A DNA stretch of 64,000 bases, taken from NCBI GenBank assembly GCA_040755995.1, contig JBFMAF010000036.1, forward strand, positions 192,001 to 256,000, in the 5' to 3' direction. Positions 1 through 64,000 of this stretch are shown piece after piece (position 1 is the stretch's first letter; each line of letters starts with the position of its first letter). Below the pieces are notes generated by a model that was not told the DNA's origin, did not search any database, and was given only the letters and a program-made list of their open reading frames with translations. This DNA comes from Acidobacteriota bacterium. GTDB taxonomy: Bacteria > Acidobacteriota > CAIWXX01. Position numbers and translations under genes: made by a program.

Positions 1-1537
1 GCAGATCTCGCACCGCCCGAGCGAGGACCTCGATGCGATATGGCTTTTGCAGTAAACCGCAGATTCCCGGCGCGCGAAGCTCCTTCAACTGCCTGCTTCC
101 CGCGTCGTAGCCGGTGGTGATGAGCACCTTGACATTCGGATTCAAGCGCCTCAGCTCCCGCAGCGTCTCGATGCCGCCAAGGCGAGGCATCACCATGTCC
201 GCCAGCACCAGAGAGATCTCGCTCGTGTACTCGCGATACAGGTCCAAAGCGTCCAGACCATTCGAGGCCTCGAGGACACGGTATCCGAGTGTCTCCAGTG
301 CCAGCCGCGTCATCTTCCGGACGTCCTGGTTATCCTCTGCGACCAGGATCGTCTCATTTCCCCAGGCTACTTCCGATTCCGCTGCGGTCTGATCCAGCGC
401 CTCAGGCTTCATCAGCGGCAGATATACGTGGACGGTGGTTCCGAGCCCGACCCGGCTGCTGATGTCTACGGCCCCACCGCGGCACTCTACGAGCTGCCTG
501 GCAATCGTCAATCCAAGCCCTGTGCCCTCTCCTCTTGCCTTGGTAGTGAAGAACGGGTCGAAGATGCGGGATCGGATGTCAGGCGGGATACCTGGTCCTG
601 AATCCCGCAGGCTGAGGCGCGCGTAGTGGCCCGGCATGAGGGCCGGAGGCGCGGCCGGTGAGCCTTCTCCGACCCAGGCCTCCGCTGTGTCGATGCTCAG
701 TGTGCCACCTTCCGCCATCGCATCTCTGGCGTTTATGGCCAGGTTCAGGACCACCTGGAGCAGCTGCGTAGGATCCACTTCGACCTGCAAGTCCTCGTCG
801 GCCAGGTTCAAGGAGATCTCGATCGTTTCAGGGATGACCCGTTCCAGGAACTTGCGGGTCTCTTGGAGGAACGAATGGAGTGACAATCGGATGACGCCCT
901 GTTCCGTCTCAGGATGGCTGAATGCCAACAGTTGCTTGGCCATCTGCGCCGCCCTCTCGCTCAGAAGCCGAATGTGAAGAAGCGCCTGGTGGGCGTTGCT
1001 CTCCCCATCTACATCCTGCAGGAGCAGCTCTGTGAATCCCATGATGCCCGTCAAGAGGTTGTTGAAATCGTGCGCCACACCGTCGACCAACATGCCCACG
1101 GCCTCGAGCTTCTGACTTCGGATGAGATCTTTCTGGAGACCGCTCACCTGTCCGGGGCTGCTGATGAGGAAGATGAAGATCCACCTCCGCCGAAGCTGGA
1201 GCAGTCTGGGTCTTACCTGAAGGTAGATCGTTCCCCCGTCCTTACGCCTGTATGCCTGCCGGCACCCGTTCCACACGTCCGTCTCCAACACGCGCTCCCT
1301 CTCGGTCCCGTCCCTGGGCGGCCCCGCAAGTTTGATGTCATCGATGGGCTTCCCATAGAGCTCGGCGCGCGAGTACCCAAGCAGCGAGCAGAAGACCGGA
1401 TCAGCATCTATCAGATTCCCATGGTCATCAACCGCGTAGAATCCAATGCCGGCCGGGCTCGTCTTCAGCATGTCCTCGGCGCGTGGCGGGTTGATCGGGT
1501 TGATTGAATGTCCGCTCGCGAAAGACGCTTCCGGCAT
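1..1537 (-). CDS. PAS-domain hybrid sensor histidine kinase/response regulator (CckA-like); 3' end runs off the window
   Basis: Not in the ORF track because it has no stop in the window. Manual translation from ATG at 1537 gives PAS/PAC (FCSLLGYSRAELYGKPI...RRKDGGTIYL), H-box (SQKLEAVGMLVDGVAHDFNNLLTGI), HATPase (NLAINARDAM, PFFTTKARGEGTGLGL) and REC (ILVAEDNQDV...LADMVMP...LLQKPY). Confidence 0.92.
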   Translation of the reverse strand, partial: MPEASFASGHSINPINPPRAEDMLKTSPAGIGFYAVDDHGNLIDADPVFCSLLGYSRAELYGKPIDDIKLAGPPRDGTERERVLETDVWNGCRQAYRRKDGGTIYLQVRPRLLQLRRRWIFIFLISSPGQVSGLQKDLIRSQKLEAVGMLVDGVAHDFNNLLTGIMGFTELLLQDVDGESNAHQALLHIRLLSERAAQMAKQLLAFSHPETEQGVIRLSLHSFLQETRKFLERVIPETIEISLNLADEDLQVEVDPTQLLQVVLNLAINARDAMAEGGTLSIDTAEAWVGEGSPAAPPALMPGHYARLSLRDSGPGIPPDIRSRIFDPFFTTKARGEGTGLGLTIARQLVECRGGAVDISSRVGLGTTVHVYLPLMKPEALDQTAAESEVAWGNETILVAEDNQDVRKMTRLALETLGYRVLEASNGLDALDLYREYTSEISLVLADMVMPRLGGIETLRELRRLNPNVKVLITTGYDAGSRQLKELRAPGICGLLQKPYRIEVLARAVRDL

Positions 1538-1567
1538 ATCAATCACATAGCTACCCTTCGGAGAGTA

Positions 1568-1640
1568 CCCCTCCATATATATAGTTTCGCGAGTAGGCCG
1601 ATTCTCGCCGGCCAGAATCGATTTTTTTTGAAATTTTTTT
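1568..1640 (-). promoter_or_regulatory. Putative ECF-type promoter facing the hybrid kinase (motif copy 1)
   Basis: Minus strand reads A-tract...GGCGAG aatcggcctac TCGCGAAACT ATATATATGGAGGGG and ends about 30 nt before the kinase ATG. It matches 5745-5781 at 33/37 nt. Confidence 0.6.
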
Positions 1641-1693
1641 TGTTTTGCCGGGCGAGTTTTGGGGGTTTCGCGAAACTTATTATATAGAGGGGA
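1631..1693 (+). promoter_or_regulatory. Putative ECF-type promoter facing the small peptide gene (motif copy 2)
   Basis: T-tract...GGCGAG ttttgggggtt TCGCGAAACT TATTATATAGAGGGG, with the same 11-nt spacing as the other two copies. 1631-1656 matches 5725-5750 at 22/26 nt. Confidence 0.6.
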
Positions 1694-1846
1694 TTTTGCA
1701 AGGATGTACGGCGTGAGAGGTTTTGGGGGTTGCAGGGGCCGAGATCCCGGGTGGACGCCAACGACACGGGTCCTGACCCCCGGCGATTGTCCCAGGCGCC
1801 GGAGACCACAAGTAGTACAATCTCAAGTCAAGAGGAGGACGAGTAG

Positions 1847-2041
1847 ATGACAATAATCAAGTGGGGTTTGCTGGGTTTGCTGCTAAGCCTATTGCTATCA
1901 GGTCCGGCATGGACACCTGCTCCGCCGACAGAAAGCCGCACCACCAGCGGATCGGGGAGCATAGGCCCGGGACAAGGCAATCCGCTGGAGAACGACCCCT
2001 GTTGCGATGTGGGCCTGTCTTGTTGCGAGGTGAAGAAGTAG
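1847..2041 (+). CDS. Small secreted Cys-rich peptide (64 aa)
   Basis: Strong RBS (GAGGAGGA) before the ATG. Signal-peptide-like N-terminus (MTIIKWGLLGLLLSLLLSGPAW), Gly/Ser/Pro linker, and C-terminal DPCCDVGLSCCEVKK. Confidence 0.7.
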   Translation: MTIIKWGLLGLLLSLLLSGPAWTPAPPTESRTTSGSGSIGPGQGNPLENDPCCDVGLSCCEVKK

Positions 2042-2095
2042 CCGAGGAGTCTCAGACGCTCGATACGTTCGTCGCGACCCCGTGACGGACTGCCG

Positions 2096-5056
2096 TCACT
2101 GGTGGAATCTGGAGATTCGGCTGGGATCTCCTACGAGAACGAAGGCCGCCCACGTGCACGGGGCGCCGCCCTTTCCGGCCATTTCGACTTTGGCCTGCTG
2201 CAATGCAGATGACACGTCACGGCCGTTGGATAACATGCCACCATACATGTGGTCCATGAGCTCATTCGTCGCCACATCCTCCACGTTCCACAAGGAGGCG
2301 CATACACTGCCGGCGCCGGCAGCCAGGAACGCCCGGCTCAGGCCTATCGTCCCTTCGGCTCTTGTCTTCTGACCAGTGCCGGTCGAGCATCCGCCCAAGA
2401 CCACCAGGTCGGAGTCGACTCTGAGACGTTGAACTTCCGCGGCGGTCAAGACCCCGTCATCGCCTGACCCAGGATCATTTAGGGATAGCACGATCTCGGA
2501 CAGATCCCCCTCGACCGGGTCGGCGATGGCATGTGTGGCCAGGTGCACGATTCGGCTCGGAGTGGAGATGTCCTTCTTGAGGTTGGTTTCGTTCGCGTGG
2601 AAGTCCAGGCGGACTTCCGGATTCATGCCCGATTCCCGCGCCATGCGTGCGATTCCCAGGACTTCATCCCGCGTTGCCGGCAACCTGCGCAGTCCAGTCC
2701 GAAAACTGGGATACGACGCCGTGGAAGCGGGCATGCTCGGGACGCCCCCCGCGAGAAGGCTCTTCCTCGCTCTCTGATCCTCATCGCTGAATACCGGATC
2801 GCCGAACAGCACCAGCCTGTTCCCCGCATCACAATGCTGGCGGCTTCTGTTCTTGTCGATCTCGACCAGGACGGAAACCGACGGAGCATAAGTGACGGCG
2901 TGTTCCTGAACCAGGTATCGGAGTTCTGCGAACCCGGCTGCCCGGCTGTCCTCTGTCACCACAAGCGCCTCGATGGGAAGTCCGGCCAGCAGACTGTCAG
3001 CCACCACAACCAGGTCGCAATCCCGGATCAGACCCTCTGCCGGGAGAATGAGTTCTTTGTATAGGGTGTGTGCCGCCTGAGCATATTCCCGCACGAGCCC
3101 GGGTGGGGGCACACCTGCCGCGTACTGGCGCGCCAGGGCGGCCTGCCACTCGGCCACGTACCCATCCATCTTGTTCCAGTCGGATAGCCTGAACAGCTGC
3201 ACCGTGTCACTCTTCAACACGATCAAATAGCTTTCCCTGATCCCAGTCTGGTAGACGAGAATCGCGGTGCGCGGATGCCTCGATAGGAATTCTCTTTGAA
3301 CCTGGTCGGCGGACAAAGGTCTGATCGAGGGAGCCGCAGGTTCCGACCCGGATTCGATCTCGATTCTCCTTGCCACCAGGCCGCTCCGCCATCCTTCGAT
3401 GCGATCCAACTCAACTCGACTGAGCTCAATACCCGACTGCGCGACTGCAAGCCGCCGCCCGAGCGCCGAGATCCCTCTCAAGAGCGAAGGATCGCTCCAT
3501 CGATCCAGCCTGGTGTCTGCGGGAGCGCATGGTCCGTTGCCGCGCGAAACGTCAACGAGGAGCTCGCGGCTCCGGCACCGCTCCGCGTACTCGAAGGCCT
3601 TCCGAGCGTGCCCGGGGTCGTGGCTCTTCGAATCCAGCCTGTCAAGGCACATGACGATCTCAGTGCAGATGGCCTTCGCCTGGGAGAGGTATCTTTCCCG
3701 CAACTCCGGCACAGTCGCCTGCTCCCACGCACGCTCGACGTCGTCCAATGCCCGCTCGCAGAGGTCCATTGCCGCTCGGTGGTTTCCCGCCGCCATTTCG
3801 CCGTCGGCCAATGTCTGAAGCGCTCTACGGCGCGGCGCCGGATCCGGATCGTGAGGATCGCACAAGTCGGCTGCCTCTCTGGCCGAAAGCATCATCTTCT
3901 GGGCCTCGCCCAACCCAAAGTAGGCCGGGCCTTGGAGGTTGAGCACCGAGGCAATCTCATCTTGGAGGGCCGCTCGCCGAGCAAGCCCAAGCCCGTCTTC
4001 GAGCAGGCGTAGGCTCTCTGCATAGCGCCTGCTCTTCAGATTCGCGCGTGCGAGAGCGCATATGGCCTCCAACCTCGTACGCGGGTCCAGGCCGCTGCTC
4101 AGCTCGTACGCCCTCCTTGCGCAGTCCATCGATCGCTGGGAATCCTGGCCCCCGATCGAGTCGGCGTCGGCCACCCCAAGCAGGACTCGGTGTGTCGCAG
4201 GTGCCTCGACTCCCGCAAGCCGGCCTGCGTTGCGCAAGTGCACGCGGGCGAGCTCGGATCTCCCGAGGTAAGAGAAGATGTCGTAGAGCTGCAGCTGGAC
4301 CATCGCTTCGGAGACGTCTGCGGCCGCCAGCCCTCTAGCGTGCACACGTGCCTCGCGGAACCGGCCGATCGCCTCTGCATACAGCATCCGTCTGGCCAGC
4401 GACCTCCCCCTTTCGAGGGCCACGGCGTAGCTGCCGTATCTGAAATCAGATGCCCGGGCGGCCTCGTCGGCCCGTGCATAGCATTCCTCCGCCTCCGCGA
4501 ATCGCCCTCGCTCACGCAGATACTTGCCCATCGAAACATCGAGCCAGCAGATGGCTCGATCATTCCGGTGGCGTGCGGCCCAGCGCAACCCCTCGTTGTA
4601 CTGGCTGGCCACGTGGGCCTCGCTCCAGTCCTCTTCCATCTGCCCCGCCCTCAGCGAAAGCCAGTAGGTCCCGAACTGATCAGGGTCCAGGCCACACACA
4701 ACGACCATGTACCGCCCCGTCGACGGCAGGGTCGCGCTGATTCTCGGGTTGAAGAAGCAGTCCGAGTCATCACTCCATGCCAACTCGCGGCCCCGAGGAT
4801 CCACCAGCACCATGTGCGAGTTGAACTCGTAAGAACTGCATGCCAGGGTGACCTGTTGGCCGCGGGAGCCGGCGAATGACCAGCACTGGTGCGGACCGCG
4901 TGGCGCCCTGGCCCAGGAGGGATCGGTCTGGAGGAGGCTTCCGTGGCGCGTCTCGTCGAGCTTGATCTGCCGTTCGCCCTGGATGCTGAATCCATTGTGC
5001 AGCGCACAGAGTAGAGCCATGCTGCCGAGTACCGCGACAAACCCGCGCTGCTTCAT
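2096..5056 (-). CDS. PPC-TPR-CHAT domain protein (caspase-like cysteine protease), probably exported
   Basis: Hydrophobic N-terminus, a PPC-like domain (FAGSRGQQVTL...ATLPSTGRYMVVV...GTYWLSL) and Ala-rich TPR helices. CHAT motifs: AFEYAERCRSRELL, LPIEAL, YAPS, LPATRDEV, IVHLATHA (His), LVVLGGCSTG (Cys), SLWNVED, WAAFVLVG. Confidence 0.92.
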   Translation of the reverse strand: MKQRGFVAVLGSMALLCALHNGFSIQGERQIKLDETRHGSLLQTDPSWARAPRGPHQCWSFAGSRGQQVTLACSSYEFNSHMVLVDPRGRELAWSDDSDCFFNPRISATLPSTGRYMVVVCGLDPDQFGTYWLSLRAGQMEEDWSEAHVASQYNEGLRWAARHRNDRAICWLDVSMGKYLRERGRFAEAEECYARADEAARASDFRYGSYAVALERGRSLARRMLYAEAIGRFREARVHARGLAAADVSEAMVQLQLYDIFSYLGRSELARVHLRNAGRLAGVEAPATHRVLLGVADADSIGGQDSQRSMDCARRAYELSSGLDPRTRLEAICALARANLKSRRYAESLRLLEDGLGLARRAALQDEIASVLNLQGPAYFGLGEAQKMMLSAREAADLCDPHDPDPAPRRRALQTLADGEMAAGNHRAAMDLCERALDDVERAWEQATVPELRERYLSQAKAICTEIVMCLDRLDSKSHDPGHARKAFEYAERCRSRELLVDVSRGNGPCAPADTRLDRWSDPSLLRGISALGRRLAVAQSGIELSRVELDRIEGWRSGLVARRIEIESGSEPAAPSIRPLSADQVQREFLSRHPRTAILVYQTGIRESYLIVLKSDTVQLFRLSDWNKMDGYVAEWQAALARQYAAGVPPPGLVREYAQAAHTLYKELILPAEGLIRDCDLVVVADSLLAGLPIEALVVTEDSRAAGFAELRYLVQEHAVTYAPSVSVLVEIDKNRSRQHCDAGNRLVLFGDPVFSDEDQRARKSLLAGGVPSMPASTASYPSFRTGLRRLPATRDEVLGIARMARESGMNPEVRLDFHANETNLKKDISTPSRIVHLATHAIADPVEGDLSEIVLSLNDPGSGDDGVLTAAEVQRLRVDSDLVVLGGCSTGTGQKTRAEGTIGLSRAFLAAGAGSVCASLWNVEDVATNELMDHMYGGMLSNGRDVSSALQQAKVEMAGKGGAPCTWAAFVLVGDPSRISRFHQ

Positions 5057-5229
5057 TTGAGACTTCCCGGGCCTCGGAGCGGCGACGCAGCTCTCAAGGC
5101 CTGACCTGCACTCTTCCGACGGGTCCGCGCGGCCTCCGCCGTTCCCACCAGCAAGAGCTGCTATTGCAGGACTATGAACTAGAGCTACTATCTCGACCTG
5201 TGAACTCGATCAGCCTAGCAGACCCCCTC

Positions 5230-5275
5230 TGAAAAAGCAATCGCATGCAAGTGAAAAAGCAATCGCATGCAAGTG
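5230..5275. repeat. Perfect 22-bp tandem direct repeat (TGAAAAAGCAATCGCATGCAAG x2)
   Basis: Read directly at 5230-5251 and 5252-5273, followed by TG, in the divergent CHAT/sigma intergenic region. Confidence 0.9.
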
Positions 5276-5661
5276 GGTGGTGGTGGCAAGCGCGCAAGCG
5301 GGTGGTGGGCGGGGGCGCGTTGGCGACGGAGCGACGGGAGAGACGAGCAGAGGGGTCCGGCCGACTGTCCAGGCGGATACCCCGCAACGTCACGAGAGGC
5401 CGCCCGTGGAAGCCGCGGCCGCGGCGGTTGTGGTAGTATTCGAGCCATGATCTGGCCCTGGCGCACGCACCGCATTCCTGTGGAGCGAGGGCTCGGGCCG
5501 CCAGAAGGGCCGCCGGAGCCACATCTCGTCACGCAGGACGCGGCCGGCACCGGCCCCGACGGTGGAATGCCACACGGCATGTGCCTCTCCCGGCTGCTAA
5601 CTACTAGAAACCAAAGACAACACATGCGTTTCCGGACCCGTTCCGGCGCAAGGTAGACCTC

Positions 5662-6216
5662 ATGAGCGCCGAGCTTTTCGCCATGATGAAGCGCGCCCAA
5701 GAGGGTGACCCCGAAGAAAAAAACAAACTTTTTTCGTTTTTGCGGGCGAGAATTGGCACTCTCGCGAAACTATATATATGGGGGGATGATATTGAGGAGG
5801 TCGTTCAGGAGACGATGATGGTGGTCACCAGCCAGTTCCCCTCTTTGAGGACCCCCGAGGCTCTGATCGCGTTCGCCAACAAGGTACTTCGAAACAAGAT
5901 GGGGAATTTGTACAAGCGGCGAGATAGCCGAAAGGCGTTGCTGGTGAGCCTGGAGGAGCTCGAGGAGCACCCCTTCTACACCGTCGAAGAATGGGGTCCT
6001 GGAAAGCTTCATGAGATAGTGTTCGAGGCGATCGAGCTGCTTGGGAATTCGAGGCCGGTCTGCCGCGATCTGCTGATGGGGCTGCTGGCGGGGGAGACCA
6101 GCGAGGAACTGTGCCAGAGTCTGAGCATCCCTCCCCACAGGCTCGATGATCGCGTATACAAGTGTCGTAGTGCTTTGCGGCGGATACTCCGTGAGAGGTG
6201 GGGTCTCCGTGTGTGA
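5662..6216 (+). CDS. ECF-subfamily sigma-70 RNA polymerase sigma factor
   Basis: 184 aa with region 2 (RAQEGD...LF..LR.RI..LA...DIEEVVQET...VLRNK) and a region 4 HTH (LAGETSEELCQSLSIP...RVYKCRSALR). A zf-HC2 gene follows it. Confidence 0.88.
   Translation: MSAELFAMMKRAQEGDPEEKNKLFSFLRARIGTLAKLYIWGDDIEEVVQETMMVVTSQFPSLRTPEALIAFANKVLRNKMGNLYKRRDSRKALLVSLEELEEHPFYTVEEWGPGKLHEIVFEAIELLGNSRPVCRDLLMGLLAGETSEELCQSLSIPPHRLDDRVYKCRSALRRILRERWGLRV
5725..5787 (+). promoter_or_regulatory. Promoter-like motif copy 3, embedded in the sigma factor coding sequence
   Basis: AAACTTTTTTCGTTTTTGCG GGCGAG aattggcactc TCGCGAAACT ATATATATGGGGGG. The 21-mer at 5761-5781 is identical to the reverse complement of 1573-1593. 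Confidence 0.6.
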
Positions 6217-6259
6217 CGAACGGTCTACAGACGCCGCGCGAACTGAGGAGGTGGCCCAG

Positions 6260-6412
6260 ATGAAGCCAGTGACACCACAACGCGGTCCTGTGCCTGCGGC
6301 GACTGTGCCTCCTGGCACGATGTGCCGCCGTCCGAACAACTGCCGTTCCAGTCGTCCCGTTGCGTCGCCGCCGTCAGAGCGGCAAGGACGATTCTGCGAG
6401 CCACTCCGATGA
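6260..6412 (+). CDS. Hypothetical 50-aa Pro/Arg/Cys-rich protein between sigma and anti-sigma
   Basis: RBS GAGGAGGT upstream of ATG 6260. Its TGA overlaps the anti-sigma ATG (ATGA at 6409-6412). No recognisable domain. Confidence 0.45.
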   Translation: MKPVTPQRGPVPAATVPPGTMCRRPNNCRSSRPVASPPSERQGRFCEPLR

Positions 6413-7218
6413 CCGAACTGAAATGCACGAATCCCGAAGCCGGGAAGCTGATCGGGCGGTATGAGCTGGGTGCGCTTGACGATGCTCTGCGCGAGGAGTT
6501 CGTGAAGCATCTGTTGGAGTGTGAGTTCTGCCACAATGAGCTGTTGGTCATGGCCCCGTTCACGGACGTGCTCCGCGAGTATCGCGAGGCGGTCATGCGC
6601 GGCGAGGTGCCTGCGCCTTCACGCCGGGCACCGGCTCAACCAAGGATCGCGGCATGGCGCAGAGCGAATGGAGTTCGGCTGGCCGCTGCTGCGTCACTGG
6701 TCGTAGCCATCAGCGTCGGAGCCCTGATCTGCATGTATCAGCTCATGAAGGAGCCTGGCGAAGATCAAGGCGCTGCGCTGCAGCTGCCGGGCGGTGTGAC
6801 GATCCCCAAGGCGCCGTTTGTCGCGGGCCCCGAGGTGCCGGTCACTCGCAGCCAGGAATTCGGCGACACGTTCCAAAGAGCAATGGCTGCTTACGAACGG
6901 GACGACTTCGCGACCGCAGCCGAGCGGCTCGAGGTTCTGTGCAGGCTTGTTCCAGACCACGCAGATGCACAATTCTACTGGGGGGTATCGCTGCTTTTCG
7001 CCGGAAGACCCGATGATGCCATCGTACCCCTCAGGAAGGCGATAAGGCTCAACACCGGGCACCAACAGGAGGCCTGCCGGTTCTACCTGGCTGCAGCATA
7101 CGTCAAGAGCGGCCGGATGGATGAGGCGCTTGCCGAGTTGGGAAACGTCATTGCCCTGGGCGGGCAACACGGGGAGGATGCCGAGAAGCTCAAGAGTATT
7201 GTGACCCGCATGAAGTAG
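6409..7218 (+). CDS. Zinc-finger (zf-HC2) anti-sigma factor with TM helix and C-terminal TPR domain
   Basis: YELGAL...FVKHLLECEFC (HxxxCxxC), TM segment LAAAASLVVAISVGALI, and TPRs (FQRAMAAYERDDFATAA..., AQFYWGVSLL, RFYLAAAY). Start moved from 6322 to ATG 6409. Confidence 0.88.
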   Translation: MTELKCTNPEAGKLIGRYELGALDDALREEFVKHLLECEFCHNELLVMAPFTDVLREYREAVMRGEVPAPSRRAPAQPRIAAWRRANGVRLAAAASLVVAISVGALICMYQLMKEPGEDQGAALQLPGGVTIPKAPFVAGPEVPVTRSQEFGDTFQRAMAAYERDDFATAAERLEVLCRLVPDHADAQFYWGVSLLFAGRPDDAIVPLRKAIRLNTGHQQEACRFYLAAAYVKSGRMDEALAELGNVIALGGQHGEDAEKLKSIVTRMK

Positions 7219-7480
7219 AACGCAACCTGAGTGCTCGTTTCGGCGCGGCTTGTACGCGTCGGAACGGCAATGGAATAACCGGGGACTGAGAGGATATGTT
7301 TGTCAAATCAGAAGAGCTGTTGCTCGCCGCAACAAGACACTGCAACACCAAGTCTGTAGGAACAACTGAATCGGAAGCAGCGAGTCAGATCGGTGTTGTC
7401 GAGGAACATGTCTTGGCGGCCGATCCGGCTCTTAGCTGTGCGTCATTCCTGCAGCGACACTGCGCAAGGGGTCTAGTCTG

Positions 7481-10400
7481 ATGATCAATGAAGAAATGGG
7501 TCCAGCCGTAGATTGTGCGACGCTCCTCGAGCTTCTGAAATCGAGAGCGCGTTCTCAACCTGACCAGCGCGCCTACACCTTCCAGACCGACGGTGCGTCC
7601 GAAGAGCTGCATCTGACGTACGCCGAGCTGGATCGGAGAGCGAGAGCCGTAGCAGCGAAGTTGCAGTCGTTGGGTGCGCCAGGTGGACGCGCCATGCTCC
7701 TCTATCCGCCGGGTTTGGACTACATAGCGGCGTTTTTCGGGTGCCTCTACGCGGACGTCGCCGCCGTGCCCGTCTATCCTCCACGCCCTAACCGCCCCAT
7801 GTCCAGGTTCCTCGCCATCTTCGAAGATGCCCAGGCCGGCGTGGCCCTGACGACCTCCGCGATTCTCCCCGTCGTCGACGCTGTTCTGGGGCGGGATGAG
7901 AAGACGAATTGGATTGCCACCGACGAGACTCCCGGCGACCTGGCACAAACCTGGGATGAACCGCCCGTGCGCGGCGATACCCTCGCGTTCATCCAGTACA
8001 CATCCGGCTCAACATCCAGCCCCAAAGGCGTGATGCTCACGCACGCCAACCTGCTTCACAATCTCGACACGACCTATCACGCGTTCGGGATCACCCCCGG
8101 AAGCCGTGCGGTCATCTGGTTGCCGCCCTATCACGACATGGGCTTGATCGGGGGAATCCTTCAGCCGCTCTATGGGGGCTTTCCGGCGGTCCTGATGTCC
8201 CCCATGACCTTCCTCCAGCAACCGTATCGGTGGCTCCACGCTGTTTCTCGTCACAGGGCCACGGTCAGTGGAGGCCCGAATTTCGCATACGATCTCTGCG
8301 TTCGCAAGATCACGGCCGAGCAGCGAGCGACGCTGGACCTCAGTAGCTGGGTCGCGGCATTCAACGGCGCGGAACCGATCAGGCCGGAGACGATCGATCT
8401 ATTCACGAAGACGTTCGAGCCGTGCGGCTTCAGGAGGGAGGCGTTCTACCCCTGTTACGGGCTCGCAGAAGGCACGTTGATCGTATCCGGCGGCAGCGTG
8501 GCTGACCCGCCGGTCGTGAAGGGGTTCCGGCCGGATGCGCTCGCACAGCACCACGCAGCCGAGTGCGCCATTTCGGACGCCAACGCAAGAAAACTCGTCA
8601 GCAGCGGCCGCGCCGTCGGCCGGCAGCGAATCGTTGTTGTCGATCCCGAGACCCTGATCACGCTGGAGCCCGGCGGCGTCGGCGAGGTCCTGGTATCAGG
8701 CCCGAGTATCGCCCGCGGCTACTGGAATCGGCCCGACGAAACGGCCCGGACGTTTGCAGCCTTCTTGTCGAGCAACGCGGATGGCCCGTTTCTCCGAACC
8801 GGCGACCTCGGGTTTCTTCATGATGGCGAGTTGTTCATCACGGGACGCATCAAGGACCTGATCATCATTCGCGGCCGCAATCACTACCCGCAGGACATCG
8901 AAGCGACCGTCGAGAAGTGCCACCCGGCGATCCGGCCCGGATGCGCGGCGGCATTCTCAGTGGAAGCCGATGAAGAAGAACGTCTCGTGGTTGCCACGGA
9001 AATCAAGCGTGAGCATCGCGGCGAAGACTTGGTTGACGTGATCGACGCCATCCGCCAGGCGATCACAGAGGAGCACGAGATCCAGCTTCACGCAGCGGTG
9101 CTGCTCAGGCCCGGCAGTCTCCCGAAGACATCGAGCGGGAAGGTACAACGTCACGCGTGCCGCGCCGCGTTTCTTGTCGGCGAGCTCGAGGCGGCAGGCG
9201 AGTGGAAGGAGTCTGCGGTCATCACTCAGCCCGACACGCTGGTCGAGTCCCAGGAGCAGTTCGAGAGATGGCTCACGGATCAGCTCGCCGCCCGGCTCAG
9301 GGTCCCGTCCGCGTCGATTGATGCGCACCAGTCGCTGAACCGCTACGCCCTCGACTCCTTGAATGCAATCGAGCTGGCGCATGTGATCGAGCAGCAGGTG
9401 GCCGTTCACATTCCCCTGGAGAGGATCTTCGAGGGGCCGACTATCGCCGAACTGGCTCGCGAGGCGTGGGCACGACGGACAGCACCCGCCCGGCCGTACG
9501 TTCCTGCTCCACCCGCCGAATCGATGACCAAACACCCGCTCTCGGCCGGCCAGCGAGCGCTCTGGTTCTTGCATCAACTGGAGCCCGAGAGTGCGGCTTA
9601 CAACGTCCCCGCCGCCGTCCGTCTTCTGGGCGACCTGGATGTCCCGGCGCTCCATCGAGCATTCGGATCCCTCGCCGGCCGGCACCCCATCCTGCGAATG
9701 ACCTTCGCATCCGTCGGCGGCGAACCCGTCCAGGAAGCTCGTAACGATCCGAGCTTCGAGCAGCTCGACGCATCCACCTGGGACGACGAAGCGGTGCGGA
9801 AGCAACTCAACGACGAGGCCAACCGGCCGTTCGATCTGCAACGCGGTCCCCTGATGCGAGTCCGGCTCCTGCGCAGGTACGATCGCGAGCATCTTCTCAT
9901 GCTCAACATGCACCATATCATCACCGACTTCTGGTCGCAGGCAGTGATCATGCGGGATCTCGGCCAACTGTACGAGGCCGAAAGGAGCGGCCGCGCTGCG
10001 GATCTCCCGTCTCTGGCTCTCCAGTATTCTGATTTCGCTCGCATCCAGGACGAGATGCTGGGCGGGCCGGAAGGAGAGCGGCTCCGAGCCTTTTGGCAGA
10101 AGCAGCTCGCGGGCGAGCTGCCGATCCTGAATCTGCGCACGGATCGGCCCCGCCCACCGGTCCAGACCTATCGCGGTGCGGTGCAGCCCGTCACGGTCGA
10201 CGAGGACGATTGGAGCCGGTTGAAGGATCTCGGCCGCAGAAACAATGCAACCCCGTTCATGACGCTCCTCGCCGCCTTCCACGTCCTGCTCCGCCGCTAC
10301 ACCGGGCAGCGCGACATCGTGATCGGCGCACCCATGGCGGGGAGAAGCCGGGCACAGCTATCCAACATGCTGGGATACTTCGTCAACCCGGTCGCTCTGC

Positions 10401-13400
10401 GCACGGAGTCCTCCGGTGATGCCACCTTTTCCGAGCACCTCGCACGCGCCAGGCGGACTGTGCTCGGCGCCTTCGAACACCAGGACTACCCGTTCGCCAC
10501 CGTAGTCGAACAAATTCAGCCGGCGCGCGACCCGAGCCGCACGCCGGTGTTCCAGGTCATGCTCGCCCTGCAGAATGCGCCTGCATTCGAAGGACAGAGC
10601 CTTACTCCCTTCGCGCTGGGCGCCGGGGATGCTCGTGTCCAGTGGTGCGGGCTTTCGCTTGAATCGTTCCCGCTCGATCATTCGATTGCCCAGTTCGACC
10701 TCACTCTGAACGCCGGCGAAGTCGACGGAGCGCTGCGCGGAGCACTGAACTACAACACCGATCTCTTCGACGCATCCACGATCGCAAGGATGGCGCGGCA
10801 TTTCCAGCAGCTACTCCGGAGCATCGTCGCCGCCCCGCACCAGCGGCTCTCCGAGTTGCCCATTCTCACCGAAGCCGAGGAACGGCGGCAGACGGTGGAG
10901 TGGAACTCGACGCACCAGGAGTTTCCGGTGGACTCCTGCATACACGAGCTGTTCGACGCTCAGGCATCGCAGACCCCCGACTCGGTCGCCGTGATCTTCC
11001 AGGACCAGAAGCTGACCTACCGGGACCTCGCACGAAAGGCGGATCTGCTGGCTGCGCGCCTGCGGGCGCTGGGAGTCGGCCCAGAGGCTCTCGTGGGAAT
11101 CTGCATGGAAGGCTCCATCGAGATGATCGTGGCCATCGCCGGCGTCCTGAAGGCGGGCGGCGCGTACGTGCCTCTAGATCCCCTGTATCCGATCGAGCGC
11201 CTGGCGTTCATGATCGAAGATGCCTGTCCTCAGTTGGTATTGACGCTGGAGAAGCACCAGCCATCGCTTCCACCCGCTGCGCTCGCGATCAGCCTCGATG
11301 CCGCCTGGGACGTACCCATCTACACGGGGGCTGCGGCCCCTGCTGCCGCCAGCAGCAATGCCGCCTGCCTGATCTATACCTCGGGTTCGACGGGCGAGCC
11401 GAAAGGAGTCGTCATTACTCATCGGAGCATTGTGAACCTGATCACGTCTTTCGTGCGGAGCTACCGGGCCGACGAGACTGACCGCGTACTCCCGCTCACG
11501 GCCGCGACTTCGGCAAGCTTTGTCGGCGAGATACTCCCGATACTGTGCACCGGCGGAGCCGTCGTGCTGCCGGACAGGGAGGAGACGCTGGATTTCACCA
11601 AGCTCTTTGAGCTCCTCGCGCGCCACGGCGTGACAATCCTCAGCACCGTCCCTGCGATGGTCCGGATGATCAACCAATTGAAGGACCGGCTGCCGAAGCT
11701 GAGGCTACTGATGAGTGGGGGCGAAGCCCTCATGGCATCAGACATTGACAAGCTTCTCGATACGGCAACGCTCATCAATGGATACGGCCTGACCGAGACC
11801 ACGATCTGCTCCACCTATCGCCGCCTGGACAAGTCCGATCTCATGTCCCCTGGAGCCGTCTCCATCGGCAAGCCTGTGATGAACAACCGGGTCTACATCC
11901 TGGATGAAGATCTCCGCAGTTGCCCGATCGGATCGCCGGGAGAGATGTACGTTGCCGGAGACGGACTGGCCAGGGGCTACCTGAACAACGCGGGATTGAC
12001 GGCGGAGAGGTTCATTCCGTGCCCGTTCGAGCGCGGTGAACGGATGTACCGAACCGGTGACCTGGCCGCATGGTTGCCCGACGGCGGCATCGAGTTCCTG
12101 GGCCGGATCGACCACCAGGTTAAGATCCGCGGCTTCAGGATCGATCTGGGCGAGATCGAGACCGTCCTGGACAGCCACCAGGGCGTGCGGGAATCGCTCG
12201 TGAGGCTCCGGGCTGATGTCCCCGGAGAGAAGCACCTGGTCGCCTATATCGTGCCTCGCGATGAAAAGGCGGCGCCCACGGCAGGCGACCTCCTCGACTT
12301 CCTCCGTTCGAAGCTGCCCGGCTACATGGTGCCGTCTGCATTCGTCGTCCTGGATGCGGTGCCGCGCCTCTCGAGCGGGAAGATCGACTTCAACAGCCTG
12401 CCGGTCCCCGAGGGTGCGCGGCCCGAGCTGAGAGCGGAGTTTGTCGCTCCGCGCAGCGAGCTGGAGGAAATCATCGCGAGGGTCTGGCGGGATGCATTGC
12501 GGGTCGAGAAGGTCGGCATCAACGACAACTTCTTCGACCTGGGCGGGCACTCGCTGCTCCTCACGAAGGTCCACACGCAGATCCGTGACGCGCTCAAGAG
12601 AGACCTGTCGCTGATCGATCTATTCAGGTACCCGACAGTGAGCGCGCTCGCGCGGCATCTGAGTCCGCGAGAGACGGACGAGCCGCTGCAGATTCAGAGG
12701 AGCGTCGAGCACGCGGCACGGCGCCGGCAAGCGAGGGATGTGTCGCAGAGAGAGATCGCCATCATCGGAATGACCGGCCGGTTCCCCGGCGCCAGGGGTG
12801 TTGAAGCTCTCTGGGACAACCTGCGAAACGGCGTTGAGTCGATCACGTTCTTCACGGACGATGAGCTCGAGGCCCTCGGGATCGACCGCTCGCTGTTAAG
12901 CAACCCCGACTACATCAAGGCCAAGGGAATCCTGGGAGACATCGATCTCTTCGATGCCCACTTCTTCGGACTGAATCCTCGCGAAACGGAGCTGATGGAT
13001 CCGCAGCACCGCCTGATGCTCGAGTGCTGCTGGGAAGCGCTCGAACGAGCGGGATACGATGCGGACCGGTACCAGGGCAGGGTGGGCGTCTACGCCGGCG
13101 AGAGCATGAACACCTACTTGATCACGAACCTACTCTCGCACATGGAGCTCGTGGCATCGGTTGACACTCTGCAGGCATCGCTCGGTAATGACAAGGACCC
13201 GCTCACGTCTCGGGTCTCATACAAGCTCAACCTCAAGGGCCCGAGCATCACCATACAATCCGCATCGTCGACGTCCCTGGTCGCAGTACATGTCGCCTGC
13301 CAGAGTCTGCTGGACTACGAGTGCGACATGGCGCTGGCAGGCGGGGCGTCGATACACCTGCCGGAGAAGTCGGGATACCTCTTCCACGAGGGTGGCACCA

Positions 13401-16400
13401 CCTCCCGGCACGGTCATTGCCGGGCATTCGACTCACAGGCGGACGGCTTCGTCAGCGGGAACGGCGTCGGAGTCGTGGTGCTGAAGCGCCTGGCCGATGC
13501 GCTGGCCGACGGCGACAACATCTATGCGGTGATCAAGGGCTCCGCCTGCAACAACGACGGATCGGAGAAGGTGAGCTTCATGGCGCCGAGTGTGGAGGGA
13601 CAGGTGGAGCTCTACACCATGGCCCACGCGATCGCAGGCGTTTCTCCGGACTCCATCTCCTACGTCGAGGCTCACGGCACCGGCACGGCGCTCGGTGACC
13701 CGATCGAAATCGAGTCGCTGACGCAGGCCTTCCGCACAAGTTCCGACCGCAAGGGCTACTGCGCGATCGGGTCGCTGAAGACGAACATCGGCCACCTCGA
13801 CACGGCCGCCGGCGTCTGCGGCCTCATCAAGGCCGCCATGGCACTCCATCACAAGATGATCCCCCCTACGCTCCACTTCCAGGCGCCCAATCCACAGATC
13901 GACTTCGAAAACAGCCCCTTCTTCGTCAATACAGAGTGCCGGGAGTGGAAGACGAACGGAACGCCGAGAAGGGCTGGGGTGACGTCTTTGGGGATGGGCG
14001 GTACCAACGCGCATGTCATCCTCGAGGAGGCGCCGCAGCTGAAGCCGTCGGGTGATTCGAGATGCCGGCAGCTTCTGGTGCTCTCCGCCAAGACCGCCAC
14101 CGCGCTGGAAGCGCAAACGGCGAGCCTCATCGAGCATCTGAAGCGCAGCCCGGACGCGGATCTCGCCGACGTCGCCTACACGCTTCAGTGCGGCCGGCAG
14201 CGGTTCAACCACCGCCGGACGGCGCTCTGCGAGAGCTCGGAAGACGCGATCGCCGCGCTCGAGACGCTCGATCCCGACCGCGTCGCAGACGCGACCGAAG
14301 AACCGGGCGATCGATCTCTTGTGTTCATGTTCACGGGGCAGGGGGCACAGCACGTCGACATGGGGTTGGGACTGTACAGATCGGAGCCGGTCTTCAGAGC
14401 GGAGGTGGATCGCTGCTCCGAGCTGCTGGAGCCTCATCTCGGATTCGATATCAGGACGATCATCTATCCACCCGAGGAATCCTCCGAGACGATGACCGAG
14501 CGGCTTCGGCAGACAGCCGTCGCTCAGCCCGCGCTGTTTCTCATCGAATATGCCCTCGCGAAGCTCTGGACGAAGTGGGGTCTGCGCCCGCAGGCCATGA
14601 TCGGTCACAGCCTGGGCGAGTATGTGGCGGCATGTCTGGCAGGCGTAATGGCGCTCGAAGACGCACTCAAGCTGGTGGCAGTCCGCGGCCGCCTGATGCA
14701 GCAGATGCCGCCAGGCTCGATGCTCGCCGTGCCGCTGCCCGACACGGAGCTCCAGCCTCTGCTGGGTCCCGGTCTCTCGATCGCCGCGATCAACCACCCG
14801 TCGCAGTCTGTCGCCTCGGGCGACGAGGACGCCATCAGGGAGTTGGAGGAGCAGATGGGCGCACGGGGCATCGCATGCCGTCGCCTGCAGACGTCGCACG
14901 CTTTCCACTCGCAGATGATGGACCCGATGTTGGCGGTTTTCACCGAAACGGTGTCGAAGGTGGCGTTGAAGCCCCCAAGACTCCCCTACATCTCGAATGT
15001 GACCGGCACATGGGTTCGACCGGAGCAGGCGACGGATCCGGCATACTGGGCACGGCAGCTCCGCCACGCCGTCCGATTCGCCGACGGGCTGGCCGAGCTT
15101 CTGAGAACCCCGCGGCAGGTGCTCCTCGAGGTCGGGCCCGGAAGCAGCCTCAGCACGCTCGCCCGCCAACACCCAATGCGTGCGACCCATCATGTCGTGG
15201 TCTCGTCTCTCCCGCATCAGAAAGAGCGCAACCCCGACGATGCGCACGCACTGAAGACGCTCGGCAGGCTCTGGCTCGCCGGTCTTGACGTCGATTGGCC
15301 TGCTTTCTACGAGGGAGAACGCCGCCGCCGCGTCTTGCTTCCCACGTATCCACTCGAACGGCGCCGGTACTGGGTCGAGCCGAAGAAGTCTGACGGGGTC
15401 GGCCGCAGGACAACGGGAGGCAGGCGCAAGATCGATGAGTGGTTCTATGCGCCGATCTGGAAACAGTCGCGAATAGCCAACCTGCGCAGGACCGGGAGTG
15501 CCGGCAATGGGACGTCTACGTGGCTGCTGTTCTGCGACGAGCTGGGGCTGGGATCGAGACTGGCAGCCAGATTGAAGGCCGCGGGCCACACGATTGCCCT
15601 GGCAGGCATCGGAGACCGATTCCGAAGGCGCGCCGACGGCCAGTTCGAAATCGATCCGGCGGATCGACGCGACTACGATCTTCTTCTGCAGGCCATCCGA
15701 TTCGAGCCTTCGGCTGTCGTGCATCTCTGGGGCGTCGGCCGAGGCAGGAGCGGGAATGGATCGGACCGCGCCCGCGACGATCGAATCTTCACCAGCCTTC
15801 TCTACCTCGCTCAGGCTCTCGGGAAACAGAGCTCCGCTGGTCCCCTGCGCCTGTGGGTTGTCAGTGACGGCCTTCACGAGGTGACAGGAGAAGAAGTGTT
15901 AAGTCCGGAGATGGCGACGATACTCGGCGCCTGCCGCACGATACCGAATGAGTACGGCAACATCACCTGCCACAGCCTTGACGTTGTGGTCCCGCATTCG
16001 GGGCTCGATGACCTTGCAGATCAGGTACTGCGCGAGCTCACACTGGATGCGCCCGGGACTGTCATGGCGCTGCGAGGGAAGTCTCGATGGGTTCAGAGCT
16101 ACGAGCACGTCGCGCTCAACGGTCTTGATGGACAGACGAGGCGTCTGCGCGAAGGCGGCGTCTACTTGGTCACGGGCGGTCTCGGCGGCATCGGCATGGA
16201 GCTCGCAACGTACCTCGCGCAGCGAGCACGGGCCAGGTTGGTGCTCATCGGGCGGTCACCGTTCCCGCACAGAAACGAGTGGGAGAGTTGGCTCACGTCG
16301 CACGACAGCCATGACCCGACGTGCCGGCAGATCATGCGGCTTCGCGCCCTGGAGCACCTGGGCGCGGAGGTGCTCGTTCTGCGCGCCGACGTTGCGGACC

Positions 16401-17353
16401 TGGAGCAGCTGCGAGCGGTGAAAGCCGCGGCGCGCGCGCGATTCGGAGGGGTGAACGGAATCATCCATGCGGCTGGTGTACCGGGAGGCGGCCTCATACA
16501 GACCAGGACTCCGCAATCGGTTGAGGCCGTGTTCGCTCCGAAGATCCTCGGGACGCTCAACCTCGACGAGGTCTTCAAGGACGAACCACTGGACTTCGTG
16601 GTTCTGTGTTCGTCGATCACCTCGATACTGGGCCATGTCGGCCAGGCGGACTATGCCGCGGCCAGTGCTTTCCTCGACTCCTTCGCTTGCCACAAGACGG
16701 ACACGGATCGAGTCTACTGGGTCTCAGTGAATTGGGATGCCTGGCAATCCGTGGGAATGGCGGTCAACACTCCGGTGCCGGCCGAGCTGCGAGAGTGGCG
16801 GCAGGAGGAGCTGCGCAAGGGGATTCTTCCCGCAGAGGGCGTCGATGTCTTCGCGCGCATCCTTCAGAGCGACCTCCCGCAGGTCGTAGTCTCGACTCAG
16901 GACCTGCAGACGCGGATGGAGCACCGGGGAGTGCCCGTGAATCTGGAGGAGTCAGGGAAGCCGCAGGAGCTTCATCCGAGACCAGTGCTCGGAAACGCCT
17001 ACGTGAGTCCGGCGAGCGAATCAGAACGGACCATCGCGAGAATCTGGCAGGAACTGCTGGGCATCGAGCAGGTCGGAGCCCACGACAATTTCTTCGATCT
17101 GGGCGGCAACTCGCTGATCGCTCTTCGGATCATCGCGCGCATGAAGAGCGAGCTTGGCGTCACGCTGCCGGATGTGAGCCTGTTCGAAGCTCCGACCGTT
17201 CGCAGTCTCGCCAGAATTCTGGCTCCGGCGTCCGCCGGCGAACCCGCTCTCGAAGAGAGCCGCAGCAGGGGCGAGATGCGGAGGGCGCGAGCGCCTCGAC
17301 GTCGTGACCCCCTGACACCACAGCAGCCCGAAGCGGTTCCGGTCAGGAGTTGA
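7481..17353 (+). CDS. FAAL-ACP-C-A-PCP-KS-AT-KR-ACP hybrid megasynthase
   Basis: FAAL (FIQYTSGSTSSPKG, WLPPYHDMGLIG, CYGLAE), ACP (LDSL), C (HHIITDFWS), A (YTSGSTGEPKG), PCP (GGHSL), KS (QSASSTSL, HGTGT, NIGH), AT (GHSLG, HAFH = malonyl-type), KR (GGLGGIG, YAAAS) and ACP (GGNSL). Confidence 0.95.
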   Translation: MINEEMGPAVDCATLLELLKSRARSQPDQRAYTFQTDGASEELHLTYAELDRRARAVAAKLQSLGAPGGRAMLLYPPGLDYIAAFFGCLYADVAAVPVYPPRPNRPMSRFLAIFEDAQAGVALTTSAILPVVDAVLGRDEKTNWIATDETPGDLAQTWDEPPVRGDTLAFIQYTSGSTSSPKGVMLTHANLLHNLDTTYHAFGITPGSRAVIWLPPYHDMGLIGGILQPLYGGFPAVLMSPMTFLQQPYRWLHAVSRHRATVSGGPNFAYDLCVRKITAEQRATLDLSSWVAAFNGAEPIRPETIDLFTKTFEPCGFRREAFYPCYGLAEGTLIVSGGSVADPPVVKGFRPDALAQHHAAECAISDANARKLVSSGRAVGRQRIVVVDPETLITLEPGGVGEVLVSGPSIARGYWNRPDETARTFAAFLSSNADGPFLRTGDLGFLHDGELFITGRIKDLIIIRGRNHYPQDIEATVEKCHPAIRPGCAAAFSVEADEEERLVVATEIKREHRGEDLVDVIDAIRQAITEEHEIQLHAAVLLRPGSLPKTSSGKVQRHACRAAFLVGELEAAGEWKESAVITQPDTLVESQEQFERWLTDQLAARLRVPSASIDAHQSLNRYALDSLNAIELAHVIEQQVAVHIPLERIFEGPTIAELAREAWARRTAPARPYVPAPPAESMTKHPLSAGQRALWFLHQLEPESAAYNVPAAVRLLGDLDVPALHRAFGSLAGRHPILRMTFASVGGEPVQEARNDPSFEQLDASTWDDEAVRKQLNDEANRPFDLQRGPLMRVRLLRRYDREHLLMLNMHHIITDFWSQAVIMRDLGQLYEAERSGRAADLPSLALQYSDFARIQDEMLGGPEGERLRAFWQKQLAGELPILNLRTDRPRPPVQTYRGAVQPVTVDEDDWSRLKDLGRRNNATPFMTLLAAFHVLLRRYTGQRDIVIGAPMAGRSRAQLSNMLGYFVNPVALRTESSGDATFSEHLARARRTVLGAFEHQDYPFATVVEQIQPARDPSRTPVFQVMLALQNAPAFEGQSLTPFALGAGDARVQWCGLSLESFPLDHSIAQFDLTLNAGEVDGALRGALNYNTDLFDASTIARMARHFQQLLRSIVAAPHQRLSELPILTEAEERRQTVEWNSTHQEFPVDSCIHELFDAQASQTPDSVAVIFQDQKLTYRDLARKADLLAARLRALGVGPEALVGICMEGSIEMIVAIAGVLKAGGAYVPLDPLYPIERLAFMIEDACPQLVLTLEKHQPSLPPAALAISLDAAWDVPIYTGAAAPAAASSNAACLIYTSGSTGEPKGVVITHRSIVNLITSFVRSYRADETDRVLPLTAATSASFVGEILPILCTGGAVVLPDREETLDFTKLFELLARHGVTILSTVPAMVRMINQLKDRLPKLRLLMSGGEALMASDIDKLLDTATLINGYGLTETTICSTYRRLDKSDLMSPGAVSIGKPVMNNRVYILDEDLRSCPIGSPGEMYVAGDGLARGYLNNAGLTAERFIPCPFERGERMYRTGDLAAWLPDGGIEFLGRIDHQVKIRGFRIDLGEIETVLDSHQGVRESLVRLRADVPGEKHLVAYIVPRDEKAAPTAGDLLDFLRSKLPGYMVPSAFVVLDAVPRLSSGKIDFNSLPVPEGARPELRAEFVAPRSELEEIIARVWRDALRVEKVGINDNFFDLGGHSLLLTKVHTQIRDALKRDLSLIDLFRYPTVSALARHLSPRETDEPLQIQRSVEHAARRRQARDVSQREIAIIGMTGRFPGARGVEALWDNLRNGVESITFFTDDELEALGIDRSLLSNPDYIKAKGILGDIDLFDAHFFGLNPRETELMDPQHRLMLECCWEALERAGYDADRYQGRVGVYAGESMNTYLITNLLSHMELVASVDTLQASLGNDKDPLTSRVSYKLNLKGPSITIQSASSTSLVAVHVACQSLLDYECDMALAGGASIHLPEKSGYLFHEGGTTSRHGHCRAFDSQADGFVSGNGVGVVVLKRLADALADGDNIYAVIKGSACNNDGSEKVSFMAPSVEGQVELYTMAHAIAGVSPDSISYVEAHGTGTALGDPIEIESLTQAFRTSSDRKGYCAIGSLKTNIGHLDTAAGVCGLIKAAMALHHKMIPPTLHFQAPNPQIDFENSPFFVNTECREWKTNGTPRRAGVTSLGMGGTNAHVILEEAPQLKPSGDSRCRQLLVLSAKTATALEAQTASLIEHLKRSPDADLADVAYTLQCGRQRFNHRRTALCESSEDAIAALETLDPDRVADATEEPGDRSLVFMFTGQGAQHVDMGLGLYRSEPVFRAEVDRCSELLEPHLGFDIRTIIYPPEESSETMTERLRQTAVAQPALFLIEYALAKLWTKWGLRPQAMIGHSLGEYVAACLAGVMALEDALKLVAVRGRLMQQMPPGSMLAVPLPDTELQPLLGPGLSIAAINHPSQSVASGDEDAIRELEEQMGARGIACRRLQTSHAFHSQMMDPMLAVFTETVSKVALKPPRLPYISNVTGTWVRPEQATDPAYWARQLRHAVRFADGLAELLRTPRQVLLEVGPGSSLSTLARQHPMRATHHVVVSSLPHQKERNPDDAHALKTLGRLWLAGLDVDWPAFYEGERRRRVLLPTYPLERRRYWVEPKKSDGVGRRTTGGRRKIDEWFYAPIWKQSRIANLRRTGSAGNGTSTWLLFCDELGLGSRLAARLKAAGHTIALAGIGDRFRRRADGQFEIDPADRRDYDLLLQAIRFEPSAVVHLWGVGRGRSGNGSDRARDDRIFTSLLYLAQALGKQSSAGPLRLWVVSDGLHEVTGEEVLSPEMATILGACRTIPNEYGNITCHSLDVVVPHSGLDDLADQVLRELTLDAPGTVMALRGKSRWVQSYEHVALNGLDGQTRRLREGGVYLVTGGLGGIGMELATYLAQRARARLVLIGRSPFPHRNEWESWLTSHDSHDPTCRQIMRLRALEHLGAEVLVLRADVADLEQLRAVKAAARARFGGVNGIIHAAGVPGGGLIQTRTPQSVEAVFAPKILGTLNLDEVFKDEPLDFVVLCSSITSILGHVGQADYAAASAFLDSFACHKTDTDRVYWVSVNWDAWQSVGMAVNTPVPAELREWRQEELRKGILPAEGVDVFARILQSDLPQVVVSTQDLQTRMEHRGVPVNLEESGKPQELHPRPVLGNAYVSPASESERTIARIWQELLGIEQVGAHDNFFDLGGNSLIALRIIARMKSELGVTLPDVSLFEAPTVRSLARILAPASAGEPALEESRSRGEMRRARAPRRRDPLTPQQPEAVPVRS

Positions 17354-17462
17354 GACGGCAATGCGGCCCATTCGTTGTCATCGGCTGCTGAGGGCCGGAT
17401 CGCAGCCGTCGCGTCAGCACACTTCTCGGAGATGGTTCGGGCTATTAAGCGGAGCGTTTGAA

Positions 17463-19820
17463 ATGGAAAAGAAGCAACAAGTGGCACCTGGTTCTCGTGC
17501 CTCATCTCCGACGAGCGGCATTCCGCGCGACGCGCGTGTGGAAGCCTCCCGCCTGCAGACCCGCCGGCCGAGGCGCCCGGCGGCGATACGATGGGCATGT
17601 CCCGTCCCGCTGCTCGCACTGGCCTGGTTCCTCTCGGTTCTCCAGGTGCGCGCCGGCGACGTTCCTCAGAAGTACAGTGTGCCCGCTCAGCCTCTGGCGA
17701 CGGCGCCTATGATCGACGGGCGTCTGGATGATCCCGTTTGGACGAAAGCCACTGCACTCTCGGATTTCACCCAGTACGAACCAATCGAGGGGGCGCCGGC
17801 ATCGGAGAAGACCGTCGTCACACTCGGCTATAACGAGAATACTTTCTTCCTCGGAATCCGCTGCTTCGACTCCCAGCCCGAACGCCGCGTCGAGAAGCAG
17901 ATGCAGAGAGACGGGGACCTCACGTTCGACGACTTCGTCGAGATCATCATCGACACGTACCACGACCGGAGAAACGGCTTCCTCTTTTCGGTCAACGCAC
18001 TGGGCGCGAAGCTCGACGGAATGGTTCGAAACGAAGGCGAGGAGATCAAGACGGAATGGGACGGGGAATGGGAGTGCGTGACCACACGCGATGACCAGGG
18101 CTGGAACGCCGAGATGGCGATTCCGTTGAGCACTCTCAGGTTTCCGACGAAGGAGCCGCAGGCGTGGGGGATCAACATCATGCGCTATCTGCCCCGCAAC
18201 AACGAGAAGCTGTTCTGGAAGCCGCTCACGCGCGCCGACGGCTACAACTACCGGTACCGCATCTCGGCCTACGGCGAGATCACAGGGTTGCAGAACTTGA
18301 AGTCTGGAAGGCGATTCCTCGTGTCGCCCTATGTCACGGGCGTGGCGGCGAATGAGAGCCATCTGCCGTCGGAGCCCGCGTTCAACGGCGGCATCGATCT
18401 CAAAGCCAATCTCGCGTCCAATCTCGTCGCGGACTTCACGTACCGGCTCGACTTTGCCGAGGCCGAGGCGGATCTCAGGCAGATCAACCTCAGCCGCTAT
18501 CCTCTGTACCTCCCCGAGAAGCGGGAGTTCTTCACCGAATCATCGGACATGTTCTACTTCGGCGACCGCCCGGAACCCTTCGAGCTCGCTCAGCGGGAGA
18601 AGTTCAATTTCTTCTTCAGTCGCAACATTGGGTTGACCCCCGACGGCAGACACAAGATCCCGGTTATCGGAGGCGCGAAGGTGACCGGCAAGCTCGGGGG
18701 CACCACTATCGGGTTTCTGAACCTCACGACCGATGCCGCAGCGATCCCTCCGATCGGCGGCGAGGACGCGTACGACGTCCCTCGGACAAACTACGCCGTC
18801 CTGCGGATGCGCCACGATGTCTACTCGAAGTCGAAAGTCGGCCTCATCGTTCTGAACAAGGACGCATCCGGCGACGAATACAATCGCGGCTTCGGCGTCG
18901 ACGGCGACTTCGCCCTCGGCAAGAACTTCACCGTCAGCGGGTTCCTGGCTGCGACTTCCACCCCCGACCTGCGCGGTGAAGACCGCGCCTGGGCAGTCGA
19001 TACCGTCTGGGACAGCAAGCTCTTCCGATTTCGAAACATGTACACCGAAGTCGGAGAGAACTTCAATCCGGAGATGGGCTTTCTCACGCGCCCTGACATC
19101 AAGAAGTTCCATTCGAACCTGCTCATGACCAGAAGGCCCCAGTTCTGGGGGCTGCGCAAGATCAACATCGTCTACGACTTCAACTACGTGACCGACACGG
19201 AGGGACGCCTGCTCACGCAGACGAGCATCTACGAGCTTGGGTTCATTCATAACAAGGGCACTGCCGGGGTCGCGTTTCTCTTCTATGACCATCTGGAAGT
19301 CCTGCCGACCGACTGGACGAAGACGCTCGATGCGTCCTACTCCGTCGTGATTCCACGCGGATCATATCGGTACCGCAACTTCTTCATCGGTGCCGCGACT
19401 GATCGCCGCCAACCGCTCAGCGCCACAGTCTGGTTCGACAAGGGCGGCTATTACAACGGCACGCGTTTCCAGTTCCTCGTCCAGCCCATCTACCGGCCGA
19501 GGGAAGGGGTCGACACATCGATGATTCTGGACCGCCAGGAGTTCCACTTCCCCGACGGCGACCACACTACGTTGCAGATATCGGGGAGTGTCGGGCTGAC
19601 TCTCCCTCACGACACCTGGGTGAAGACTCTGCTGCAGTGGACGAGGGGCGACAACTTCGGCGCCAACGTGATTTTCAACTGGGCTTTCCTGCCGGATGCC
19701 AGCCTCTACCTCATCTACGATGGCACGCGCGATGTCTACGCCGGGACCGCAGATGTCCCAGAACAGATCGTCAACGATCGATCGTTCGTCGCGAAGGTCG
19801 CCTACAACCTCTCTCACTGA
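17463..19820 (+). CDS. CBM9-like/DUF5916-type exported protein, probable outer-membrane beta-barrel
   Basis: Signal-peptide-like segment. Motifs APMIDGRLDDPVW, GWNAEMAIPLSTLRF, INLSRYPLYLPEKREFF, FFSRNIG and NFNPEMGF, a beta-strand-rich C-half, and terminal VAKVAY. Start uncertain. Confidence 0.72.
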   Translation: MEKKQQVAPGSRASSPTSGIPRDARVEASRLQTRRPRRPAAIRWACPVPLLALAWFLSVLQVRAGDVPQKYSVPAQPLATAPMIDGRLDDPVWTKATALSDFTQYEPIEGAPASEKTVVTLGYNENTFFLGIRCFDSQPERRVEKQMQRDGDLTFDDFVEIIIDTYHDRRNGFLFSVNALGAKLDGMVRNEGEEIKTEWDGEWECVTTRDDQGWNAEMAIPLSTLRFPTKEPQAWGINIMRYLPRNNEKLFWKPLTRADGYNYRYRISAYGEITGLQNLKSGRRFLVSPYVTGVAANESHLPSEPAFNGGIDLKANLASNLVADFTYRLDFAEAEADLRQINLSRYPLYLPEKREFFTESSDMFYFGDRPEPFELAQREKFNFFFSRNIGLTPDGRHKIPVIGGAKVTGKLGGTTIGFLNLTTDAAAIPPIGGEDAYDVPRTNYAVLRMRHDVYSKSKVGLIVLNKDASGDEYNRGFGVDGDFALGKNFTVSGFLAATSTPDLRGEDRAWAVDTVWDSKLFRFRNMYTEVGENFNPEMGFLTRPDIKKFHSNLLMTRRPQFWGLRKINIVYDFNYVTDTEGRLLTQTSIYELGFIHNKGTAGVAFLFYDHLEVLPTDWTKTLDASYSVVIPRGSYRYRNFFIGAATDRRQPLSATVWFDKGGYYNGTRFQFLVQPIYRPREGVDTSMILDRQEFHFPDGDHTTLQISGSVGLTLPHDTWVKTLLQWTRGDNFGANVIFNWAFLPDASLYLIYDGTRDVYAGTADVPEQIVNDRSFVAKVAYNLSH

Positions 19821-19980
19821 CGTTCTCGATGGAGATGCGTGGTTCCGTGCTGGCGTTCAGGGAGATGCAAGGTGCATTCGGGGACGCGGGTGCGCCCGGA
19901 ACGAGCGGCCGCCTTGCGCAGCGGCCATCATCCGCGAAATGTCCGGCGCGGCCGCCGGTGTCTTGCGGGAGGATCAGGTC

Positions 19981-22900
19981 ATGAGCGCTGAGTCGTCGAG
20001 CTATGACGTGGCCATCGTCGGCATGGTCGGGCGCTTCCCCGGAGCCCATGACATCGAAGAGTACTGGCGCAATCTCTGCGACGGTGTCGAATGTATCCGC
20101 TTCTGCTCCCTGGATGAACCGCGGACGGGTGGCATCGATCCCGGAATTCTCCGGGACCCGCACTTCGTGCCTGCGGTGGCCGAGCTGGACGGGCTGGAGT
20201 CATTCGACGCGGCCTTCTTCGGGATCAGTCACAGGGAAGCCGAGCTGATGGATCCGCAGCAGCGCGTCTTTCTGGAGTGCGCGTGGCAGGCGCTGGAAGC
20301 CGCAGGATATGACGCCGAGACCTATCCGGGAGCGATCGGGGTCTTCGCCGGCGCTACCACCAGTACCTACATGCTGTTCCATCTGGCGACGAACCCGGAG
20401 GTGGCCGATTCGGTCGACCGGCTGCAGCTGCTTATCGGCAACGCCGCGGATTCGCTGACGACCCGCGTCGCATACAAGCTCAACCTGCGCGGCCCGAGCT
20501 TCACGCTCCAGTGCGCCTGCTCCACCTCGCTCGTCGCCGTCCACATCGCCTGCCAGAGTCTTGTCAACAGGGAGTGCGACATGGCCCTGGCGGGCGGCGT
20601 GTCGATCAACCTGAGCCAGAGAACGGGGTACCGCTACGTCGAAGGTTCCATTCTCTCTCCCGACGGGCATTGTCGAGCCTTCGACGACGATGCCCGCGGG
20701 ACCGTGTTCGGCAGCGGCATCGGCATCGTCGTCCTGAAGCGATTGGACGAAGCCCTGAGAGACGGCGACCACATTCACGCGGTGATCAAAGGCACCGCCA
20801 TCAACAACGACGGTTCCCTCAAGGTGGGGTATACGGCGCCGGGCGTCGACGGGCAGGCGAAGGTGATTTCGGAGGCGCTTGCGGTCTCCGGCGTGGATGC
20901 GGCTCGGATCTCTTACATCGAGGCGCATGGGACCGGCACGAACTTGGGTGACCCGATTGAGATACAGGCCCTGACGAAGGCGTTCAGGCCGTACACCCAG
21001 AAGCGGCAGTTCTGCGCGATCGGCTCGGTGAAGGCGAGCATCGGCCACCTCGACGTCGCGGCCGGCGTGGCGGGATTGATCAAGACGGCTCTGGCGCTCG
21101 AACGCGGGCTGATTCCTCCGAGCCTGCATTTCCACACACCGAGCTCGAAGATCGATTTCCTCAACAGCCCTGTCTATGTCAATGCAGCTCTCACCGAATG
21201 GCCGGCGTCAGACGGGCCTCGCCTCGCCGGCGTAAGCTCCTTCGGATTCGGTGGAACGAACGCCCACGCCATCCTCGCACAAGCTCCGCCTTCGAATCGA
21301 TGCCCGGCTGCGCGTTCCCATGAGCTGATCACCCTGTCCGCGAAAAGCCCGACCGCCCTCCGCGCGGCAGCCGCCCGGTTCGCTGAGCACTTGAAGAAGA
21401 ACCCCGGCCTGAACATGGCAGACGCCGCGTACACGCTGCACGTCGGCCGGCGGGCGTTCCCCCATCGCCATGCATTCGTCTGTCGCGACCTCGCCAGCGC
21501 CGTCGCGAGCCTGGAAGCCTTCGACCCCAGTGCCACAAACACTGTCCGCAATGTCAACCCGCCTTTCGTCTTCATGTTCACGGGACAGGGATCGCAGTAC
21601 GTCAGCATGGGTCGCGAGGTATACGACAGCGAGCCGCTGTTCCGCGAGAAGGTCGATCGCTGCCGGGAGATCCTGGAGCCGCTGATGGGGTTCGACCTGC
21701 TGACGGTTCTCTACCCCGGTGACGCAGAACGGGATGACACAGCGCGACGGCTGGATCAGACATCGAGCACGCAGCCCGCGCTCTTCGCCATCGAATATGC
21801 GATGGCATCGCTTTGGATGGACTGGGGCATCCAACCGCACTCTATGATCGGTCACAGCATCGGCGAGTACGTCGCCGCGTGCGTTGCCGGAGTGTTCTCG
21901 CTGGAGGATGCGCTGCGGGTGGTGGCAATGAGGGGCCGGCTCATGCAGACCATGCCTGCGGGTCGAATGGTGGCAATTCCACTGGCGGCCGATGCTCTCC
22001 GGCCGCTCCTGGATGGGGATCTGTCGATCGCGGCCATCAACGAGCCCGGTCGCTCGGTCGTCTCCGGCTCGGAACACGCGATCGTGGATCTCCAGCGGCG
22101 CCTGGCCGACCGGGGCGTGCAGTCGCAAAGCCTGCACACATCCCACGCCTTCCATTCGCCGATGATGGAACCGATGGTCGACGCTTTCGTGACGGAGCTC
22201 CAGCGGGTCCACCTGGGTCGCCCTCGCATTCCCTTCATCTCCAACGTGTCCGGCACGTGGATCACAGAGAGCCAGGCGACAGACGCACGCTACTGGGGCA
22301 GGCATCTCAGAGAAACTGTGAGATTCGCCGACGGCATTTCCCTGCTGTCGAAGATCCCCGATGCGCAGTTCATCGAGGTCGGTCCCGGGAGATCTCTCGC
22401 CACTTTCGCGAAGTCAAATGTCCCGGACGTACACTGCTCGCTGCGCCACCCACGCGAGACCACCTCGGATGTGGCCTTCCTCCTGCGGACCTTGGGCCGG
22501 CTGTGGCTGGCCGGTGCCCCGGTCGACTGGTCCCGTTTCCACGGACGCGAGCGTCGCCAGCGGGTGCCGTTGCCGGTCTACGCCTTCGACCAGCGACGCT
22601 ACTGGATAGAACCGGTCAAGGAAGCGCACACCCGCGCCGAGGTTCGCGCAACCGTGCCGGCCGACCCCGATTCGTCCGAGCCGGTCCTGCCGCTGGCGCC
22701 CCGCACTGCCCGGCAAGGCCAGACGTTCCATCCGCGCCCGGCGCTCTCGACGGCATACGTGGCGCCCCGAGGCGAGCTCGAGCGCGGCATTGCCGCGATC
22801 TGGCGCGAGGCGCTCGGAGTAGACAAGGTCGGGGCGGCAGACAACTTCTTCGAGCTCGGGGGCGACTCGTTGCTCGCAACTCAGGTCGCTTCCCGCTTGA

Positions 22901-23106
22901 ACAAGACGTTCGACGTTGTCGTTCCTCTGGACCAGGTCTTCGATGAGCCGACGGTAGAACACATCGCCGAGCTGATTTTGCTGGCGAGAATGGATCAGCT
23001 CGACCACGAGGCCGTCGCACAGATTCTGGCCGATACCGAGCGGGTTACCTCCCCGGCTCTGAGGCCGGCCGTGACAGGCCCTTGGGCCTCACAGGGGGAG
23101 CTATGA
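19981..23106 (+). CDS. Type I PKS module KS-AT-ACP (non-reducing)
   Basis: KS CACSTSL/HGTGT/IGH, AT GHSIG and HAFH, ACP GGDSL. RBS GGGAGG before ATG 19981. Confidence 0.95.
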   Translation: MSAESSSYDVAIVGMVGRFPGAHDIEEYWRNLCDGVECIRFCSLDEPRTGGIDPGILRDPHFVPAVAELDGLESFDAAFFGISHREAELMDPQQRVFLECAWQALEAAGYDAETYPGAIGVFAGATTSTYMLFHLATNPEVADSVDRLQLLIGNAADSLTTRVAYKLNLRGPSFTLQCACSTSLVAVHIACQSLVNRECDMALAGGVSINLSQRTGYRYVEGSILSPDGHCRAFDDDARGTVFGSGIGIVVLKRLDEALRDGDHIHAVIKGTAINNDGSLKVGYTAPGVDGQAKVISEALAVSGVDAARISYIEAHGTGTNLGDPIEIQALTKAFRPYTQKRQFCAIGSVKASIGHLDVAAGVAGLIKTALALERGLIPPSLHFHTPSSKIDFLNSPVYVNAALTEWPASDGPRLAGVSSFGFGGTNAHAILAQAPPSNRCPAARSHELITLSAKSPTALRAAAARFAEHLKKNPGLNMADAAYTLHVGRRAFPHRHAFVCRDLASAVASLEAFDPSATNTVRNVNPPFVFMFTGQGSQYVSMGREVYDSEPLFREKVDRCREILEPLMGFDLLTVLYPGDAERDDTARRLDQTSSTQPALFAIEYAMASLWMDWGIQPHSMIGHSIGEYVAACVAGVFSLEDALRVVAMRGRLMQTMPAGRMVAIPLAADALRPLLDGDLSIAAINEPGRSVVSGSEHAIVDLQRRLADRGVQSQSLHTSHAFHSPMMEPMVDAFVTELQRVHLGRPRIPFISNVSGTWITESQATDARYWGRHLRETVRFADGISLLSKIPDAQFIEVGPGRSLATFAKSNVPDVHCSLRHPRETTSDVAFLLRTLGRLWLAGAPVDWSRFHGRERRQRVPLPVYAFDQRRYWIEPVKEAHTRAEVRATVPADPDSSEPVLPLAPRTARQGQTFHPRPALSTAYVAPRGELERGIAAIWREALGVDKVGAADNFFELGGDSLLATQVASRLNKTFDVVVPLDQVFDEPTVEHIAELILLARMDQLDHEAVAQILADTERVTSPALRPAVTGPWASQGEL

Positions 23107-26100
23107 ACGATCTTCGCGCCGTCGTCAGAAACCTCTCGGCCGAGAAGCGGGACCTGCTCTGGCGGCGCCTGGCGGTGTCGTCGAACAAGGTGAGAGGCTC
23201 GCAGCCGTCGATTGCCATCGCGGCGCGGCCTCAATCAGGGCTGCTCCCACTCTCATACCCCCAGCAGCGGCTCTGGTTCCTCCATCAGCTGGATCCGTCC
23301 TCAGTGGCGTACAACGTCCCCGTCGCCGCACGGATCCGCGGCCCTCTGAACGTGGAGGCGCTAGAATGGAGCCTCAGCGAGATTGTGAGGCGGCACGAGG
23401 CGCTTCGGACAGTGTTCTCACTTGTCGACGGGAAGAGCGTGCAGATCGTCGAGCCCCCTGCTGCGGTGAGGCTCTCAGTGCGAGACGCTCGCGGACTTCC
23501 GGATGCGGAGATCACGCCTCTGATCGACGGCTTCTGCGCCGCCGAGGCGCGGCGGGCTTTCGACCTGACGAAAGATGCGATGCTCCGAGGCAGCCTGCTC
23601 AGAGTGGCAGATGAAGATCACGTCCTGCTGCTGACCGTGCATCACGTCGCGTCGGACGGCTGGTCGATGGGCGTGCTCCTGCACGAGCTCACTGCGCTCT
23701 ACGAAGCCTTTGAGCAAGGGCAGCCTTCGCCGCTGCCCGATCTTGCCGTTCAGTACGCGGACTACGCTCTCTGGCAGCAGCAGCGGGTTCGATCCGGCGA
23801 GCTCCAGACTCAGCTCGCCTACTGGAAGAGGAAACTCAGTGGGGCTTCTCCCTCACTGGCCCTCCCGACAACCTACCCCCGTCCCGAGGTCCAGACCCTG
23901 AATGGTGCCATCGCCTCCACCACCTTCCCTCCCGACCTGACCGCGTCGCTCAAAGACTTCAGTCAATCCAGAGGCGTCACATTGTTCATGACGCTGCTGG
24001 CGGCCCTCAACGTGCTCCTGCATCGGTACTCCGGCCAGGACGACATCCTGGTCGGGTCGCCCCTGGCGAACCGAAACCGGCCTGAGATCGAGAACCTGAT
24101 CGGGTTCTTCGTCAACACGCTCGTCTTTCGGACCGATCTCTCCGGCGACCCGCCCTTCGAGGAACTGCTGGCGAGAGTCCAGCAGACGACCACCGAGGGG
24201 TACGCGCACCAGGATCTGCCGTTTGAGAAGCTGGTCGAGGAGCTGCGTCCGGATCGTGACCTGAGCCGCCCGCCGGTCTTCCAGGTGATGCTCGCCCTGC
24301 AGAATACTCCACGGCCGCCGTTGGAGCTCTCTGGTCTGACGCTGGAACTCCTCGATGTCGACTGTGGCGCCGCCAGGTTCGATGTGACTTTCTTCATGGA
24401 AGACACACCGCGCGGGCTGGTCACGAAGGCCGAGTACAATACCGACCTGTTTGGCTCCGCGACCATCACCGGGATGTTGGAACATCTTCGGGCCGTCCTG
24501 GATGGAGTCCTGCGAAGACCGGATGATCGCGTCTCGCGACTGCCCCTGATGACTCCGTCCGAACGTCATCGGCTCCTGGTCGACTGGAATGACGCTCGCG
24601 CGACATACCCTTCGGATGACGGCCTGCATCGCATCGTAGAGCGCCAGGTCGAGCGCTCGCCCAAAACCGTTGCTGTGGTTCATGGCAACGAGCGACTGAC
24701 ATTCCAAGATCTCAATGCCAGGGCCAACCGGCTGGCCCGCTATCTGCGAACTCTGGGAGTCGGTCCGGAGGTTCTGGTCGGGGTCTGTCTGGGCCGCTCC
24801 GCCGACATGGTTGTCTCCCTTCTGGCTGTTCTCAAGGCCGGAGGTGCCTACGTTCCGCTCGACCCTGCCTACCCGGAGCAGCGGCTCGCGTTCATCCTGA
24901 ACGACAGCAGAGCCTCCGTGGTCATCACGGAGCAATCGATTCTCGGCGCGCTCCCGGCGCACCAGGCGCAGGTCCTCTGCCTGGATCTCGAGCTGGACTC
25001 GATCGCCTCCCAGAGCGCCGAGAACCTCACCGCTCAACCGGCGCCGCAGAACCTGGCGTACCTCATCTACACCTCCGGCTCTACCGGTACTCCCAAGGCA
25101 GTGGCCATCGAGCATCGGAGTGCGGCGGCTTTCGTGCACTGGGCCGGAACGGTGTTTTCGGATGAGGAGCTCGCGGGGGTGCTGGCGTCCACCTCGATCT
25201 GCTTCGATCTCTCGATCTTCGAGATCTTCGTCACGTTGAGCTGGGGCGGGAAGGTTATTCTGGCCGACAACGCCCTGCACCTCACGGCGATCGAATCCGC
25301 CCGAGAAGTGACTCTGATCAACACAGTTCCCTCGGCCATGGCCGAGCTCGTTCGCGCTGGGGCCGTGCCCGCCGGTGTTCGGACCGTGAACCTGGCTGGT
25401 GAACCGATCCCCAGCGAGCTCGTCCGGCAGATCTACTCGCTCGGGACAGTCACACGACTTCTCAACCTCTACGGCCCTTCTGAGGACACCACCTACTCGA
25501 CGTTCATCCCGCTGGATCGATCGGCGACACGGACTCCTCCCATCGGCCGCCCGATCGCCGGCACCCAGATCTACATTCTCGATCGTCATGGGGATCCCGT
25601 GCCGCAGGGGGTTTCTGGCGAGATCTACATCGGCGGCGAGGGCCTCGCGCGAGGGTATCTCGGGCGACCCGACCTGACCGCGGATAGATTCGTCCCCGAT
25701 CCATTCTGCGGCCGGCCCGGCGCTCGGCTGTACAGAACGGGCGACCTGGCTCGATATCTCGCCGACCGGAACATCGACTTCCTCGGCCGCATCGACCATC
25801 AGGTAAAAATCCGGGGCTTCCGCATCGAGCTCGGGGAGATCGAGACGGCGCTTGATCAACACCCAGACGTCGAGAGCTCCGTGGCCGTGCTTCGTGAGGA
25901 CGTCCCCGGGGACAAGAGACTGGCAGCGTACGTCGTCTCGCGGCCCGGATCCGCGCTGACCCCCGGCGAGCTCCGGCATTCCCTGAAGATGAGACTCCCT
26001 GAGTTCATGGTGCCATCGGCCGTCGTCGTGCTGGAAGCCATGCCGTTGACGCCCAACGGCAAGATCGATCGGGCGCGGCTGCCCGCGCCTGATCCGCAGC

Positions 26101-29100
26101 ACAACGAGGCTGTCGTGGATTACGTGGAGCCCAAGGGAGATATCGAGCGAACGATCTCGACCATCTGGAGAGAGGTGCTCCGTGTCGAGAGGGTCGGAGC
26201 GAACGACAATTTCTTCGATCTCGGCGGGCATTCGCTGCTGCTCTCCCAGGTCTACAGCACGCTGGTCAAGACACTCGGGCGGGAGATCAAGCTGCTGGAT
26301 CTCTTCAAGTTTCCCACGGTCGGGGCGCTGGCGCGACACCTGGCACAGCCGGGGGAGGCGACAGGCGCTTCGGGTGCTCGAGGCCACAGAGGTCGCGCCC
26401 GAAGGGATTCGTTCAAGCGGACGGATTTCAACGTCGCTGTCATCGGCATGGCCTGCCGCTTCCCTGGTGCACGAAACGTCCGGCAGTTCTGGCGGAACCT
26501 CTGCGGCGGTGTCGAGTCGATCTCGTTCTTCTCGGACGAGCAGCTGGCGGCCGCAGGGATCGAGGAGCCTTTTCTCCAAAATCCCAACTACGTGAAGGCG
26601 CGGGGGGTGATCGAAGACGTCGACCAGTTCGACGCTTCCTTCTTCGGGTTCAGCCCGCGCGAGGCGGAGATCACGGACCCGCAGCAGCGCCTCTTCCTCG
26701 AGTGCGCCTGGGATGCGCTGGAGGACGCAGGATGTGATCCAACGCGATTCGAGGGGGCAATCGGCGTCTACGCCGGTTCCGGAATGAACTCCTACGTTCT
26801 GAATCTCATTCAGAACAGAGATGTCGTGAACGCAGTCGGGCCCTTCCAGACGATGATCGCGAATGACAAGGACTTCCTCGCTCCGAGAGTCTCCTACAAG
26901 CTCGGCCTGATCGGGCCGAGCGTCAGCGTCCAGACGGCCTGCTCCACCTCCCTGGTCGCTGCTCACATGGCCTGCCAGAGCCTGCTTCTCGGCGAGTGCG
27001 ATGTCGCCCTCGCCGGCGGTGTCTCCATCCGAATCCCGCAGGAGTCCGGATACATCCATCAGCAGGGATCCATCTTCTCCCCCGACGGGCACTGCAGGGC
27101 ATTCGATGCGGAGGCGCGGGGCATGGTGGGCGGGAACGGCGCCGGCATCGTTGTCCTGAAACGGCTCGCCGATGCCGTGGCCGACGGCGATCAGGTCTAC
27201 GCGGTCATCAAAGGCTCGGCCATCAACAACGACGGCTCGCTCAAAGTGGGATTCACGGCTCCGAGCGTGAGCGGTCAGGCGAAGGTGATCGCCGAAGCGC
27301 TCTATGTGGCGAATGTCGACCCGGCCACGATCGGCTACGTCGAGACGCACGGAACCGGGACTGAGCTCGGCGATCCAATCGAGATCGCCGCGTTGACCCA
27401 GGCGTTTGGAGGCCGCACAGGTGTGGCTCCGACCTGTGCGATCGGTTCGGTGAAGACCAACGTCGGTCACCTGGACAGCGCCGCGGGTGTAGCGGGGCTG
27501 ATCAAGGCGGCGCTCGCGCTGCATCACAAGAAGATCCCTCCCAGCCTGCACTTTAAGACCCCCAATCCCAAGTGCGACTTCGAGAACAGCCCGTTCTTCG
27601 TCAACACGGAGCTCCGCGATTGGGACGAGTCCCGGCATCCGCGACGCGCCGGCGTGAGCTCGCTCGGCATCGGCGGAACGAACGCGCACGTAGTCCTGGA
27701 GGAGGCGCCGGCCTTCGAGCGCCGCGAGGACGCCCGTCCGCTCCAGCTCCTGACTCTATCGGCGAAGAGTGAAGCGGCGCTGGTGGACGCCTCGCTGGAT
27801 CTCGCCGCCCACCTGGGATCGGACCCCAATGCCGATCTGGCTGATGTCGCGTTCACTCTCCACGTAGGCCGGAAGGAGTTCGAATTTCGGGAGATTCTGG
27901 TCTGTTCAGATAGGGATGATGCCAGACGGGTCCTCGATGAGCTCGACACACGCCGTCTCTTCTCGGGAACCTCCTCCGAAGCGCCGTCAGTCGCGTTTCT
28001 CTTCACGGGACAAGGCGCGCAGCACGCCGGCATGGGCTGGGATCTCTACCGGAGTGAGAGGCTGTTCCGTGAGCAGGTGGACTACTGTGCCGGCCGGCTG
28101 AAGCCGCGCCTCGGCCTCGATCTGCGCACTCTTCTCTATCCTGACTCCGACGAGGACAGGAAACGGAGCTCCGAGCAGCTCCGCCAGACGCTCTACGCGC
28201 AGCCAGCCCTGTTCACAATCGAGTACGCGCTGGCGCGGCTCTGGATGGACTGGGGCATCCGCCCGCGCGCCATGATCGGGCACAGCCTCGGGGAATACGT
28301 CGCCGCGTGCATCGCCGGAGTCTTCTCGTTGGATGACGCAGTTCAGCTTGTGGCCGCGCGGGGCGCTCTCATGCAGAGCGCTCCGCCCGGAGCGATGCTG
28401 TCGCTGTCGATGTGCGAGAGGGATCTCGGATCGCTCGTGCCTCCCGGTCTCTCCATCGCCGCTGTGAACAGCCCGACTCACTGTGTTGTCTCGGGCCCGA
28501 AGGACCGCGTCGATTCGTTCCGCGAGCGGCTTGTCCACCGGAGTGTGGGATGTTCGACGCTCCACGTCTCGCACGCCTTCCACTCAGACATGATGGATTC
28601 CATCCTCGAACCCTTCGTCGCGGCCGCGAGTGAGATCCGCATGCGGCCGCCGTCGATCCCATTCGTCTCCAACCTGACGGGCAACTGGATCCAGCCGAAA
28701 GAGGCGGCTGACCCCGCTTACTGGGCGCGCCATCTCCGAAGCACCGTCCGATTCGCCGATGGTCTACGCAAGCTACTGGATGCTCCCGGCGTCCTTCTCG
28801 TCGAAGTTGGACCCGGAAACACACTGGCGGCCCTCGCAAAGGAACAGACCAAGGGGTCGTCGCACACGACAGTCCTGTCTTCTATGCGGCACCCGCTGGA
28901 TCAGCGATCCGATGTCGAGTATCTCCTGACGACGCTCGGCAGGTTGTGGGTGGCCGGCGTGCCGATCGATTGGAGCGCTTTTCATCGAGGCGAGAAGCGG
29001 CGCCGCACCAGCCTCCCCGCCTATCCCTTCCAGAGGCAACGATACTGGATTCAGCCGCCTGCGGCGCCGGCCGGAACGGCCGTCTCGCTGGACCAGCAGA

Positions 29101-29504
29101 GTTCCGGCCGCGAGCGCCACGCGCGTCCGACTCTTCGGAGTGCCTACGTCGCCCCTCGAAGCGCCGCGGAACGGTTCATCGCCGAGATCTGCGAAAACCT
29201 CCTGGGCATCGACCGCGTAGGCGTCGAAGACAACTTCTTCGACCTCGGCGGCCATTCGCTTCTCGCCACGCAACTCGTTTCCCGCGTTCGTGAGCGATTC
29301 GGTATCGAGATCCCGCTCCGCTCCGTCTTCGATTTCCCGACCACCGCAGGCCTGGCCCAGCTCATTCAACCGGGTGTCGAGGAGACCGCGGAGAACGATC
29401 CGCTCGCCTCGTTGCTGAGCGAGATCGAAGGGCTGAGTGCCGAGGAGGTCGCTGCCGCGATCGCCGAGGAAGAGGAAATCCACCAGGGTGCAGGAAATGA
29501 CTGA
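23103..29504 (+). CDS. Hybrid NRPS-PKS C-A(Ala)-PCP-KS-AT-ACP
   Basis: ATGA overlap with the upstream gene. C HHVASDG, A code read by eye DLFNNALTYK (Ala-type), KS TACSTSL, AT GHSLG/HAFH, no KR. Confidence 0.95.
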   Translation: MNDLRAVVRNLSAEKRDLLWRRLAVSSNKVRGSQPSIAIAARPQSGLLPLSYPQQRLWFLHQLDPSSVAYNVPVAARIRGPLNVEALEWSLSEIVRRHEALRTVFSLVDGKSVQIVEPPAAVRLSVRDARGLPDAEITPLIDGFCAAEARRAFDLTKDAMLRGSLLRVADEDHVLLLTVHHVASDGWSMGVLLHELTALYEAFEQGQPSPLPDLAVQYADYALWQQQRVRSGELQTQLAYWKRKLSGASPSLALPTTYPRPEVQTLNGAIASTTFPPDLTASLKDFSQSRGVTLFMTLLAALNVLLHRYSGQDDILVGSPLANRNRPEIENLIGFFVNTLVFRTDLSGDPPFEELLARVQQTTTEGYAHQDLPFEKLVEELRPDRDLSRPPVFQVMLALQNTPRPPLELSGLTLELLDVDCGAARFDVTFFMEDTPRGLVTKAEYNTDLFGSATITGMLEHLRAVLDGVLRRPDDRVSRLPLMTPSERHRLLVDWNDARATYPSDDGLHRIVERQVERSPKTVAVVHGNERLTFQDLNARANRLARYLRTLGVGPEVLVGVCLGRSADMVVSLLAVLKAGGAYVPLDPAYPEQRLAFILNDSRASVVITEQSILGALPAHQAQVLCLDLELDSIASQSAENLTAQPAPQNLAYLIYTSGSTGTPKAVAIEHRSAAAFVHWAGTVFSDEELAGVLASTSICFDLSIFEIFVTLSWGGKVILADNALHLTAIESAREVTLINTVPSAMAELVRAGAVPAGVRTVNLAGEPIPSELVRQIYSLGTVTRLLNLYGPSEDTTYSTFIPLDRSATRTPPIGRPIAGTQIYILDRHGDPVPQGVSGEIYIGGEGLARGYLGRPDLTADRFVPDPFCGRPGARLYRTGDLARYLADRNIDFLGRIDHQVKIRGFRIELGEIETALDQHPDVESSVAVLREDVPGDKRLAAYVVSRPGSALTPGELRHSLKMRLPEFMVPSAVVVLEAMPLTPNGKIDRARLPAPDPQHNEAVVDYVEPKGDIERTISTIWREVLRVERVGANDNFFDLGGHSLLLSQVYSTLVKTLGREIKLLDLFKFPTVGALARHLAQPGEATGASGARGHRGRARRDSFKRTDFNVAVIGMACRFPGARNVRQFWRNLCGGVESISFFSDEQLAAAGIEEPFLQNPNYVKARGVIEDVDQFDASFFGFSPREAEITDPQQRLFLECAWDALEDAGCDPTRFEGAIGVYAGSGMNSYVLNLIQNRDVVNAVGPFQTMIANDKDFLAPRVSYKLGLIGPSVSVQTACSTSLVAAHMACQSLLLGECDVALAGGVSIRIPQESGYIHQQGSIFSPDGHCRAFDAEARGMVGGNGAGIVVLKRLADAVADGDQVYAVIKGSAINNDGSLKVGFTAPSVSGQAKVIAEALYVANVDPATIGYVETHGTGTELGDPIEIAALTQAFGGRTGVAPTCAIGSVKTNVGHLDSAAGVAGLIKAALALHHKKIPPSLHFKTPNPKCDFENSPFFVNTELRDWDESRHPRRAGVSSLGIGGTNAHVVLEEAPAFERREDARPLQLLTLSAKSEAALVDASLDLAAHLGSDPNADLADVAFTLHVGRKEFEFREILVCSDRDDARRVLDELDTRRLFSGTSSEAPSVAFLFTGQGAQHAGMGWDLYRSERLFREQVDYCAGRLKPRLGLDLRTLLYPDSDEDRKRSSEQLRQTLYAQPALFTIEYALARLWMDWGIRPRAMIGHSLGEYVAACIAGVFSLDDAVQLVAARGALMQSAPPGAMLSLSMCERDLGSLVPPGLSIAAVNSPTHCVVSGPKDRVDSFRERLVHRSVGCSTLHVSHAFHSDMMDSILEPFVAAASEIRMRPPSIPFVSNLTGNWIQPKEAADPAYWARHLRSTVRFADGLRKLLDAPGVLLVEVGPGNTLAALAKEQTKGSSHTTVLSSMRHPLDQRSDVEYLLTTLGRLWVAGVPIDWSAFHRGEKRRRTSLPAYPFQRQRYWIQPPAAPAGTAVSLDQQSSGRERHARPTLRSAYVAPRSAAERFIAEICENLLGIDRVGVEDNFFDLGGHSLLATQLVSRVRERFGIEIPLRSVFDFPTTAGLAQLIQPGVEETAENDPLASLLSEIEGLSAEEVAAAIAEEEEIHQGAGND

Positions 29505-32500
29505 AGTAGCCAAACGCATCGAATCGCTCTCGCCGGAGCAACGCAGACTCCTGGAACTGCGCCTCCGGAAGCGGGGCAAGCAACCAGCCAAGCTCACCCT
29601 CATCCCTCGGCGAGAGAAGAGGGACACCGCAGTTCTTTCCTTCGCGCAGCAGCGGCTGTGGTTTCTCGACCAGCTGGAACCGGGCAGCCCCTCATACAAC
29701 ATCCCGACGGCGATACGGATCCGGGGTGTCCTGGACGTGGGGGCCCTCCAGAGGAGCCTCGACGAAGTCATCCGCCGGCACGAGTCGCTCAGGACCACGT
29801 TCCGAACGTCGGAGGGGCATGCCCTGCAGGTCATCGCGCCTGAGATCGTGCTGCCGATCGAAGTCGTCGAGATGGCCGAGACCTCGCCCGCGGAACAGGA
29901 AAGCGGTCTCCTGCGTCTGGCCGAGGAGCACGCGGGGAGGCCGTTCGATCTCACTCGTGGGCCGCTTCTTCGAGTCACCCTGGTGAGGGCGGATGAGCGG
30001 GATCATGTGCTGCTCGTGACGATGCACCACGTCATTTCGGACGGATGGTCGATGAGCATCCTGGTGCGCGAGATGTGCACCCTGTACCAGGCGTTCGCGA
30101 ACAGCTTGCCGTCGCCCCTGCCGCCCCTCCCGCTTCAGTACGCCGATTATGCATCGTGGCAGCGCGAATGGCTGCAGGGACCGACGCTCGAAGCCCAGCG
30201 GGCCTACTGGAAGACGCAGCTCGCGACGGCCCCTCCCACGCTCGACCTGCCGGCCGACCGTCCGAGCGATCCCGTGCCCGCCGCCAAGAGCGGTACTCGT
30301 TCGATGCGTCTTTCGAAGGAGCTCTCCAAGTCGCTCCGCGAGTTGAGTCAAGAACAGGGCACTACTCTGTTCATGACCCTCCTGGCCGTGTTCAAGCTGC
30401 TTCTCCACCGCCTCACGGGGCAGGAGGACATAGTCGTGGGATCGCCCATCGCCGGGCGGGGCCACTCACAAGTGGAAGGGCTTATCGGCTTTTTCGTCAA
30501 CACTCTCCTCCTGCGTACGGATCTCTCTGGGCGGCCGGCCTTCGCCGCGCTGCTGAAGCGCGTGCGCGACGTCACCCTCTCCGCCTACTCACACCAGGAG
30601 TACCCGTTCGAGAAGCTCGTCGAGGATCTGCACCCCGACCGGGACCTCGGCCGCAACCCCTTCTTCCAGGTCATGTTCAACCTGCTCAACACGCCGCACA
30701 CCTCGCTATCGACGCCGGGCCTCTCGTTCGAAGACGCTGAACTGACCGACACAGCAGCTCACTTTCCACTGACCTGCTACGTCGAGGACTTCGACGAGAC
30801 TCTGAACTTCAGGCTGGTCTTTCAAGCATCGATGTTCTCCTCTTCCCGCGTCGACTGCATGCTCGATCAGTACCGCCACCTGCTCGAACAGATTGTCGAT
30901 GCCCCGGAGAGATCGATCGGGAGCTTCTCTCTGCTGACACCGGCCTCCCGCGCGCTTCTCCCCGATCCATCAATCGCTCTCGATGTTCCAACGCACGCCC
31001 CGGTGACCGAAACGTTCATGTCATGGGTCCGGCGGACTCCGGATGCCACAGCCGTCTCCGTGGACGGTTCCTCCAGGACTTACCTCGAGTTGGGCGAGCG
31101 AGCGTCCGAGATCGCGCAGGTGCTGGTCGATCAAGGGCTGTCTCGCGGAGACGTTGTGGCCGTCGTCGGGTCGCGATGCTTCGGTCTTGTCGCGGGCATG
31201 TTGGGAGTGCTTCGCGCCGGCGGCGTGATGCTCTTGGTCGATCGGAATCTGCCTCTCGAGAGGCAGCGGGTCATGTTCGCGGAGAGCCGCGCGCGGTCCG
31301 CGCTGCTCATCGGCTGCGAGGCGATGGCTGATCCTGAGCTGGATCAGGACCGTTTTGACGTCGTGCGCCGCATCGACCGGGGTTGCGGGCGCGTGATCGG
31401 AGAGCCGGCTCGGTCGGAACATGCACGCCTCCCATCAGTGGGACCGGACGATCCCGCCTACATCTTCTTCACGTCAGGGAGCACCGGAACACCGAAGGGC
31501 ATTCTCGGCTCTCACAAAGGACTGAGCCACTTCGTCGCGTGGGAACGAGAGACATTCGGCGTTACATCCGAGGACAGGGTTGCGCAGCTGATCGCACTGT
31601 CGTTCGACGCCCTTCTGCGGGATTTCTTCTTGCCGCTAGTCAGTGGAGCGACCCTGTGCTTGCCCCCCGACGACGTCGACATGGGAGCCGACCAGATCGT
31701 CCCGTGGCTCGAACGGGAGCGCATCACTATCTTCCACACGGTTCCATCGATCGCGCGCACGTGGCTCGCCAATGCCCCCCGCGTGTCGCTGGGCTCGTTG
31801 CGATGGGCCTTCTTCGCCGGCGAACCGCTTCCCGAGGCGCTTGTTCGTCGCTGGCGGGAGACTTTCCCGGATTCAGGGAAGATCGTCAATCTCTACGGGT
31901 CGACCGAAACGACTCTCGTGAAGTTCTACTACGTCGTGCCCGATGAACCGCTGGCGGGAGTCCAGCCGGCCGGCTGGCCTCTTCCTCAGACGCAAGGGCT
32001 CGTGTTGGGCGACGACGGCCGGTTGTGCGGCATCGGAGAACCCGGGGAGATTTTCGTGCGGACCCCCTTCCGCACTCTCGGCTACCTGAACACCCCCGAG
32101 GAGAATCGGCTGCGCTTCGTAGCGAACCCCTTCGGGAACGATCCAGACGATCTTCTCTACCGCTCGGGGGACCGTGGACGATACCGGCCCGACGGGTCTC
32201 TGGAGATCCTCGGTCGTTTCGATCACCAGGTCAAGATCCGCGGCGTCCGCGTCGAGTTGTCGGAAATCGAGGCTGCTCTGAGCAAGCACCCAGACCTGCA
32301 GGGCACAGCCGTCATCGCCTCGGAAGACGTCTTGGGAAACAAGCGTCTCGTGGCCTACGTCGCGTGTAGTCCGCAGGAGCAGCCCACTAGCGGAGAGCTG
32401 CGCAGCTTCCTGAGGGGAATGCTCCCCGAGTACCTCATCCCCTCGGTTTTCGTCACCATGGCGGCTCTGCCGCTGACATCCAGCGGGAAGGTGGACCGCC

Positions 32501-35500
32501 GAGCCCTCCCTGAGCCGGCCCAAGGCCCTGAGGACGGTGATGGATCGTACGTGGCACCGCGGACGCCTGACGAGGAGCTGCTCGCGGGAATCTGGCAAGA
32601 CGTGCTCGGGCTGGATCGCGTCGGAGTTCACGATAACTTCTTCGATCGCGGCGGTCACTCACTCCTTGCCACTCAGGTCATCTCGCGCGCGAGAACCGCG
32701 TGTCAGAGGGAGCTTCCCTTACGGATCCTGTTCGAGACCCCGACAATCGCCGGCCTGGCCGGCTACATCGCGGCACAACGAGCCGAGTCATCCGGCCCTG
32801 TCCCGCAGCTCGTGCCAGTTCCCCGGAAGGGGAGTGTCCCGCTTTCCTTCGCGCAGGAGCGACTCTGGATTCTCAATCAGCTCGATTCGGAATCCGCCGC
32901 TTACAACGTCTTTCGAGCAGTGCGGCTCAAAGGGGAGTTGGATCTGGACCTCCTGCGGAAGAGCTTCAACGACCTCGTCAGCCGGCACGAAAGCCTCCGT
33001 ACCACGTTCCAGGCGGAGGACGGCGTGCCGGTCCAGGTCATCGGGCCGCATCACAGTCTCGACATTCCTCTTCACGATCTTCGGTGCCTTATCGGGGAGG
33101 CTCAGCAGGACGAGATCATGCGCCTGGCGGATGAAGAGAGCGAGAGGCCTTTCGATCTGACTCGAGGTCCGCTCCTTCGGGTCACGGTCCTTCGCCTCGA
33201 CGACGCCGACCACATCATGTTCCTGACGTTCCATCACATCATCACCGACGGCTGGTCGATGTGGGTCTTCGTGCGCGAGATGGCGCTTCTCTACCAGGCC
33301 CATGCGGAGGGCAGGCCGTCTCCGCTGCAGGATCTCTCTATCCAATACGCCGACTTTGCGCTCTGGCAGAGGGACTATCTGCGAGGGGAGACACTGAAGT
33401 CCCACAGATCGTATTGGGAGACGCAGCTCGCGGGAGCTCCCGGAGCGATCGAGCTGCCCGTGGATGGGACCAGCCAGGAAGATGTGGGGTCGAAAGGAGG
33501 AATCCGGACGCTTCATCTCAGCGCCGCGCTCTCGAAGTCGCTTCGGGATCTGAGCCGGCGGCACGGCGCGACTCTCTTCATGACGCTGCTCGCCGCATTC
33601 AAGGCCCTTCTCCACCGGTTGACAGCCCAGGATGACATCGTCGTCGGATCGCCCATCGCCGGGCGAATTCGTCCTGAGATCGAGAATCTGATCGGGTTCT
33701 TCGTGAATACGCTGGTCCTGAGAACGGACCTCTCAGGCCGGCCCACCTTTGTCGAGCTGCTCAGGCGCGTCCGCGAGGTCACGCTGGGCGCCTATTCTCA
33801 CGCCGACTATCCTTTCGAGAAGCTCGTCGAGGACCTCCACCCGGATCGCGACATGGGGCGGAACCCCTTCTTCCAGGTGCTCTTCAACTTCATCAGCACG
33901 CCTCCACACAGCCTCACACTGCCCGCACTCTCCCTCGGCTTCGAAGAGCTCACCGAACCACCGCGACGATTCCCGATCACGTTCTACGCCTTGGATTTCG
34001 AAGAGGCTCTGAGTTTCAGGCTTGTCTACCAGACGTCGCTCTTCTCCTCCTCCCGGATCGAGAGCCTCCTCGACCAGTACCACCACCTGCTCGAACAGAT
34101 CGTCGAATCTCCGGAGCTGCCCGTGGGGGCGCTGTCACTGGTGACTCCGGCCGCGCGCCGACTTCTTCCCGATCCCGCGAGGCCGCTGGATGAGCCAGCC
34201 TTCGAGCCGGTCGCGGACATGTTCTATCGCTGGGTCGATCAGGCTCCCGCCTCGCCGGCCGTCTCCACTGGGAGAGCCGTCTGGAGCTATGCAGCGCTCG
34301 GCCGCAGAGCCACCGATATAGCCCGCCGGCTCGCCGGCAGCGGGCTGAATCGGGGCGATGTCGTGGCCATCGCCGGCGCCCGGTCGGTCGGTGTCGTCGC
34401 CTGCATGCTCGGCGTCCTCCGCGCCGGCGGCGCCCTGCTTCTGGTCGACAAGAACCTGCCGGTGCAGCGGCAGCGTCTCATGATCCGGGAGGCCCAGGCC
34501 CGGCACGCCCTCTTCGTGGGCGAGGTCCCGTTGGAAGCTTCCGAGTTCCTCAGCGTGCAGAGGGTGGACGAGGGCGATGGGTGCATCAGGGGTGAAGGGA
34601 GCACTGTGGATGCAAGTGCACTCCCGGCCTCATGCCCTGACGATCCCGCATACGTATTCTTCACGTCGGGAAGCACCGGCACGCCCAAGGGCGTCCTCGG
34701 CTGCCAGAAGGGGTTGAGCCATTTCCTGGCGTGGCAGCGCGAAATGTTTGCGGTCGGACCGCAGGATCGGTCCGCGCAGCTGACGGCGCTCTCCTTTGAC
34801 GTGGTTCTCAGGGATGTTCTTCTACCTCTCGTGAGCGGTGCCACGCTCTGCATCCCGCCGGAGGACATGGACCTGGGGCCGGATCGGATCATCCCATGGT
34901 TGGACAGCGAGCGGATCACCGTCCTGCACACGGTTCCGACGCTGGCGAGGACGTGGTTGGCGCGCGCTCCTGAGGGCGTCCACCCGCGGGCACTGAGGTG
35001 GGTGTTCTTCGCAGGCGAGCCCCTGCCTGAGTCCCTTGTGCTTCGCTGGCGCGAGACGTTCTCCGGCGGCGGGACGATCGTGAACCTGTACGGGCCGACC
35101 GAGACCACACTCGCGAAGTTCTCATACGCCGTGCCCGATGAGCCCGCGCCTGACGTGCAGCCCGTGGGATGGCCTCTACCGGAGACGCAAGGGCTCGTAC
35201 TGGGCGAAGGAGGTGTGCTGTGCGGCATCGGCGAGCCGGGCGAGATCGTCATACGCACGCCATTCCGCAGTCTCGGCTATCTGAACGCACCTGAGGAGAA
35301 CCAGAGGCGCTTCTTCCCAAATCCCTGCAGTGGTGACCCTCGTGATCTGTTGTATCGGAGCGGGGACCGCGGGCGATACAGGCCGGATGGCTCGCTCGAA
35401 ATCCTCGGCCGCCTCGACTTCCAGGCAAAAATCCGCGGAGTCCGGGTCGAGCTGCAGGAGGTCGAGGCGGCGCTGGGCAGGCACCCCGGCGTGCAGGCCG

Positions 35501-38500
35501 CCTGCGTCGTCGCCCCCGAGGATGCTCATGGCGGCAGATTCCTAGCGGCCTACATCGTCCCCAACGGCAGGACGAAGATCCATCGAGGCGAGTTGCGTCG
35601 GTTCCTAAAGGAGAAGCTGCCGGAGTACATGATCCCCGCAGTCTTCGTGGAGCTGGAGGCGATGCCGCTGACGTCGAGCGGGAAGGTCAACCGGCGCGCT
35701 CTGCCTCCACCGGAACAGCTGAGCTCAGAGGTCGAAGAGGCCTTTGTCGCCCCTTGTAGCCACGAGGAACAGGTCCTCGCAGCGATCTGGGGGGACGTGC
35801 TGGGCCGGGAGCGGATCGGGATTCACGACAACTTCTTCGATCTCGGAGGACACTCCCTGCTCGCCACACAGGTCGTCTCCCGCGCCCGATCGGCTCTCCA
35901 GAAGGAGATCCCGCTCAGAGCTCTCTTCGAGAATCCGACGATCGCCGGCTTGGCCGGCGTCATCGCCGCAGGCACGCAGCAGTCAGCCGCTGTCGCGCAG
36001 ATCGTTCCGATGCCCCGCGATGGGAACATCCCGCCGTCATTCGCACAGGAGCGGATGTGGTTCTTGAACCAGTTCGATCCCGGAACCGCCGCATACAACA
36101 CCTACCGCGCGGTCAGGCTCAGGGGCACGCTGGACGTGGATATCCTGACGCGATGCGTTAACGAGATTGTCCGGCGTCACGAGGCCCTGCGGACCGTGTT
36201 CGTTTCGATCGACGGGTATCCGTATCAGGTCGTCCGGCCGGAGCTCCACGTGAGCATTCCCGTCCAGGACATCGGTGCTCCTGACCAGGAGAACGCGGTG
36301 CTGAGGCTGGCCAGGGAGGAAAGTGAAAGACCGTTCGACCTGGAACACGGGCCACTCCTGAGGTTCGCTCTGCTCAGGCTCGGCGCGGCGGACCACGTCA
36401 TGCTCCTGACGTTCCACCACATCATCACCGATGCGTGGTCCAGCTGGACCTTCGTACGCGAATTGACGCTGCTCTACGAATCGTACCTGGAAGGCATGCC
36501 GTCTCCGCTGCCGGAGCTGCCGGTACAGTACGCCGACTTCGCTCTGTGGCAACGGCGATGGTTGCAGGGCGAGGTGCTGGCGTCGCACATCTCGTACTGG
36601 AAGGCGAAGCTCCGCGGAGCTCCGCCGCTGCTGACGCTCCCGACGACTCACCCGCGCCCGGCCGTGCAGACCTTCAACGGCGCTCACTACACAGAGGTTC
36701 TGCCGCCATCGTTGATGACGGCCCTCAGAGACGTGAGTCATCGCAACGGCGCCACCCTGTTCATGTCGCTGCTCTCCGCCTTCAGCGTGCTTCTGTCCAA
36801 GTACGCCGGCCAGGATGATGTGCTGATCGGCTCGCCCATAGCGAATCGCAACCGGTCCGAGATCGAGAACCTGATCGGGTTCTTCGTGAACACGCTGGTG
36901 TTTCGCGCCGATGTCTCAGGCGACCCGACATTCACCGAGCTGCTCGCGCGCGTTCGAGAGACGACGATGGAAGGCTATGCGCATCAGGACGTGCCGTTCG
37001 AGAAGCTGGTCGAGGAGCTGCATCCAGAGCGGGATCTGAGTCACCCGCCGCTGTTCCAGGTCATGTTCATAATGCAGAACGTCCCTCGCACATCGATCGC
37101 GCTTTCGGGCCTGACTCTGGATCCGCTGGAGATCGACAACGAGGCGTCGAAGTTCGACCTGACGCTGTCGGTGACGGAGTCCGAGCAGGGGCTGTTTGCG
37201 AGTTACGAGTACAACACGGACCTGTTCGATGCGGCTGCGATCGAACGGATGGCGGGTCATTTCCGCGTGCTGCTCGAATCCATGGCGGGCCGCCCGGAGT
37301 CGCGCATTTCGGAGCTTCCGCTGATGAGCGGGCCGGAGCAGGAACGCGTGTTGGTTGAGTGGAACGCCACGCGCCGCGAGTATCGGCGTGAGAAGTGCGT
37401 ACACGAGCTGTTCGAGGAGCACGCGGCGCGGAGCCCTGAGGCGACGGCGATCGTCTTCCAGGACCAGGCTCTCACCTACGCCGAGCTCGATGCGCGTGCC
37501 AACCAGGTGGCCAATTACCTGATGGCATTCGGGGCCGGCCCTGAAACACTGGTCGGTATCTGCATCGACCGGTCGCTCGAAATGGTGGTCGGGCTTCTGG
37601 GGATTCTGAAGTCGGGCAGCGCATACGTTCCGCTCGATCCGGAGTATCCGAAAGAGCGGCTGGCATACATGATCGAAGACGCGCGCGTGGGAGTGCTGCT
37701 CACGCAGGAGAGGCTCGATTCCGCGCTTCCGGCGCACGCGGCGACAGTGGTGCGCCTGGATAGCGGCTGGGGAGACGTGGCACGCGAGAGCACGGACAAG
37801 CCGGCCGCGCACGTCGACTCCGAGAGTCTCGCATACGTGATCTACACCTCAGGATCGACGGGGCGGCCCAAAGGAGTGCAGATTCCCCACAGAGCGCTCA
37901 CTAACTTCCTCGTATCCATGCTGGTCGAGCCTGGGCTGGGGAAGGAAGACACTTTGGTCGCGGTCACATCACTCTCGTTCGACATTGCTGCGCTGGAGAT
38001 CTACCTGCCGCTCATCGCCGGCGGAAGAATCGTTCTCATGAGCCGCGAAGTGGTGGGTGACGGAGAGCGGCTGCGGGATGTGTTGGCGCGATCGGCCGCA
38101 ACCGTCATGCAGGCGACCCCGGCCACCTGGAGGCTTCTGGTGGATGCGGACTGGAGAGCGGGAGACGGATTCAGGGCTCTTTGTGGAGGCGAAGCGCTGC
38201 CGGAATCGCTCTCTGCCGAGCTCCAGAGCCGGTGCGGCTCGGTCTGGAACATGTACGGCCCGACGGAGACGACGGTGTGGTCGAGCATCGAGAGATGCAC
38301 GGATCGAAAGCCCACGATCGGGCGGCCGGTGGCCAATACGACGATGTACATCCTGGATGCGTCTCTGCACCCGGTCCCAGCAGGGGTGTTCGGCGAACTG
38401 TACATCGGCGGAGATGGGGTGGCGCGTGGATATCTGAACCGGCCCGAGCTGACAGCGGAGAAGTTCATCCCGGACCAATTCCGCGGGATCGAGGGTGCGC

Positions 38501-41500
38501 GTCTCTACAGGACCGGTGATTCGGCGCGTTTCCTGGCGGATGGGACACTCGAGTACGCGGGGCGCATCGACCACCAGGTGAAGGTGCGCGGTTTCCGGAT
38601 CGAGTTGGGCGAGATCGAGTCGGTGCTTGGCCGGCACGCATCGGTGGCGAATGTGGTCGCGGTCGTGCGTGAAGATGTGCCCGGCGACAAGAGGCTGGTG
38701 GCCTATGTGGTCCCGCGGCAAGACGCCACCGTTGCATCGGGCGAGCTGCGGGAGATGCTGCGCGAGAGCCTGCCCGACTACATGATGCCGGCTGCATTCG
38801 TGATGCTGGATGCGCTGCCGCTTACACCGAACGGGAAAATCGACCGGCGGGCGCTGCCCGCGCCCGATCAGGCCGCGCAGGATGCGGGAACGACGTATGT
38901 GGCTCCCAGGACGCCGCACGAAGAGGTGCTCGCCGGGATCTGGGCCGAGGTGCTTCGCCGGGAGGGCATCGGAGTTCACGACGACTTTTTCGATCTGGGA
39001 GGGCACTCGCTGCTTGCCACACAGGTTGTGTCGCGCGTGCGAGCCGCATTTCAGAAGGAGCTTCCGTTGAGAAGCCTCTTCGAGAGCCCGACGATCGCGG
39101 GTCTGGCTGCTCGACTGACTGGAGACGAGTCGGACCTCGCCGCCGGCATCCCGCCGTTGGTCCCGATGCCCCGAGAAGGCCGCATCCCGCTGTCGTTCGC
39201 GCAGGAGCGGATGTGGTTCCTCAACCAGTTCGACCCCGGGACATCCGCTTACAACCTGTATCGGGCGGTCCGGCTGAGAGGGACTCTCGACCTGGCTCTT
39301 CTGGAACAGTGCGTCAATGAGATCATCGATCGGCACGAAGCCCTGAGAACGCGGTTCATTCCCATCGACGGCTATCCATTCCAGGTTGTGCCGCCTGCGT
39401 CGAGGCTGCCTGTCCCGCTGCGAGACCTCCGGGATCTCCCGGAGCCTGAACGAGACACGATCGTGATGGAGCTTCTCAAGGAAGAGAGCCAGAGGCCGTT
39501 CGACCTGGCTGGCGGTCCTCTCGTGCGCGTGACGGCCTTCCGGCTGGGCGCCGAGGACCACTTCTTGCTTCTGACCTTCCACCACATCGCTTCCGATGCC
39601 TGGTCGATCTGGGGTTTCATCAGGGAGATGAGCGTTCTCTACCAGGCGCATCTTGAAGGTCGTCCGTCTCCACTGCCGGACCTTTCCGTCCAGTACGCCG
39701 ACTTCGCGCTTTGGCAGCGGGAGTGGCTGCGGGGAGAGGCGCTGGCATCTCAGGTCTCGTACTGGAGAGAGAAGCTTCAGGGCGCCCCGCCATTACTGAC
39801 GCTCCCGACGACGCACCCGCGTCCGCCGATGCAGACCTTCAACGGCTCCCGCCACACCACGGTTCTATCTCCTGCCCTGATGGCGGCGCTGAAGGACCTC
39901 AGCCGCCGCAACGGAGCCACCCTGTTCATGACGCTGTTGTCGGGCTTCAGCGCACTCCTGTCGAAGTACTCCGGTCAGGACGATGTGCCGGTGGGCTCGC
40001 CCATAGCGAATCGCAACCGGTCCGAGATCGAAAACCTGATCGGGTTCTTCGTGAATACACTGGTATTCCGCACAGATGTCTCGGGCGACCCGACATTCAC
40101 CGAGCTTCTCTCGCGCGTGCGAGAGACGACGATGGAAGGCTACCTCTATCAGGACGTGCCGTTCGAGAAGCTGGTCGAGGAGCTGCAGCCAGAGCGGGAT
40201 CTGAGCCATCCACCGCTGTTCCAGGTCATGTTCATCATGCAGAACGTGCCACAGACCACTGTCGAACTCCCCGGCCTCACTTTGGATCTCCTCGAAGTCG
40301 GAAGCGCAGCGTCGAAATTCGACCTGACACTGTCGGTGACGGAGGCCGAGGAGGGGCTCTACGCGAGCTATGAGTACAACACAGATCTGTTCGATGCGGC
40401 TGCGATCGAACGGATGGCGGGTCATTTTCGCGTGCTGCTCGAATCCATCGCGAACCGCCCGGAGTCGCGCATTTCGGAGCTTCCGCTGATGACCCTGCCG
40501 GAGCAGGAGCGAGTGCTGGTCGAATGGAACGACACGGGCCGGGAGTACAGGCGTGAAAGGTGTATGCATGAGCTGTTCGAGGAGCAGGCGGCGCGGAGCC
40601 CTGAGGCTACGGCGATCGTCTTTCAGGACCAGGCCCTGACCTACGGCGAGCTAGATGCGCGGGCCAACCAGGTGGCGAACTACCTGAGTGCCCGCGGGGC
40701 CGGCCCTGAAACACTGGTCGGTATCTGCATCGACCGGTCGCTCGAAATGGTGGTTGGACTTCTGGGGATTCTGAAGTCCGGCAGCGCATACGTTCCGCTC
40801 GACCCGGAGTATCCGAAAGAGCGGCTGGCCTACATGATCGAAGACGCGCGAGTGGGAGTGCTGCTCACGCAGGAGAGGCTCGATTCCGTGCTTCCGGCGC
40901 ACGCGGCGACAGCGGTGCGCCTGGATAGCGGCTGGGGCGACGTGGCACGCGAGAGCACGGAAAAGCCGGCCGCGCACGTCGACTCCGAGAGTCTCGCATA
41001 CGTGATCTACACCTCAGGATCCACGGGGCGGCCCAAAGGAGTGCAAATCCCCCACCGGGCGCTCACGAACTTCATCGAATCCATGCTGGTCGAGCCCGGA
41101 CTGAGGAGGGAAGACACTCTGGTCGCGGTCACCTCACTCTCCTTCGACATAGCGGCGCTGGAGATCTACCTGCCGCTCATCGCCGGTGGGAGGGTCGTTC
41201 TCGCGAGCCGCGAAGTGGCGACCGATGGCGAGCGGCTGCGCGATGCTCTGACTCGATCGGCTGGCACCGTCATGCAGGCGACCCCGGCCACCTGGAGGCT
41301 TCTGGTGGATGCAGGCTGGAGAGCGGGAGACGGATTCAGGGCGCTCTGTGGAGGCGAAGCGCTGCCGGAGTCGCTCGCTGTCGAGCTCCAGAAGCGATGC
41401 GGCTCAGTCTGGAACATGTACGGTCCTACCGAGACGACGGTGTGGTCGAGCATCGAGAGATGCACAGATCGAAAGGCTACGATCGGGCGGCCGGTGGCCA

Positions 41501-44500
41501 ATACCGCGATGTACATCCTGGACGCCTCTCTGCACCCGGTGCCGGCCGGGGTGTTCGGCGAGCTGTACATCGGCGGAGATGGGGTGGCGCGCGGATACCT
41601 GAACCGGCCCGAGCTGACAGCCGAGAAGTTCATGCCGGACCAATTCAGCGGGATCGAGGGTGCACGTCTCTACAGGACCGGTGATTCGGCGCGTTTCCTG
41701 GCGGATGGAACCATAGAGTACGGGGGACGCATCGATCACCAGGTCAAGGTACGCGGTTTCCGGATCGAGCTGGGCGAGATCGAGTCGGTGCTTGGCCGGC
41801 ACGCATCTGTCGCGAACTCGGTTGTAGTCGTGCGCGAAGATGTGCCCGGCGACAAGAGGCTGGCGGCCTACGTGGTCCCGCGGCAGGACGCAGCCGTTGT
41901 GATTGGCGAGCTGCGGGAGATGCTGCGCGAGAGCCTGCCCGACTACATGATGCCGTCCGCATTCGTTGTGATGGATGCGCTGCCACTGACGCCGAACGGG
42001 AAGATCGACCGGCGCGCGCTGCCGGCGCCCGATCAGGCCGCGCAGGATGCGGGAACGACGTACGTGGCTCCCAGGACGCCGCATGAAGAGGTGCTCGCCG
42101 GGATCTGGGCCGAGGTGCTTCGCCGGGAGCGCATCGGGGTTCACGACGACTTTTTCGATCTGGGAGGGCACTCGCTGCTTGCCACACAGGTTGTGTCGCG
42201 CGTGCGAGCCGCATTTCAGAAGGAGCTTCCATTGAGAAGCCTCTTCGAGAACCCGACGATCGCGGGTCTAGCTGCACGATTGACCGGAGACCAGTCTAAC
42301 CTCGCCGCCAGTATCCCGCCGCTCCTCCCGATGCCGCGAGAAGGTCGGATCCCGCTCTCGTTCGCGCAGGAGCGGATGTGGTTCCTCAACCAGCTCGATC
42401 CAGAGACGACGGCCTACAACCTGTATTCCGCAATGCGTCTCACGGGCGCCCTCGATCTCGGCATCCTCGGGAAGGGCCTCAACGAGATCCTGCGGCGCCA
42501 CGAGAACCTGAGGACAGTCTTCGTTTCGGTCGATGGGCACCCGTGCCAGGTCATAGCGCCCGAGCTGGAGCTCGAGCTGGAGTTTTCGGACATCGCCGGC
42601 CTTGCGGAGCCCGATCGTGAGAAGGAGGCCAGGAGACTGGCGGACATCGAGAACAACAGGCCCTTTGACCTGATCCGCGGACCTCTCGTCCGGATGAAGG
42701 TGCTCCGCCTCGGCCCCACCGAACACATCCTGCTCGCCGCCATGCACCACATCATCACGGATGGGTGGTCTGCGAGAGTCTTCATTCGAGAGCTCATCGA
42801 GCTGTACCGCGCATTCTCAGAAGGTCTGCCATCCCCACTGCCGGAGCTGCCCATTCAGTACGCTGATTTCGCGCTCTGGCAGAGAGGGTGGCTGCAAGGG
42901 GAGGCTCTCGATGAGCAGATGTCCTACTGGCAGAGGAAGCTCGGTGGAAACCCGCCCGTGCTCGAGCTTCCCGCGGACCGCTCGCGCTCACACACGCAAG
43001 GCTTCCAGGCGGCCCACGAATCCGTGACGATCCCGCCGGCTGTCGTCGACGCGTTGAAGAAGCTCAGCCGTCTCCACGGAAGCTCCCTCTACATGACGCT
43101 CCTTGCCGGTTTCGAGGCTCTTCTGTATCGCTACACGGGACAGGATGACTTCCTGATCGGCGCGCCGATCGCCAACCGCAACAGGGCTGATACCGAAAAC
43201 CTCATCGGGTTCTTCCTCAACACGCTGATCATCCGCGCAGACCTCGCGGGAGATCCGTCGTTCGAGGAACTTCTGGAACGCGTGCGAAACGTCTCACTCG
43301 AAGCGTTTGCGCATCAGGACCTCCCGCTCGAGCAAGTCCTTCGCGTCTTCCCGTCAGATCATCAACTGACACGCACTTCTCCATTCCAGGTGATGTTCCT
43401 TCTCCAGAACATCCCGCCTCTGGACAGGGCTGTTTCGCAGCTCACTATCACCGCGGTTGACACCGCGCGGGGAGTGGACCTCGGCACTGCCATCTTCGAT
43501 CTTGCGATGACTGTGCAGGAGCGCGATGGCGGTCTGGATGCCAGCATTCTGTACAATGCGGGACTCTTCGATGCGGTGAGCATCACCCGGATGCTCGATC
43601 GCTACCGATCACTTCTGGAAGGTGCCGCCGGCGCGCCGTCACAGCGCCTCTCGCGCTTGGGTCTGATGAATGAGGTGGAACGTCAGGATCTGCTGGCGCG
43701 CTCGATCGGACCATGCGACAGCGATGGCGCTCCACTTGCGCACCGCATGTTCGAGGCTCGCGTCGAAGTGACACCCGAGCAGGTGGCGGTTCTCTCGGAA
43801 GATCGGCAGCTCACCTACCGGGATCTGAACGCAGAAGCCAACCGGCTGGCCCGCCGGCTGCAGGCGCTCGGCGCCGGCCCCGAAGTCCGCGTCGCGATCT
43901 GCATGCCGCGGTGCGTCGAGATGATCGTTGCTGTGCTCGGTGTGTTGAAGGCTGGCGCCGCCTACGTCCCGATCGATCCGGCCTATCCCGTGGATCGAAA
44001 GGAGTTGATCATCTCCGAATCCGGCGTCTCGCTCATCCTCACGACCAGCTCCACGACCGCCTCGCTGCCCATACTGGGAATCCCGAGCGTTCCAGTCGAT
44101 GCAGAGCAGGATCCCGCGATTGCTGGCTCAGACTCGAACCTGCCCTGTTCGGTTGTGCCCGAGAACTTGGCCTATGTGATCTTCACGTCGGGATCGACGG
44201 GAAGGCCCAAGGGGGTCATGAGCCAACACGGCTCGCTGGCCAACTACACGAGAATCGCCGGGGAAGCCTACGATCTGAGGCCCGGCGACCGCATGCTGCA
44301 GTTCGCCTCCTTGAGCTTCGATGCGAGCGCAGAGGAGATCTTCCCCACCTTGGCACAGGGCGCGACGCTCGTTCTCCGTCCCGATACCATGATCTCTTCA
44401 TTCTCTCACTTCGTCGAGGTGTGCTCGGAGCTGCGCCTCACTCACCTCGACCTGCCCACCGCCTTCTGGCACGAGCTGACCAGGGCGATCGATACCGAAC

Positions 44501-45558
44501 GGCTGACGCTCCCGTCGTCACTACGCGTGGTAATCCTCGGCGGCGAGCGCGCCCTTCCCGACCGGCTAACGATGTGGCGGCGCAACGCGCCTGCATCCGT
44601 GCGGCTCTTCAACACGTATGGCCCCACGGAATCCACGATCGTTGCCACCATGCATGAAGTGCCTCTCGATGCGGCTGAGCAAGACGGGCTGCGCGAGATG
44701 CCGATCGGAGGGCCGATACCGAGGTCGCACGTCTACGTGATGGATCCGAACCTGGATCTCGTGCCCGTGGGCATTCCCGGTGAGTTGCACATTGGCGGCG
44801 ACGGCCTGGCCCGCGGCTACCTGAATCACCCGGAGACGACTGCCGAGAGGTTCGTGCCGAACCCGTTCGCGGTCCGGCCTGGCGACCGGCTTTACAAGAC
44901 CGGCGACCTCGTGCGGTGGCGCCCGGACGGCGCAATCGAGTTCCTGGGTCGCATCGACCATCAGGTCAAGGTACGGGGCTTCCGTGTAGAGCTCGGCGAG
45001 GTCGAGGCGGTCCTTGCGCAGCACCCGTCGCTGATCGGGTGCGCGGTCACAGCGCGTGAGGACTCCGCCGGCGATCGCCGCCTCGTCGCCTATGTCGTCG
45101 CGGCTCAGGACCGCGCGCCGGCACCGGGCGAACTGCGCGCTTATCTGCAGGAGCGCATGCCGTCGTACATGGTACCTTCCACGATCATCCTGCTCGATTC
45201 GCTGCCGCTCACGCCGAGCGGCAAGGTCGACCGGCGGGCACTCCCGGCTCCGGATCGAATCCGGCCCGACCTGGAAAGCTCGTTCGCAGCTCCTACCAAC
45301 GAGATCGAGGAGAACCTCGTCGAGATCTGGTGCGATGTGCTCGGTCTGGAACAGGTGGGGATCAACGACAACTTCTTCGAGCTCGGAGGCCACTCCCTGC
45401 TACTCCCGCAGGTTATCCATCGCGTACGCGAGACATTCCAGATCGACGTTCCGTTGAGGAGCCTCTTCGAAGACCCCACGATCGCGAGCCTCGGGCTGGT
45501 CATCGAAGAGCGGATCCTGGATGAGATCGAAGGCGTCACCGAAGACGGTGTGACGTAG
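29497..45558 (+). CDS. Five-module NRPS (C-A-PCP)x5; predicted X(anionic?)-X(anionic?)-Gly-Gly-Lys/basic
   Basis: Five HHxxxD C motifs and five GGHSL PCPs. Codes by eye: DARHFALLVK, DVRHFALLAK, DILQLGMVWK x2 (Gly) and DAEDIGTIVK (Lys/Orn/Arg-like). Start ATG 29497 overlaps the upstream stop. Confidence 0.95.
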   Translation: MTEVAKRIESLSPEQRRLLELRLRKRGKQPAKLTLIPRREKRDTAVLSFAQQRLWFLDQLEPGSPSYNIPTAIRIRGVLDVGALQRSLDEVIRRHESLRTTFRTSEGHALQVIAPEIVLPIEVVEMAETSPAEQESGLLRLAEEHAGRPFDLTRGPLLRVTLVRADERDHVLLVTMHHVISDGWSMSILVREMCTLYQAFANSLPSPLPPLPLQYADYASWQREWLQGPTLEAQRAYWKTQLATAPPTLDLPADRPSDPVPAAKSGTRSMRLSKELSKSLRELSQEQGTTLFMTLLAVFKLLLHRLTGQEDIVVGSPIAGRGHSQVEGLIGFFVNTLLLRTDLSGRPAFAALLKRVRDVTLSAYSHQEYPFEKLVEDLHPDRDLGRNPFFQVMFNLLNTPHTSLSTPGLSFEDAELTDTAAHFPLTCYVEDFDETLNFRLVFQASMFSSSRVDCMLDQYRHLLEQIVDAPERSIGSFSLLTPASRALLPDPSIALDVPTHAPVTETFMSWVRRTPDATAVSVDGSSRTYLELGERASEIAQVLVDQGLSRGDVVAVVGSRCFGLVAGMLGVLRAGGVMLLVDRNLPLERQRVMFAESRARSALLIGCEAMADPELDQDRFDVVRRIDRGCGRVIGEPARSEHARLPSVGPDDPAYIFFTSGSTGTPKGILGSHKGLSHFVAWERETFGVTSEDRVAQLIALSFDALLRDFFLPLVSGATLCLPPDDVDMGADQIVPWLERERITIFHTVPSIARTWLANAPRVSLGSLRWAFFAGEPLPEALVRRWRETFPDSGKIVNLYGSTETTLVKFYYVVPDEPLAGVQPAGWPLPQTQGLVLGDDGRLCGIGEPGEIFVRTPFRTLGYLNTPEENRLRFVANPFGNDPDDLLYRSGDRGRYRPDGSLEILGRFDHQVKIRGVRVELSEIEAALSKHPDLQGTAVIASEDVLGNKRLVAYVACSPQEQPTSGELRSFLRGMLPEYLIPSVFVTMAALPLTSSGKVDRRALPEPAQGPEDGDGSYVAPRTPDEELLAGIWQDVLGLDRVGVHDNFFDRGGHSLLATQVISRARTACQRELPLRILFETPTIAGLAGYIAAQRAESSGPVPQLVPVPRKGSVPLSFAQERLWILNQLDSESAAYNVFRAVRLKGELDLDLLRKSFNDLVSRHESLRTTFQAEDGVPVQVIGPHHSLDIPLHDLRCLIGEAQQDEIMRLADEESERPFDLTRGPLLRVTVLRLDDADHIMFLTFHHIITDGWSMWVFVREMALLYQAHAEGRPSPLQDLSIQYADFALWQRDYLRGETLKSHRSYWETQLAGAPGAIELPVDGTSQEDVGSKGGIRTLHLSAALSKSLRDLSRRHGATLFMTLLAAFKALLHRLTAQDDIVVGSPIAGRIRPEIENLIGFFVNTLVLRTDLSGRPTFVELLRRVREVTLGAYSHADYPFEKLVEDLHPDRDMGRNPFFQVLFNFISTPPHSLTLPALSLGFEELTEPPRRFPITFYALDFEEALSFRLVYQTSLFSSSRIESLLDQYHHLLEQIVESPELPVGALSLVTPAARRLLPDPARPLDEPAFEPVADMFYRWVDQAPASPAVSTGRAVWSYAALGRRATDIARRLAGSGLNRGDVVAIAGARSVGVVACMLGVLRAGGALLLVDKNLPVQRQRLMIREAQARHALFVGEVPLEASEFLSVQRVDEGDGCIRGEGSTVDASALPASCPDDPAYVFFTSGSTGTPKGVLGCQKGLSHFLAWQREMFAVGPQDRSAQLTALSFDVVLRDVLLPLVSGATLCIPPEDMDLGPDRIIPWLDSERITVLHTVPTLARTWLARAPEGVHPRALRWVFFAGEPLPESLVLRWRETFSGGGTIVNLYGPTETTLAKFSYAVPDEPAPDVQPVGWPLPETQGLVLGEGGVLCGIGEPGEIVIRTPFRSLGYLNAPEENQRRFFPNPCSGDPRDLLYRSGDRGRYRPDGSLEILGRLDFQAKIRGVRVELQEVEAALGRHPGVQAACVVAPEDAHGGRFLAAYIVPNGRTKIHRGELRRFLKEKLPEYMIPAVFVELEAMPLTSSGKVNRRALPPPEQLSSEVEEAFVAPCSHEEQVLAAIWGDVLGRERIGIHDNFFDLGGHSLLATQVVSRARSALQKEIPLRALFENPTIAGLAGVIAAGTQQSAAVAQIVPMPRDGNIPPSFAQERMWFLNQFDPGTAAYNTYRAVRLRGTLDVDILTRCVNEIVRRHEALRTVFVSIDGYPYQVVRPELHVSIPVQDIGAPDQENAVLRLAREESERPFDLEHGPLLRFALLRLGAADHVMLLTFHHIITDAWSSWTFVRELTLLYESYLEGMPSPLPELPVQYADFALWQRRWLQGEVLASHISYWKAKLRGAPPLLTLPTTHPRPAVQTFNGAHYTEVLPPSLMTALRDVSHRNGATLFMSLLSAFSVLLSKYAGQDDVLIGSPIANRNRSEIENLIGFFVNTLVFRADVSGDPTFTELLARVRETTMEGYAHQDVPFEKLVEELHPERDLSHPPLFQVMFIMQNVPRTSIALSGLTLDPLEIDNEASKFDLTLSVTESEQGLFASYEYNTDLFDAAAIERMAGHFRVLLESMAGRPESRISELPLMSGPEQERVLVEWNATRREYRREKCVHELFEEHAARSPEATAIVFQDQALTYAELDARANQVANYLMAFGAGPETLVGICIDRSLEMVVGLLGILKSGSAYVPLDPEYPKERLAYMIEDARVGVLLTQERLDSALPAHAATVVRLDSGWGDVARESTDKPAAHVDSESLAYVIYTSGSTGRPKGVQIPHRALTNFLVSMLVEPGLGKEDTLVAVTSLSFDIAALEIYLPLIAGGRIVLMSREVVGDGERLRDVLARSAATVMQATPATWRLLVDADWRAGDGFRALCGGEALPESLSAELQSRCGSVWNMYGPTETTVWSSIERCTDRKPTIGRPVANTTMYILDASLHPVPAGVFGELYIGGDGVARGYLNRPELTAEKFIPDQFRGIEGARLYRTGDSARFLADGTLEYAGRIDHQVKVRGFRIELGEIESVLGRHASVANVVAVVREDVPGDKRLVAYVVPRQDATVASGELREMLRESLPDYMMPAAFVMLDALPLTPNGKIDRRALPAPDQAAQDAGTTYVAPRTPHEEVLAGIWAEVLRREGIGVHDDFFDLGGHSLLATQVVSRVRAAFQKELPLRSLFESPTIAGLAARLTGDESDLAAGIPPLVPMPREGRIPLSFAQERMWFLNQFDPGTSAYNLYRAVRLRGTLDLALLEQCVNEIIDRHEALRTRFIPIDGYPFQVVPPASRLPVPLRDLRDLPEPERDTIVMELLKEESQRPFDLAGGPLVRVTAFRLGAEDHFLLLTFHHIASDAWSIWGFIREMSVLYQAHLEGRPSPLPDLSVQYADFALWQREWLRGEALASQVSYWREKLQGAPPLLTLPTTHPRPPMQTFNGSRHTTVLSPALMAALKDLSRRNGATLFMTLLSGFSALLSKYSGQDDVPVGSPIANRNRSEIENLIGFFVNTLVFRTDVSGDPTFTELLSRVRETTMEGYLYQDVPFEKLVEELQPERDLSHPPLFQVMFIMQNVPQTTVELPGLTLDLLEVGSAASKFDLTLSVTEAEEGLYASYEYNTDLFDAAAIERMAGHFRVLLESIANRPESRISELPLMTLPEQERVLVEWNDTGREYRRERCMHELFEEQAARSPEATAIVFQDQALTYGELDARANQVANYLSARGAGPETLVGICIDRSLEMVVGLLGILKSGSAYVPLDPEYPKERLAYMIEDARVGVLLTQERLDSVLPAHAATAVRLDSGWGDVARESTEKPAAHVDSESLAYVIYTSGSTGRPKGVQIPHRALTNFIESMLVEPGLRREDTLVAVTSLSFDIAALEIYLPLIAGGRVVLASREVATDGERLRDALTRSAGTVMQATPATWRLLVDAGWRAGDGFRALCGGEALPESLAVELQKRCGSVWNMYGPTETTVWSSIERCTDRKATIGRPVANTAMYILDASLHPVPAGVFGELYIGGDGVARGYLNRPELTAEKFMPDQFSGIEGARLYRTGDSARFLADGTIEYGGRIDHQVKVRGFRIELGEIESVLGRHASVANSVVVVREDVPGDKRLAAYVVPRQDAAVVIGELREMLRESLPDYMMPSAFVVMDALPLTPNGKIDRRALPAPDQAAQDAGTTYVAPRTPHEEVLAGIWAEVLRRERIGVHDDFFDLGGHSLLATQVVSRVRAAFQKELPLRSLFENPTIAGLAARLTGDQSNLAASIPPLLPMPREGRIPLSFAQERMWFLNQLDPETTAYNLYSAMRLTGALDLGILGKGLNEILRRHENLRTVFVSVDGHPCQVIAPELELELEFSDIAGLAEPDREKEARRLADIENNRPFDLIRGPLVRMKVLRLGPTEHILLAAMHHIITDGWSARVFIRELIELYRAFSEGLPSPLPELPIQYADFALWQRGWLQGEALDEQMSYWQRKLGGNPPVLELPADRSRSHTQGFQAAHESVTIPPAVVDALKKLSRLHGSSLYMTLLAGFEALLYRYTGQDDFLIGAPIANRNRADTENLIGFFLNTLIIRADLAGDPSFEELLERVRNVSLEAFAHQDLPLEQVLRVFPSDHQLTRTSPFQVMFLLQNIPPLDRAVSQLTITAVDTARGVDLGTAIFDLAMTVQERDGGLDASILYNAGLFDAVSITRMLDRYRSLLEGAAGAPSQRLSRLGLMNEVERQDLLARSIGPCDSDGAPLAHRMFEARVEVTPEQVAVLSEDRQLTYRDLNAEANRLARRLQALGAGPEVRVAICMPRCVEMIVAVLGVLKAGAAYVPIDPAYPVDRKELIISESGVSLILTTSSTTASLPILGIPSVPVDAEQDPAIAGSDSNLPCSVVPENLAYVIFTSGSTGRPKGVMSQHGSLANYTRIAGEAYDLRPGDRMLQFASLSFDASAEEIFPTLAQGATLVLRPDTMISSFSHFVEVCSELRLTHLDLPTAFWHELTRAIDTERLTLPSSLRVVILGGERALPDRLTMWRRNAPASVRLFNTYGPTESTIVATMHEVPLDAAEQDGLREMPIGGPIPRSHVYVMDPNLDLVPVGIPGELHIGGDGLARGYLNHPETTAERFVPNPFAVRPGDRLYKTGDLVRWRPDGAIEFLGRIDHQVKVRGFRVELGEVEAVLAQHPSLIGCAVTAREDSAGDRRLVAYVVAAQDRAPAPGELRAYLQERMPSYMVPSTIILLDSLPLTPSGKVDRRALPAPDRIRPDLESSFAAPTNEIEENLVEIWCDVLGLEQVGINDNFFELGGHSLLLPQVIHRVRETFQIDVPLRSLFEDPTIASLGLVIEERILDEIEGVTEDGVT
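36529..42400 (+). repeat. Near-identical tandem NRPS module duplication (two Gly modules, offset 3165 bp)
   Basis: For example, 37621 GCATACGTTCCGCTCGA.CCGGAGTATCCGAAAGAGCGGCTGGC recurs at 40786. Long identical stretches run from the C-domain C-lobe through A and PCP. Confidence 0.9.
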
Positions 45559-45570
45559 ATTGGACCAACC

Positions 45571-48500
45571 ATGAAGTCGAACATTGGAGCGAAGCCCATG
45601 GGATCCGGAGAACCCCGGCCGGACTTTGCAGATCGCATGAACGCCGCAAAAGAACGATTGTCGATGACGAGCGAACCCCGGGGACACCGGTCCGCAGCGC
45701 CCGCGCGTGGGCAGCACGGATCTGAGGCAAGTGTCCGCCCGACCACCCAGGCTGACGGGCGGGTCGAGTGCCTGATGGAGCTGTTCGAGGACCAGGTGGA
45801 TCGATCCCCCGGCCAGGAGGCCCTCATAGACGGGCACCGCCGCCTGACCTACCGAGAGCTGGAGATGCGGTCGAATCAGCTTGCGCACCGGCTGACGGCA
45901 GCCGGAGTCGGGCCCGAGGTCCTTGTCGGGATCTGCATGCAGCGTTCCGCGGAAATGGTGGTCGGTGTGCTGGGAATCCTGAAGGCCGGTGGTGCCTACG
46001 TGCCGCTCGACCCAGCCTACCCGAAGGACCGGCTTGCGATCGTGCTGGAAGACGCGCAGGTGCCGGTGCTGCTGACCAACGAGACCGAGCTCGGATGCCT
46101 GCCGCAGCTCGCGAATGTTGAGACGATCTGTCTGGACCGCGAGAAGGGGATCATCTCACAGGAGAGCACGGAGAGGCCGCGCAGGCGAGCTACCGCCCGC
46201 AACCTGGCGTACATCATCTACACATCGGGATCTACGGGACGGCCCAAGGGCGTGGCAATCGAACACTCGAGCGCGGTGACCTTCGTGATGTGGGCAGGGG
46301 AGGTCTTCTCGCGCGAGGAGCTGACGGCCGTCCTGGCTTCCACGTCGCTCTGCTTCGACCTCTCGGTTTTCGAGATATTCGTGCCGCTGAGCTGCGGCGG
46401 AACAGTCGTTGTGGCCCGAAACGCACTCCAGTTGCCGTCGCTTCCCGCTTCGCAAGAGGTGACGCTCATCAATACCGTGCCGTCGGCGATGGCCGAGCTC
46501 GTGAGAATGGACGCCATTCCAGAACGTGTGCGCACGGTGAACCTCGCGGGTGAACCGCTGAAGAACACGCTCGTCCAACGTGTCTACGCACGAAAGACAG
46601 TCGAACGCGTCTACAATTTGTACGGTCCCTCAGAGGACACCACATACTCAACCTTCGCGCTCGTGCCGAGGGGCGGGACGCGGGCTCCCACAATCGGCAG
46701 GCCGATCGCGAATTCGCAGACCTACATCCTCGATGCTCAGATGCACCCTGTCCCTGCCGGGGAGGTTGGAGAGCTGTATATCGGCGGAGCGGGATTGGCG
46801 CGGGGCTACCTCAACCGGCCTGACGTGACCGCAGAGCGCTTCGTTCCAGACCCGTTCGGCGGCGAACCCGGTGGGCGGCTCTACACGACCGGCGACCTCG
46901 CGCGACTCCTCCCAGACGGCGAAATCGACTTCCTGGGACGCGCTGACCACCAGGTCAAGCTGCGGGGATTCCGCATCGAGCTCGGCGAGATCGAAGTCCT
47001 GCTCGAACAACAACGCGGAGTAAGAGAGGCAGTCGTGATAGTCCGTGAGGACATCCCCGAGGACAAGCGTCTTGTCGCGTACGTGGTCCCAGATGCCGGC
47101 GCGCGGATCGAACCGCGGGAGATCCGGAATTCGCTGAAGCAGAAGCTCCCGGAATACATGCTCCCGCCGGCGATCGTGGTCATGAACTCCTTGCCGCTGA
47201 CGCCGAACGGAAAGGTGAATCGGTTGGCATTGCCGGCCCCGGACTGGAGTGCCTGCGGGGACCACCGGGAACACGTGGGGCCTCGCACGCCGGTCGAGGA
47301 GGTGCTGGCGGGAGTCTTCGCCGAGGTGCTCGGCATCCAGAGAGTCAGCGTCCGGGACAACTTCTTCGAGATCGGCGGTCATTCACTGCTCGCCACACGC
47401 GTCATCTCTCGAATCCGGTCCGCATTCGGCGCGGAACTGCCTCAAGGACGGATCTTCGATGCCCCCACCGTTGAGGCGCTGGCGGAAGCCGTCGAGACGG
47501 CGCTTCGCGCAGGCACCCACGACGAGCTGCCGCCTCTCAAGCGCGCAGCGAGAGAGGGGCGGGACCGATTCCCGCTCTCCTTCGCGCAGCAGGGCTTGTG
47601 GTTCCTGGATCAACTGGCGCCGGATTCCGCTGCATACAACATCCCCTACAAAGTCGACATGACAGGCCCCTTGGATGTGAGCGCTCTCAGGAGCGCGCTG
47701 AACGAAATCGTGAAGCGACACGAAGCGCTGCGGACGACTTTTCACCTGGCTGAGGACAATCCCTTCCAGAGGATTCACCCCCCCAGGCCCCTCACAATCC
47801 CGTTCATCGACCTCTCATGTCTCTCGGCGACAGAGAGCGAGGATGGGGTTCGCCGGATGGAGGCCGACGAGGCGCGGAGGCTCTTCGACCTGAGAACCGG
47901 ACCTCTCATGCGAGTCGTCCTCCTGCGTCTCGGCCGCGAGAAACACAAGCTCCTGTTGACCATGCACCACATCGTCGGCGATGACTGGTCATCCGGCGTG
48001 CTCTTCAGCGAGCTCGCGACACTCTACAAAGCGTTCTCCTCGGGCATGCCATCGCCGCTTCCCGACCTGCCGATTCAGCCCGCCGACTTCGCGCTCTGGC
48101 AGCGCGAGTCGTACTCCGCCGATAGATTGAAGCAGGAGCTCTCCTACTGGAGGCAGAGGCTGGCGGGCGCACAGGGGGTGCTCGAGCTGGCCACGGACCG
48201 TCCCAGACCTCCTGTGCGGACCTTCTCCGGTGCAGCCGTGTCACTCGCGCTTCCACCGGCACTGGGCGACGCCATCAAGTCGCTCTGCCAGCAGGAAGGA
48301 GTGACCCTTTTCATGCTGCTTATGGCGGCGTTCAAGGCATTCCTCCACCGCCACACAGGCCAATCCGACATCATCGTCGGGACCCCGATCGCAGCCAGAA
48401 CCCGGGCGGAGATCGAAGGGCTCATCAGCTTCTTCGTGAACACGCTCGCCCTGCGCACCGATCTTTCGGGCGACCCGAGCTTCCGCGCGCTGCTTCGCCG

Positions 48501-50742
48501 TGTTCGAGAGACCGCCCTCAGCGCGTACAGCCACCAGGATGCCCCCATCGAACGGCTGGTCAACGAGCTTCAACCGGTCAGGGATCCCAGCCGCAGCCCT
48601 CTCGTGCAGGTCATGTTTGCTCTGCAGAACCCGCCAGCCGACAGGTTCGACATCGGACCTCTGACGCTCCGCGTCGCCGAGCTTCACAACGGCTCGTCCA
48701 AGCTCGACCTGACCCTCTTCGTGAAGGACGCGGCCGAGGGTCTGGCTGCGACTGTCGAATACAACACCGACCTGTTCGACCGCGATACCGTGGTGCGGAT
48801 GCTCGAGAATTTCCGGACGATGCTGGACGGCGTCGTAGCGAATCCCGACCAGCGCCTCTCGGAGCTGCCGGTTCTGAGTGCCGCGGAGCGGCACCGGCTT
48901 CTCGTCGAATGGAACGACACGCGTTCCGACTACCCGAAGGGCGATTGCCTGCACAACCTCGTCGAGCTGCAGGCGAAACGCATTGCGGGCGCCGCGGCCG
49001 TCGTCTGCGACCACGAGCGCCTGACCTATCGCGAGCTCAACGCCCGAGCCAATCAGCTTGCTCATCACCTCCGCGGCCTCGGCGTCGGCCCGGAGGTTCG
49101 CGTCGGGCTCTGCACGGAACGTTCGGCGAACATGGTGATCGGCCTGCTCGCGATCCTCAAGGCGGGCGGAGCCTACGTGCCTTTGGACCCGGCGTATCCG
49201 AAGGAGCGTGTAGCCTTCATGTTGCGGGACAGCCAGGCGGCAGTATTGATCACCACAGAGCGGCTGCTCGATTCCCTGCCCCGTCATGATGCCCGTATCC
49301 TCTGTCTCGACCGGGACGCCGAATCGATCCTCTGGCGCAGCCGGGAGGATGTGAGGAGCGGTGTGTGCCCGCAGAACCTGGCCTATCTGATCTACACCTC
49401 CGGCTCGACCGGGGTGCCCAAGGCGGTGGCGATCGAGCACAGGAGCGCCGTGACGTTCGTGCACTGGGTGCGCGACAACTTCTCAGATCAAGAGCTCGCC
49501 GGCGTGCTGGCCTCCACTTCCATCTGCTTCGATCTTTCGGTGTTCGAGATCTTCGGGACGCTCGGTCTCGGCGGCAAGGTCATTCTCGCCGACAACGCCC
49601 TGCATCTCCCGGCGCTCGCGGCTGCGCGCGAGGTGACGCTGATCAACACCGTACCTTCGGCGATGGCCGAGCTGCTTCGGATTGACTCGATACCGGCCTC
49701 CGTGGGCACCGTGAATCTCGCCGGGGAGCCCCTGACGAGCTCCCTTGTCCAGCAGCTCTACTCGAAACCGGCGATCCGCCGCGTTCTGAACCTCTATGGG
49801 CCATCCGAGGATACCACGTACTCAACCTCAGCGGTGCTGCGCCCTGACGACGGACGCGCGCCGTCGATCGGGCGGCCCATCGCCGGCACGCAAGTCTACC
49901 TGCTCGACGACACCGGACGCCCTGTACCTCAAGGGGTGCCGGGCGAGCTGTGCATTGGAGGCGAGGGATTGGCAAGGTGCTACCTCGGCCGGCCCGACCT
50001 TACGGCGGCGAGATTCGTCCCCAACCCCTTCAGCGGCGCGGCCGGCGCGCGCATGTACAGGACCGGCGATCTCGCCCGCTACCAGTCCGATGGAAACATC
50101 GAATTCCTCGGCCGCCTCGATCACCAGGTTAAGATCCGTGGTTTCCGCATCGAGCCGGGGGAGATCGAGGCCGCGATCGCACAACATCGGGGCGTGCGCG
50201 AGACGGTGGTCGTGGCTCAGGCAGGCGGACCCGCGGAAGGGCGGCTCATCGCCTACGTGGTCCCTGCGCAAAATCCGCCTCCAACCACGCGCGAGATCCG
50301 TCAGTTCCTCGGGCAGAAGCTGCCGGAGCCGCTGCTGCCGTCCGTCTTCGTGTTTCTGCGAAAACTGCCGCGAACTCCGAACGGCAAGATCGACCGGTCG
50401 GCTCTTCCGGCGCCTGACCCATCGGGCTGCTCGGATGCGGCCCCGGCGCCGCCGCGCACAGAGACCGAGGAGCGGTTGTCGGAGATCTACCAGCAGGTTC
50501 TCTCGGTCGATCGCGTCGGCATTCATGACAACTTCTTCGAGATAGGCGGTCATTCGCTGCTGGCCACCCAGGTGCTCTCCCGAGTGCGATCCGTCTTTCG
50601 CGTCGACCTGCCGCTGCGCAAGGTGTTCTCGGCGCCGACCGTCGCGGGGCTCTCCGAGCAGATCGAAGCGGCTCAGTGGGCGAGCCAGCTGCTGCGATCA
50701 TCGCTCGCGGCGGTGGGAGATCGCGAGGAGGGGGTGCTGTGA
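45571..50742 (+). CDS. NRPS A(Ala)-PCP-C-A(Ala)-PCP with an initiation-type first module
   Basis: No N-terminal C domain. Both A codes are DLFNNALTYK, the C motif is HHIVGDDWS, and the C-terminus is REEGVL. Exact start uncertain. Confidence 0.93.
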   Translation: MKSNIGAKPMGSGEPRPDFADRMNAAKERLSMTSEPRGHRSAAPARGQHGSEASVRPTTQADGRVECLMELFEDQVDRSPGQEALIDGHRRLTYRELEMRSNQLAHRLTAAGVGPEVLVGICMQRSAEMVVGVLGILKAGGAYVPLDPAYPKDRLAIVLEDAQVPVLLTNETELGCLPQLANVETICLDREKGIISQESTERPRRRATARNLAYIIYTSGSTGRPKGVAIEHSSAVTFVMWAGEVFSREELTAVLASTSLCFDLSVFEIFVPLSCGGTVVVARNALQLPSLPASQEVTLINTVPSAMAELVRMDAIPERVRTVNLAGEPLKNTLVQRVYARKTVERVYNLYGPSEDTTYSTFALVPRGGTRAPTIGRPIANSQTYILDAQMHPVPAGEVGELYIGGAGLARGYLNRPDVTAERFVPDPFGGEPGGRLYTTGDLARLLPDGEIDFLGRADHQVKLRGFRIELGEIEVLLEQQRGVREAVVIVREDIPEDKRLVAYVVPDAGARIEPREIRNSLKQKLPEYMLPPAIVVMNSLPLTPNGKVNRLALPAPDWSACGDHREHVGPRTPVEEVLAGVFAEVLGIQRVSVRDNFFEIGGHSLLATRVISRIRSAFGAELPQGRIFDAPTVEALAEAVETALRAGTHDELPPLKRAAREGRDRFPLSFAQQGLWFLDQLAPDSAAYNIPYKVDMTGPLDVSALRSALNEIVKRHEALRTTFHLAEDNPFQRIHPPRPLTIPFIDLSCLSATESEDGVRRMEADEARRLFDLRTGPLMRVVLLRLGREKHKLLLTMHHIVGDDWSSGVLFSELATLYKAFSSGMPSPLPDLPIQPADFALWQRESYSADRLKQELSYWRQRLAGAQGVLELATDRPRPPVRTFSGAAVSLALPPALGDAIKSLCQQEGVTLFMLLMAAFKAFLHRHTGQSDIIVGTPIAARTRAEIEGLISFFVNTLALRTDLSGDPSFRALLRRVRETALSAYSHQDAPIERLVNELQPVRDPSRSPLVQVMFALQNPPADRFDIGPLTLRVAELHNGSSKLDLTLFVKDAAEGLAATVEYNTDLFDRDTVVRMLENFRTMLDGVVANPDQRLSELPVLSAAERHRLLVEWNDTRSDYPKGDCLHNLVELQAKRIAGAAAVVCDHERLTYRELNARANQLAHHLRGLGVGPEVRVGLCTERSANMVIGLLAILKAGGAYVPLDPAYPKERVAFMLRDSQAAVLITTERLLDSLPRHDARILCLDRDAESILWRSREDVRSGVCPQNLAYLIYTSGSTGVPKAVAIEHRSAVTFVHWVRDNFSDQELAGVLASTSICFDLSVFEIFGTLGLGGKVILADNALHLPALAAAREVTLINTVPSAMAELLRIDSIPASVGTVNLAGEPLTSSLVQQLYSKPAIRRVLNLYGPSEDTTYSTSAVLRPDDGRAPSIGRPIAGTQVYLLDDTGRPVPQGVPGELCIGGEGLARCYLGRPDLTAARFVPNPFSGAAGARMYRTGDLARYQSDGNIEFLGRLDHQVKIRGFRIEPGEIEAAIAQHRGVRETVVVAQAGGPAEGRLIAYVVPAQNPPPTTREIRQFLGQKLPEPLLPSVFVFLRKLPRTPNGKIDRSALPAPDPSGCSDAAPAPPRTETEERLSEIYQQVLSVDRVGIHDNFFEIGGHSLLATQVLSRVRSVFRVDLPLRKVFSAPTVAGLSEQIEAAQWASQLLRSSLAAVGDREEGVL

Positions 50743-53700
50743 CAGTCTTGGATCTCGTTTCCCGTCTCCGCGACCAGGACGTCAGGCTCTGGGTAGACGG
50801 CGAGCAGCTTCGATTCAGCGCACCGAAGAACGCACTCTCGCCGGAGCTTCGGGCGGAGCTGGTGGAGCACAAGAGTGAGGTCCTGCAGCTCCTGCGGGAG
50901 GCCGAGGACCGGGAGCGGGAATCGAGCTCACCACTGACGCGGACGAGCCGCGATAGAAGGATACCGCTCTCCCACGCCCAGCAGCGCCTCTGGTTTCTCG
51001 AGCAGCTGGCGCCCGGGACCTCCACGTACAACATGCCGTGCTCCGTGTGGATACAAGGGGAATTGAATCAGCGCACCCTGGAACAGGCTCTCAATGAGAT
51101 CGTCCGGCGGCACGAAGCTCTTCGCACGGTCTTCCCCGAGTCCGAAGGGGCACCGCATCAACAGGTCCTGGACTTCGTCCCTGCGTCCTTGGCAGTGCGA
51201 GATCTCGGTGAGCTGCCGGAAGCCGAGCGGGAGCGGGAGGCGAAGCGGCTGGCCAGCGAGGAGGCCGATCGCCCATTTGACCTCGTGCGCGGACCGCTGC
51301 TCAGGTTCTTCCTGATCCGGCTGCGCTCCACCGATCACATCCTCGTCATGCTGATGCATCACATCGTGTCCGACGGCTGGTCGATCGGCGTGATTCTGCG
51401 CGAGCTCGCCACGATCTACGAGGCCATTCTCGCCGGAGGCCCGTCGCCGCTTCCCGAGCTCGCCGTGCAGTACGCCGATTATGCGTGCTGGCAGCGCAGG
51501 TGGCTCCAGGACGACGTCCTTCGCAGCCAGCTCGCCTACTGGAGACGACAGCTCGAGGGGCCGCTGCCCGTTCTGACGCTGCCGATCGACCATCCGCGCC
51601 CAGCCGTTCAGACGCACAGAGGAGCTGTGCGGTCGATGGCGATCCCAAGAGAGCTCTCCGAGGCTCTGAAGGCCCTGTGTTCGAGCGAAGGCGTGACACT
51701 CAACATGCTGCTGCTGGCTGCCTTCAAAGTCCTGCTGCATCGATACACCGCCCAGGAGGATCTGGTCGTGGGATCGCCGGTTGCCGGCCGGGATCGGAGG
51801 GAGATCGAGGAGCTCGTCGGATTCTTCGTCAAGATGCTGGTGCTGCGCACGGACCTCTCGGGCAACCCACCATTCAAGGTCTTGCTGCAGCGTGTCAAGG
51901 ATGTCACGCTCGGAGCGCTCGCTCACCAGGATGTGCCCTTCGAGATGCTGGTGGATGCGCTGCAGCCCGAGCGCCAACAGAGCTACTCGCCGCTCTTCCA
52001 GGTGGCCTTCGCCTACCAGGCATCCTTGTTCTCATCGTCTCAGGCGCGAGGGGGATTGATCTTCACCCCCGCAGCAATCGAGCGCAGGACGGCGAAGTTC
52101 GATCTGATGCTGGTCATGTCCGAATCGAACACAAGTCTTGAAGCTGAGATTGAATACAACACGGATCTATTCGACGAGGCGACCATCGATCGGATGCTCG
52201 GGCATTTCGAAACGGTCCTCGGGGCTATCGCAAGTGATCCCGACTGCCGGATCTCTGATGTCCCCATTCTGAAGGCCGAAGAGCGGCATCGGCTCGTCGT
52301 CGAGTGGAACCAGACCGGTACGCCATATCCGCGCGGTGCCTGCATCCAGGAGCTTTTCGAAGCGCAGGTCGAACGCACGCCCGAATCGGTGGCGGTCAGG
52401 TATGAGGATGCCCACCTGACCTACCGGGAGCTCAATCGGCGGGCGAACCAGGTGGCTCACCGCTTGCGGAAGCTCGGTGTGAGAACGGATTCTCCTGTCG
52501 GCCTGTACATGGACCGCTCGCCTGAAATGATCGTCGCGATCCTCGGGATTCTGAAAGCCGGAGGAGCCTACGTACCGCTGGACCCGACCTATCCGCCCGA
52601 GCGTCTCGGCTTCATGATCCGAGACGCGGCGGCTCCTGTGCTGATCGTTCAAAAGAGGCTCCTTGGGAGGCTCCCGCCGAATGATGCCTGCGTGCTCTGC
52701 ATCGACTCACAGTGGGAATCCATTGGTAGTGAGAGCACGACGAACCCGGGCTGTGCGGCCAGTCCCGACAGTCTCGCCTACGTGATCTATACGTCGGGAT
52801 CGACGGGGGTGCCGAAGGGCGTCGCCGTTCCGCATCGGGCTGTCATCCGCCTGGTCTGCGACACCGACTTCGTCCAGCTGGGACCTTCCGATCGTGTCGC
52901 GCAGGTCTCGAACAGCTCCTTCGACGCAGCGACCTTCGAAATCTGGGGTGCGCTTCTCAACGGCGGCCAGCTGATCGGGATCACCAAGGACCTCGCCATC
53001 TCACCCCAGGATTTCGCGCGAAGCCTCATCGACGAACGGATCAGCGCGATCTTCCTGACCGTCGCGCTCTTCAACCTGGTCGCCCGCGAGGCGCCGCACG
53101 CCTTCGGCGCCGTGCGCCATTTCATGTTCGGTGGAGAAGCGGCTGATCCTGCGTGGGTCAGAGAAGTCCTGCGGAAGCAGCCGCCGGAGCGGCTCATCAA
53201 CGGCTACGGACCCACCGAGAACACGACCTTCACCGCCTGCCACGTCGTGACGGATCTGCCCGACACGGCCACGTCTGTCCCGATAGGCCGCCCGATTGCC
53301 AACACGACGATCTACATCCTCGACCGGCGCTTGAACCCTGTCCCCGTCGGAGCTCCCGGCGAGCTCTATACGGGCGGAGACGGACTCGCCCGCTGTTACT
53401 TGAGCCGGCCTGAGCTCACGGCTGAACGATTCATCCCTGATCCGTTCTGTCTCGATCCAGGACGACGGCTCTATCGAACCGGGGATCTTGCCCGCCATCG
53501 GCCCGATGGCGTCATCGAGTTCCTCGGGCGCGTCGATCACCAGGTCAAGATCCGCGGCTTCCGCATCGAGCTGGGCGAGATCGAGGCCTGCCTGGCCGAG
53601 CATCCCGATGTGCAAGATTGTGTGGTGCTCGCCCGGGAAGACGATCCCGGCGAAAAGCGTCTGGTCGCCTACCTTGTCCCTCGTGAGGGGCACAGGCGGC

Positions 53701-56700
53701 CCTCGGGAGACGTGCGCGCGTGGCTGCGGGCGAAGCTGCCCGAGTACATGGTGCCGGCGGCTTTCGTCATGCTGGATTCGCTCCCCCTCACGCCCAACGG
53801 CAAGGTTGACCGCGACGCCCTTCCCGCTCCGGAGGGAGACGCGGCTGATGCCGGTCGTGCCTTCGCCGGACCGCGGACGCCGGTGGAAGAGGTCGTGGCG
53901 GGGATCTGGGCGGATGTGTTGAAGCTCGACCGAATCGGAATTCACGACAGCTTCTTCGACCTGGGCGGCCATTCGCTGCTGGCGACCCAGGTGATCTCCC
54001 GGGTGAGGCAGGCATTGCGAGTGGATCTTCCGCTGCGCAGGCTCTTCGACACGCCCACGGTCTCGGGACTGGCCGATGCGCTAGAACGGGCCTTGCGTTC
54101 GGGCGATGAATCGGAGGCCCCGCCGATCGTGCCCGCGTCGAGGGAGGCGGATCTGCCACTCTCTTTCGCGCAACAGCGTCTGTGGTTCCTGGATCAGTGG
54201 GAGTCGGAGAGCCCCTTCTACAGTATCCCTCTGGCGTTGCGTCTCACGGGAGCGCTCGATATCGACGTGATGGTTCGCTGCCTGAACGAGATCGTCGGAC
54301 GTCATGAGTCCTTGCGGACGACCTTCAGAGTAGTCGGCGATGTGCCGCGCCAGGTGATCGCTCCACCCACTCCCATTCCCCTGCCGCTCGTGGACCTCCG
54401 GCATCTGCCGCCGCCCCGGCGAGAGGCCGAGATGCTGCGCCTCGCCTCCGCGGAGTCCCACAAGGCGTTCGACCTTGGTCGAGGCCCGCTCATCCGATCT
54501 CGCCTCCTTCGTCTGCGAGACGAAGAGCATGTGCTGCTACTCACGATTCATCACATCGTAGCGGATGGGTGGTCTCTGGGAGTGCTGTTTCGCGAGCTGG
54601 ATGCGCTCTACGATGCCTTCCGGCGTGGCGATCCATCTCCACTGCCGCCGCTGGCAATCCAGTACGCCGACTTCGCCAACTGGCAGCGGGAGTGGTTGAG
54701 CGGCGATGTTCTCGAACGGCACATCGCCTACTGGAGAGAGAAGCTGGGCGAAGACGTTCCATCCCTGGCCCTCCCGACTGACAGGCCCAGACCGCCGGTT
54801 CAGTCATTCCGCGGCGCCAATTGCAGCTTCGCGCTCCAGGAGGACCTCTGCCGCGCCCTGCGGACCTTGTGTCAACGCGAGGGTGTGACGCTCTTCATGG
54901 CGCTGCTGGGCGCCTTCCAGACTCTGCTGCACCGATACTCGGGGCAGGATGTCATCGTCGTCGGATCGCCGATATCCAACCGCACACGAGTCGAGACCGA
55001 GCCCTTGATCGGGTTTTTCGCAAACACACTGGCCCTCCGGACGGACATGGATCGGGATCCGAGTTTCCGAGAGCTGCTGGGAAGGGTCCGAGAGATCGCT
55101 CTCGGGGCCTATGCCCACCAGGATCTGCCCTTCGAGAAGCTGGTGGAGGAGCTCCATCCTGATCGTGACATGAGCCACACGCCGCTGTTCCAGGTCATGT
55201 TCGTCTTGCAGAACGCCACGCAAGTTCCACGGGAGCTCTCGGGGCTGGCCCTGGAGCTCCTCGACGTCGACACCGGCACGGCCAAGTTCGATCTGACACT
55301 GTCGATGGCGGAGAACGAGCGGGTGATCGATGCCAACTTCGAGTACAACACGGACCTTTTCGAACACGCCACGATCGAGCGGATGGCGGACAACTTCCGA
55401 GTGCTGCTTAGCGGGATCGTGGCCGACCCGTCTGCGGCGATCTCCGAGCTCCCGCTTCTGACCGAGGCGGAGCGGCATCGGATTCTGTCCGCATGGAACG
55501 ACAGCCGGAGCGAGTATCCCGGCGAGCAGTGCATTCATGAATTCTTCGAGGCTCAGGCCGAACGCACGCCGGAAGCCTCGGCGGTGGTCTTCCAGGGTCG
55601 AGAGCTGACCTATCGCGAATTGAATGCGCGGGCGAACCAACTGGCGCATCACTTGCGAAGAAACGGTGTCGGGCCCGACGTGCTCGTGGGGATCTGCATC
55701 GACCGGTCCCTCGAAATGGCCATCGGACTGCTCGGCGTTCTGAAGGCAGGTGGCGCGTACGTCCCGCTCGATCCGGCCTACCCCAAAGAGCGACTGGCCT
55801 TTATGCTGGCCGACGCCCGTGTCTCAGTGCTTCTGACCCGGGAGAGCCTCCGCGGGGAGCTGCCTGCGAGTGGAGCGAGAATCATCTGCCTCGACAACGG
55901 ATGGGAGGCCGTCGCGGCGGAATCGCCCGCAAACCTTGAGTCGGGTGCGACGGCCGACAACCTGTCCTACGTGATCTACACGTCGGGATCCACCGGGCAG
56001 CCCAAGGGCGTGGTGCTGACACACCGGACGCTGACGAACCTCGTTACATGGCAGCTGCAGGACTTCTTCGCCGCGCCGAATGCCCGGACTCTGCAGTTCG
56101 CACCACCCAGCTTCGATGTCTCATGCCAGGAGATCTTCTCCACCTGGAGCGCCGGGGGCACCCTGGTGCTCATACCGGAAGAGACCAGGCGCGACGGATG
56201 GGCTCTCCTTCGTTTTCTCAACAGCGAGAGGATCGAGCGGTTGTTCGTGCCGTTTGTGGCTCTTCAACAAGTCGCCGAGATGGTGGGCGCGGGCGGCCCG
56301 CTGCCCGCGCATCTGGGTGAAGTCATCACGGCGGGCGAACAGCTTCTCACGACTACTGCGATCACAAAGCTCTTCGGCAGATTGAGCGATTGCGCCCTCG
56401 CGAACCAGTACGGTCCGTCCGAAGCGCACGTGGTGACCGCTTACGCTCTCTCCGGCGCGCCCTCCGGCTGGCCGAAGCTGCCGCCCATCGGCCGCCCCAT
56501 CGCCAACACTGGAATCTACATCCTGGATCGGAGGCTGCAACCTGTGCCGATCGGCGTCGCGGGCGAGTTGTACATCGGTGGAGACGGTCTGGCCCGAGGC
56601 TACCTGAACAGGCCCGAGGCCACGGCGGAACGGTTCATCCCGCATCCTTTCAGCGCGGAGCCTGGAGCGCGCCTGTATAGAACCGGGGATCTCGCGCGAC

Positions 56701-59111
56701 ACCTGCCGGACGGAGCGATCGAGTTCCTCGGGCGAATCGACCAGCAGGTGAAGGTGCGAGGGTTCCGGATCGAGCTTGGCGAGATCGAAATCGTTCTGGA
56801 ACGGCATGCCGGCGTGCGCCAGGCGGTCGTGGTGCTGCGCGAAGATGCCGATAGCCCGAAGCGCCTCGTGGGCTACATCGTCCCCGAGGATGAGACGCAT
56901 CTCGAAGTCGATGAGCTTCGAGGCTACCTGAAGGAGAAGCTCCCCGAATACATGGTCCCGGCGGCGCTGATCGTGCTGAAGTCGGTGCCGCTGACACCGA
57001 GCGGCAAGGTCGACAGGCGGCGGCTGCCGGCGCCGGACTGGATGGACGTGGAGCGCGGACGTGAGTATGTGGCGCCACGCACCCCCGTCGAGGAAGTGCT
57101 CGCCGGCACGTGGGCGAACGTCCTGGGCGCCGGGAAGGTCAGTGTCAACGACAACTTCTTCGACCTCGGAGGGCATTCACTGCTGGCGACTCAGATCATA
57201 TCCCGCGTTCGAACGACGTTCGGTGTCGAGATTCCGCTGCGCAGGATCTTCGAGAGTCCGACCGTGACAGGACTGGCGGAATCGATCGAAACCGAGATGC
57301 GATCCGGGAAGAGCCTCAGGACCCCGCCTCTCCGTCGAGCCCCCAGAGACGACGGGGCGACGCTGCCGCTCTCGTTCGCCCAACAGAGGCTCTGGTTCCT
57401 GAACCAGCTGGAGCCTGACTCGGCGAGCTACAACATTCCGACCCCGATGCGCCTGCGAGGCCCCTTGAACGTCAAGGCACTTAGCCGGGCGCTCGACGAA
57501 ATCGTTCGGCGGCACGAGTCGCTGAGGACGCACTTCGAAATCCGGGCCGGAGAGCCCGTGCAGATCGTCGACCCCCCTTCGGCCGTGCCGCTGCCCCTGC
57601 TGGATCTCAGCGATGTCGAAAAAGACGATCGGCACGCCGAGGCCGCGCGCGCGGCTCGAGACCACGCGCAACTTCCCTTCAAGCTCGCCAGCGGCCCTCT
57701 CTTCCGCGCAGCACTGCTCCGGCTTGCCGAAGATGACCACGTCCTCCTCCTGACAATGCACCACATCGTGTCAGACGCGTGGTCTCTCGGAGTGCTCACC
57801 CAGGAGATTGCGACGCTCTATGATGCGTACTCGGACGACCTTCCATCGCCTCTTCCGGATCTGCCTGTTCAATACGGGGACTACGCCGTGTGGCTTCGGG
57901 AATGGCTGAAGGGGGAGACGCTCGACGAGGAGATGTCTTACTGGAAGACGCAGCTCGGGGGCTCACTGCCGGTTCTCGATCTGCCCACCGATCACCCGCG
58001 CCCGAGGCTCCAGACCTTCCGCGGGCGAGTCCAGTCGCGCGTCCTCGCAGATGGCTTCGCCCAGCGGCTGGATGCCCTCTGCCGGCGCGAGGCAGTCACG
58101 CCGTTCATGTTCCTGCTGGCCGCATTCAAGACGCTCTTGCTCCGATACACGGGCACAGAAGACATCATCATCGGCTCGCCCATAGCCAACCGCAGCCGTG
58201 AAGAGATCGAAGGCTTGATCGGCTTCTTCGTCAACACCCTGGTTCTGCGGACTGATCTCTCAGGCGACCCGACCTTCGAAGAGCTTCTACGCCGAGTGCG
58301 CGATGCGACGCTGGGAGCCTACGCTCATCAGGATGTTCCGTTCGAAAAGCTCGTGGAGACACTGCAGCCGGAGAGAGATCCCGGCCGCAACCCGATCTTC
58401 CAGGTCATGTTCGCCCTGCAGAACGCTCCCGAGGGCAGGACGGCCATGAAGGGGATTTCGATCGAGCCCTTCGAGTGTGACTCCACGGTCGCTCACTTCG
58501 ATCTCAGCCTTGTCATCTCCCGAGTGGAGGGCGACTACGTCGCCTGGCTGGAATACAACACGGACCTGTTCGACGACGAGACGATGGCGCGAGTGCTGAG
58601 CCACTACGAGTGCCTGGTGAACAGTGTGACCCGTGATCCCGGCCAGCGCCTGTTCGACGTGGCACTGTGGCCCGGGCCGAAAGAGGAGGCGATAGCGGAG
58701 CTGGTGGCGACGATCGAGGAGTCGATCAGGAGGCAGCCTGGCGTGAAAGAGTGCATCGTGTTGCATAGAGAGTCCCCGCGGGTGGCCCCACGTTTCGCCG
58801 CCTTCGTCGCGTGCGAGGGAACGTGCCGTTCCACGCAGACGGGCTTCGACGGCCTGTCGATCACCATGATGGACCGGCTGCCTCGATCGGAAGACGGCCG
58901 AGTCGATCGACCCCGGCTGCTACGAATGGCGGATTCAGGTAAGACTGTCCCGCCATCGATGTCACGTGGCGGGAGCGAGGCCGACGGCTGGCAGCAGCAA
59001 GCGCCGGGTGAGGACGTGCGAAATCGGAAGAAGGAGCTGGCGGCGAGGCGCGCCAGGCTGTCGGCGGCGAAGGGCGCGATGTTGGAGAAGCGATTGCGAG
59101 GTGAGGTGTGA
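50739..59111 (+). CDS. NRPS: TubC-N-type docking domain-C-A(Val/Ile)-PCP-C-A(Pro-like)-PCP-C-truncated A subdomain
   Basis: GTG start overlaps the upstream TGA, with RBS GAGGAGG. N-terminus is VRLWVDGEQLRFSAPKNALSPEL. Codes are DAFFMGGTFK and DVQFIAQVVK. The terminal C (HHIVSDAW) is not followed by a full A domain or a PCP. Confidence 0.93.
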   Translation: MTVLDLVSRLRDQDVRLWVDGEQLRFSAPKNALSPELRAELVEHKSEVLQLLREAEDRERESSSPLTRTSRDRRIPLSHAQQRLWFLEQLAPGTSTYNMPCSVWIQGELNQRTLEQALNEIVRRHEALRTVFPESEGAPHQQVLDFVPASLAVRDLGELPEAEREREAKRLASEEADRPFDLVRGPLLRFFLIRLRSTDHILVMLMHHIVSDGWSIGVILRELATIYEAILAGGPSPLPELAVQYADYACWQRRWLQDDVLRSQLAYWRRQLEGPLPVLTLPIDHPRPAVQTHRGAVRSMAIPRELSEALKALCSSEGVTLNMLLLAAFKVLLHRYTAQEDLVVGSPVAGRDRREIEELVGFFVKMLVLRTDLSGNPPFKVLLQRVKDVTLGALAHQDVPFEMLVDALQPERQQSYSPLFQVAFAYQASLFSSSQARGGLIFTPAAIERRTAKFDLMLVMSESNTSLEAEIEYNTDLFDEATIDRMLGHFETVLGAIASDPDCRISDVPILKAEERHRLVVEWNQTGTPYPRGACIQELFEAQVERTPESVAVRYEDAHLTYRELNRRANQVAHRLRKLGVRTDSPVGLYMDRSPEMIVAILGILKAGGAYVPLDPTYPPERLGFMIRDAAAPVLIVQKRLLGRLPPNDACVLCIDSQWESIGSESTTNPGCAASPDSLAYVIYTSGSTGVPKGVAVPHRAVIRLVCDTDFVQLGPSDRVAQVSNSSFDAATFEIWGALLNGGQLIGITKDLAISPQDFARSLIDERISAIFLTVALFNLVAREAPHAFGAVRHFMFGGEAADPAWVREVLRKQPPERLINGYGPTENTTFTACHVVTDLPDTATSVPIGRPIANTTIYILDRRLNPVPVGAPGELYTGGDGLARCYLSRPELTAERFIPDPFCLDPGRRLYRTGDLARHRPDGVIEFLGRVDHQVKIRGFRIELGEIEACLAEHPDVQDCVVLAREDDPGEKRLVAYLVPREGHRRPSGDVRAWLRAKLPEYMVPAAFVMLDSLPLTPNGKVDRDALPAPEGDAADAGRAFAGPRTPVEEVVAGIWADVLKLDRIGIHDSFFDLGGHSLLATQVISRVRQALRVDLPLRRLFDTPTVSGLADALERALRSGDESEAPPIVPASREADLPLSFAQQRLWFLDQWESESPFYSIPLALRLTGALDIDVMVRCLNEIVGRHESLRTTFRVVGDVPRQVIAPPTPIPLPLVDLRHLPPPRREAEMLRLASAESHKAFDLGRGPLIRSRLLRLRDEEHVLLLTIHHIVADGWSLGVLFRELDALYDAFRRGDPSPLPPLAIQYADFANWQREWLSGDVLERHIAYWREKLGEDVPSLALPTDRPRPPVQSFRGANCSFALQEDLCRALRTLCQREGVTLFMALLGAFQTLLHRYSGQDVIVVGSPISNRTRVETEPLIGFFANTLALRTDMDRDPSFRELLGRVREIALGAYAHQDLPFEKLVEELHPDRDMSHTPLFQVMFVLQNATQVPRELSGLALELLDVDTGTAKFDLTLSMAENERVIDANFEYNTDLFEHATIERMADNFRVLLSGIVADPSAAISELPLLTEAERHRILSAWNDSRSEYPGEQCIHEFFEAQAERTPEASAVVFQGRELTYRELNARANQLAHHLRRNGVGPDVLVGICIDRSLEMAIGLLGVLKAGGAYVPLDPAYPKERLAFMLADARVSVLLTRESLRGELPASGARIICLDNGWEAVAAESPANLESGATADNLSYVIYTSGSTGQPKGVVLTHRTLTNLVTWQLQDFFAAPNARTLQFAPPSFDVSCQEIFSTWSAGGTLVLIPEETRRDGWALLRFLNSERIERLFVPFVALQQVAEMVGAGGPLPAHLGEVITAGEQLLTTTAITKLFGRLSDCALANQYGPSEAHVVTAYALSGAPSGWPKLPPIGRPIANTGIYILDRRLQPVPIGVAGELYIGGDGLARGYLNRPEATAERFIPHPFSAEPGARLYRTGDLARHLPDGAIEFLGRIDQQVKVRGFRIELGEIEIVLERHAGVRQAVVVLREDADSPKRLVGYIVPEDETHLEVDELRGYLKEKLPEYMVPAALIVLKSVPLTPSGKVDRRRLPAPDWMDVERGREYVAPRTPVEEVLAGTWANVLGAGKVSVNDNFFDLGGHSLLATQIISRVRTTFGVEIPLRRIFESPTVTGLAESIETEMRSGKSLRTPPLRRAPRDDGATLPLSFAQQRLWFLNQLEPDSASYNIPTPMRLRGPLNVKALSRALDEIVRRHESLRTHFEIRAGEPVQIVDPPSAVPLPLLDLSDVEKDDRHAEAARAARDHAQLPFKLASGPLFRAALLRLAEDDHVLLLTMHHIVSDAWSLGVLTQEIATLYDAYSDDLPSPLPDLPVQYGDYAVWLREWLKGETLDEEMSYWKTQLGGSLPVLDLPTDHPRPRLQTFRGRVQSRVLADGFAQRLDALCRREAVTPFMFLLAAFKTLLLRYTGTEDIIIGSPIANRSREEIEGLIGFFVNTLVLRTDLSGDPTFEELLRRVRDATLGAYAHQDVPFEKLVETLQPERDPGRNPIFQVMFALQNAPEGRTAMKGISIEPFECDSTVAHFDLSLVISRVEGDYVAWLEYNTDLFDDETMARVLSHYECLVNSVTRDPGQRLFDVALWPGPKEEAIAELVATIEESIRRQPGVKECIVLHRESPRVAPRFAAFVACEGTCRSTQTGFDGLSITMMDRLPRSEDGRVDRPRLLRMADSGKTVPPSMSRGGSEADGWQQQAPGEDVRNRKKELAARRARLSAAKGAMLEKRLRGEV

Positions 59112-60157
59112 GCAAGCTGGATCCGGCAACCCGGCAGGCAGGCCTCCTGGCCCGGCGCGCCAGGTTGTCGCCCGACAAGCACCACCTCTTGCAGAGACGT
59201 CTCCGTGGTGAGCTGCCGCCGGCTCCGAGTGCGTCGCCGGCACCGCGGTCCTGTCTCGTCGACATCCAACCGAAGGGCGCGAAGCCGCCCTTCTTCTGCG
59301 TCCATCCGCTCGGCGGCGACGTGCTCTGCTTCTTTCCGTTGGCCCGCTGCATGGGCTCGGACCAGCCGTTCTATGGCTTTCAGTCCCATGGACTTCAGCA
59401 GGACCTTGATCCGCTGAAACGCATAGAAGAGATGGCTGCGCTCTATGTGGGCGAGATGAGGAAAGTTCAGCCAGATGGTCCCCATCTCATTGGCGGCTGG
59501 TCGTTTGGAGGGCTCGTTGCCTTCGAGATGGCGCAGCAGCTCCACGCGCAAGGCAGTCCAGCGTCCCTGCTCGCGATTCTCGACACGACGCCGGGAATGG
59601 AGCCTCAGCAGGCTGTCGAGATTAGGAGCGCGGATATCTACCGCGACAACCGGAGCTGGCTGCTGTCGATTGCACAATATGTCGAGGGGCTCTGGGGGCG
59701 CAGACTGGAGCTCTCGGCTAGCGCCCTCGAACGAATGGCTCCGGATGAGCAGTTGAGCTACTTCGTGGAACGTGTGAAAGGCGCCCGCCTTATGTCTTCC
59801 AACGTGACGCTTGATCAGCTTCGCCGCCTTCTCAACGTCTTCAAGTCCAACAGTCGCGCGTGGTGCGCGTATGTTCCTCGCCTCTACCCCGGCCGGATCA
59901 CCGTCATAAGGTCCGCACTCGGCGTCGTCCCGTTCGGCGACTCAGCCCAATCGGCGGATGTCGCTCGTGGCGCGTTTTCGGACGATCCCGCGCTGGGATG
60001 GGGGCAGTTCTCGTCGGTGCCCGTCGAGGTGCGGACTGTCCCGGGCAGCCACATAACCATGCTGGCCGAACCAAACGTCAACGTCCTGGCAACTCAGCTG
60101 CAGGCCTGTCTCGAAACGAGGCAGTCCGTCGCCTGCTGCAATTCGGAGGTATCGTGA
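59108..60157 (+). CDS. Standalone type I-like thioesterase
   Basis: PFFCVHPLGG, GWSFGG (nucleophile Ser), LAILD, PGSHITML. GTGA overlaps at both ends. Confidence 0.92.
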   Translation: MSKLDPATRQAGLLARRARLSPDKHHLLQRRLRGELPPAPSASPAPRSCLVDIQPKGAKPPFFCVHPLGGDVLCFFPLARCMGSDQPFYGFQSHGLQQDLDPLKRIEEMAALYVGEMRKVQPDGPHLIGGWSFGGLVAFEMAQQLHAQGSPASLLAILDTTPGMEPQQAVEIRSADIYRDNRSWLLSIAQYVEGLWGRRLELSASALERMAPDEQLSYFVERVKGARLMSSNVTLDQLRRLLNVFKSNSRAWCAYVPRLYPGRITVIRSALGVVPFGDSAQSADVARGAFSDDPALGWGQFSSVPVEVRTVPGSHITMLAEPNVNVLATQLQACLETRQSVACCNSEVS

Positions 60158-62541
60158 AGCGCTTATTCAGAATCGTTCGAGGGTTGTTCTATGCCGCGAT
60201 CATTGTGGTGGTTCTCGTGGTCGGAATCGGAGCATGGCTGGTACTTCGAGCCTGGCCTCAGACCAGCGGCACAATCGCGCTGGCGGGATTGGATCAGCCC
60301 GTCCGTGTCGTGCGGGACAAGTTCGGAATCCCCAACATTTACGCCAAGACCGAACATGATCTGTTCTTCGCTCAGGGCTACGTCCATGCGCAGGACCGGC
60401 TCTGGCAGATGCACTTCAACCGCATCATCTGCCGCGGCGGTCTGAGCGCCGTTCTCGGAGAATCGATGATCGAGAGCGACAGGTACATGAGGACCATAGG
60501 CCTGTGCAGAGCGGCCGAGAAAGACTGGGCGCTGCTCGGCCCGGAGCCACGCGCATGCCTGGAAGCTTATTCGGCGGGAGTCAATGCGTTTGTGGATACG
60601 CATCGTCACAGTCTCCCGGCCGAGTTCGCCATCTTGCGCATGAGCCCCGAGGCCTGGACGCCGATCGATTCGATCGCCTGGAGCAAGATGATGGCCCTCA
60701 GCATGAGCCAGAATCACTCGGTCGAGCTCAAGCGAGCGGAGATGATCGCCAGGCTCGGCTCTCAGATGGCGCAGGATCTCATGCCTCCGTACCCTGATGA
60801 TGCCGCCGTGATCATCCCGCCCGAGGCGCGGTCGTACGCTGGCATGCAGGCATCCCTGCCGGCGCGCCCGGAGGGAGTCACCGAGCTGCTTGGGGAGCTC
60901 GGTCGAACAGGCGGCAGCAATAGCTGGGTCGTCGCCGGCAGCAAGACGGAAACGGGCAAGCCCATCCTGTCAAACGACACGCACCTGAGTCTGGGCATGC
61001 CTTCGATATGGTACGAGAATGGGTTGCACGGCGCCGGCTTCGACTGCGCCGGCTACTCGCTCCCCGGCTCGCCCCTCGTCATCATCGGCCACAACGACCG
61101 GATCGCCTGGGGCATCAGCAACATGTGCTCGGACGTCCAGGACCTGTTCATCGAGAAGCTGGATGACAACGACAACCCGACTCAGTACCAGGCCGGGGAT
61201 CGCTGGGAGAAACTGGAGGTTGTGGAGGAGAGAATCCGGGTCGAAGGGAAGCCCGACGAGATCTACAAGGTGCTGGTCACGAGGCACGGCCCCCTGATCA
61301 ACAGCGTCTACGACCTGGATGATTCGACTCCGATGGCTTTCCGCTGGACGGCCCTCGACGGCGGCCGTCTCATCGAGGCCGTGCGCGATCTGGATCGGGC
61401 CAAAGACTGGGCGCAGTTCCGCCAGGCCCTCGCGAATTGGGACGCGCCAAGCATGAACTTCGTCTACGCGGACATCGACGGAAACATCGGATATCAGGCG
61501 ACCGGCAAGATCCCGGTGCGCCCCGACGGGGATCAGGGGCTGGTCCCCATGCCCGGTGACTCCGGCGAGTTCGAATGGCAGGGGTTCATACCGTTCGAGG
61601 AGCTGCCGAGTGTCTTCAATCCTGCCACGGGTTTCATCGTGGCGGCGAACAACAAGGTCGTTCCTGACTCGTACCCGTATCACGTCGCCTACGACTACGG
61701 CGATCCGTACAGAGCCACGAGACTCGCGCAGCTCCTCTCATCGGGGGAGAAGCTGAGCTTCAAGGCGGCTGAGGAGATCCAGGGGGAGGTCTATTCGCTG
61801 CCGGCGGAGGCCCTCAGACCCTATCTCTTGGCGGTGAAACCGCAGAACGAATTGCAGAGAAAGGCGCTGGAGCGGGTTCGAGAGTGGGATCTCCGCTTCA
61901 CCGAGGACAGCGTTGGTGCCTCGATCTACTACCTCTGGTACTGGTCCCTCAGCCCGAATATCGTCGGCAACAAGATGACCGACGATCTGAAGGACTTCCG
62001 CGGAGCGACGCCGATGATCGTCGAGCTGATGTCGCAGCCCGACAGCCGCTGGTTCGACGACAAACAGACGGCCAAGATCGAACGTCGGGATGATGTCGTG
62101 CAGAAGAGCTTTGTGGAGGCGATCGATTGGCTGACCGCGCACCACGGACAGGACATGGACCAGTGGACGTGGGGGCGGATGCATACGATGACATTCGTCC
62201 ACAATACCATCAGACCGATGGGGATAGGGGCGATCGACCACATCTTCAACAGCAAGACGATCCCCCTCTCGGGCGAGGCATTCACCGTGAATTCGTCCGG
62301 TTCGAGCAAGAAGAGACTCTTCGCGGTAGTGTTCGGAGTCTCTCAACGGATGCTGGTTGACCTGAGCGACCTCGAACGGAGCGAGTCCGTCAACAGCACG
62401 GGGCAGTCGGGACTGCCGTTCCACCACAACCGCGACGACCAGATACAACTCTGGCGCGAGGCCAAGTACCATCCAATGCCCTTCCGTGAGGACGCAGTCG
62501 AGGCGCAGGCCGAGTCGACGCTGGTTCTGACGCCCCGATAG
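60154..62541 (+). CDS. Penicillin acylase family (Ntn hydrolase), membrane anchored
   Basis: RBS GGAGGT plus GTG 60154 and an N-terminal TM helix. Motifs RDKFGIPNIYA, FFAQGYVHAQDRLWQM, GSNSWVV (beta-chain Ser), NDTHL, NFVYADIDGNIGY and GQSG. Confidence 0.93.
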   Translation: MKRLFRIVRGLFYAAIIVVVLVVGIGAWLVLRAWPQTSGTIALAGLDQPVRVVRDKFGIPNIYAKTEHDLFFAQGYVHAQDRLWQMHFNRIICRGGLSAVLGESMIESDRYMRTIGLCRAAEKDWALLGPEPRACLEAYSAGVNAFVDTHRHSLPAEFAILRMSPEAWTPIDSIAWSKMMALSMSQNHSVELKRAEMIARLGSQMAQDLMPPYPDDAAVIIPPEARSYAGMQASLPARPEGVTELLGELGRTGGSNSWVVAGSKTETGKPILSNDTHLSLGMPSIWYENGLHGAGFDCAGYSLPGSPLVIIGHNDRIAWGISNMCSDVQDLFIEKLDDNDNPTQYQAGDRWEKLEVVEERIRVEGKPDEIYKVLVTRHGPLINSVYDLDDSTPMAFRWTALDGGRLIEAVRDLDRAKDWAQFRQALANWDAPSMNFVYADIDGNIGYQATGKIPVRPDGDQGLVPMPGDSGEFEWQGFIPFEELPSVFNPATGFIVAANNKVVPDSYPYHVAYDYGDPYRATRLAQLLSSGEKLSFKAAEEIQGEVYSLPAEALRPYLLAVKPQNELQRKALERVREWDLRFTEDSVGASIYYLWYWSLSPNIVGNKMTDDLKDFRGATPMIVELMSQPDSRWFDDKQTAKIERRDDVVQKSFVEAIDWLTAHHGQDMDQWTWGRMHTMTFVHNTIRPMGIGAIDHIFNSKTIPLSGEAFTVNSSGSSKKRLFAVVFGVSQRMLVDLSDLERSESVNSTGQSGLPFHHNRDDQIQLWREAKYHPMPFREDAVEAQAESTLVLTPR

Positions 62542-62628
62542 GAGCCGATAGGCGTCAAGCAAGCAGCGCCATTGAGGGCCGTGCACGGGCCGGGCCGGTG
62601 TTCAAAACACAACCAAGAGGAGAATGAC

Positions 62629-62859
62629 ATGAGCAGAGAAGAACGAGAAGACACCACAACGTACAAAGTCGTGGTGAACCACGAAGAGCAGTATTCGATC
62701 TGGCCTGCCGACAGGGCGAACCCAGCCGGCTGGCGCGATGCCGGCAAGAACGGATCCAAAGCGGAATGCCTGGACTTCATCAAGAGCGTGTGGACCGACA
62801 TGCGCCCGCTGAGCCTGAGGAAGAAGATGGAGGAGGCGGCGGCGCAGGGCACGAGGTAG
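62629..62859 (+). CDS. mbtH: MbtH-like protein
   Basis: [15 protein letters not shown]...PAGW...[27 protein letters not shown] before ATG 62629. Confidence 0.97.
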
Positions 62860-62926
62860 CAGGGCGGGACCTCAGACCGATGAAGCGTGGCCCGCTCCGC
62901 CCTGCCCAGGCCGAATGCCAGTACCA

Positions 62927-62954
62927 GTGCCCGTACGCCATCGGGTACGGGCAC
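62927..62954. other. GC-rich inverted repeat (10-bp stem, 8-nt loop) between mbtH and the MFS gene
   Basis: GTGCCCGTAC-gccatcgg-GTACGGGCAC with no U-tract. A second 9-bp stem pairs 62859-62867 with 62897-62905. Confidence 0.55.
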
Positions 62955-63041
62955 GGATCGGATTCACGCCAATGACGCGCTACACCACAAACGTGACACG
63001 ATCGCCACACGAGACCGGGCGAAGAGTGGAGGAACACATCC

Positions 63042-64000
63042 GTGCCGCAGCAGACTGACGTCACACCGGAGTCCAGACGGGTTCCCGGATTGTGGAATCC
63101 AAACTTCCTGCTGCTCTGGCAGGGGCAGCTTATCAGTCAGGTCGGGAACCAGGTCTTCAGCGTGGCGACGATCTTCTGGATCAAGCACGAGACCGGCTCC
63201 GCCGCTCTCCTCGGCCTCCTGATGATGCTCTCGTCGCTCCCGGGAGTCATCCTCGGACCTGTCGGAGGCACCTTCGCCGATCGCCACTCACGCCGCGCCA
63301 TCATCATCGTCTGCGACGTCCTGGACGGCATCGCCGTGCTGCTCTTCGCCGCGCTGATAGCCCTGGCGTCGGACGCGAAGTCCTGGATTCTGGTCCTGCT
63401 GTTCATCGTCTCGATCTTCATCGGCATCGTCGGCGCCTTCTTCCGGCCGGCAATCTCGGCGGCTATCCCTGACATCCTGCCGCAGGAGAAGCTGGCGACC
63501 GGGAATGCTTTGAGCCAGTTCTCCTTTCATCTTTCCGTGTTCGTCGGCGTCGGGCTGGGAGGCCTTCTCCTGAGAGTCCTGGGCGTGACGACCCTCATCC
63601 TGGTGAACGGGGTGAGCTACCTGTTTGCGGCTGCGAGCGAGTTCTTCATGACGATACCCCAGAAGCTGCCCGAGAAGAGCGCGACGTGGAGAGACAAGCT
63701 TCTGGACGTGAAGCGCGACACGGTCGACGGCTTCCGCTACGTCTGGGCCAATCCCGGAATGAGAATCCTCTTCTTCGCCTTCGCCTTTCTCAACTTCTTT
63801 CTGATGCCGATCATCATGCTGTTCCCGTTCTATGTCGAGGATTTCCTCAAGGCGACGACCGATTGGTACGGCTATCTGATGGCGACATTCAGCGTCGGAA
63901 TGGTCATCGGCGGTCTGCTGACCGGCCGCATGAAGCTGTCGGGGAGCGCCCGCACAGGAGCGCTGATCGGCTGCATGTTCGCCTACACGGCCGGTTCCGG
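63042..64000 (+). CDS. MFS transporter (DHA3/MefA-like exporter); 3' end runs off the window
   Basis: RBS GGAGGA plus GTG 63042. Manual translation gives LWNPNFLLLWQGQLISQVGNQVF...LGPVGGTFADRHSRRAIIIVCD (MFS motif A)...GAFFRPAISAAIPDILP. Confidence 0.92.
   Translation, partial: MPQQTDVTPESRRVPGLWNPNFLLLWQGQLISQVGNQVFSVATIFWIKHETGSAALLGLLMMLSSLPGVILGPVGGTFADRHSRRAIIIVCDVLDGIAVLLFAALIALASDAKSWILVLLFIVSIFIGIVGAFFRPAISAAIPDILPQEKLATGNALSQFSFHLSVFVGVGLGGLLLRVLGVTTLILVNGVSYLFAAASEFFMTIPQKLPEKSATWRDKLLDVKRDTVDGFRYVWANPGMRILFFAFAFLNFFLMPIIMLFPFYVEDFLKATTDWYGYLMATFSVGMVIGGLLTGRMKLSGSARTGALIGCMFAYTAGS

Follow-up and report, generated by a model that had tools for sequence, protein, structure and literature searches.

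The DNA analysed here, referred to below as the window, is a stretch of 64,000 nt from an Acidobacteriota bacterium (CAIWXX01; GCA_040755995.1, contig JBFMAF010000036.1, positions 192,001 to 256,000, forward strand). Near its left end, a predicted secreted peptide of 64 aa (1847..2041, + strand) is encoded tail-to-tail with a 986-aa TPR-CHAT protease (2096..5056, − strand), the two ORFs being separated by 54 bp. A divergent ECF sigma factor of 184 aa (5662..6216, + strand) and an anti-sigma of 269 aa (6409..7218, + strand) follow; all four genes of the original prediction were found as described. On the peptide side lies a 542-aa hybrid histidine kinase (PAS-HisKA-HATPase-receiver; 1..1576, − strand), whose gene runs 52 bp past the left end of the window. 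On the other side, a hybrid NRPS/PKS cluster with a thioesterase and a penicillin-amidase-family gene (7481..62541, + strand) forms the context, outside the conserved module.

The protease was recognized by its Pfam CHAT domain (PF12770, residues 661-977; E 2e-56, 191.9 bits against a cut-off of 24) and by fold: Foldseek matched the CHAT model best to DdvA (E 3e-12, 15% identity), then to Csx29 (E about 1e-10) and separase. H842 (2531-2533) and C890 (2387-2389) are invariant in 46/46 aligned CHATs, which bears out the predicted intact His/Cys dyad. The protein consists of a hydrophobic N-terminus, a PPC-like beta-sandwich (about residues 35-137), a TPR solenoid (about 146-480) and the CHAT domain; Pfam matches PPC in 4 of the 46 members, and not in the window's own protein. 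A hydrophobic N-terminal stretch is present in 22 of 24 CHATs of the subfamily, the other two looking N-terminally truncated, and this hydropathy suggests that the protein is exported or membrane-anchored. Above a sharp score gap, the full-length CHATs fall into 19 clusters.

The sigma factor scores below the curated cut-offs of Sigma70_r2 (21.1 bits; cut-off 24) and TIGR02937 (33.5 bits; cut-off 42.9), and its homologues carry PF04542/PF07638; the type III-E sigma model gives 19.6 bits (cut-off 100). The longest anti-sigma ORF starts at 6322, but the alignment of homologues begins at the ATG at 6409. Its CHCC zinc domain scores 17.8 bits with zf-HC2, below the cut-off of 22.2, and among 119 homologues the ligands H34, C38 and C41 are invariant and C6 is kept in 96%. 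A single hydrophobic helix (about residues 91-109) is followed by a linker and a predicted extracytoplasmic C-terminal TPR. The linker does contain a conserved arginine within the proposed cut region, EVPVTRS: Arg147 (6847-6849; EVPVT-R-S) is R in 89% and K in 6% of the 119 homologues, the surrounding linker being gapped and variable. Among the module anti-sigmas this column is R in 20/21, and the remaining one has R one place away. In the anti-sigma model, residues 141-150 form a loop that is predicted with lower confidence (pLDDT 62) and is flanked by well-packed parts. As far as the available text of PMC11506125 goes, separases cleave after Arg, the CHAT site of DdvA is turned towards the linker that joins the membrane helix to the TPR, and craspases cleave after Met or Leu, i.e. 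CHAT specificity varies. Arg147 is thus a candidate P1 residue on sequence grounds. The same arginine is kept in an anti-sigma (L030) that is linked to a sigma but has no CHAT gene within the 20 kb examined, and in a TPR protein lacking the zinc ligands (L029); its role may therefore be structural, or a CHAT encoded elsewhere may cut there. The genome also encodes an M50 protease.

The peptide has a hydrophobic, signal-like N-terminus, a variable spacer and a C-terminal CC-x5-CC core (residues 52-60), and matched nothing in Pfam, NCBIfam or the Atlas. CC-x5-CC occurs in 12 of the genome's 65,984 six-frame ORFs, and two of these 12 are module peptides. The genome holds two modules, whose cores, CCDVGLSCC and CCLFGADCC, are well conserved between them; across the aligned peptides, core position 3 is Gly in 15/19 and position 4 is Leu or Ala in 19/19. 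No outer-membrane exporter was conserved in the module among the surveyed loci, and the peptide may remain in the periplasm.

The survey of gene neighbourhoods, for which loci were collected without using the peptide as a selection criterion, confirmed the predicted conserved unit. A secreted CC-x5-CC peptide is encoded at the 3′ end of the CHAT gene in all 19 loci with downstream DNA, which represent fewer independent cases because six Blastocatellia peptides are near-identical; sigma and anti-sigma accompany this CHAT subfamily in 21 of 22 loci. In one locus (L001) the CHAT-peptide pair is kept at a distance of about 7.6 kb from sigma and anti-sigma, and in another (L115) CHAT and peptide are present and sigma and anti-sigma are absent from the 17 kb examined. 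Searches with a peptide profile found no match near 10 other CHAT genes of the genome, nor at two other sigma/anti-sigma/CHAT loci of G001. This suggests that the peptide is restricted to this CHAT subfamily, as expected of a dedicated ligand. At 4 of the 21 other loci, the peptide gene likewise has a divergent neighbour encoding a similar kinase; a fifth has a contig-cut PAS fragment. By sequence comparison, sigma, anti-sigma, CHAT protease and peptide thus make up a conserved module of Acidobacteriota.

A new observation is that both module sigmas of this genome contain a promoter-like motif inside their own coding sequence. In the window, this type-1 motif occupies codons about 21-42 of the sigma gene (5723..5788, + strand) and points at the anti-sigma gene. 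Each sigma's internal motif also precedes the peptide gene of its own module and a small regulon (7 type-1 and 11 type-2 sites); kinases, secretion, Rhs, chemotaxis and other genes lie downstream at most of these 18 sites. The peptide-facing copy (1629..1694, + strand) is 30/42 identical to the sigma-internal one (shuffle maximum, 24), and stands back to back with a kinase-facing copy (1566..1631, − strand; predicted −35 GGCGAG at 1609-1604, −10 near GAAACT), with which it shares an A/T tract. By eye, G001:C287 and G001:C43 show such back-to-back pairs too; the G001:C43 sigma has no internal copy. The kinase-facing site scored 50.8 bits when left out of the type-1 motif, with no site above 14 in the reversed genome; the reversed-genome controls of both types reached at most 14.7 bits. 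Codon adaptation of the sigma gene drops to 0.35 in codons 21-40, which hold the motif, compared with 0.48-0.76 elsewhere. Within a locus, the −35/−10 boxes of the sigma-internal site agree more closely with those of the peptide site (70) than they do across loci (mean 59.7; 5/720 permutations), with boxes set after viewing the sites and six loci that are related to each other. Compared with shuffles, the motif was clear in 4 of the 19 peptide upstream regions and marginal in 3; the other 12, from Blastocatellia, gave none. Taken together, the motif is very probably the promoter of the cognate sigma, and the hybrid kinase a predicted member of its regulon. The predicted sigma input to peptide, kinase and anti-sigma is consistent with these sites, which precede the first two genes and lie inside sigma before the third. 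The annotated ORFs of the window include no cas genes, and the genome's Cas10 is on another contig that carries none of the 18 sites, in line with the predicted independence from CRISPR.

As the original prediction had proposed, we modelled the CHAT protein in complex with the peptide. The model places the peptide in the TPR groove of the protease with a score of 0.81, the best control reaching 0.00; the benchmark mark for this score is reached by roughly 116 of 157 solved and 2 of 215 mismatched pairs (own alignment). At least 42% of contacts were common to the runs, and the peptide's pLDDT was at least 47, about 48. Modelled contacts fall on TPR residues 265-469 and on CHAT residues 604-607, 627, 631, 688-689, 897 and 899, and the dyad is not contacted. 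Mean conservation is about equal for TPR interface residues and the remaining TPR (0.65 vs 0.64). A structure search found many solved TPR-peptide complexes, with RapF among the TPR matches, and because of this and of the uncertain fold of the peptide, the model may reflect generic likeness. We nevertheless consider it likely that the peptide binds the CHAT protein.

We propose that the module probably converts an outside peptide signal into gene expression via proteolysis. At rest, the zinc domain of the membrane anti-sigma would keep the ECF sigma inactive, as in the ZAS class and DdvA, and the PPC-TPR-CHAT protein would be a resting protease outside the cytoplasm. The CC-x5-CC peptide would dock in the TPR groove at the CHAT junction, as modelled, and switch the protease on. 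CHAT would then cleave the anti-sigma after Arg147, as conservation and DdvA suggest, with loss of the TPR cap; an RseP-type protease, by analogy to DdvA, would next cut within the membrane and release sigma. Transcribing from its own motif, sigma would raise the peptide, amplifying the signal, raise the anti-sigma through the sigma-internal promoter, which would reset the system, and drive a small scattered regulon, hybrid histidine kinases first, with secretion, Rhs and chemotaxis genes. We give this whole scheme a probability of roughly 40%. Its parts differ: CHAT probably cleaves the anti-sigma, and we lean slightly towards the peptide activating rather than inhibiting the protease. A bolder form, which we consider somewhat unlikely, is that a disulfide-knotted autoinducer activates a free periplasmic caspase-like protease that opens the anti-sigma. 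This would be a class of Gram-negative cell-to-cell signalling in which each sigma coding sequence holds its own promoter, and paralogous modules would be insulated channels with a built-in brake.

The sign of peptide action separates this scheme from a possible but rather unlikely alternative, in which CHAT is a site-1 protease triggered by a different signal, from the envelope or foreign, that the PPC-like domain might detect. The peptide, induced by sigma, would then act as negative feedback, blocking the TPR groove and terminating the response. Private pheromones are often more variable than the core shared by the genome's two modules. Peptide and anti-sigma both being under the predicted sigma promoter would fit two brakes, and a small protein inhibits PCaspase in a Haliangium cascade, according to the available part of 10.1101/2023.06.23.546230. 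However, the modelled site, at the TPR-CHAT junction and off the dyad, suits allosteric control of either sign, and the restriction of the peptide to this CHAT subfamily is what one would expect of a dedicated ligand.

It is also unlikely that CHAT spares the anti-sigma and instead acts on the peptide or on another envelope protein, maturing or degrading it, the anti-sigma TPR sensing the signal and a housekeeping protease cutting first. The anti-sigma family (70 representatives at E up to 1e-30) is indeed far wider than the CHAT subfamily, the arginine of L030 and the CHAT-peptide pair of L115 would both fit, and the autoproteolysis of DdvA is itself a proposal in the accessible text of PMC11506125. 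Yet sigma and anti-sigma almost always accompany this CHAT, and the peptide alignment has no conserved basic residue such as would mark a CHAT cut, the peptide being modelled off the active site.

The original suggestion that the module serves the adjacent NRPS/PKS cluster as its dedicated quorum-type switch is very unlikely to be right: the cluster does start on the same strand 263 bp past the anti-sigma with no canonical terminator found between, but the best motif scores there are −16 bits (gap) and −5 bits (whole cluster), compared with 47-80 bits at left-out true sites, and an NRPS/PKS assembly line was present at 0 of 21 other loci, including the genome's second module, in the 7-21 kb examined. 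One weak reductase-like match (E 8e-7) was seen among these 21 loci. Directly after the anti-sigma stop lies a strong G+C-rich hairpin (7232..7273, + strand; about 15 pairs, no U tail), found in both the MFE and the centroid structure and not called a terminator (whole region, z −0.78), which may or may not block transcription into the cluster. As no such terminator was identified, transcription from the sigma-internal promoter could extend into the cluster, which is at most an incidental read-through target. For natural-product work, the neighbouring sigma is thus unlikely to wake this cluster.

To our knowledge, DdvA is the sole extracytoplasmic TPR-CHAT anti-sigma studied. The module offers the parts separately: a synthesizable candidate ligand, a modelled binding site, one candidate scissile arginine and a predicted promoter. 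If the bolder form above holds, a ligand would be defined for an extracytoplasmic TPR-CHAT for the first time, and the cleavage suggested for DdvA could be tested directly. Should the peptide gate the protease, bacterial caspase-like proteases would reach beyond immunity into ordinary outside-in signalling, and Acidobacteriota, an abundant, little-studied phylum, would gain a peptide signalling route. The promoter within the sigma coding sequence could also serve as a simple means to predict regulons of uncharacterized ECF sigmas.

Several known systems share features with the module. RRNPP receptors (Rap-Phr) respond to small exported peptides whose genes adjoin those of the receptors; binding of the peptide in a TPR groove governs the attached effector domain. 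These receptors are cytoplasmic Gram-positive regulators with linear, re-imported peptides, whereas here a protease, predicted to be exported, would be the receptor, and its peptide is built around a four-cysteine core. ECF54, as described in the available text of PMC7826278, is likewise an ECF sigma conserved near a TPR-CHAT protein, with a suggested role in its regulation, and among the covered entries of the ECF group classification (Casas-Pastor 2021) CHAT appears only there. It is confined in that source to Actinobacteria, with subtilase and carboxypeptidase-regulatory-like neighbours and no anti-sigma, and its predicted promoter (GTATCAG/CTCC) differs from our motif; relatives of the module are Acidobacteriota and include an anti-sigma.

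The original prediction took the type III-E Craspase (Csx29, Csx30 and CASP-sigma) as the model. In that system (PMC10028731), too, a TPR-CHAT frees a sigma by cutting its sequestering partner, but Csx29 is described as cytoplasmic, as activated by Cas7-11 and target RNA and as having a soluble substrate, unlike what is predicted for the module. The nearest analogue is instead the already published extracytoplasmic TPR-CHAT/anti-sigma/ECF system DdvA/DdvS of Myxococcus xanthus. As far as the available text of PMC11506125 shows, both systems combine an ECF sigma, a CHCC zinc anti-sigma domain, one membrane helix and a TPR-CHAT with a His/Cys dyad, extracytoplasmic in DdvA and predicted so here, and DdvA has been proposed to be cut in its linker by CHAT and then by RseP. 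In contrast to DdvA, one fused dimeric protein, anti-sigma and protease are separate genes in 21/21 loci holding both; the anti-sigmas (about 250-300 aa) end in a short TPR, and the protease carries a PPC-like domain and a predicted export signal of its own. A CBASS/CRISPR island is under DdvS control, through promoters that include the one of DdvS itself (PMC11506125), whereas our motif lies inside the sigma gene and is aimed at anti-sigma, kinase, secretion and chemotaxis genes. Finally, the activating signal of DdvA is not defined in that text, whereas a dedicated predicted secreted peptide is encoded beside the protease here. By analogy, the module would work like a split DdvA/DdvS to which a peptide has been added.

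All four genes of the module lie where the original prediction placed them, as ORF inspection confirmed: the secreted CC-x5-CC peptide (1847-2041, + strand), the TPR-CHAT protease (2096-5056, - strand; CHAT domain, 191.9 bits), the ECF sigma factor (5662-6216, + strand) and the membrane zinc anti-sigma factor (6409-7218, + strand). The sigma factor scored below curated cut-offs and was assigned via its homologues, and the zinc-finger match of the anti-sigma was also below its curated cut-off; both assignments are nevertheless settled because homologues and invariant ligands agree. The peptide-side neighbour on the left is a PAS hybrid histidine kinase, and to the right of the anti-sigma lies a 55 kb hybrid NRPS/PKS cluster (BGC). 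The peptide had no match in Pfam, NCBIfam or Atlas; an Rfam scan of window positions 1-9000 gave no match, and no RNA holders are listed for the region. The protease-sigma gap contains a ∼22-base direct repeat (5224-5272; GAAAAAGCAATCGCATGCAAGT, two copies), a possible operator.

The original prediction had proposed surveying gene neighbourhoods for the four-gene set, and the set proved to be conserved. A second module occurs in the same genome (contig C24), three more in two same-family genomes, and 17 in Blastocatellia, four of these retrieved with anti-sigma or sigma profiles and thirteen with a protease N-terminus search, which matched in 15 of 301 Blastocatellia genomes. None of the 22 loci was selected by its peptide, and three stop at a contig edge ahead of the protease 3′ end. 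At all 19 others, a peptide of 55-77 residues with a hydrophobic N-terminus and CC-x5-CC faces the protease 3′ end (18 within ∼200 bp, one at 1.3 kb), although these loci are not independent, as six Blastocatellia loci carry near-identical peptides. Sigma and anti-sigma are present at 21 of 22 loci. Gene order differs between loci, protease and peptide always staying together, and a kinase divergent from the peptide recurs at 4 of the 21 other loci.

By sequence, the protease subfamily is narrow, with strong scores for its sigma partner in 3 of 401 phylum-sample genomes (plus five distant ECFs at ∼1e-27), and the full-length proteases scoring above a sharp gap form 19 clusters; the anti-sigma family spreads more broadly. 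Two of the distant ECFs were inspected and had no CHAT gene within 17 kb. A single-protein sigma search of a genome-contig collection found no match; the anti-sigma profile returned four loci from that collection, plus three short metagenome loci. The peptide profile matched at none of ten other CHAT genes of the window genome (12 of whose 14 Pfam CHAT matches were covered, all but those on C29 and C56), nor at two loci in genome G001 that carry a different subtype of the sigma/anti-sigma/CHAT set. These two loci (L027 and L028, contigs C109 and C164) carry a sigma/zinc-TM-TPR anti-sigma/TPR-CHAT operon that lacks both the PPC-like domain and the CC peptide; at L028, convergent low-complexity polar ORFs take the peptide's place.

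Alongside the observed anatomy and linkage, we tentatively favour a reading (probability roughly 0.42) in which the peptide activates the protease, over inhibition, over a protease with some substrate other than the anti-sigma, and over a BGC switch. The protease would act outside the cytoplasm, as suggested by the hydrophobic N-terminus seen in 22 of the 24 subfamily members. Its H842 and C890 are unchanged across 46 aligned CHATs. The protease model comprises a beta-sandwich (∼35-137) absent from the original prediction, a TPR solenoid and a CHAT domain modelled at low confidence; with five sequences as input, the catalytic part came out poorly (mean pLDDT 66.8). In 4 of the 46 aligned proteins, the window protease not being among them, Pfam recognises the sandwich as PPC. 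A PDB sequence search with the CHAT domain matched Csx29 alone (E 0.97).

Modelling of the protease with the peptide, also proposed originally, supports rather than shows that the peptide is an allosteric ligand. Protease 30-984 with peptide 22-64 scored 0.81, against 0.00 for the highest of three controls; of 157 solved complexes, 116 reach the score mark, as do 2 of 215 mismatched pairs, a calibration that is only rough with own alignments, and since TPR-peptide complexes have often been solved, generic likeness may add to the score. Runs shared at least 42% of contacts, and peptide pLDDT was 48-49. The cysteine core was placed in the TPR groove (265-469), where binding would activate the protease. 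The mean conservation of the groove contacts is essentially that of the remaining TPR (0.65 vs 0.64), which counts against a ligand, although R410, Q414, S458, Q459, K461, A462 and T465 are each kept in at least 20 of the 24 members of the subfamily, and the 22 CHATs outside it differ at these positions. The modelled core also contacts the CHAT domain at 604-607, 627, 631, 688-689, 897 and 899, and the H842/C890 dyad lies outside the named peptide contacts. All 24 subfamily members have C464, on a helix lining the modelled groove, and it is not among the top residues in the other 22 CHATs; this cysteine could be structural or engage in thiol exchange with the peptide. That the peptide inhibits the protease is a less likely alternative.

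If the peptide is indeed an activator, the protease would cut the anti-sigma at Arg147, the Arg of EVPVTRS in the linker stretch originally named, and a second cut by an M50 protease, of which the genome encodes one, would release sigma. Gaps and variation mark the extracytoplasmic linker in 119 aligned anti-sigma homologues, but at position 147 Arg accounts for 89% and Lys for 6%, mostly within L-R-G; module anti-sigmas have Arg there in 20 of 21 cases, the remaining one being shifted by one place. In the anti-sigma model (mean pLDDT 87.7), Arg147 sits in a less confident loop leading from a packed strand to the first TPR helix. According to PMC11506125, separases cleave after Arg, and craspases after Met or Leu. 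Conservation of Arg147 may instead reflect a structural role, because the linker Arg is retained in one anti-sigma without a CHAT gene within 20 kb and craspases cut after other residues. A protease that leaves the anti-sigma uncut is, all told, unlikely. On contig C20, a TPR protein (L029:9523-10110) near the anti-sigma ectodomain in sequence has the conserved linker Arg, but its ORF encodes neither a zinc domain nor a membrane helix; it could be a remnant or a decoy.

Freed sigma, on the activating-peptide reading, would transcribe from a promoter-like motif. The window sigma's version (type 1) consists of a T tract, GGCGAG, 13 bases, GCGAAACT, an A/T run and a G run, and has seven genome sites: ahead of the peptide, ahead of the kinase, within the sigma gene (5745) and at four distant positions (leave-one-out scores 47-80 bits; nothing above 14 in the reversed genome). 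The second sigma has its own version (type 2; CGCAAGA ... CCAAATC) within its gene, which also stands ahead of that module's peptide and at nine further positions. Of these eleven sites, six were new to a five-site matrix (45-57 bits; control maximum 14.7). Search patterns designed on the very sites they recover do not count as independent evidence. A sigma-70 promoter scan gave nothing above chance. Type-1 sites resemble a palindromic operator (GCGAG...CTCGC), but a promoter fits better because type-2 sites keep the spacing and flanks without the symmetry.

In both sigmas, codon adaptation falls to ∼0.35 across codons 21-40, a sign of selection acting at the DNA level. Being located inside the gene, the sigma-internal site cannot yield full-length sigma; it faces the anti-sigma, which would make it a brake. 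In E. coli, a sigma-dependent promoter inside rpoE drives rseA. Across six loci the sigma-internal boxes fit their own peptide site better than those of other loci (70 vs a mean of 59.7; 5/720 permutations), with the caveat that the boxes were chosen after viewing, two loci fit poorly and the loci are related; an ungapped 42-mer comparison of the two sites exceeded shuffles in two of six scored loci. Ahead of 12 other Blastocatellia peptides, a matrix built on these sigmas gave no score exceeding that of shuffles, so that the paired motif is established for this family and genome G401 only.

Pfam and NCBIfam place four hybrid kinases, a secretin operon and a TPR plus Rhs/Ig pair behind the sites; by eye we added a chemotaxis operon, two more genes resembling sigma factors and a secreted protein rich in Cys. 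In the second module (L001, C24:234216-246281), the anti-sigma-peptide interval holds a TPR protein (397 aa) and a 1731-aa Rhs-repeat/Ig protein; because this operon carries the window sigma's promoter type and not its own module's, cross-regulation of the two modules is suggested. On C33, tandem type-1 and type-2 sites (60697 and 60595, - strand; L031/L127) precede a secreted protein that lacks annotation and whose C-terminal tail is rich in cysteine, and a type-2 site (68074, - strand; L127:4618-9657) stands ahead of a gene for ion transport, one for an Ig-domain protein with His/Ser repeats and two radical SAM genes, an arrangement akin to His-Xaa-Ser systems. Type-2 sites at C56:36772 and C3:107555 (both - strand; L121/L122) head two similar cassettes in which a large ORF (by eye resembling a subtilase on C3) comes after a small sigma-like gene, possibly a second tier of a sigma cascade; a weak CHAT match lies on C56 as well. 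At two contig ends (C20:324, - strand, and C51:73829, + strand; L032/L033), type-1 promoters and the gene starts behind them are nearly identical and lead to PKD/Ig and TPR-secretin genes, reflecting either duplication of a secretion operon or a repeat in the assembly.

The originally proposed role as a dedicated control switch of the BGC is very improbable, given negative motif scores (-16 in the 263-bp gap, at best -5 within the BGC) and no NRPS/PKS assembly line at the 21 other loci within the 7-21 kb retrieved for each. Ahead of the protease the motif scores -21. Transcription starting at the sigma-internal site could continue into the BGC, as no canonical terminator was called between anti-sigma and BGC, but a strong hairpin lies 3′ of the anti-sigma stop. 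Between the first two megasynthase genes, an 819-aa CBM9-like/DUF5916 protein (17361-19820), probably of the outer membrane, occupies an unusual position for such a protein.

Membership of Craspase was ruled out, as was that of ECF54 as described in PMC7826278. We found no published description of the four-gene set in the literature searched, which left most subscription journals outside. The closest parallel is DdvA/DdvS of Myxococcus xanthus: DdvA is the top fold match of the protease model, and for that system, whose signal is unknown, CHAT is proposed to cut in the linker before RseP acts (PMC11506125). DdvA lacks a three-helix motif. By analogy the module may work similarly, but it is not a DdvA/DdvS member, because its protease is separate rather than fused and its predicted regulon, unlike that of DdvA/DdvS, is no defence island.

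Follow-up and report, generated by a model that had tools for sequence, protein, structure and literature searches.

The window, that is, the whole 64,000-nt stretch of DNA analysed here (G000:C36:192001-256000), comes from a genome of 7.7 Mb with a GC content of 62.7% (G000). An ECF-type sigma factor gene is followed by the gene of a membrane-spanning, zinc-binding anti-sigma factor, and the gene of a TPR-CHAT caspase-like protease lies upstream of the sigma gene and is divergent from it (Table 1). Beyond the protease gene are the genes of a secreted peptide and of a hybrid histidine kinase, each faced by one intergenic copy of a promoter-like motif; a further copy lies inside the sigma gene. 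The His and Cys motifs of the CHAT protease are intact (HLATHA at 838 and LGGCST at 887). An exact 22-mer tandem duplication is present at 5231-5274, in the intergenic region between the CHAT and sigma genes. On the other side, an NRPS/PKS cluster extends from 7481 to 62541; it starts with FAAL, contains an inserted DUF5916 gene, a thioesterase and a penicillin-amidase-family gene, and is typical of a lipopeptide pathway. The flanking large ORFs that were scanned proved to be the hybrid kinase and the NRPS/PKS genes.

Table 1. Features of the sigma factor locus, with positions in the window
Feature	Position	Strand	Basis or remark
PAS-HisKA-HATPase-receiver hybrid kinase, putative regulon target	1..1576	-	runs off the window
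Intergenic promoter copy facing the PAS-histidine kinase-receiver gene	1568..1631	-	-35 at 1608-1603, -10 at 1592-1583, ATG at 1576-1574
Intergenic promoter copy facing the peptide gene	1631..1693	+	-35 at 1652-1657, -10 at 1668-1677
64-aa secreted peptide with CC-x4-CC tail, conserved putative promoter target	1847..2041	+	no Pfam match
TPR-CHAT caspase-like protease, hydrophobic N terminus	2096..5056	-	CHAT, E 2.2e-56
Sigma70-type extended -10 TGGTAGTAT, candidate housekeeping promoter of the sigma gene	5431..5439	+	
ECF-type sigma factor gene, 184 aa	5662..6216	+	weak Pfam hit, structure model, fold match
Internal promoter copy	5725..5785	+	codons 22-42 of the sigma gene
A/T tract of internal copy	5725-5734	+	
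Putative -35, GCGAGA, of internal copy	5746-5751	+	codons A29-R30; label from ECF promoter geometry
Putative extended -10, TCGCGAAACT, of internal copy	5762-5771	+	L34-A35-K36-L37; label from ECF promoter geometry
ATG and G run of internal copy	5778-5785	+	at the putative start site (ECF promoter geometry)
Candidate internal restart, CAGGAG then in-frame M52/M53	5806..5823	+	3-codon out-of-frame ORF (M-G-G-stop) begins at 5778
Anti-sigma factor: CHCC-type zinc-binding N terminus, one transmembrane helix (91-109), C-terminal TPR domain	6409..7218	+	zf-HC2 and TPR matches, motif, hydropathy

The product of the sigma gene matched the Pfam family Sigma70_r2 with an E value of 2.7e-4 and 21.1 bits, below the 24-bit cut-off; this cut-off was passed by the relatives P0003, P0004 and P0014, and P0012 gave no match. 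The structure model (pLDDT 89) had E. coli sigmaE as its best fold match, with an rmsd of 2.5 Å to sigmaE region 2 for this predicted model, and the best full-length fold matches were sigmaE, AlgU and SigH. Two helical domains are connected by a low-confidence linker (residues 97-108), an arrangement that fits sigma2-linker-sigma4 without sigma3. With both domains found, the protein as modelled is an ECF (group 4) sigma factor.

The motif within the sigma ORF consists of an A/T tract, GCGAGA, 15 nt, AAACT and a purine run. As originally noted, 33 of 37 nt agree between positions 5745-5781 and the reverse complement of 1573-1609, including an identical 21-mer, and GGCGAG-N11-TCGCGAAACT was common to the ORF copy and to 1651-1677 with the same spacing of the boxes. 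The left copy, described as intergenic, is mostly so, except that its last bases hold an ATG (1576-1574) that lies in the reading frame of the histidine kinase; the hybrid kinase could be leaderless, and likewise a TPR protein gene on contig C24. The motif stretch in the sigma gene is translated in frame, within the 184-aa ORF, as EKNKLFSFLRARIGTLAKLYIWGDD, and its A/T-rich codons stand out as claimed, with a GC3 of 0.44 in codons 21-38 versus 0.73 across the rest of the gene. The wider bounds first given for it had to be corrected, and the motif proper covers the 61 nt listed in Table 1. It was also said to encode normal sigma region 2. This holds in that its codons encode the first long helix (predicted, residues 17-38) and the loop after it, but the DNA-reading residues are not involved: by ECF anatomy we take the segment to be region 2.1, and neither the -10 specificity loop nor the -35 helix. 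The window's ORF copy also contains an inverted repeat, GCGAGA...TCTCGC.

The similarity was compared with chance levels in two ways. When the sigma gene was tiled into 44 37-mers, only three matched at least 28 of 37 nt elsewhere in the 7.7-Mb genome (best 34), and all three overlapped the motif; the best genome match of the remaining 41 was only 24-27 of 37. With a matrix built from six intergenic sites only, and thus excluding the ORF copy itself, the ORF copy scored 78.8 bits, a value reached by none of 5,000 synonymous recodings of the same peptide (mean 16.2, standard deviation 8.6). By both measures the ORF copy lies well above chance. Dual coding, in which one segment codes for protein and for a promoter-like site, is well supported by the sequence comparisons.

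G000 has a second family member, located on C24 and 39% identical to the window sigma. At the same codons, the paralog has GCAAGA...TCGCCAAATC where the window sigma gene has GCGAGA...TCGCGAAACT. Scanning the genome with each 30-nt ORF core alone yielded two disjoint sets of sites, six for the window sigma (set 1; all non-genic) and ten for the paralog (set 2), the members being selected by eye among the 30 highest-ranking hits of each scan. Both sets share the upstream A/T tract and the downstream purine run, features that are not in the 30-nt queries. Matrices made from intergenic sites only gave the sigma gene's own ORF copy 78.8 (set 1) and 57.5 bits (set 2), versus 35.9 and 11.6 bits for the ORF copy of the other paralog and at most 3.5 bits for unrelated background. 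For the paralog, too, 0 of 5,000 synonymous recodings reached the score of its own ORF copy.

The sites lie upstream of genes and are oriented in the same way as these genes. Downstream of the set-1 sites are the kinase and peptide genes, the gene of a TPR protein, two near-identical Ig/PKD protein genes and, on C33, the gene of a secreted protein. The set-2 sites stand before the paralog's peptide gene, genes for PAS and receiver proteins and for a CheW-like protein, two further ECF-like genes and, again, that C33 gene (target labels other than TPR and Ig/PKD were read from the sequence). The two Ig/PKD sites of set 1 are not independent, since the promoter and its gene form a near-identical duplication on C20 (1-600) and C51 (73500-74900). 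At C33:60597-60699 (minus strand), a set-1 and a set-2 promoter stand in tandem about 100 nt apart before one gene, on which both paralogs probably converge. A set-1 promoter is also found at C24:244262 (minus strand), directly behind the paralog's anti-sigma gene and before the TPR protein gene, a cross-wiring of the two cassettes. Because the site right behind the paralog operon belongs to set 1 and not to set 2, the assignment of sites to sigma factors rests on the ORF match and not on proximity. The set-2 sites C3:107557 and C56:36774 (minus strand) precede further ECF-like sigma genes, which suggests a putative sigma cascade.

A profile of 19 relatives identified 22 family members in 18 genomes, five from the window's class (three genomes) and 17 from 15 of 401 genomes in the class of a Blastocatellia genome; the metagenome-only relatives P0002-P0022 stand outside this 22-member DNA comparison. 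In a 401-genome sample of the window's phylum, with eight candidates scored per genome, the family occurred only in the window's own family. A related-locus search with the single window sigma protein as the query gave no match, and one with a narrower alignment gave one true family locus among the 124 matches listed. The anti-sigma gene lies directly downstream of the sigma gene in all 22 loci, a CHAT gene is present in 21, and in 18 the CHAT protease gene is the one that follows the anti-sigma gene. A peptide with a signal peptide and a CC-x4-CC motif is encoded behind the CHAT gene in all 17 loci read (16 read out, the 17th by tblastn). These peptides are 55-77 aa long, secreted and without a Pfam match, and form the most constant sigma target (17 loci: L216-L233, L110); they are candidates for a signal, substrate or inhibitor of the CHAT protease or of the anti-sigma TPR domain.

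A self-match in orthologues had been set beforehand as a test of the prediction, and 12 to 13 of the 22 genes keep the internal copy, which co-varies with their own intergenic promoters (see below). With the matrix from the G000 intergenic sites, the same codons scored above 0 in 12 genes and ranked first within the locus in a 13th. Arg30 is encoded by AGA or AGG in 15 of 19 non-redundant genes, compared with 95 of 465 other Arg codons. The internal copy is missing in nine genes, at three places on the tree (L008; L201-203, L206 and L207; L211-213); L211-213 are nested among copy-keeping genes with strong support, and the base of the tree lacks resolution. No copy was found elsewhere in the gene in L008 or in the genes of a clade with GAAACC as its -35 word. 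With nine of 22 family genes lacking it, the internal copy is dispensable. Five copy-less sigmas still have clear intergenic promoters with the same geometry, and further genome-wide sites occur in two of their genomes. In the GAAACC clade, the copy may be missing because this -35 word cannot be spelled over the conserved Arg30 codon; L008 lost its copy without such a -35 reason. L211, L212 and L213 have also lost the RNKIGN motif (RNRLSV or RNQLSV), and the -10 at their peptide gene is altered; changed specificity and decay are both possible. In the GAAACC clade (L216, L224 and L223, in G568, G601 and G586), the outward promoter faces a NusG/RfaH-like gene in two genomes and a TauD/SyrP-like gene in one, both labels being taken from the sequence alone. 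In this clade, clusters for polysaccharide or peptide biosynthesis may be under the control of the cassette.

At the peptide gene or the gene divergent from it, an intergenic promoter was called for 14 sigmas out of 22; left out were four loci with a contig end and four (L202, L211-213) without a clear called site. All called promoters have the form hexamer, 15 nt, AAA(C/T), with one L174 and one L003 site fitting less well. The kept ORF copies follow the local variant: GCGAGA/AAACT (A-R, K-L), GCAAGA/AAATC (A-R, K-S), GAGAGA/AAACT (E-R), GGGAGA/AAATA (G-R, K-Y) and ACAAGA (T-R). The ORF copy thus tracks its own intergenic promoters even at the cost of an amino acid change. The match between the ORF and its own promoter was 9-13 of 13 key bases in nine sigmas (only 9-11 in L174, L208 and L209), versus 3-8 in five copy-losers; no intergenic partner was found for L204 and L210. 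Own pairing exceeded 20,000 shuffled pairings, with p values of 5e-5 (all 14) and 3.5e-4 (seven copy-keeping lineages), and the spacer alone gave 0.09 (all 14), 0.14 (seven keepers) and 0.017 in two other subsets; all of these values are optimistic, since the intergenic anchors were set by eye after inspection of the ORF motif and kin are not independent. The -35 hexamer also tracks the sigma4 helix, with VDEWL accompanying GCAAGA (two genomes), DKR accompanying GGGAGA/GGAAGG and KLKVRTF accompanying GAAACC, as protein-DNA recognition would predict.

Less circular checks pointed the same way. Patterns derived from the ORF recovered sites with the full architecture elsewhere, two in G001 and five in G401. 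In G411, a pattern with the ORF and the intergenic site as its source matched only at the ORF and at the peptide promoter, against 0 for the control. No convincing intergenic partner turned up with ORF-derived patterns in G426, G421 and G446, where contigs end before the peptide promoter, and in G401, G002 and G001 a looser pattern did no better than its reversed control.

The expected absence of a copy upstream of the window sigma gene was verified, the best stretch within 500 nt of 5662 having 9 of 13 key bases. The same was found for the family: within 500 nt upstream of the sigma gene, the best match to its own promoter was 8-10 of 13 in 14 of 14 loci, which is the chance level. A sigma70-type extended -10 was present upstream in 15 of the 22 family genes versus 1.2 expected from shuffles, with a pattern written after four examples had been seen; the five GAAACC-clade genes do not have it, nor do L003 and L204. 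A generic scan of 5000-7600 predicted no sigma70 consensus promoter and no intrinsic terminator.

The original prediction that the sigma factor recognises a promoter in its own ORF is favoured by the two ORF variants with their two disjoint site sets, the cross-genome co-variation and the lack of an upstream self-promoter. We consider it likely, from these sequence comparisons, that the internal site is such a self-recognised promoter, which would raise the downstream anti-sigma factor, usually together with the CHAT protease, without full-length sigma. The motif, its regulon-like distribution, the co-variation, the gene order and the missing upstream copy were all read directly from the DNA; sigma binding of the site, the start site, the sign of the feedback and the role of the protease we infer. 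The sigma gene would be transcribed from a housekeeping promoter, and the sigma factor would be held by the membrane anti-sigma factor until released by proteolysis, which by analogy to DdvA/DdvS may involve the exported CHAT protease. The released sigma-holoenzyme would then read promoters made of an A/T tract, GCGAGA, 15 nt and AAACT, including the one in sigma codons 22-42. The internal transcript would start near 5778, without the sigma start codon, and would give more anti-sigma but no more full-length sigma; in most genomes it would also yield more CHAT protease. The outcome would be negative feedback without a positive loop, and polymerase occupying the internal site may in addition hold back synthesis of the full-length sigma mRNA. 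Being selected as a promoter, the internal site would have kept pace with the DNA specificity of each paralog, through wobble positions where it could and otherwise through changes of residues 29 and 37. That the anti-sigma gene is driven from the internal site, as was proposed, fits the gene order in 22 of 22 loci. The further suggestion of read-through into the biosynthetic cluster agrees with the lack of a predicted terminator between 5000 and 7600, but as a conserved purpose it does not fit a family in which CHAT follows the anti-sigma gene in 18 of 22 loci. A matrix scan found no set-1 site before the NRPS/PKS cluster, and read-through into it is unsupported.

From the putative start near 5778 to the anti-sigma start at 6409 there are about 630 nt, a distance much larger than in known cases, and a simple anti-sigma promoter leaves this far-5' position of the site unexplained. 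The position would be accounted for if the main product of the internal promoter were a shortened sigma factor, translated leaderless from codon 40 or from M53, that is devoid of helix 2.1, would be unable to form normal holoenzyme and either competes at the -35 or serves as an anti-sigma decoy. An ATG or GTG does lie 11-13 nt behind the -10 core in most family promoters, and among eight ORF copies having one it is in frame in six, so placed that the protein opens at the loop before predicted helix 43-61. This in-frame placement is, however, automatic with a 12-nt offset, and in both G000 genes the codon is out of frame, opening a 3-4 codon ORF (M-G-G-stop in the window, V-R-E-I-stop in the paralog) followed by M53. 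Codon 53 is ATG in 7 of 13 copy-keepers and in none of the nine losers, but eight of these nine have ATG or TTG at codon 52; a database protein of 132 aa, P0020, has its start assigned to the Met of codon 53, but may be a fragment. The SD-like CAGGAG before M52/53 does not count in favour of a short isoform, being equally common in genes without the promoter. On balance, a shortened sigma as the main product is decidedly unlikely, and it is compatible with an internal anti-sigma promoter. A wider proposal seems improbable, too: the specificity would be written in the protein (residues 29-30 and 36-37 set by the -35 and -10 elements), gene and regulon would have to change together, the feedback would be lost for words that the Arg30 codon cannot spell (the GAAACC clade), and a short sigma without helix 2.1, made leaderless from codon 40 in the majority of lineages and from M53 here, would be a built-in antagonist of the full-length factor.

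The closeness of the site to the 5' end and its distance from the anti-sigma gene would also suit a site that mainly binds, where a parked holoenzyme initiates little and blocks or slows the full-length sigma mRNA by roadblock or occlusion; the ORF copy fits the consensus at least as well as the intergenic copies do. The site nevertheless retains their orientation, their spacing and the start-site element behind the -10, including a paralog-specific offset (11 for set 1, 13 for set 2), and since a pure roadblock would not need such features, we regard this as very unlikely.

The ORF segment could instead serve as a guide or template, either through pairing of sigma mRNA with target DNA or through copying of promoters from the segment, and the long stretches of identity that extend across the spacer (33/37 and 34/37 in G000, 33 consecutive identical nt in G001) would be in line with this. 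RNA-guided sigma action (dCas12f-sigmaE) involves contiguous guide-target identity for every target. Here, spacer identity was 0.49-0.57, the ORF spacers being no closer to the sites than the sites are to one another (0.57 vs 0.57; 0.49 vs 0.61), and downstream of the -10 the set-2 ORF copy is an outlier (0.34 vs 0.56). Moreover, five sigmas without an ORF copy keep clear intergenic promoters, and the -35 follows the protein's sigma4 helix, so that a guide or template is scarcely credible; occasional gene conversion may lie behind the G001 pair. It is equally hard to credit that another protein, such as a dimeric repressor on GCGAGA...TCTCGC, binds all copies with the sigma gene merely one target, since, although the window's ORF copy holds that inverted repeat and the sites are putative promoters, the repeat is not kept in L175, L002 or the GAAACC-type sites, and the motif is directional and bipartite with a fixed 15-nt spacing and a variant that changes with the sigma paralog in one genome. 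Decayed duplications of a sigma gene fragment as the source of the intergenic copies were considered and rejected.

The preferred reading, a self-recognised internal promoter, has experimentally demonstrated precedents, of which rseAP3 of E. coli is reportedly due to Rhodius 2006. As given in excerpts of the sources, rseAP3 is sigmaE dependent, lies in the rpoE coding region with its start 228 nt before rseA, and, as proposed for the window site, serves a membrane anti-sigma operon without sigma (PMC8595263). The excerpts also give rpoE an upstream sigmaE promoter and thus a positive loop, which the window family lacks in the 14 of 14 loci examined (PMC8595263). In Corynebacterium glutamicum, the SigH-dependent PrshA inside sigH gives a monocistronic rshA transcript, SigA-type promoters lie upstream, and PrshA was proposed to keep the anti-sigma in excess, according to the relevant passages (PMC3489674). 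PrshA resembles the window site as a self-recognised promoter in the sigma coding region, in the same direction and upstream of a zinc anti-sigma gene, and sigH resembles the window sigma gene in being itself under housekeeping-type promoters (a candidate one in the window) (PMC3489674). However, PrshA lies within 301 bp of rshA and yields a transcript of about 370 nt, whereas in the window codons 22-42 hold the site and about 630 nt separate it from the anti-sigma gene; RshA has 89 aa, whereas the window anti-sigma spans the membrane, carries TPRs and is accompanied by a CHAT protease and a secreted peptide (PMC3489674). The window motif, then, lies inside the sigma coding sequence and points at the anti-sigma gene, its cognate nature being judged from co-variation, but it is not within about 300 nt of the anti-sigma start (5725-5785 versus 6409). 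The novelty implied for a sigma-dependent promoter within a sigma gene that drives the anti-sigma gene is overstated, as both bacteria already provide documented cases in the passages cited.

In protein architecture, the portions of the sources consulted place DdvS/DdvA of Myxococcus xanthus close to the window, with an ECF sigma, a CHCC zinc anti-sigma, one membrane helix and extracytoplasmic TPR and CHAT parts (PMC11506125, PMC6061681). CHAT is fused to DdvA, whereas in the window the parts are split into the separate anti-sigma and protease genes, and the self-promoter before the DdvS/DdvA sigma-anti-sigma operon has no counterpart in 14 of 14 window-family loci (best 8-10/13) (PMC11506125). 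The targets differ as well, being signalling, secreted and surface proteins in the window family and CBASS/CRISPR for DdvS/DdvA (PMC11506125, PMC6061681). The type III-E CASP-sigma/Csx30/Csx29 system, as excerpted, likewise ties a TPR-CHAT protease to an ECF sigma and its inhibitor, with several sigma sites in the locus; these three sites, however, are in promoters of cas1 and two other genes and not in the sigma ORF as in the window, and the inhibitor is Csx30 instead of a ZAS-TM-TPR protein (PMC10028731). "CHAT" has 0 occurrences in the main text, as accessed, of the ECF reclassification (Casas-Pastor 2021, PMC7826278). Within a limited coverage of the literature, we found no published description of this CHAT/ZAS ECF family or of an internal promoter that co-evolves with paralog specificity.

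The feedback logic is therefore already known from rseAP3 and PrshA; what is new is the 5' position of the site, its paralog-specific co-evolution and a possible shortened sigma. The family offers an unusually clean natural dual-coding experiment, in which a coding segment tracks its factor's own specificity in two paralogs of one genome and in several lineages, with amino acid changes and independent losses. It also suggests a practical rule, namely that the target promoter of an ECF sigma can be read from the ORF when an upstream copy is absent. Reading the ORF gave two regulons (six and ten sites) in an uncultured organism, where a search upstream of the sigma gene would give nothing, and it supplies candidate orthogonal sigma-promoter pairs for tests with E. 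coli reporters. For the organism and its relatives, it defines the wiring of an undescribed cassette of sigma factor, anti-sigma factor, CHAT protease and secreted peptide.
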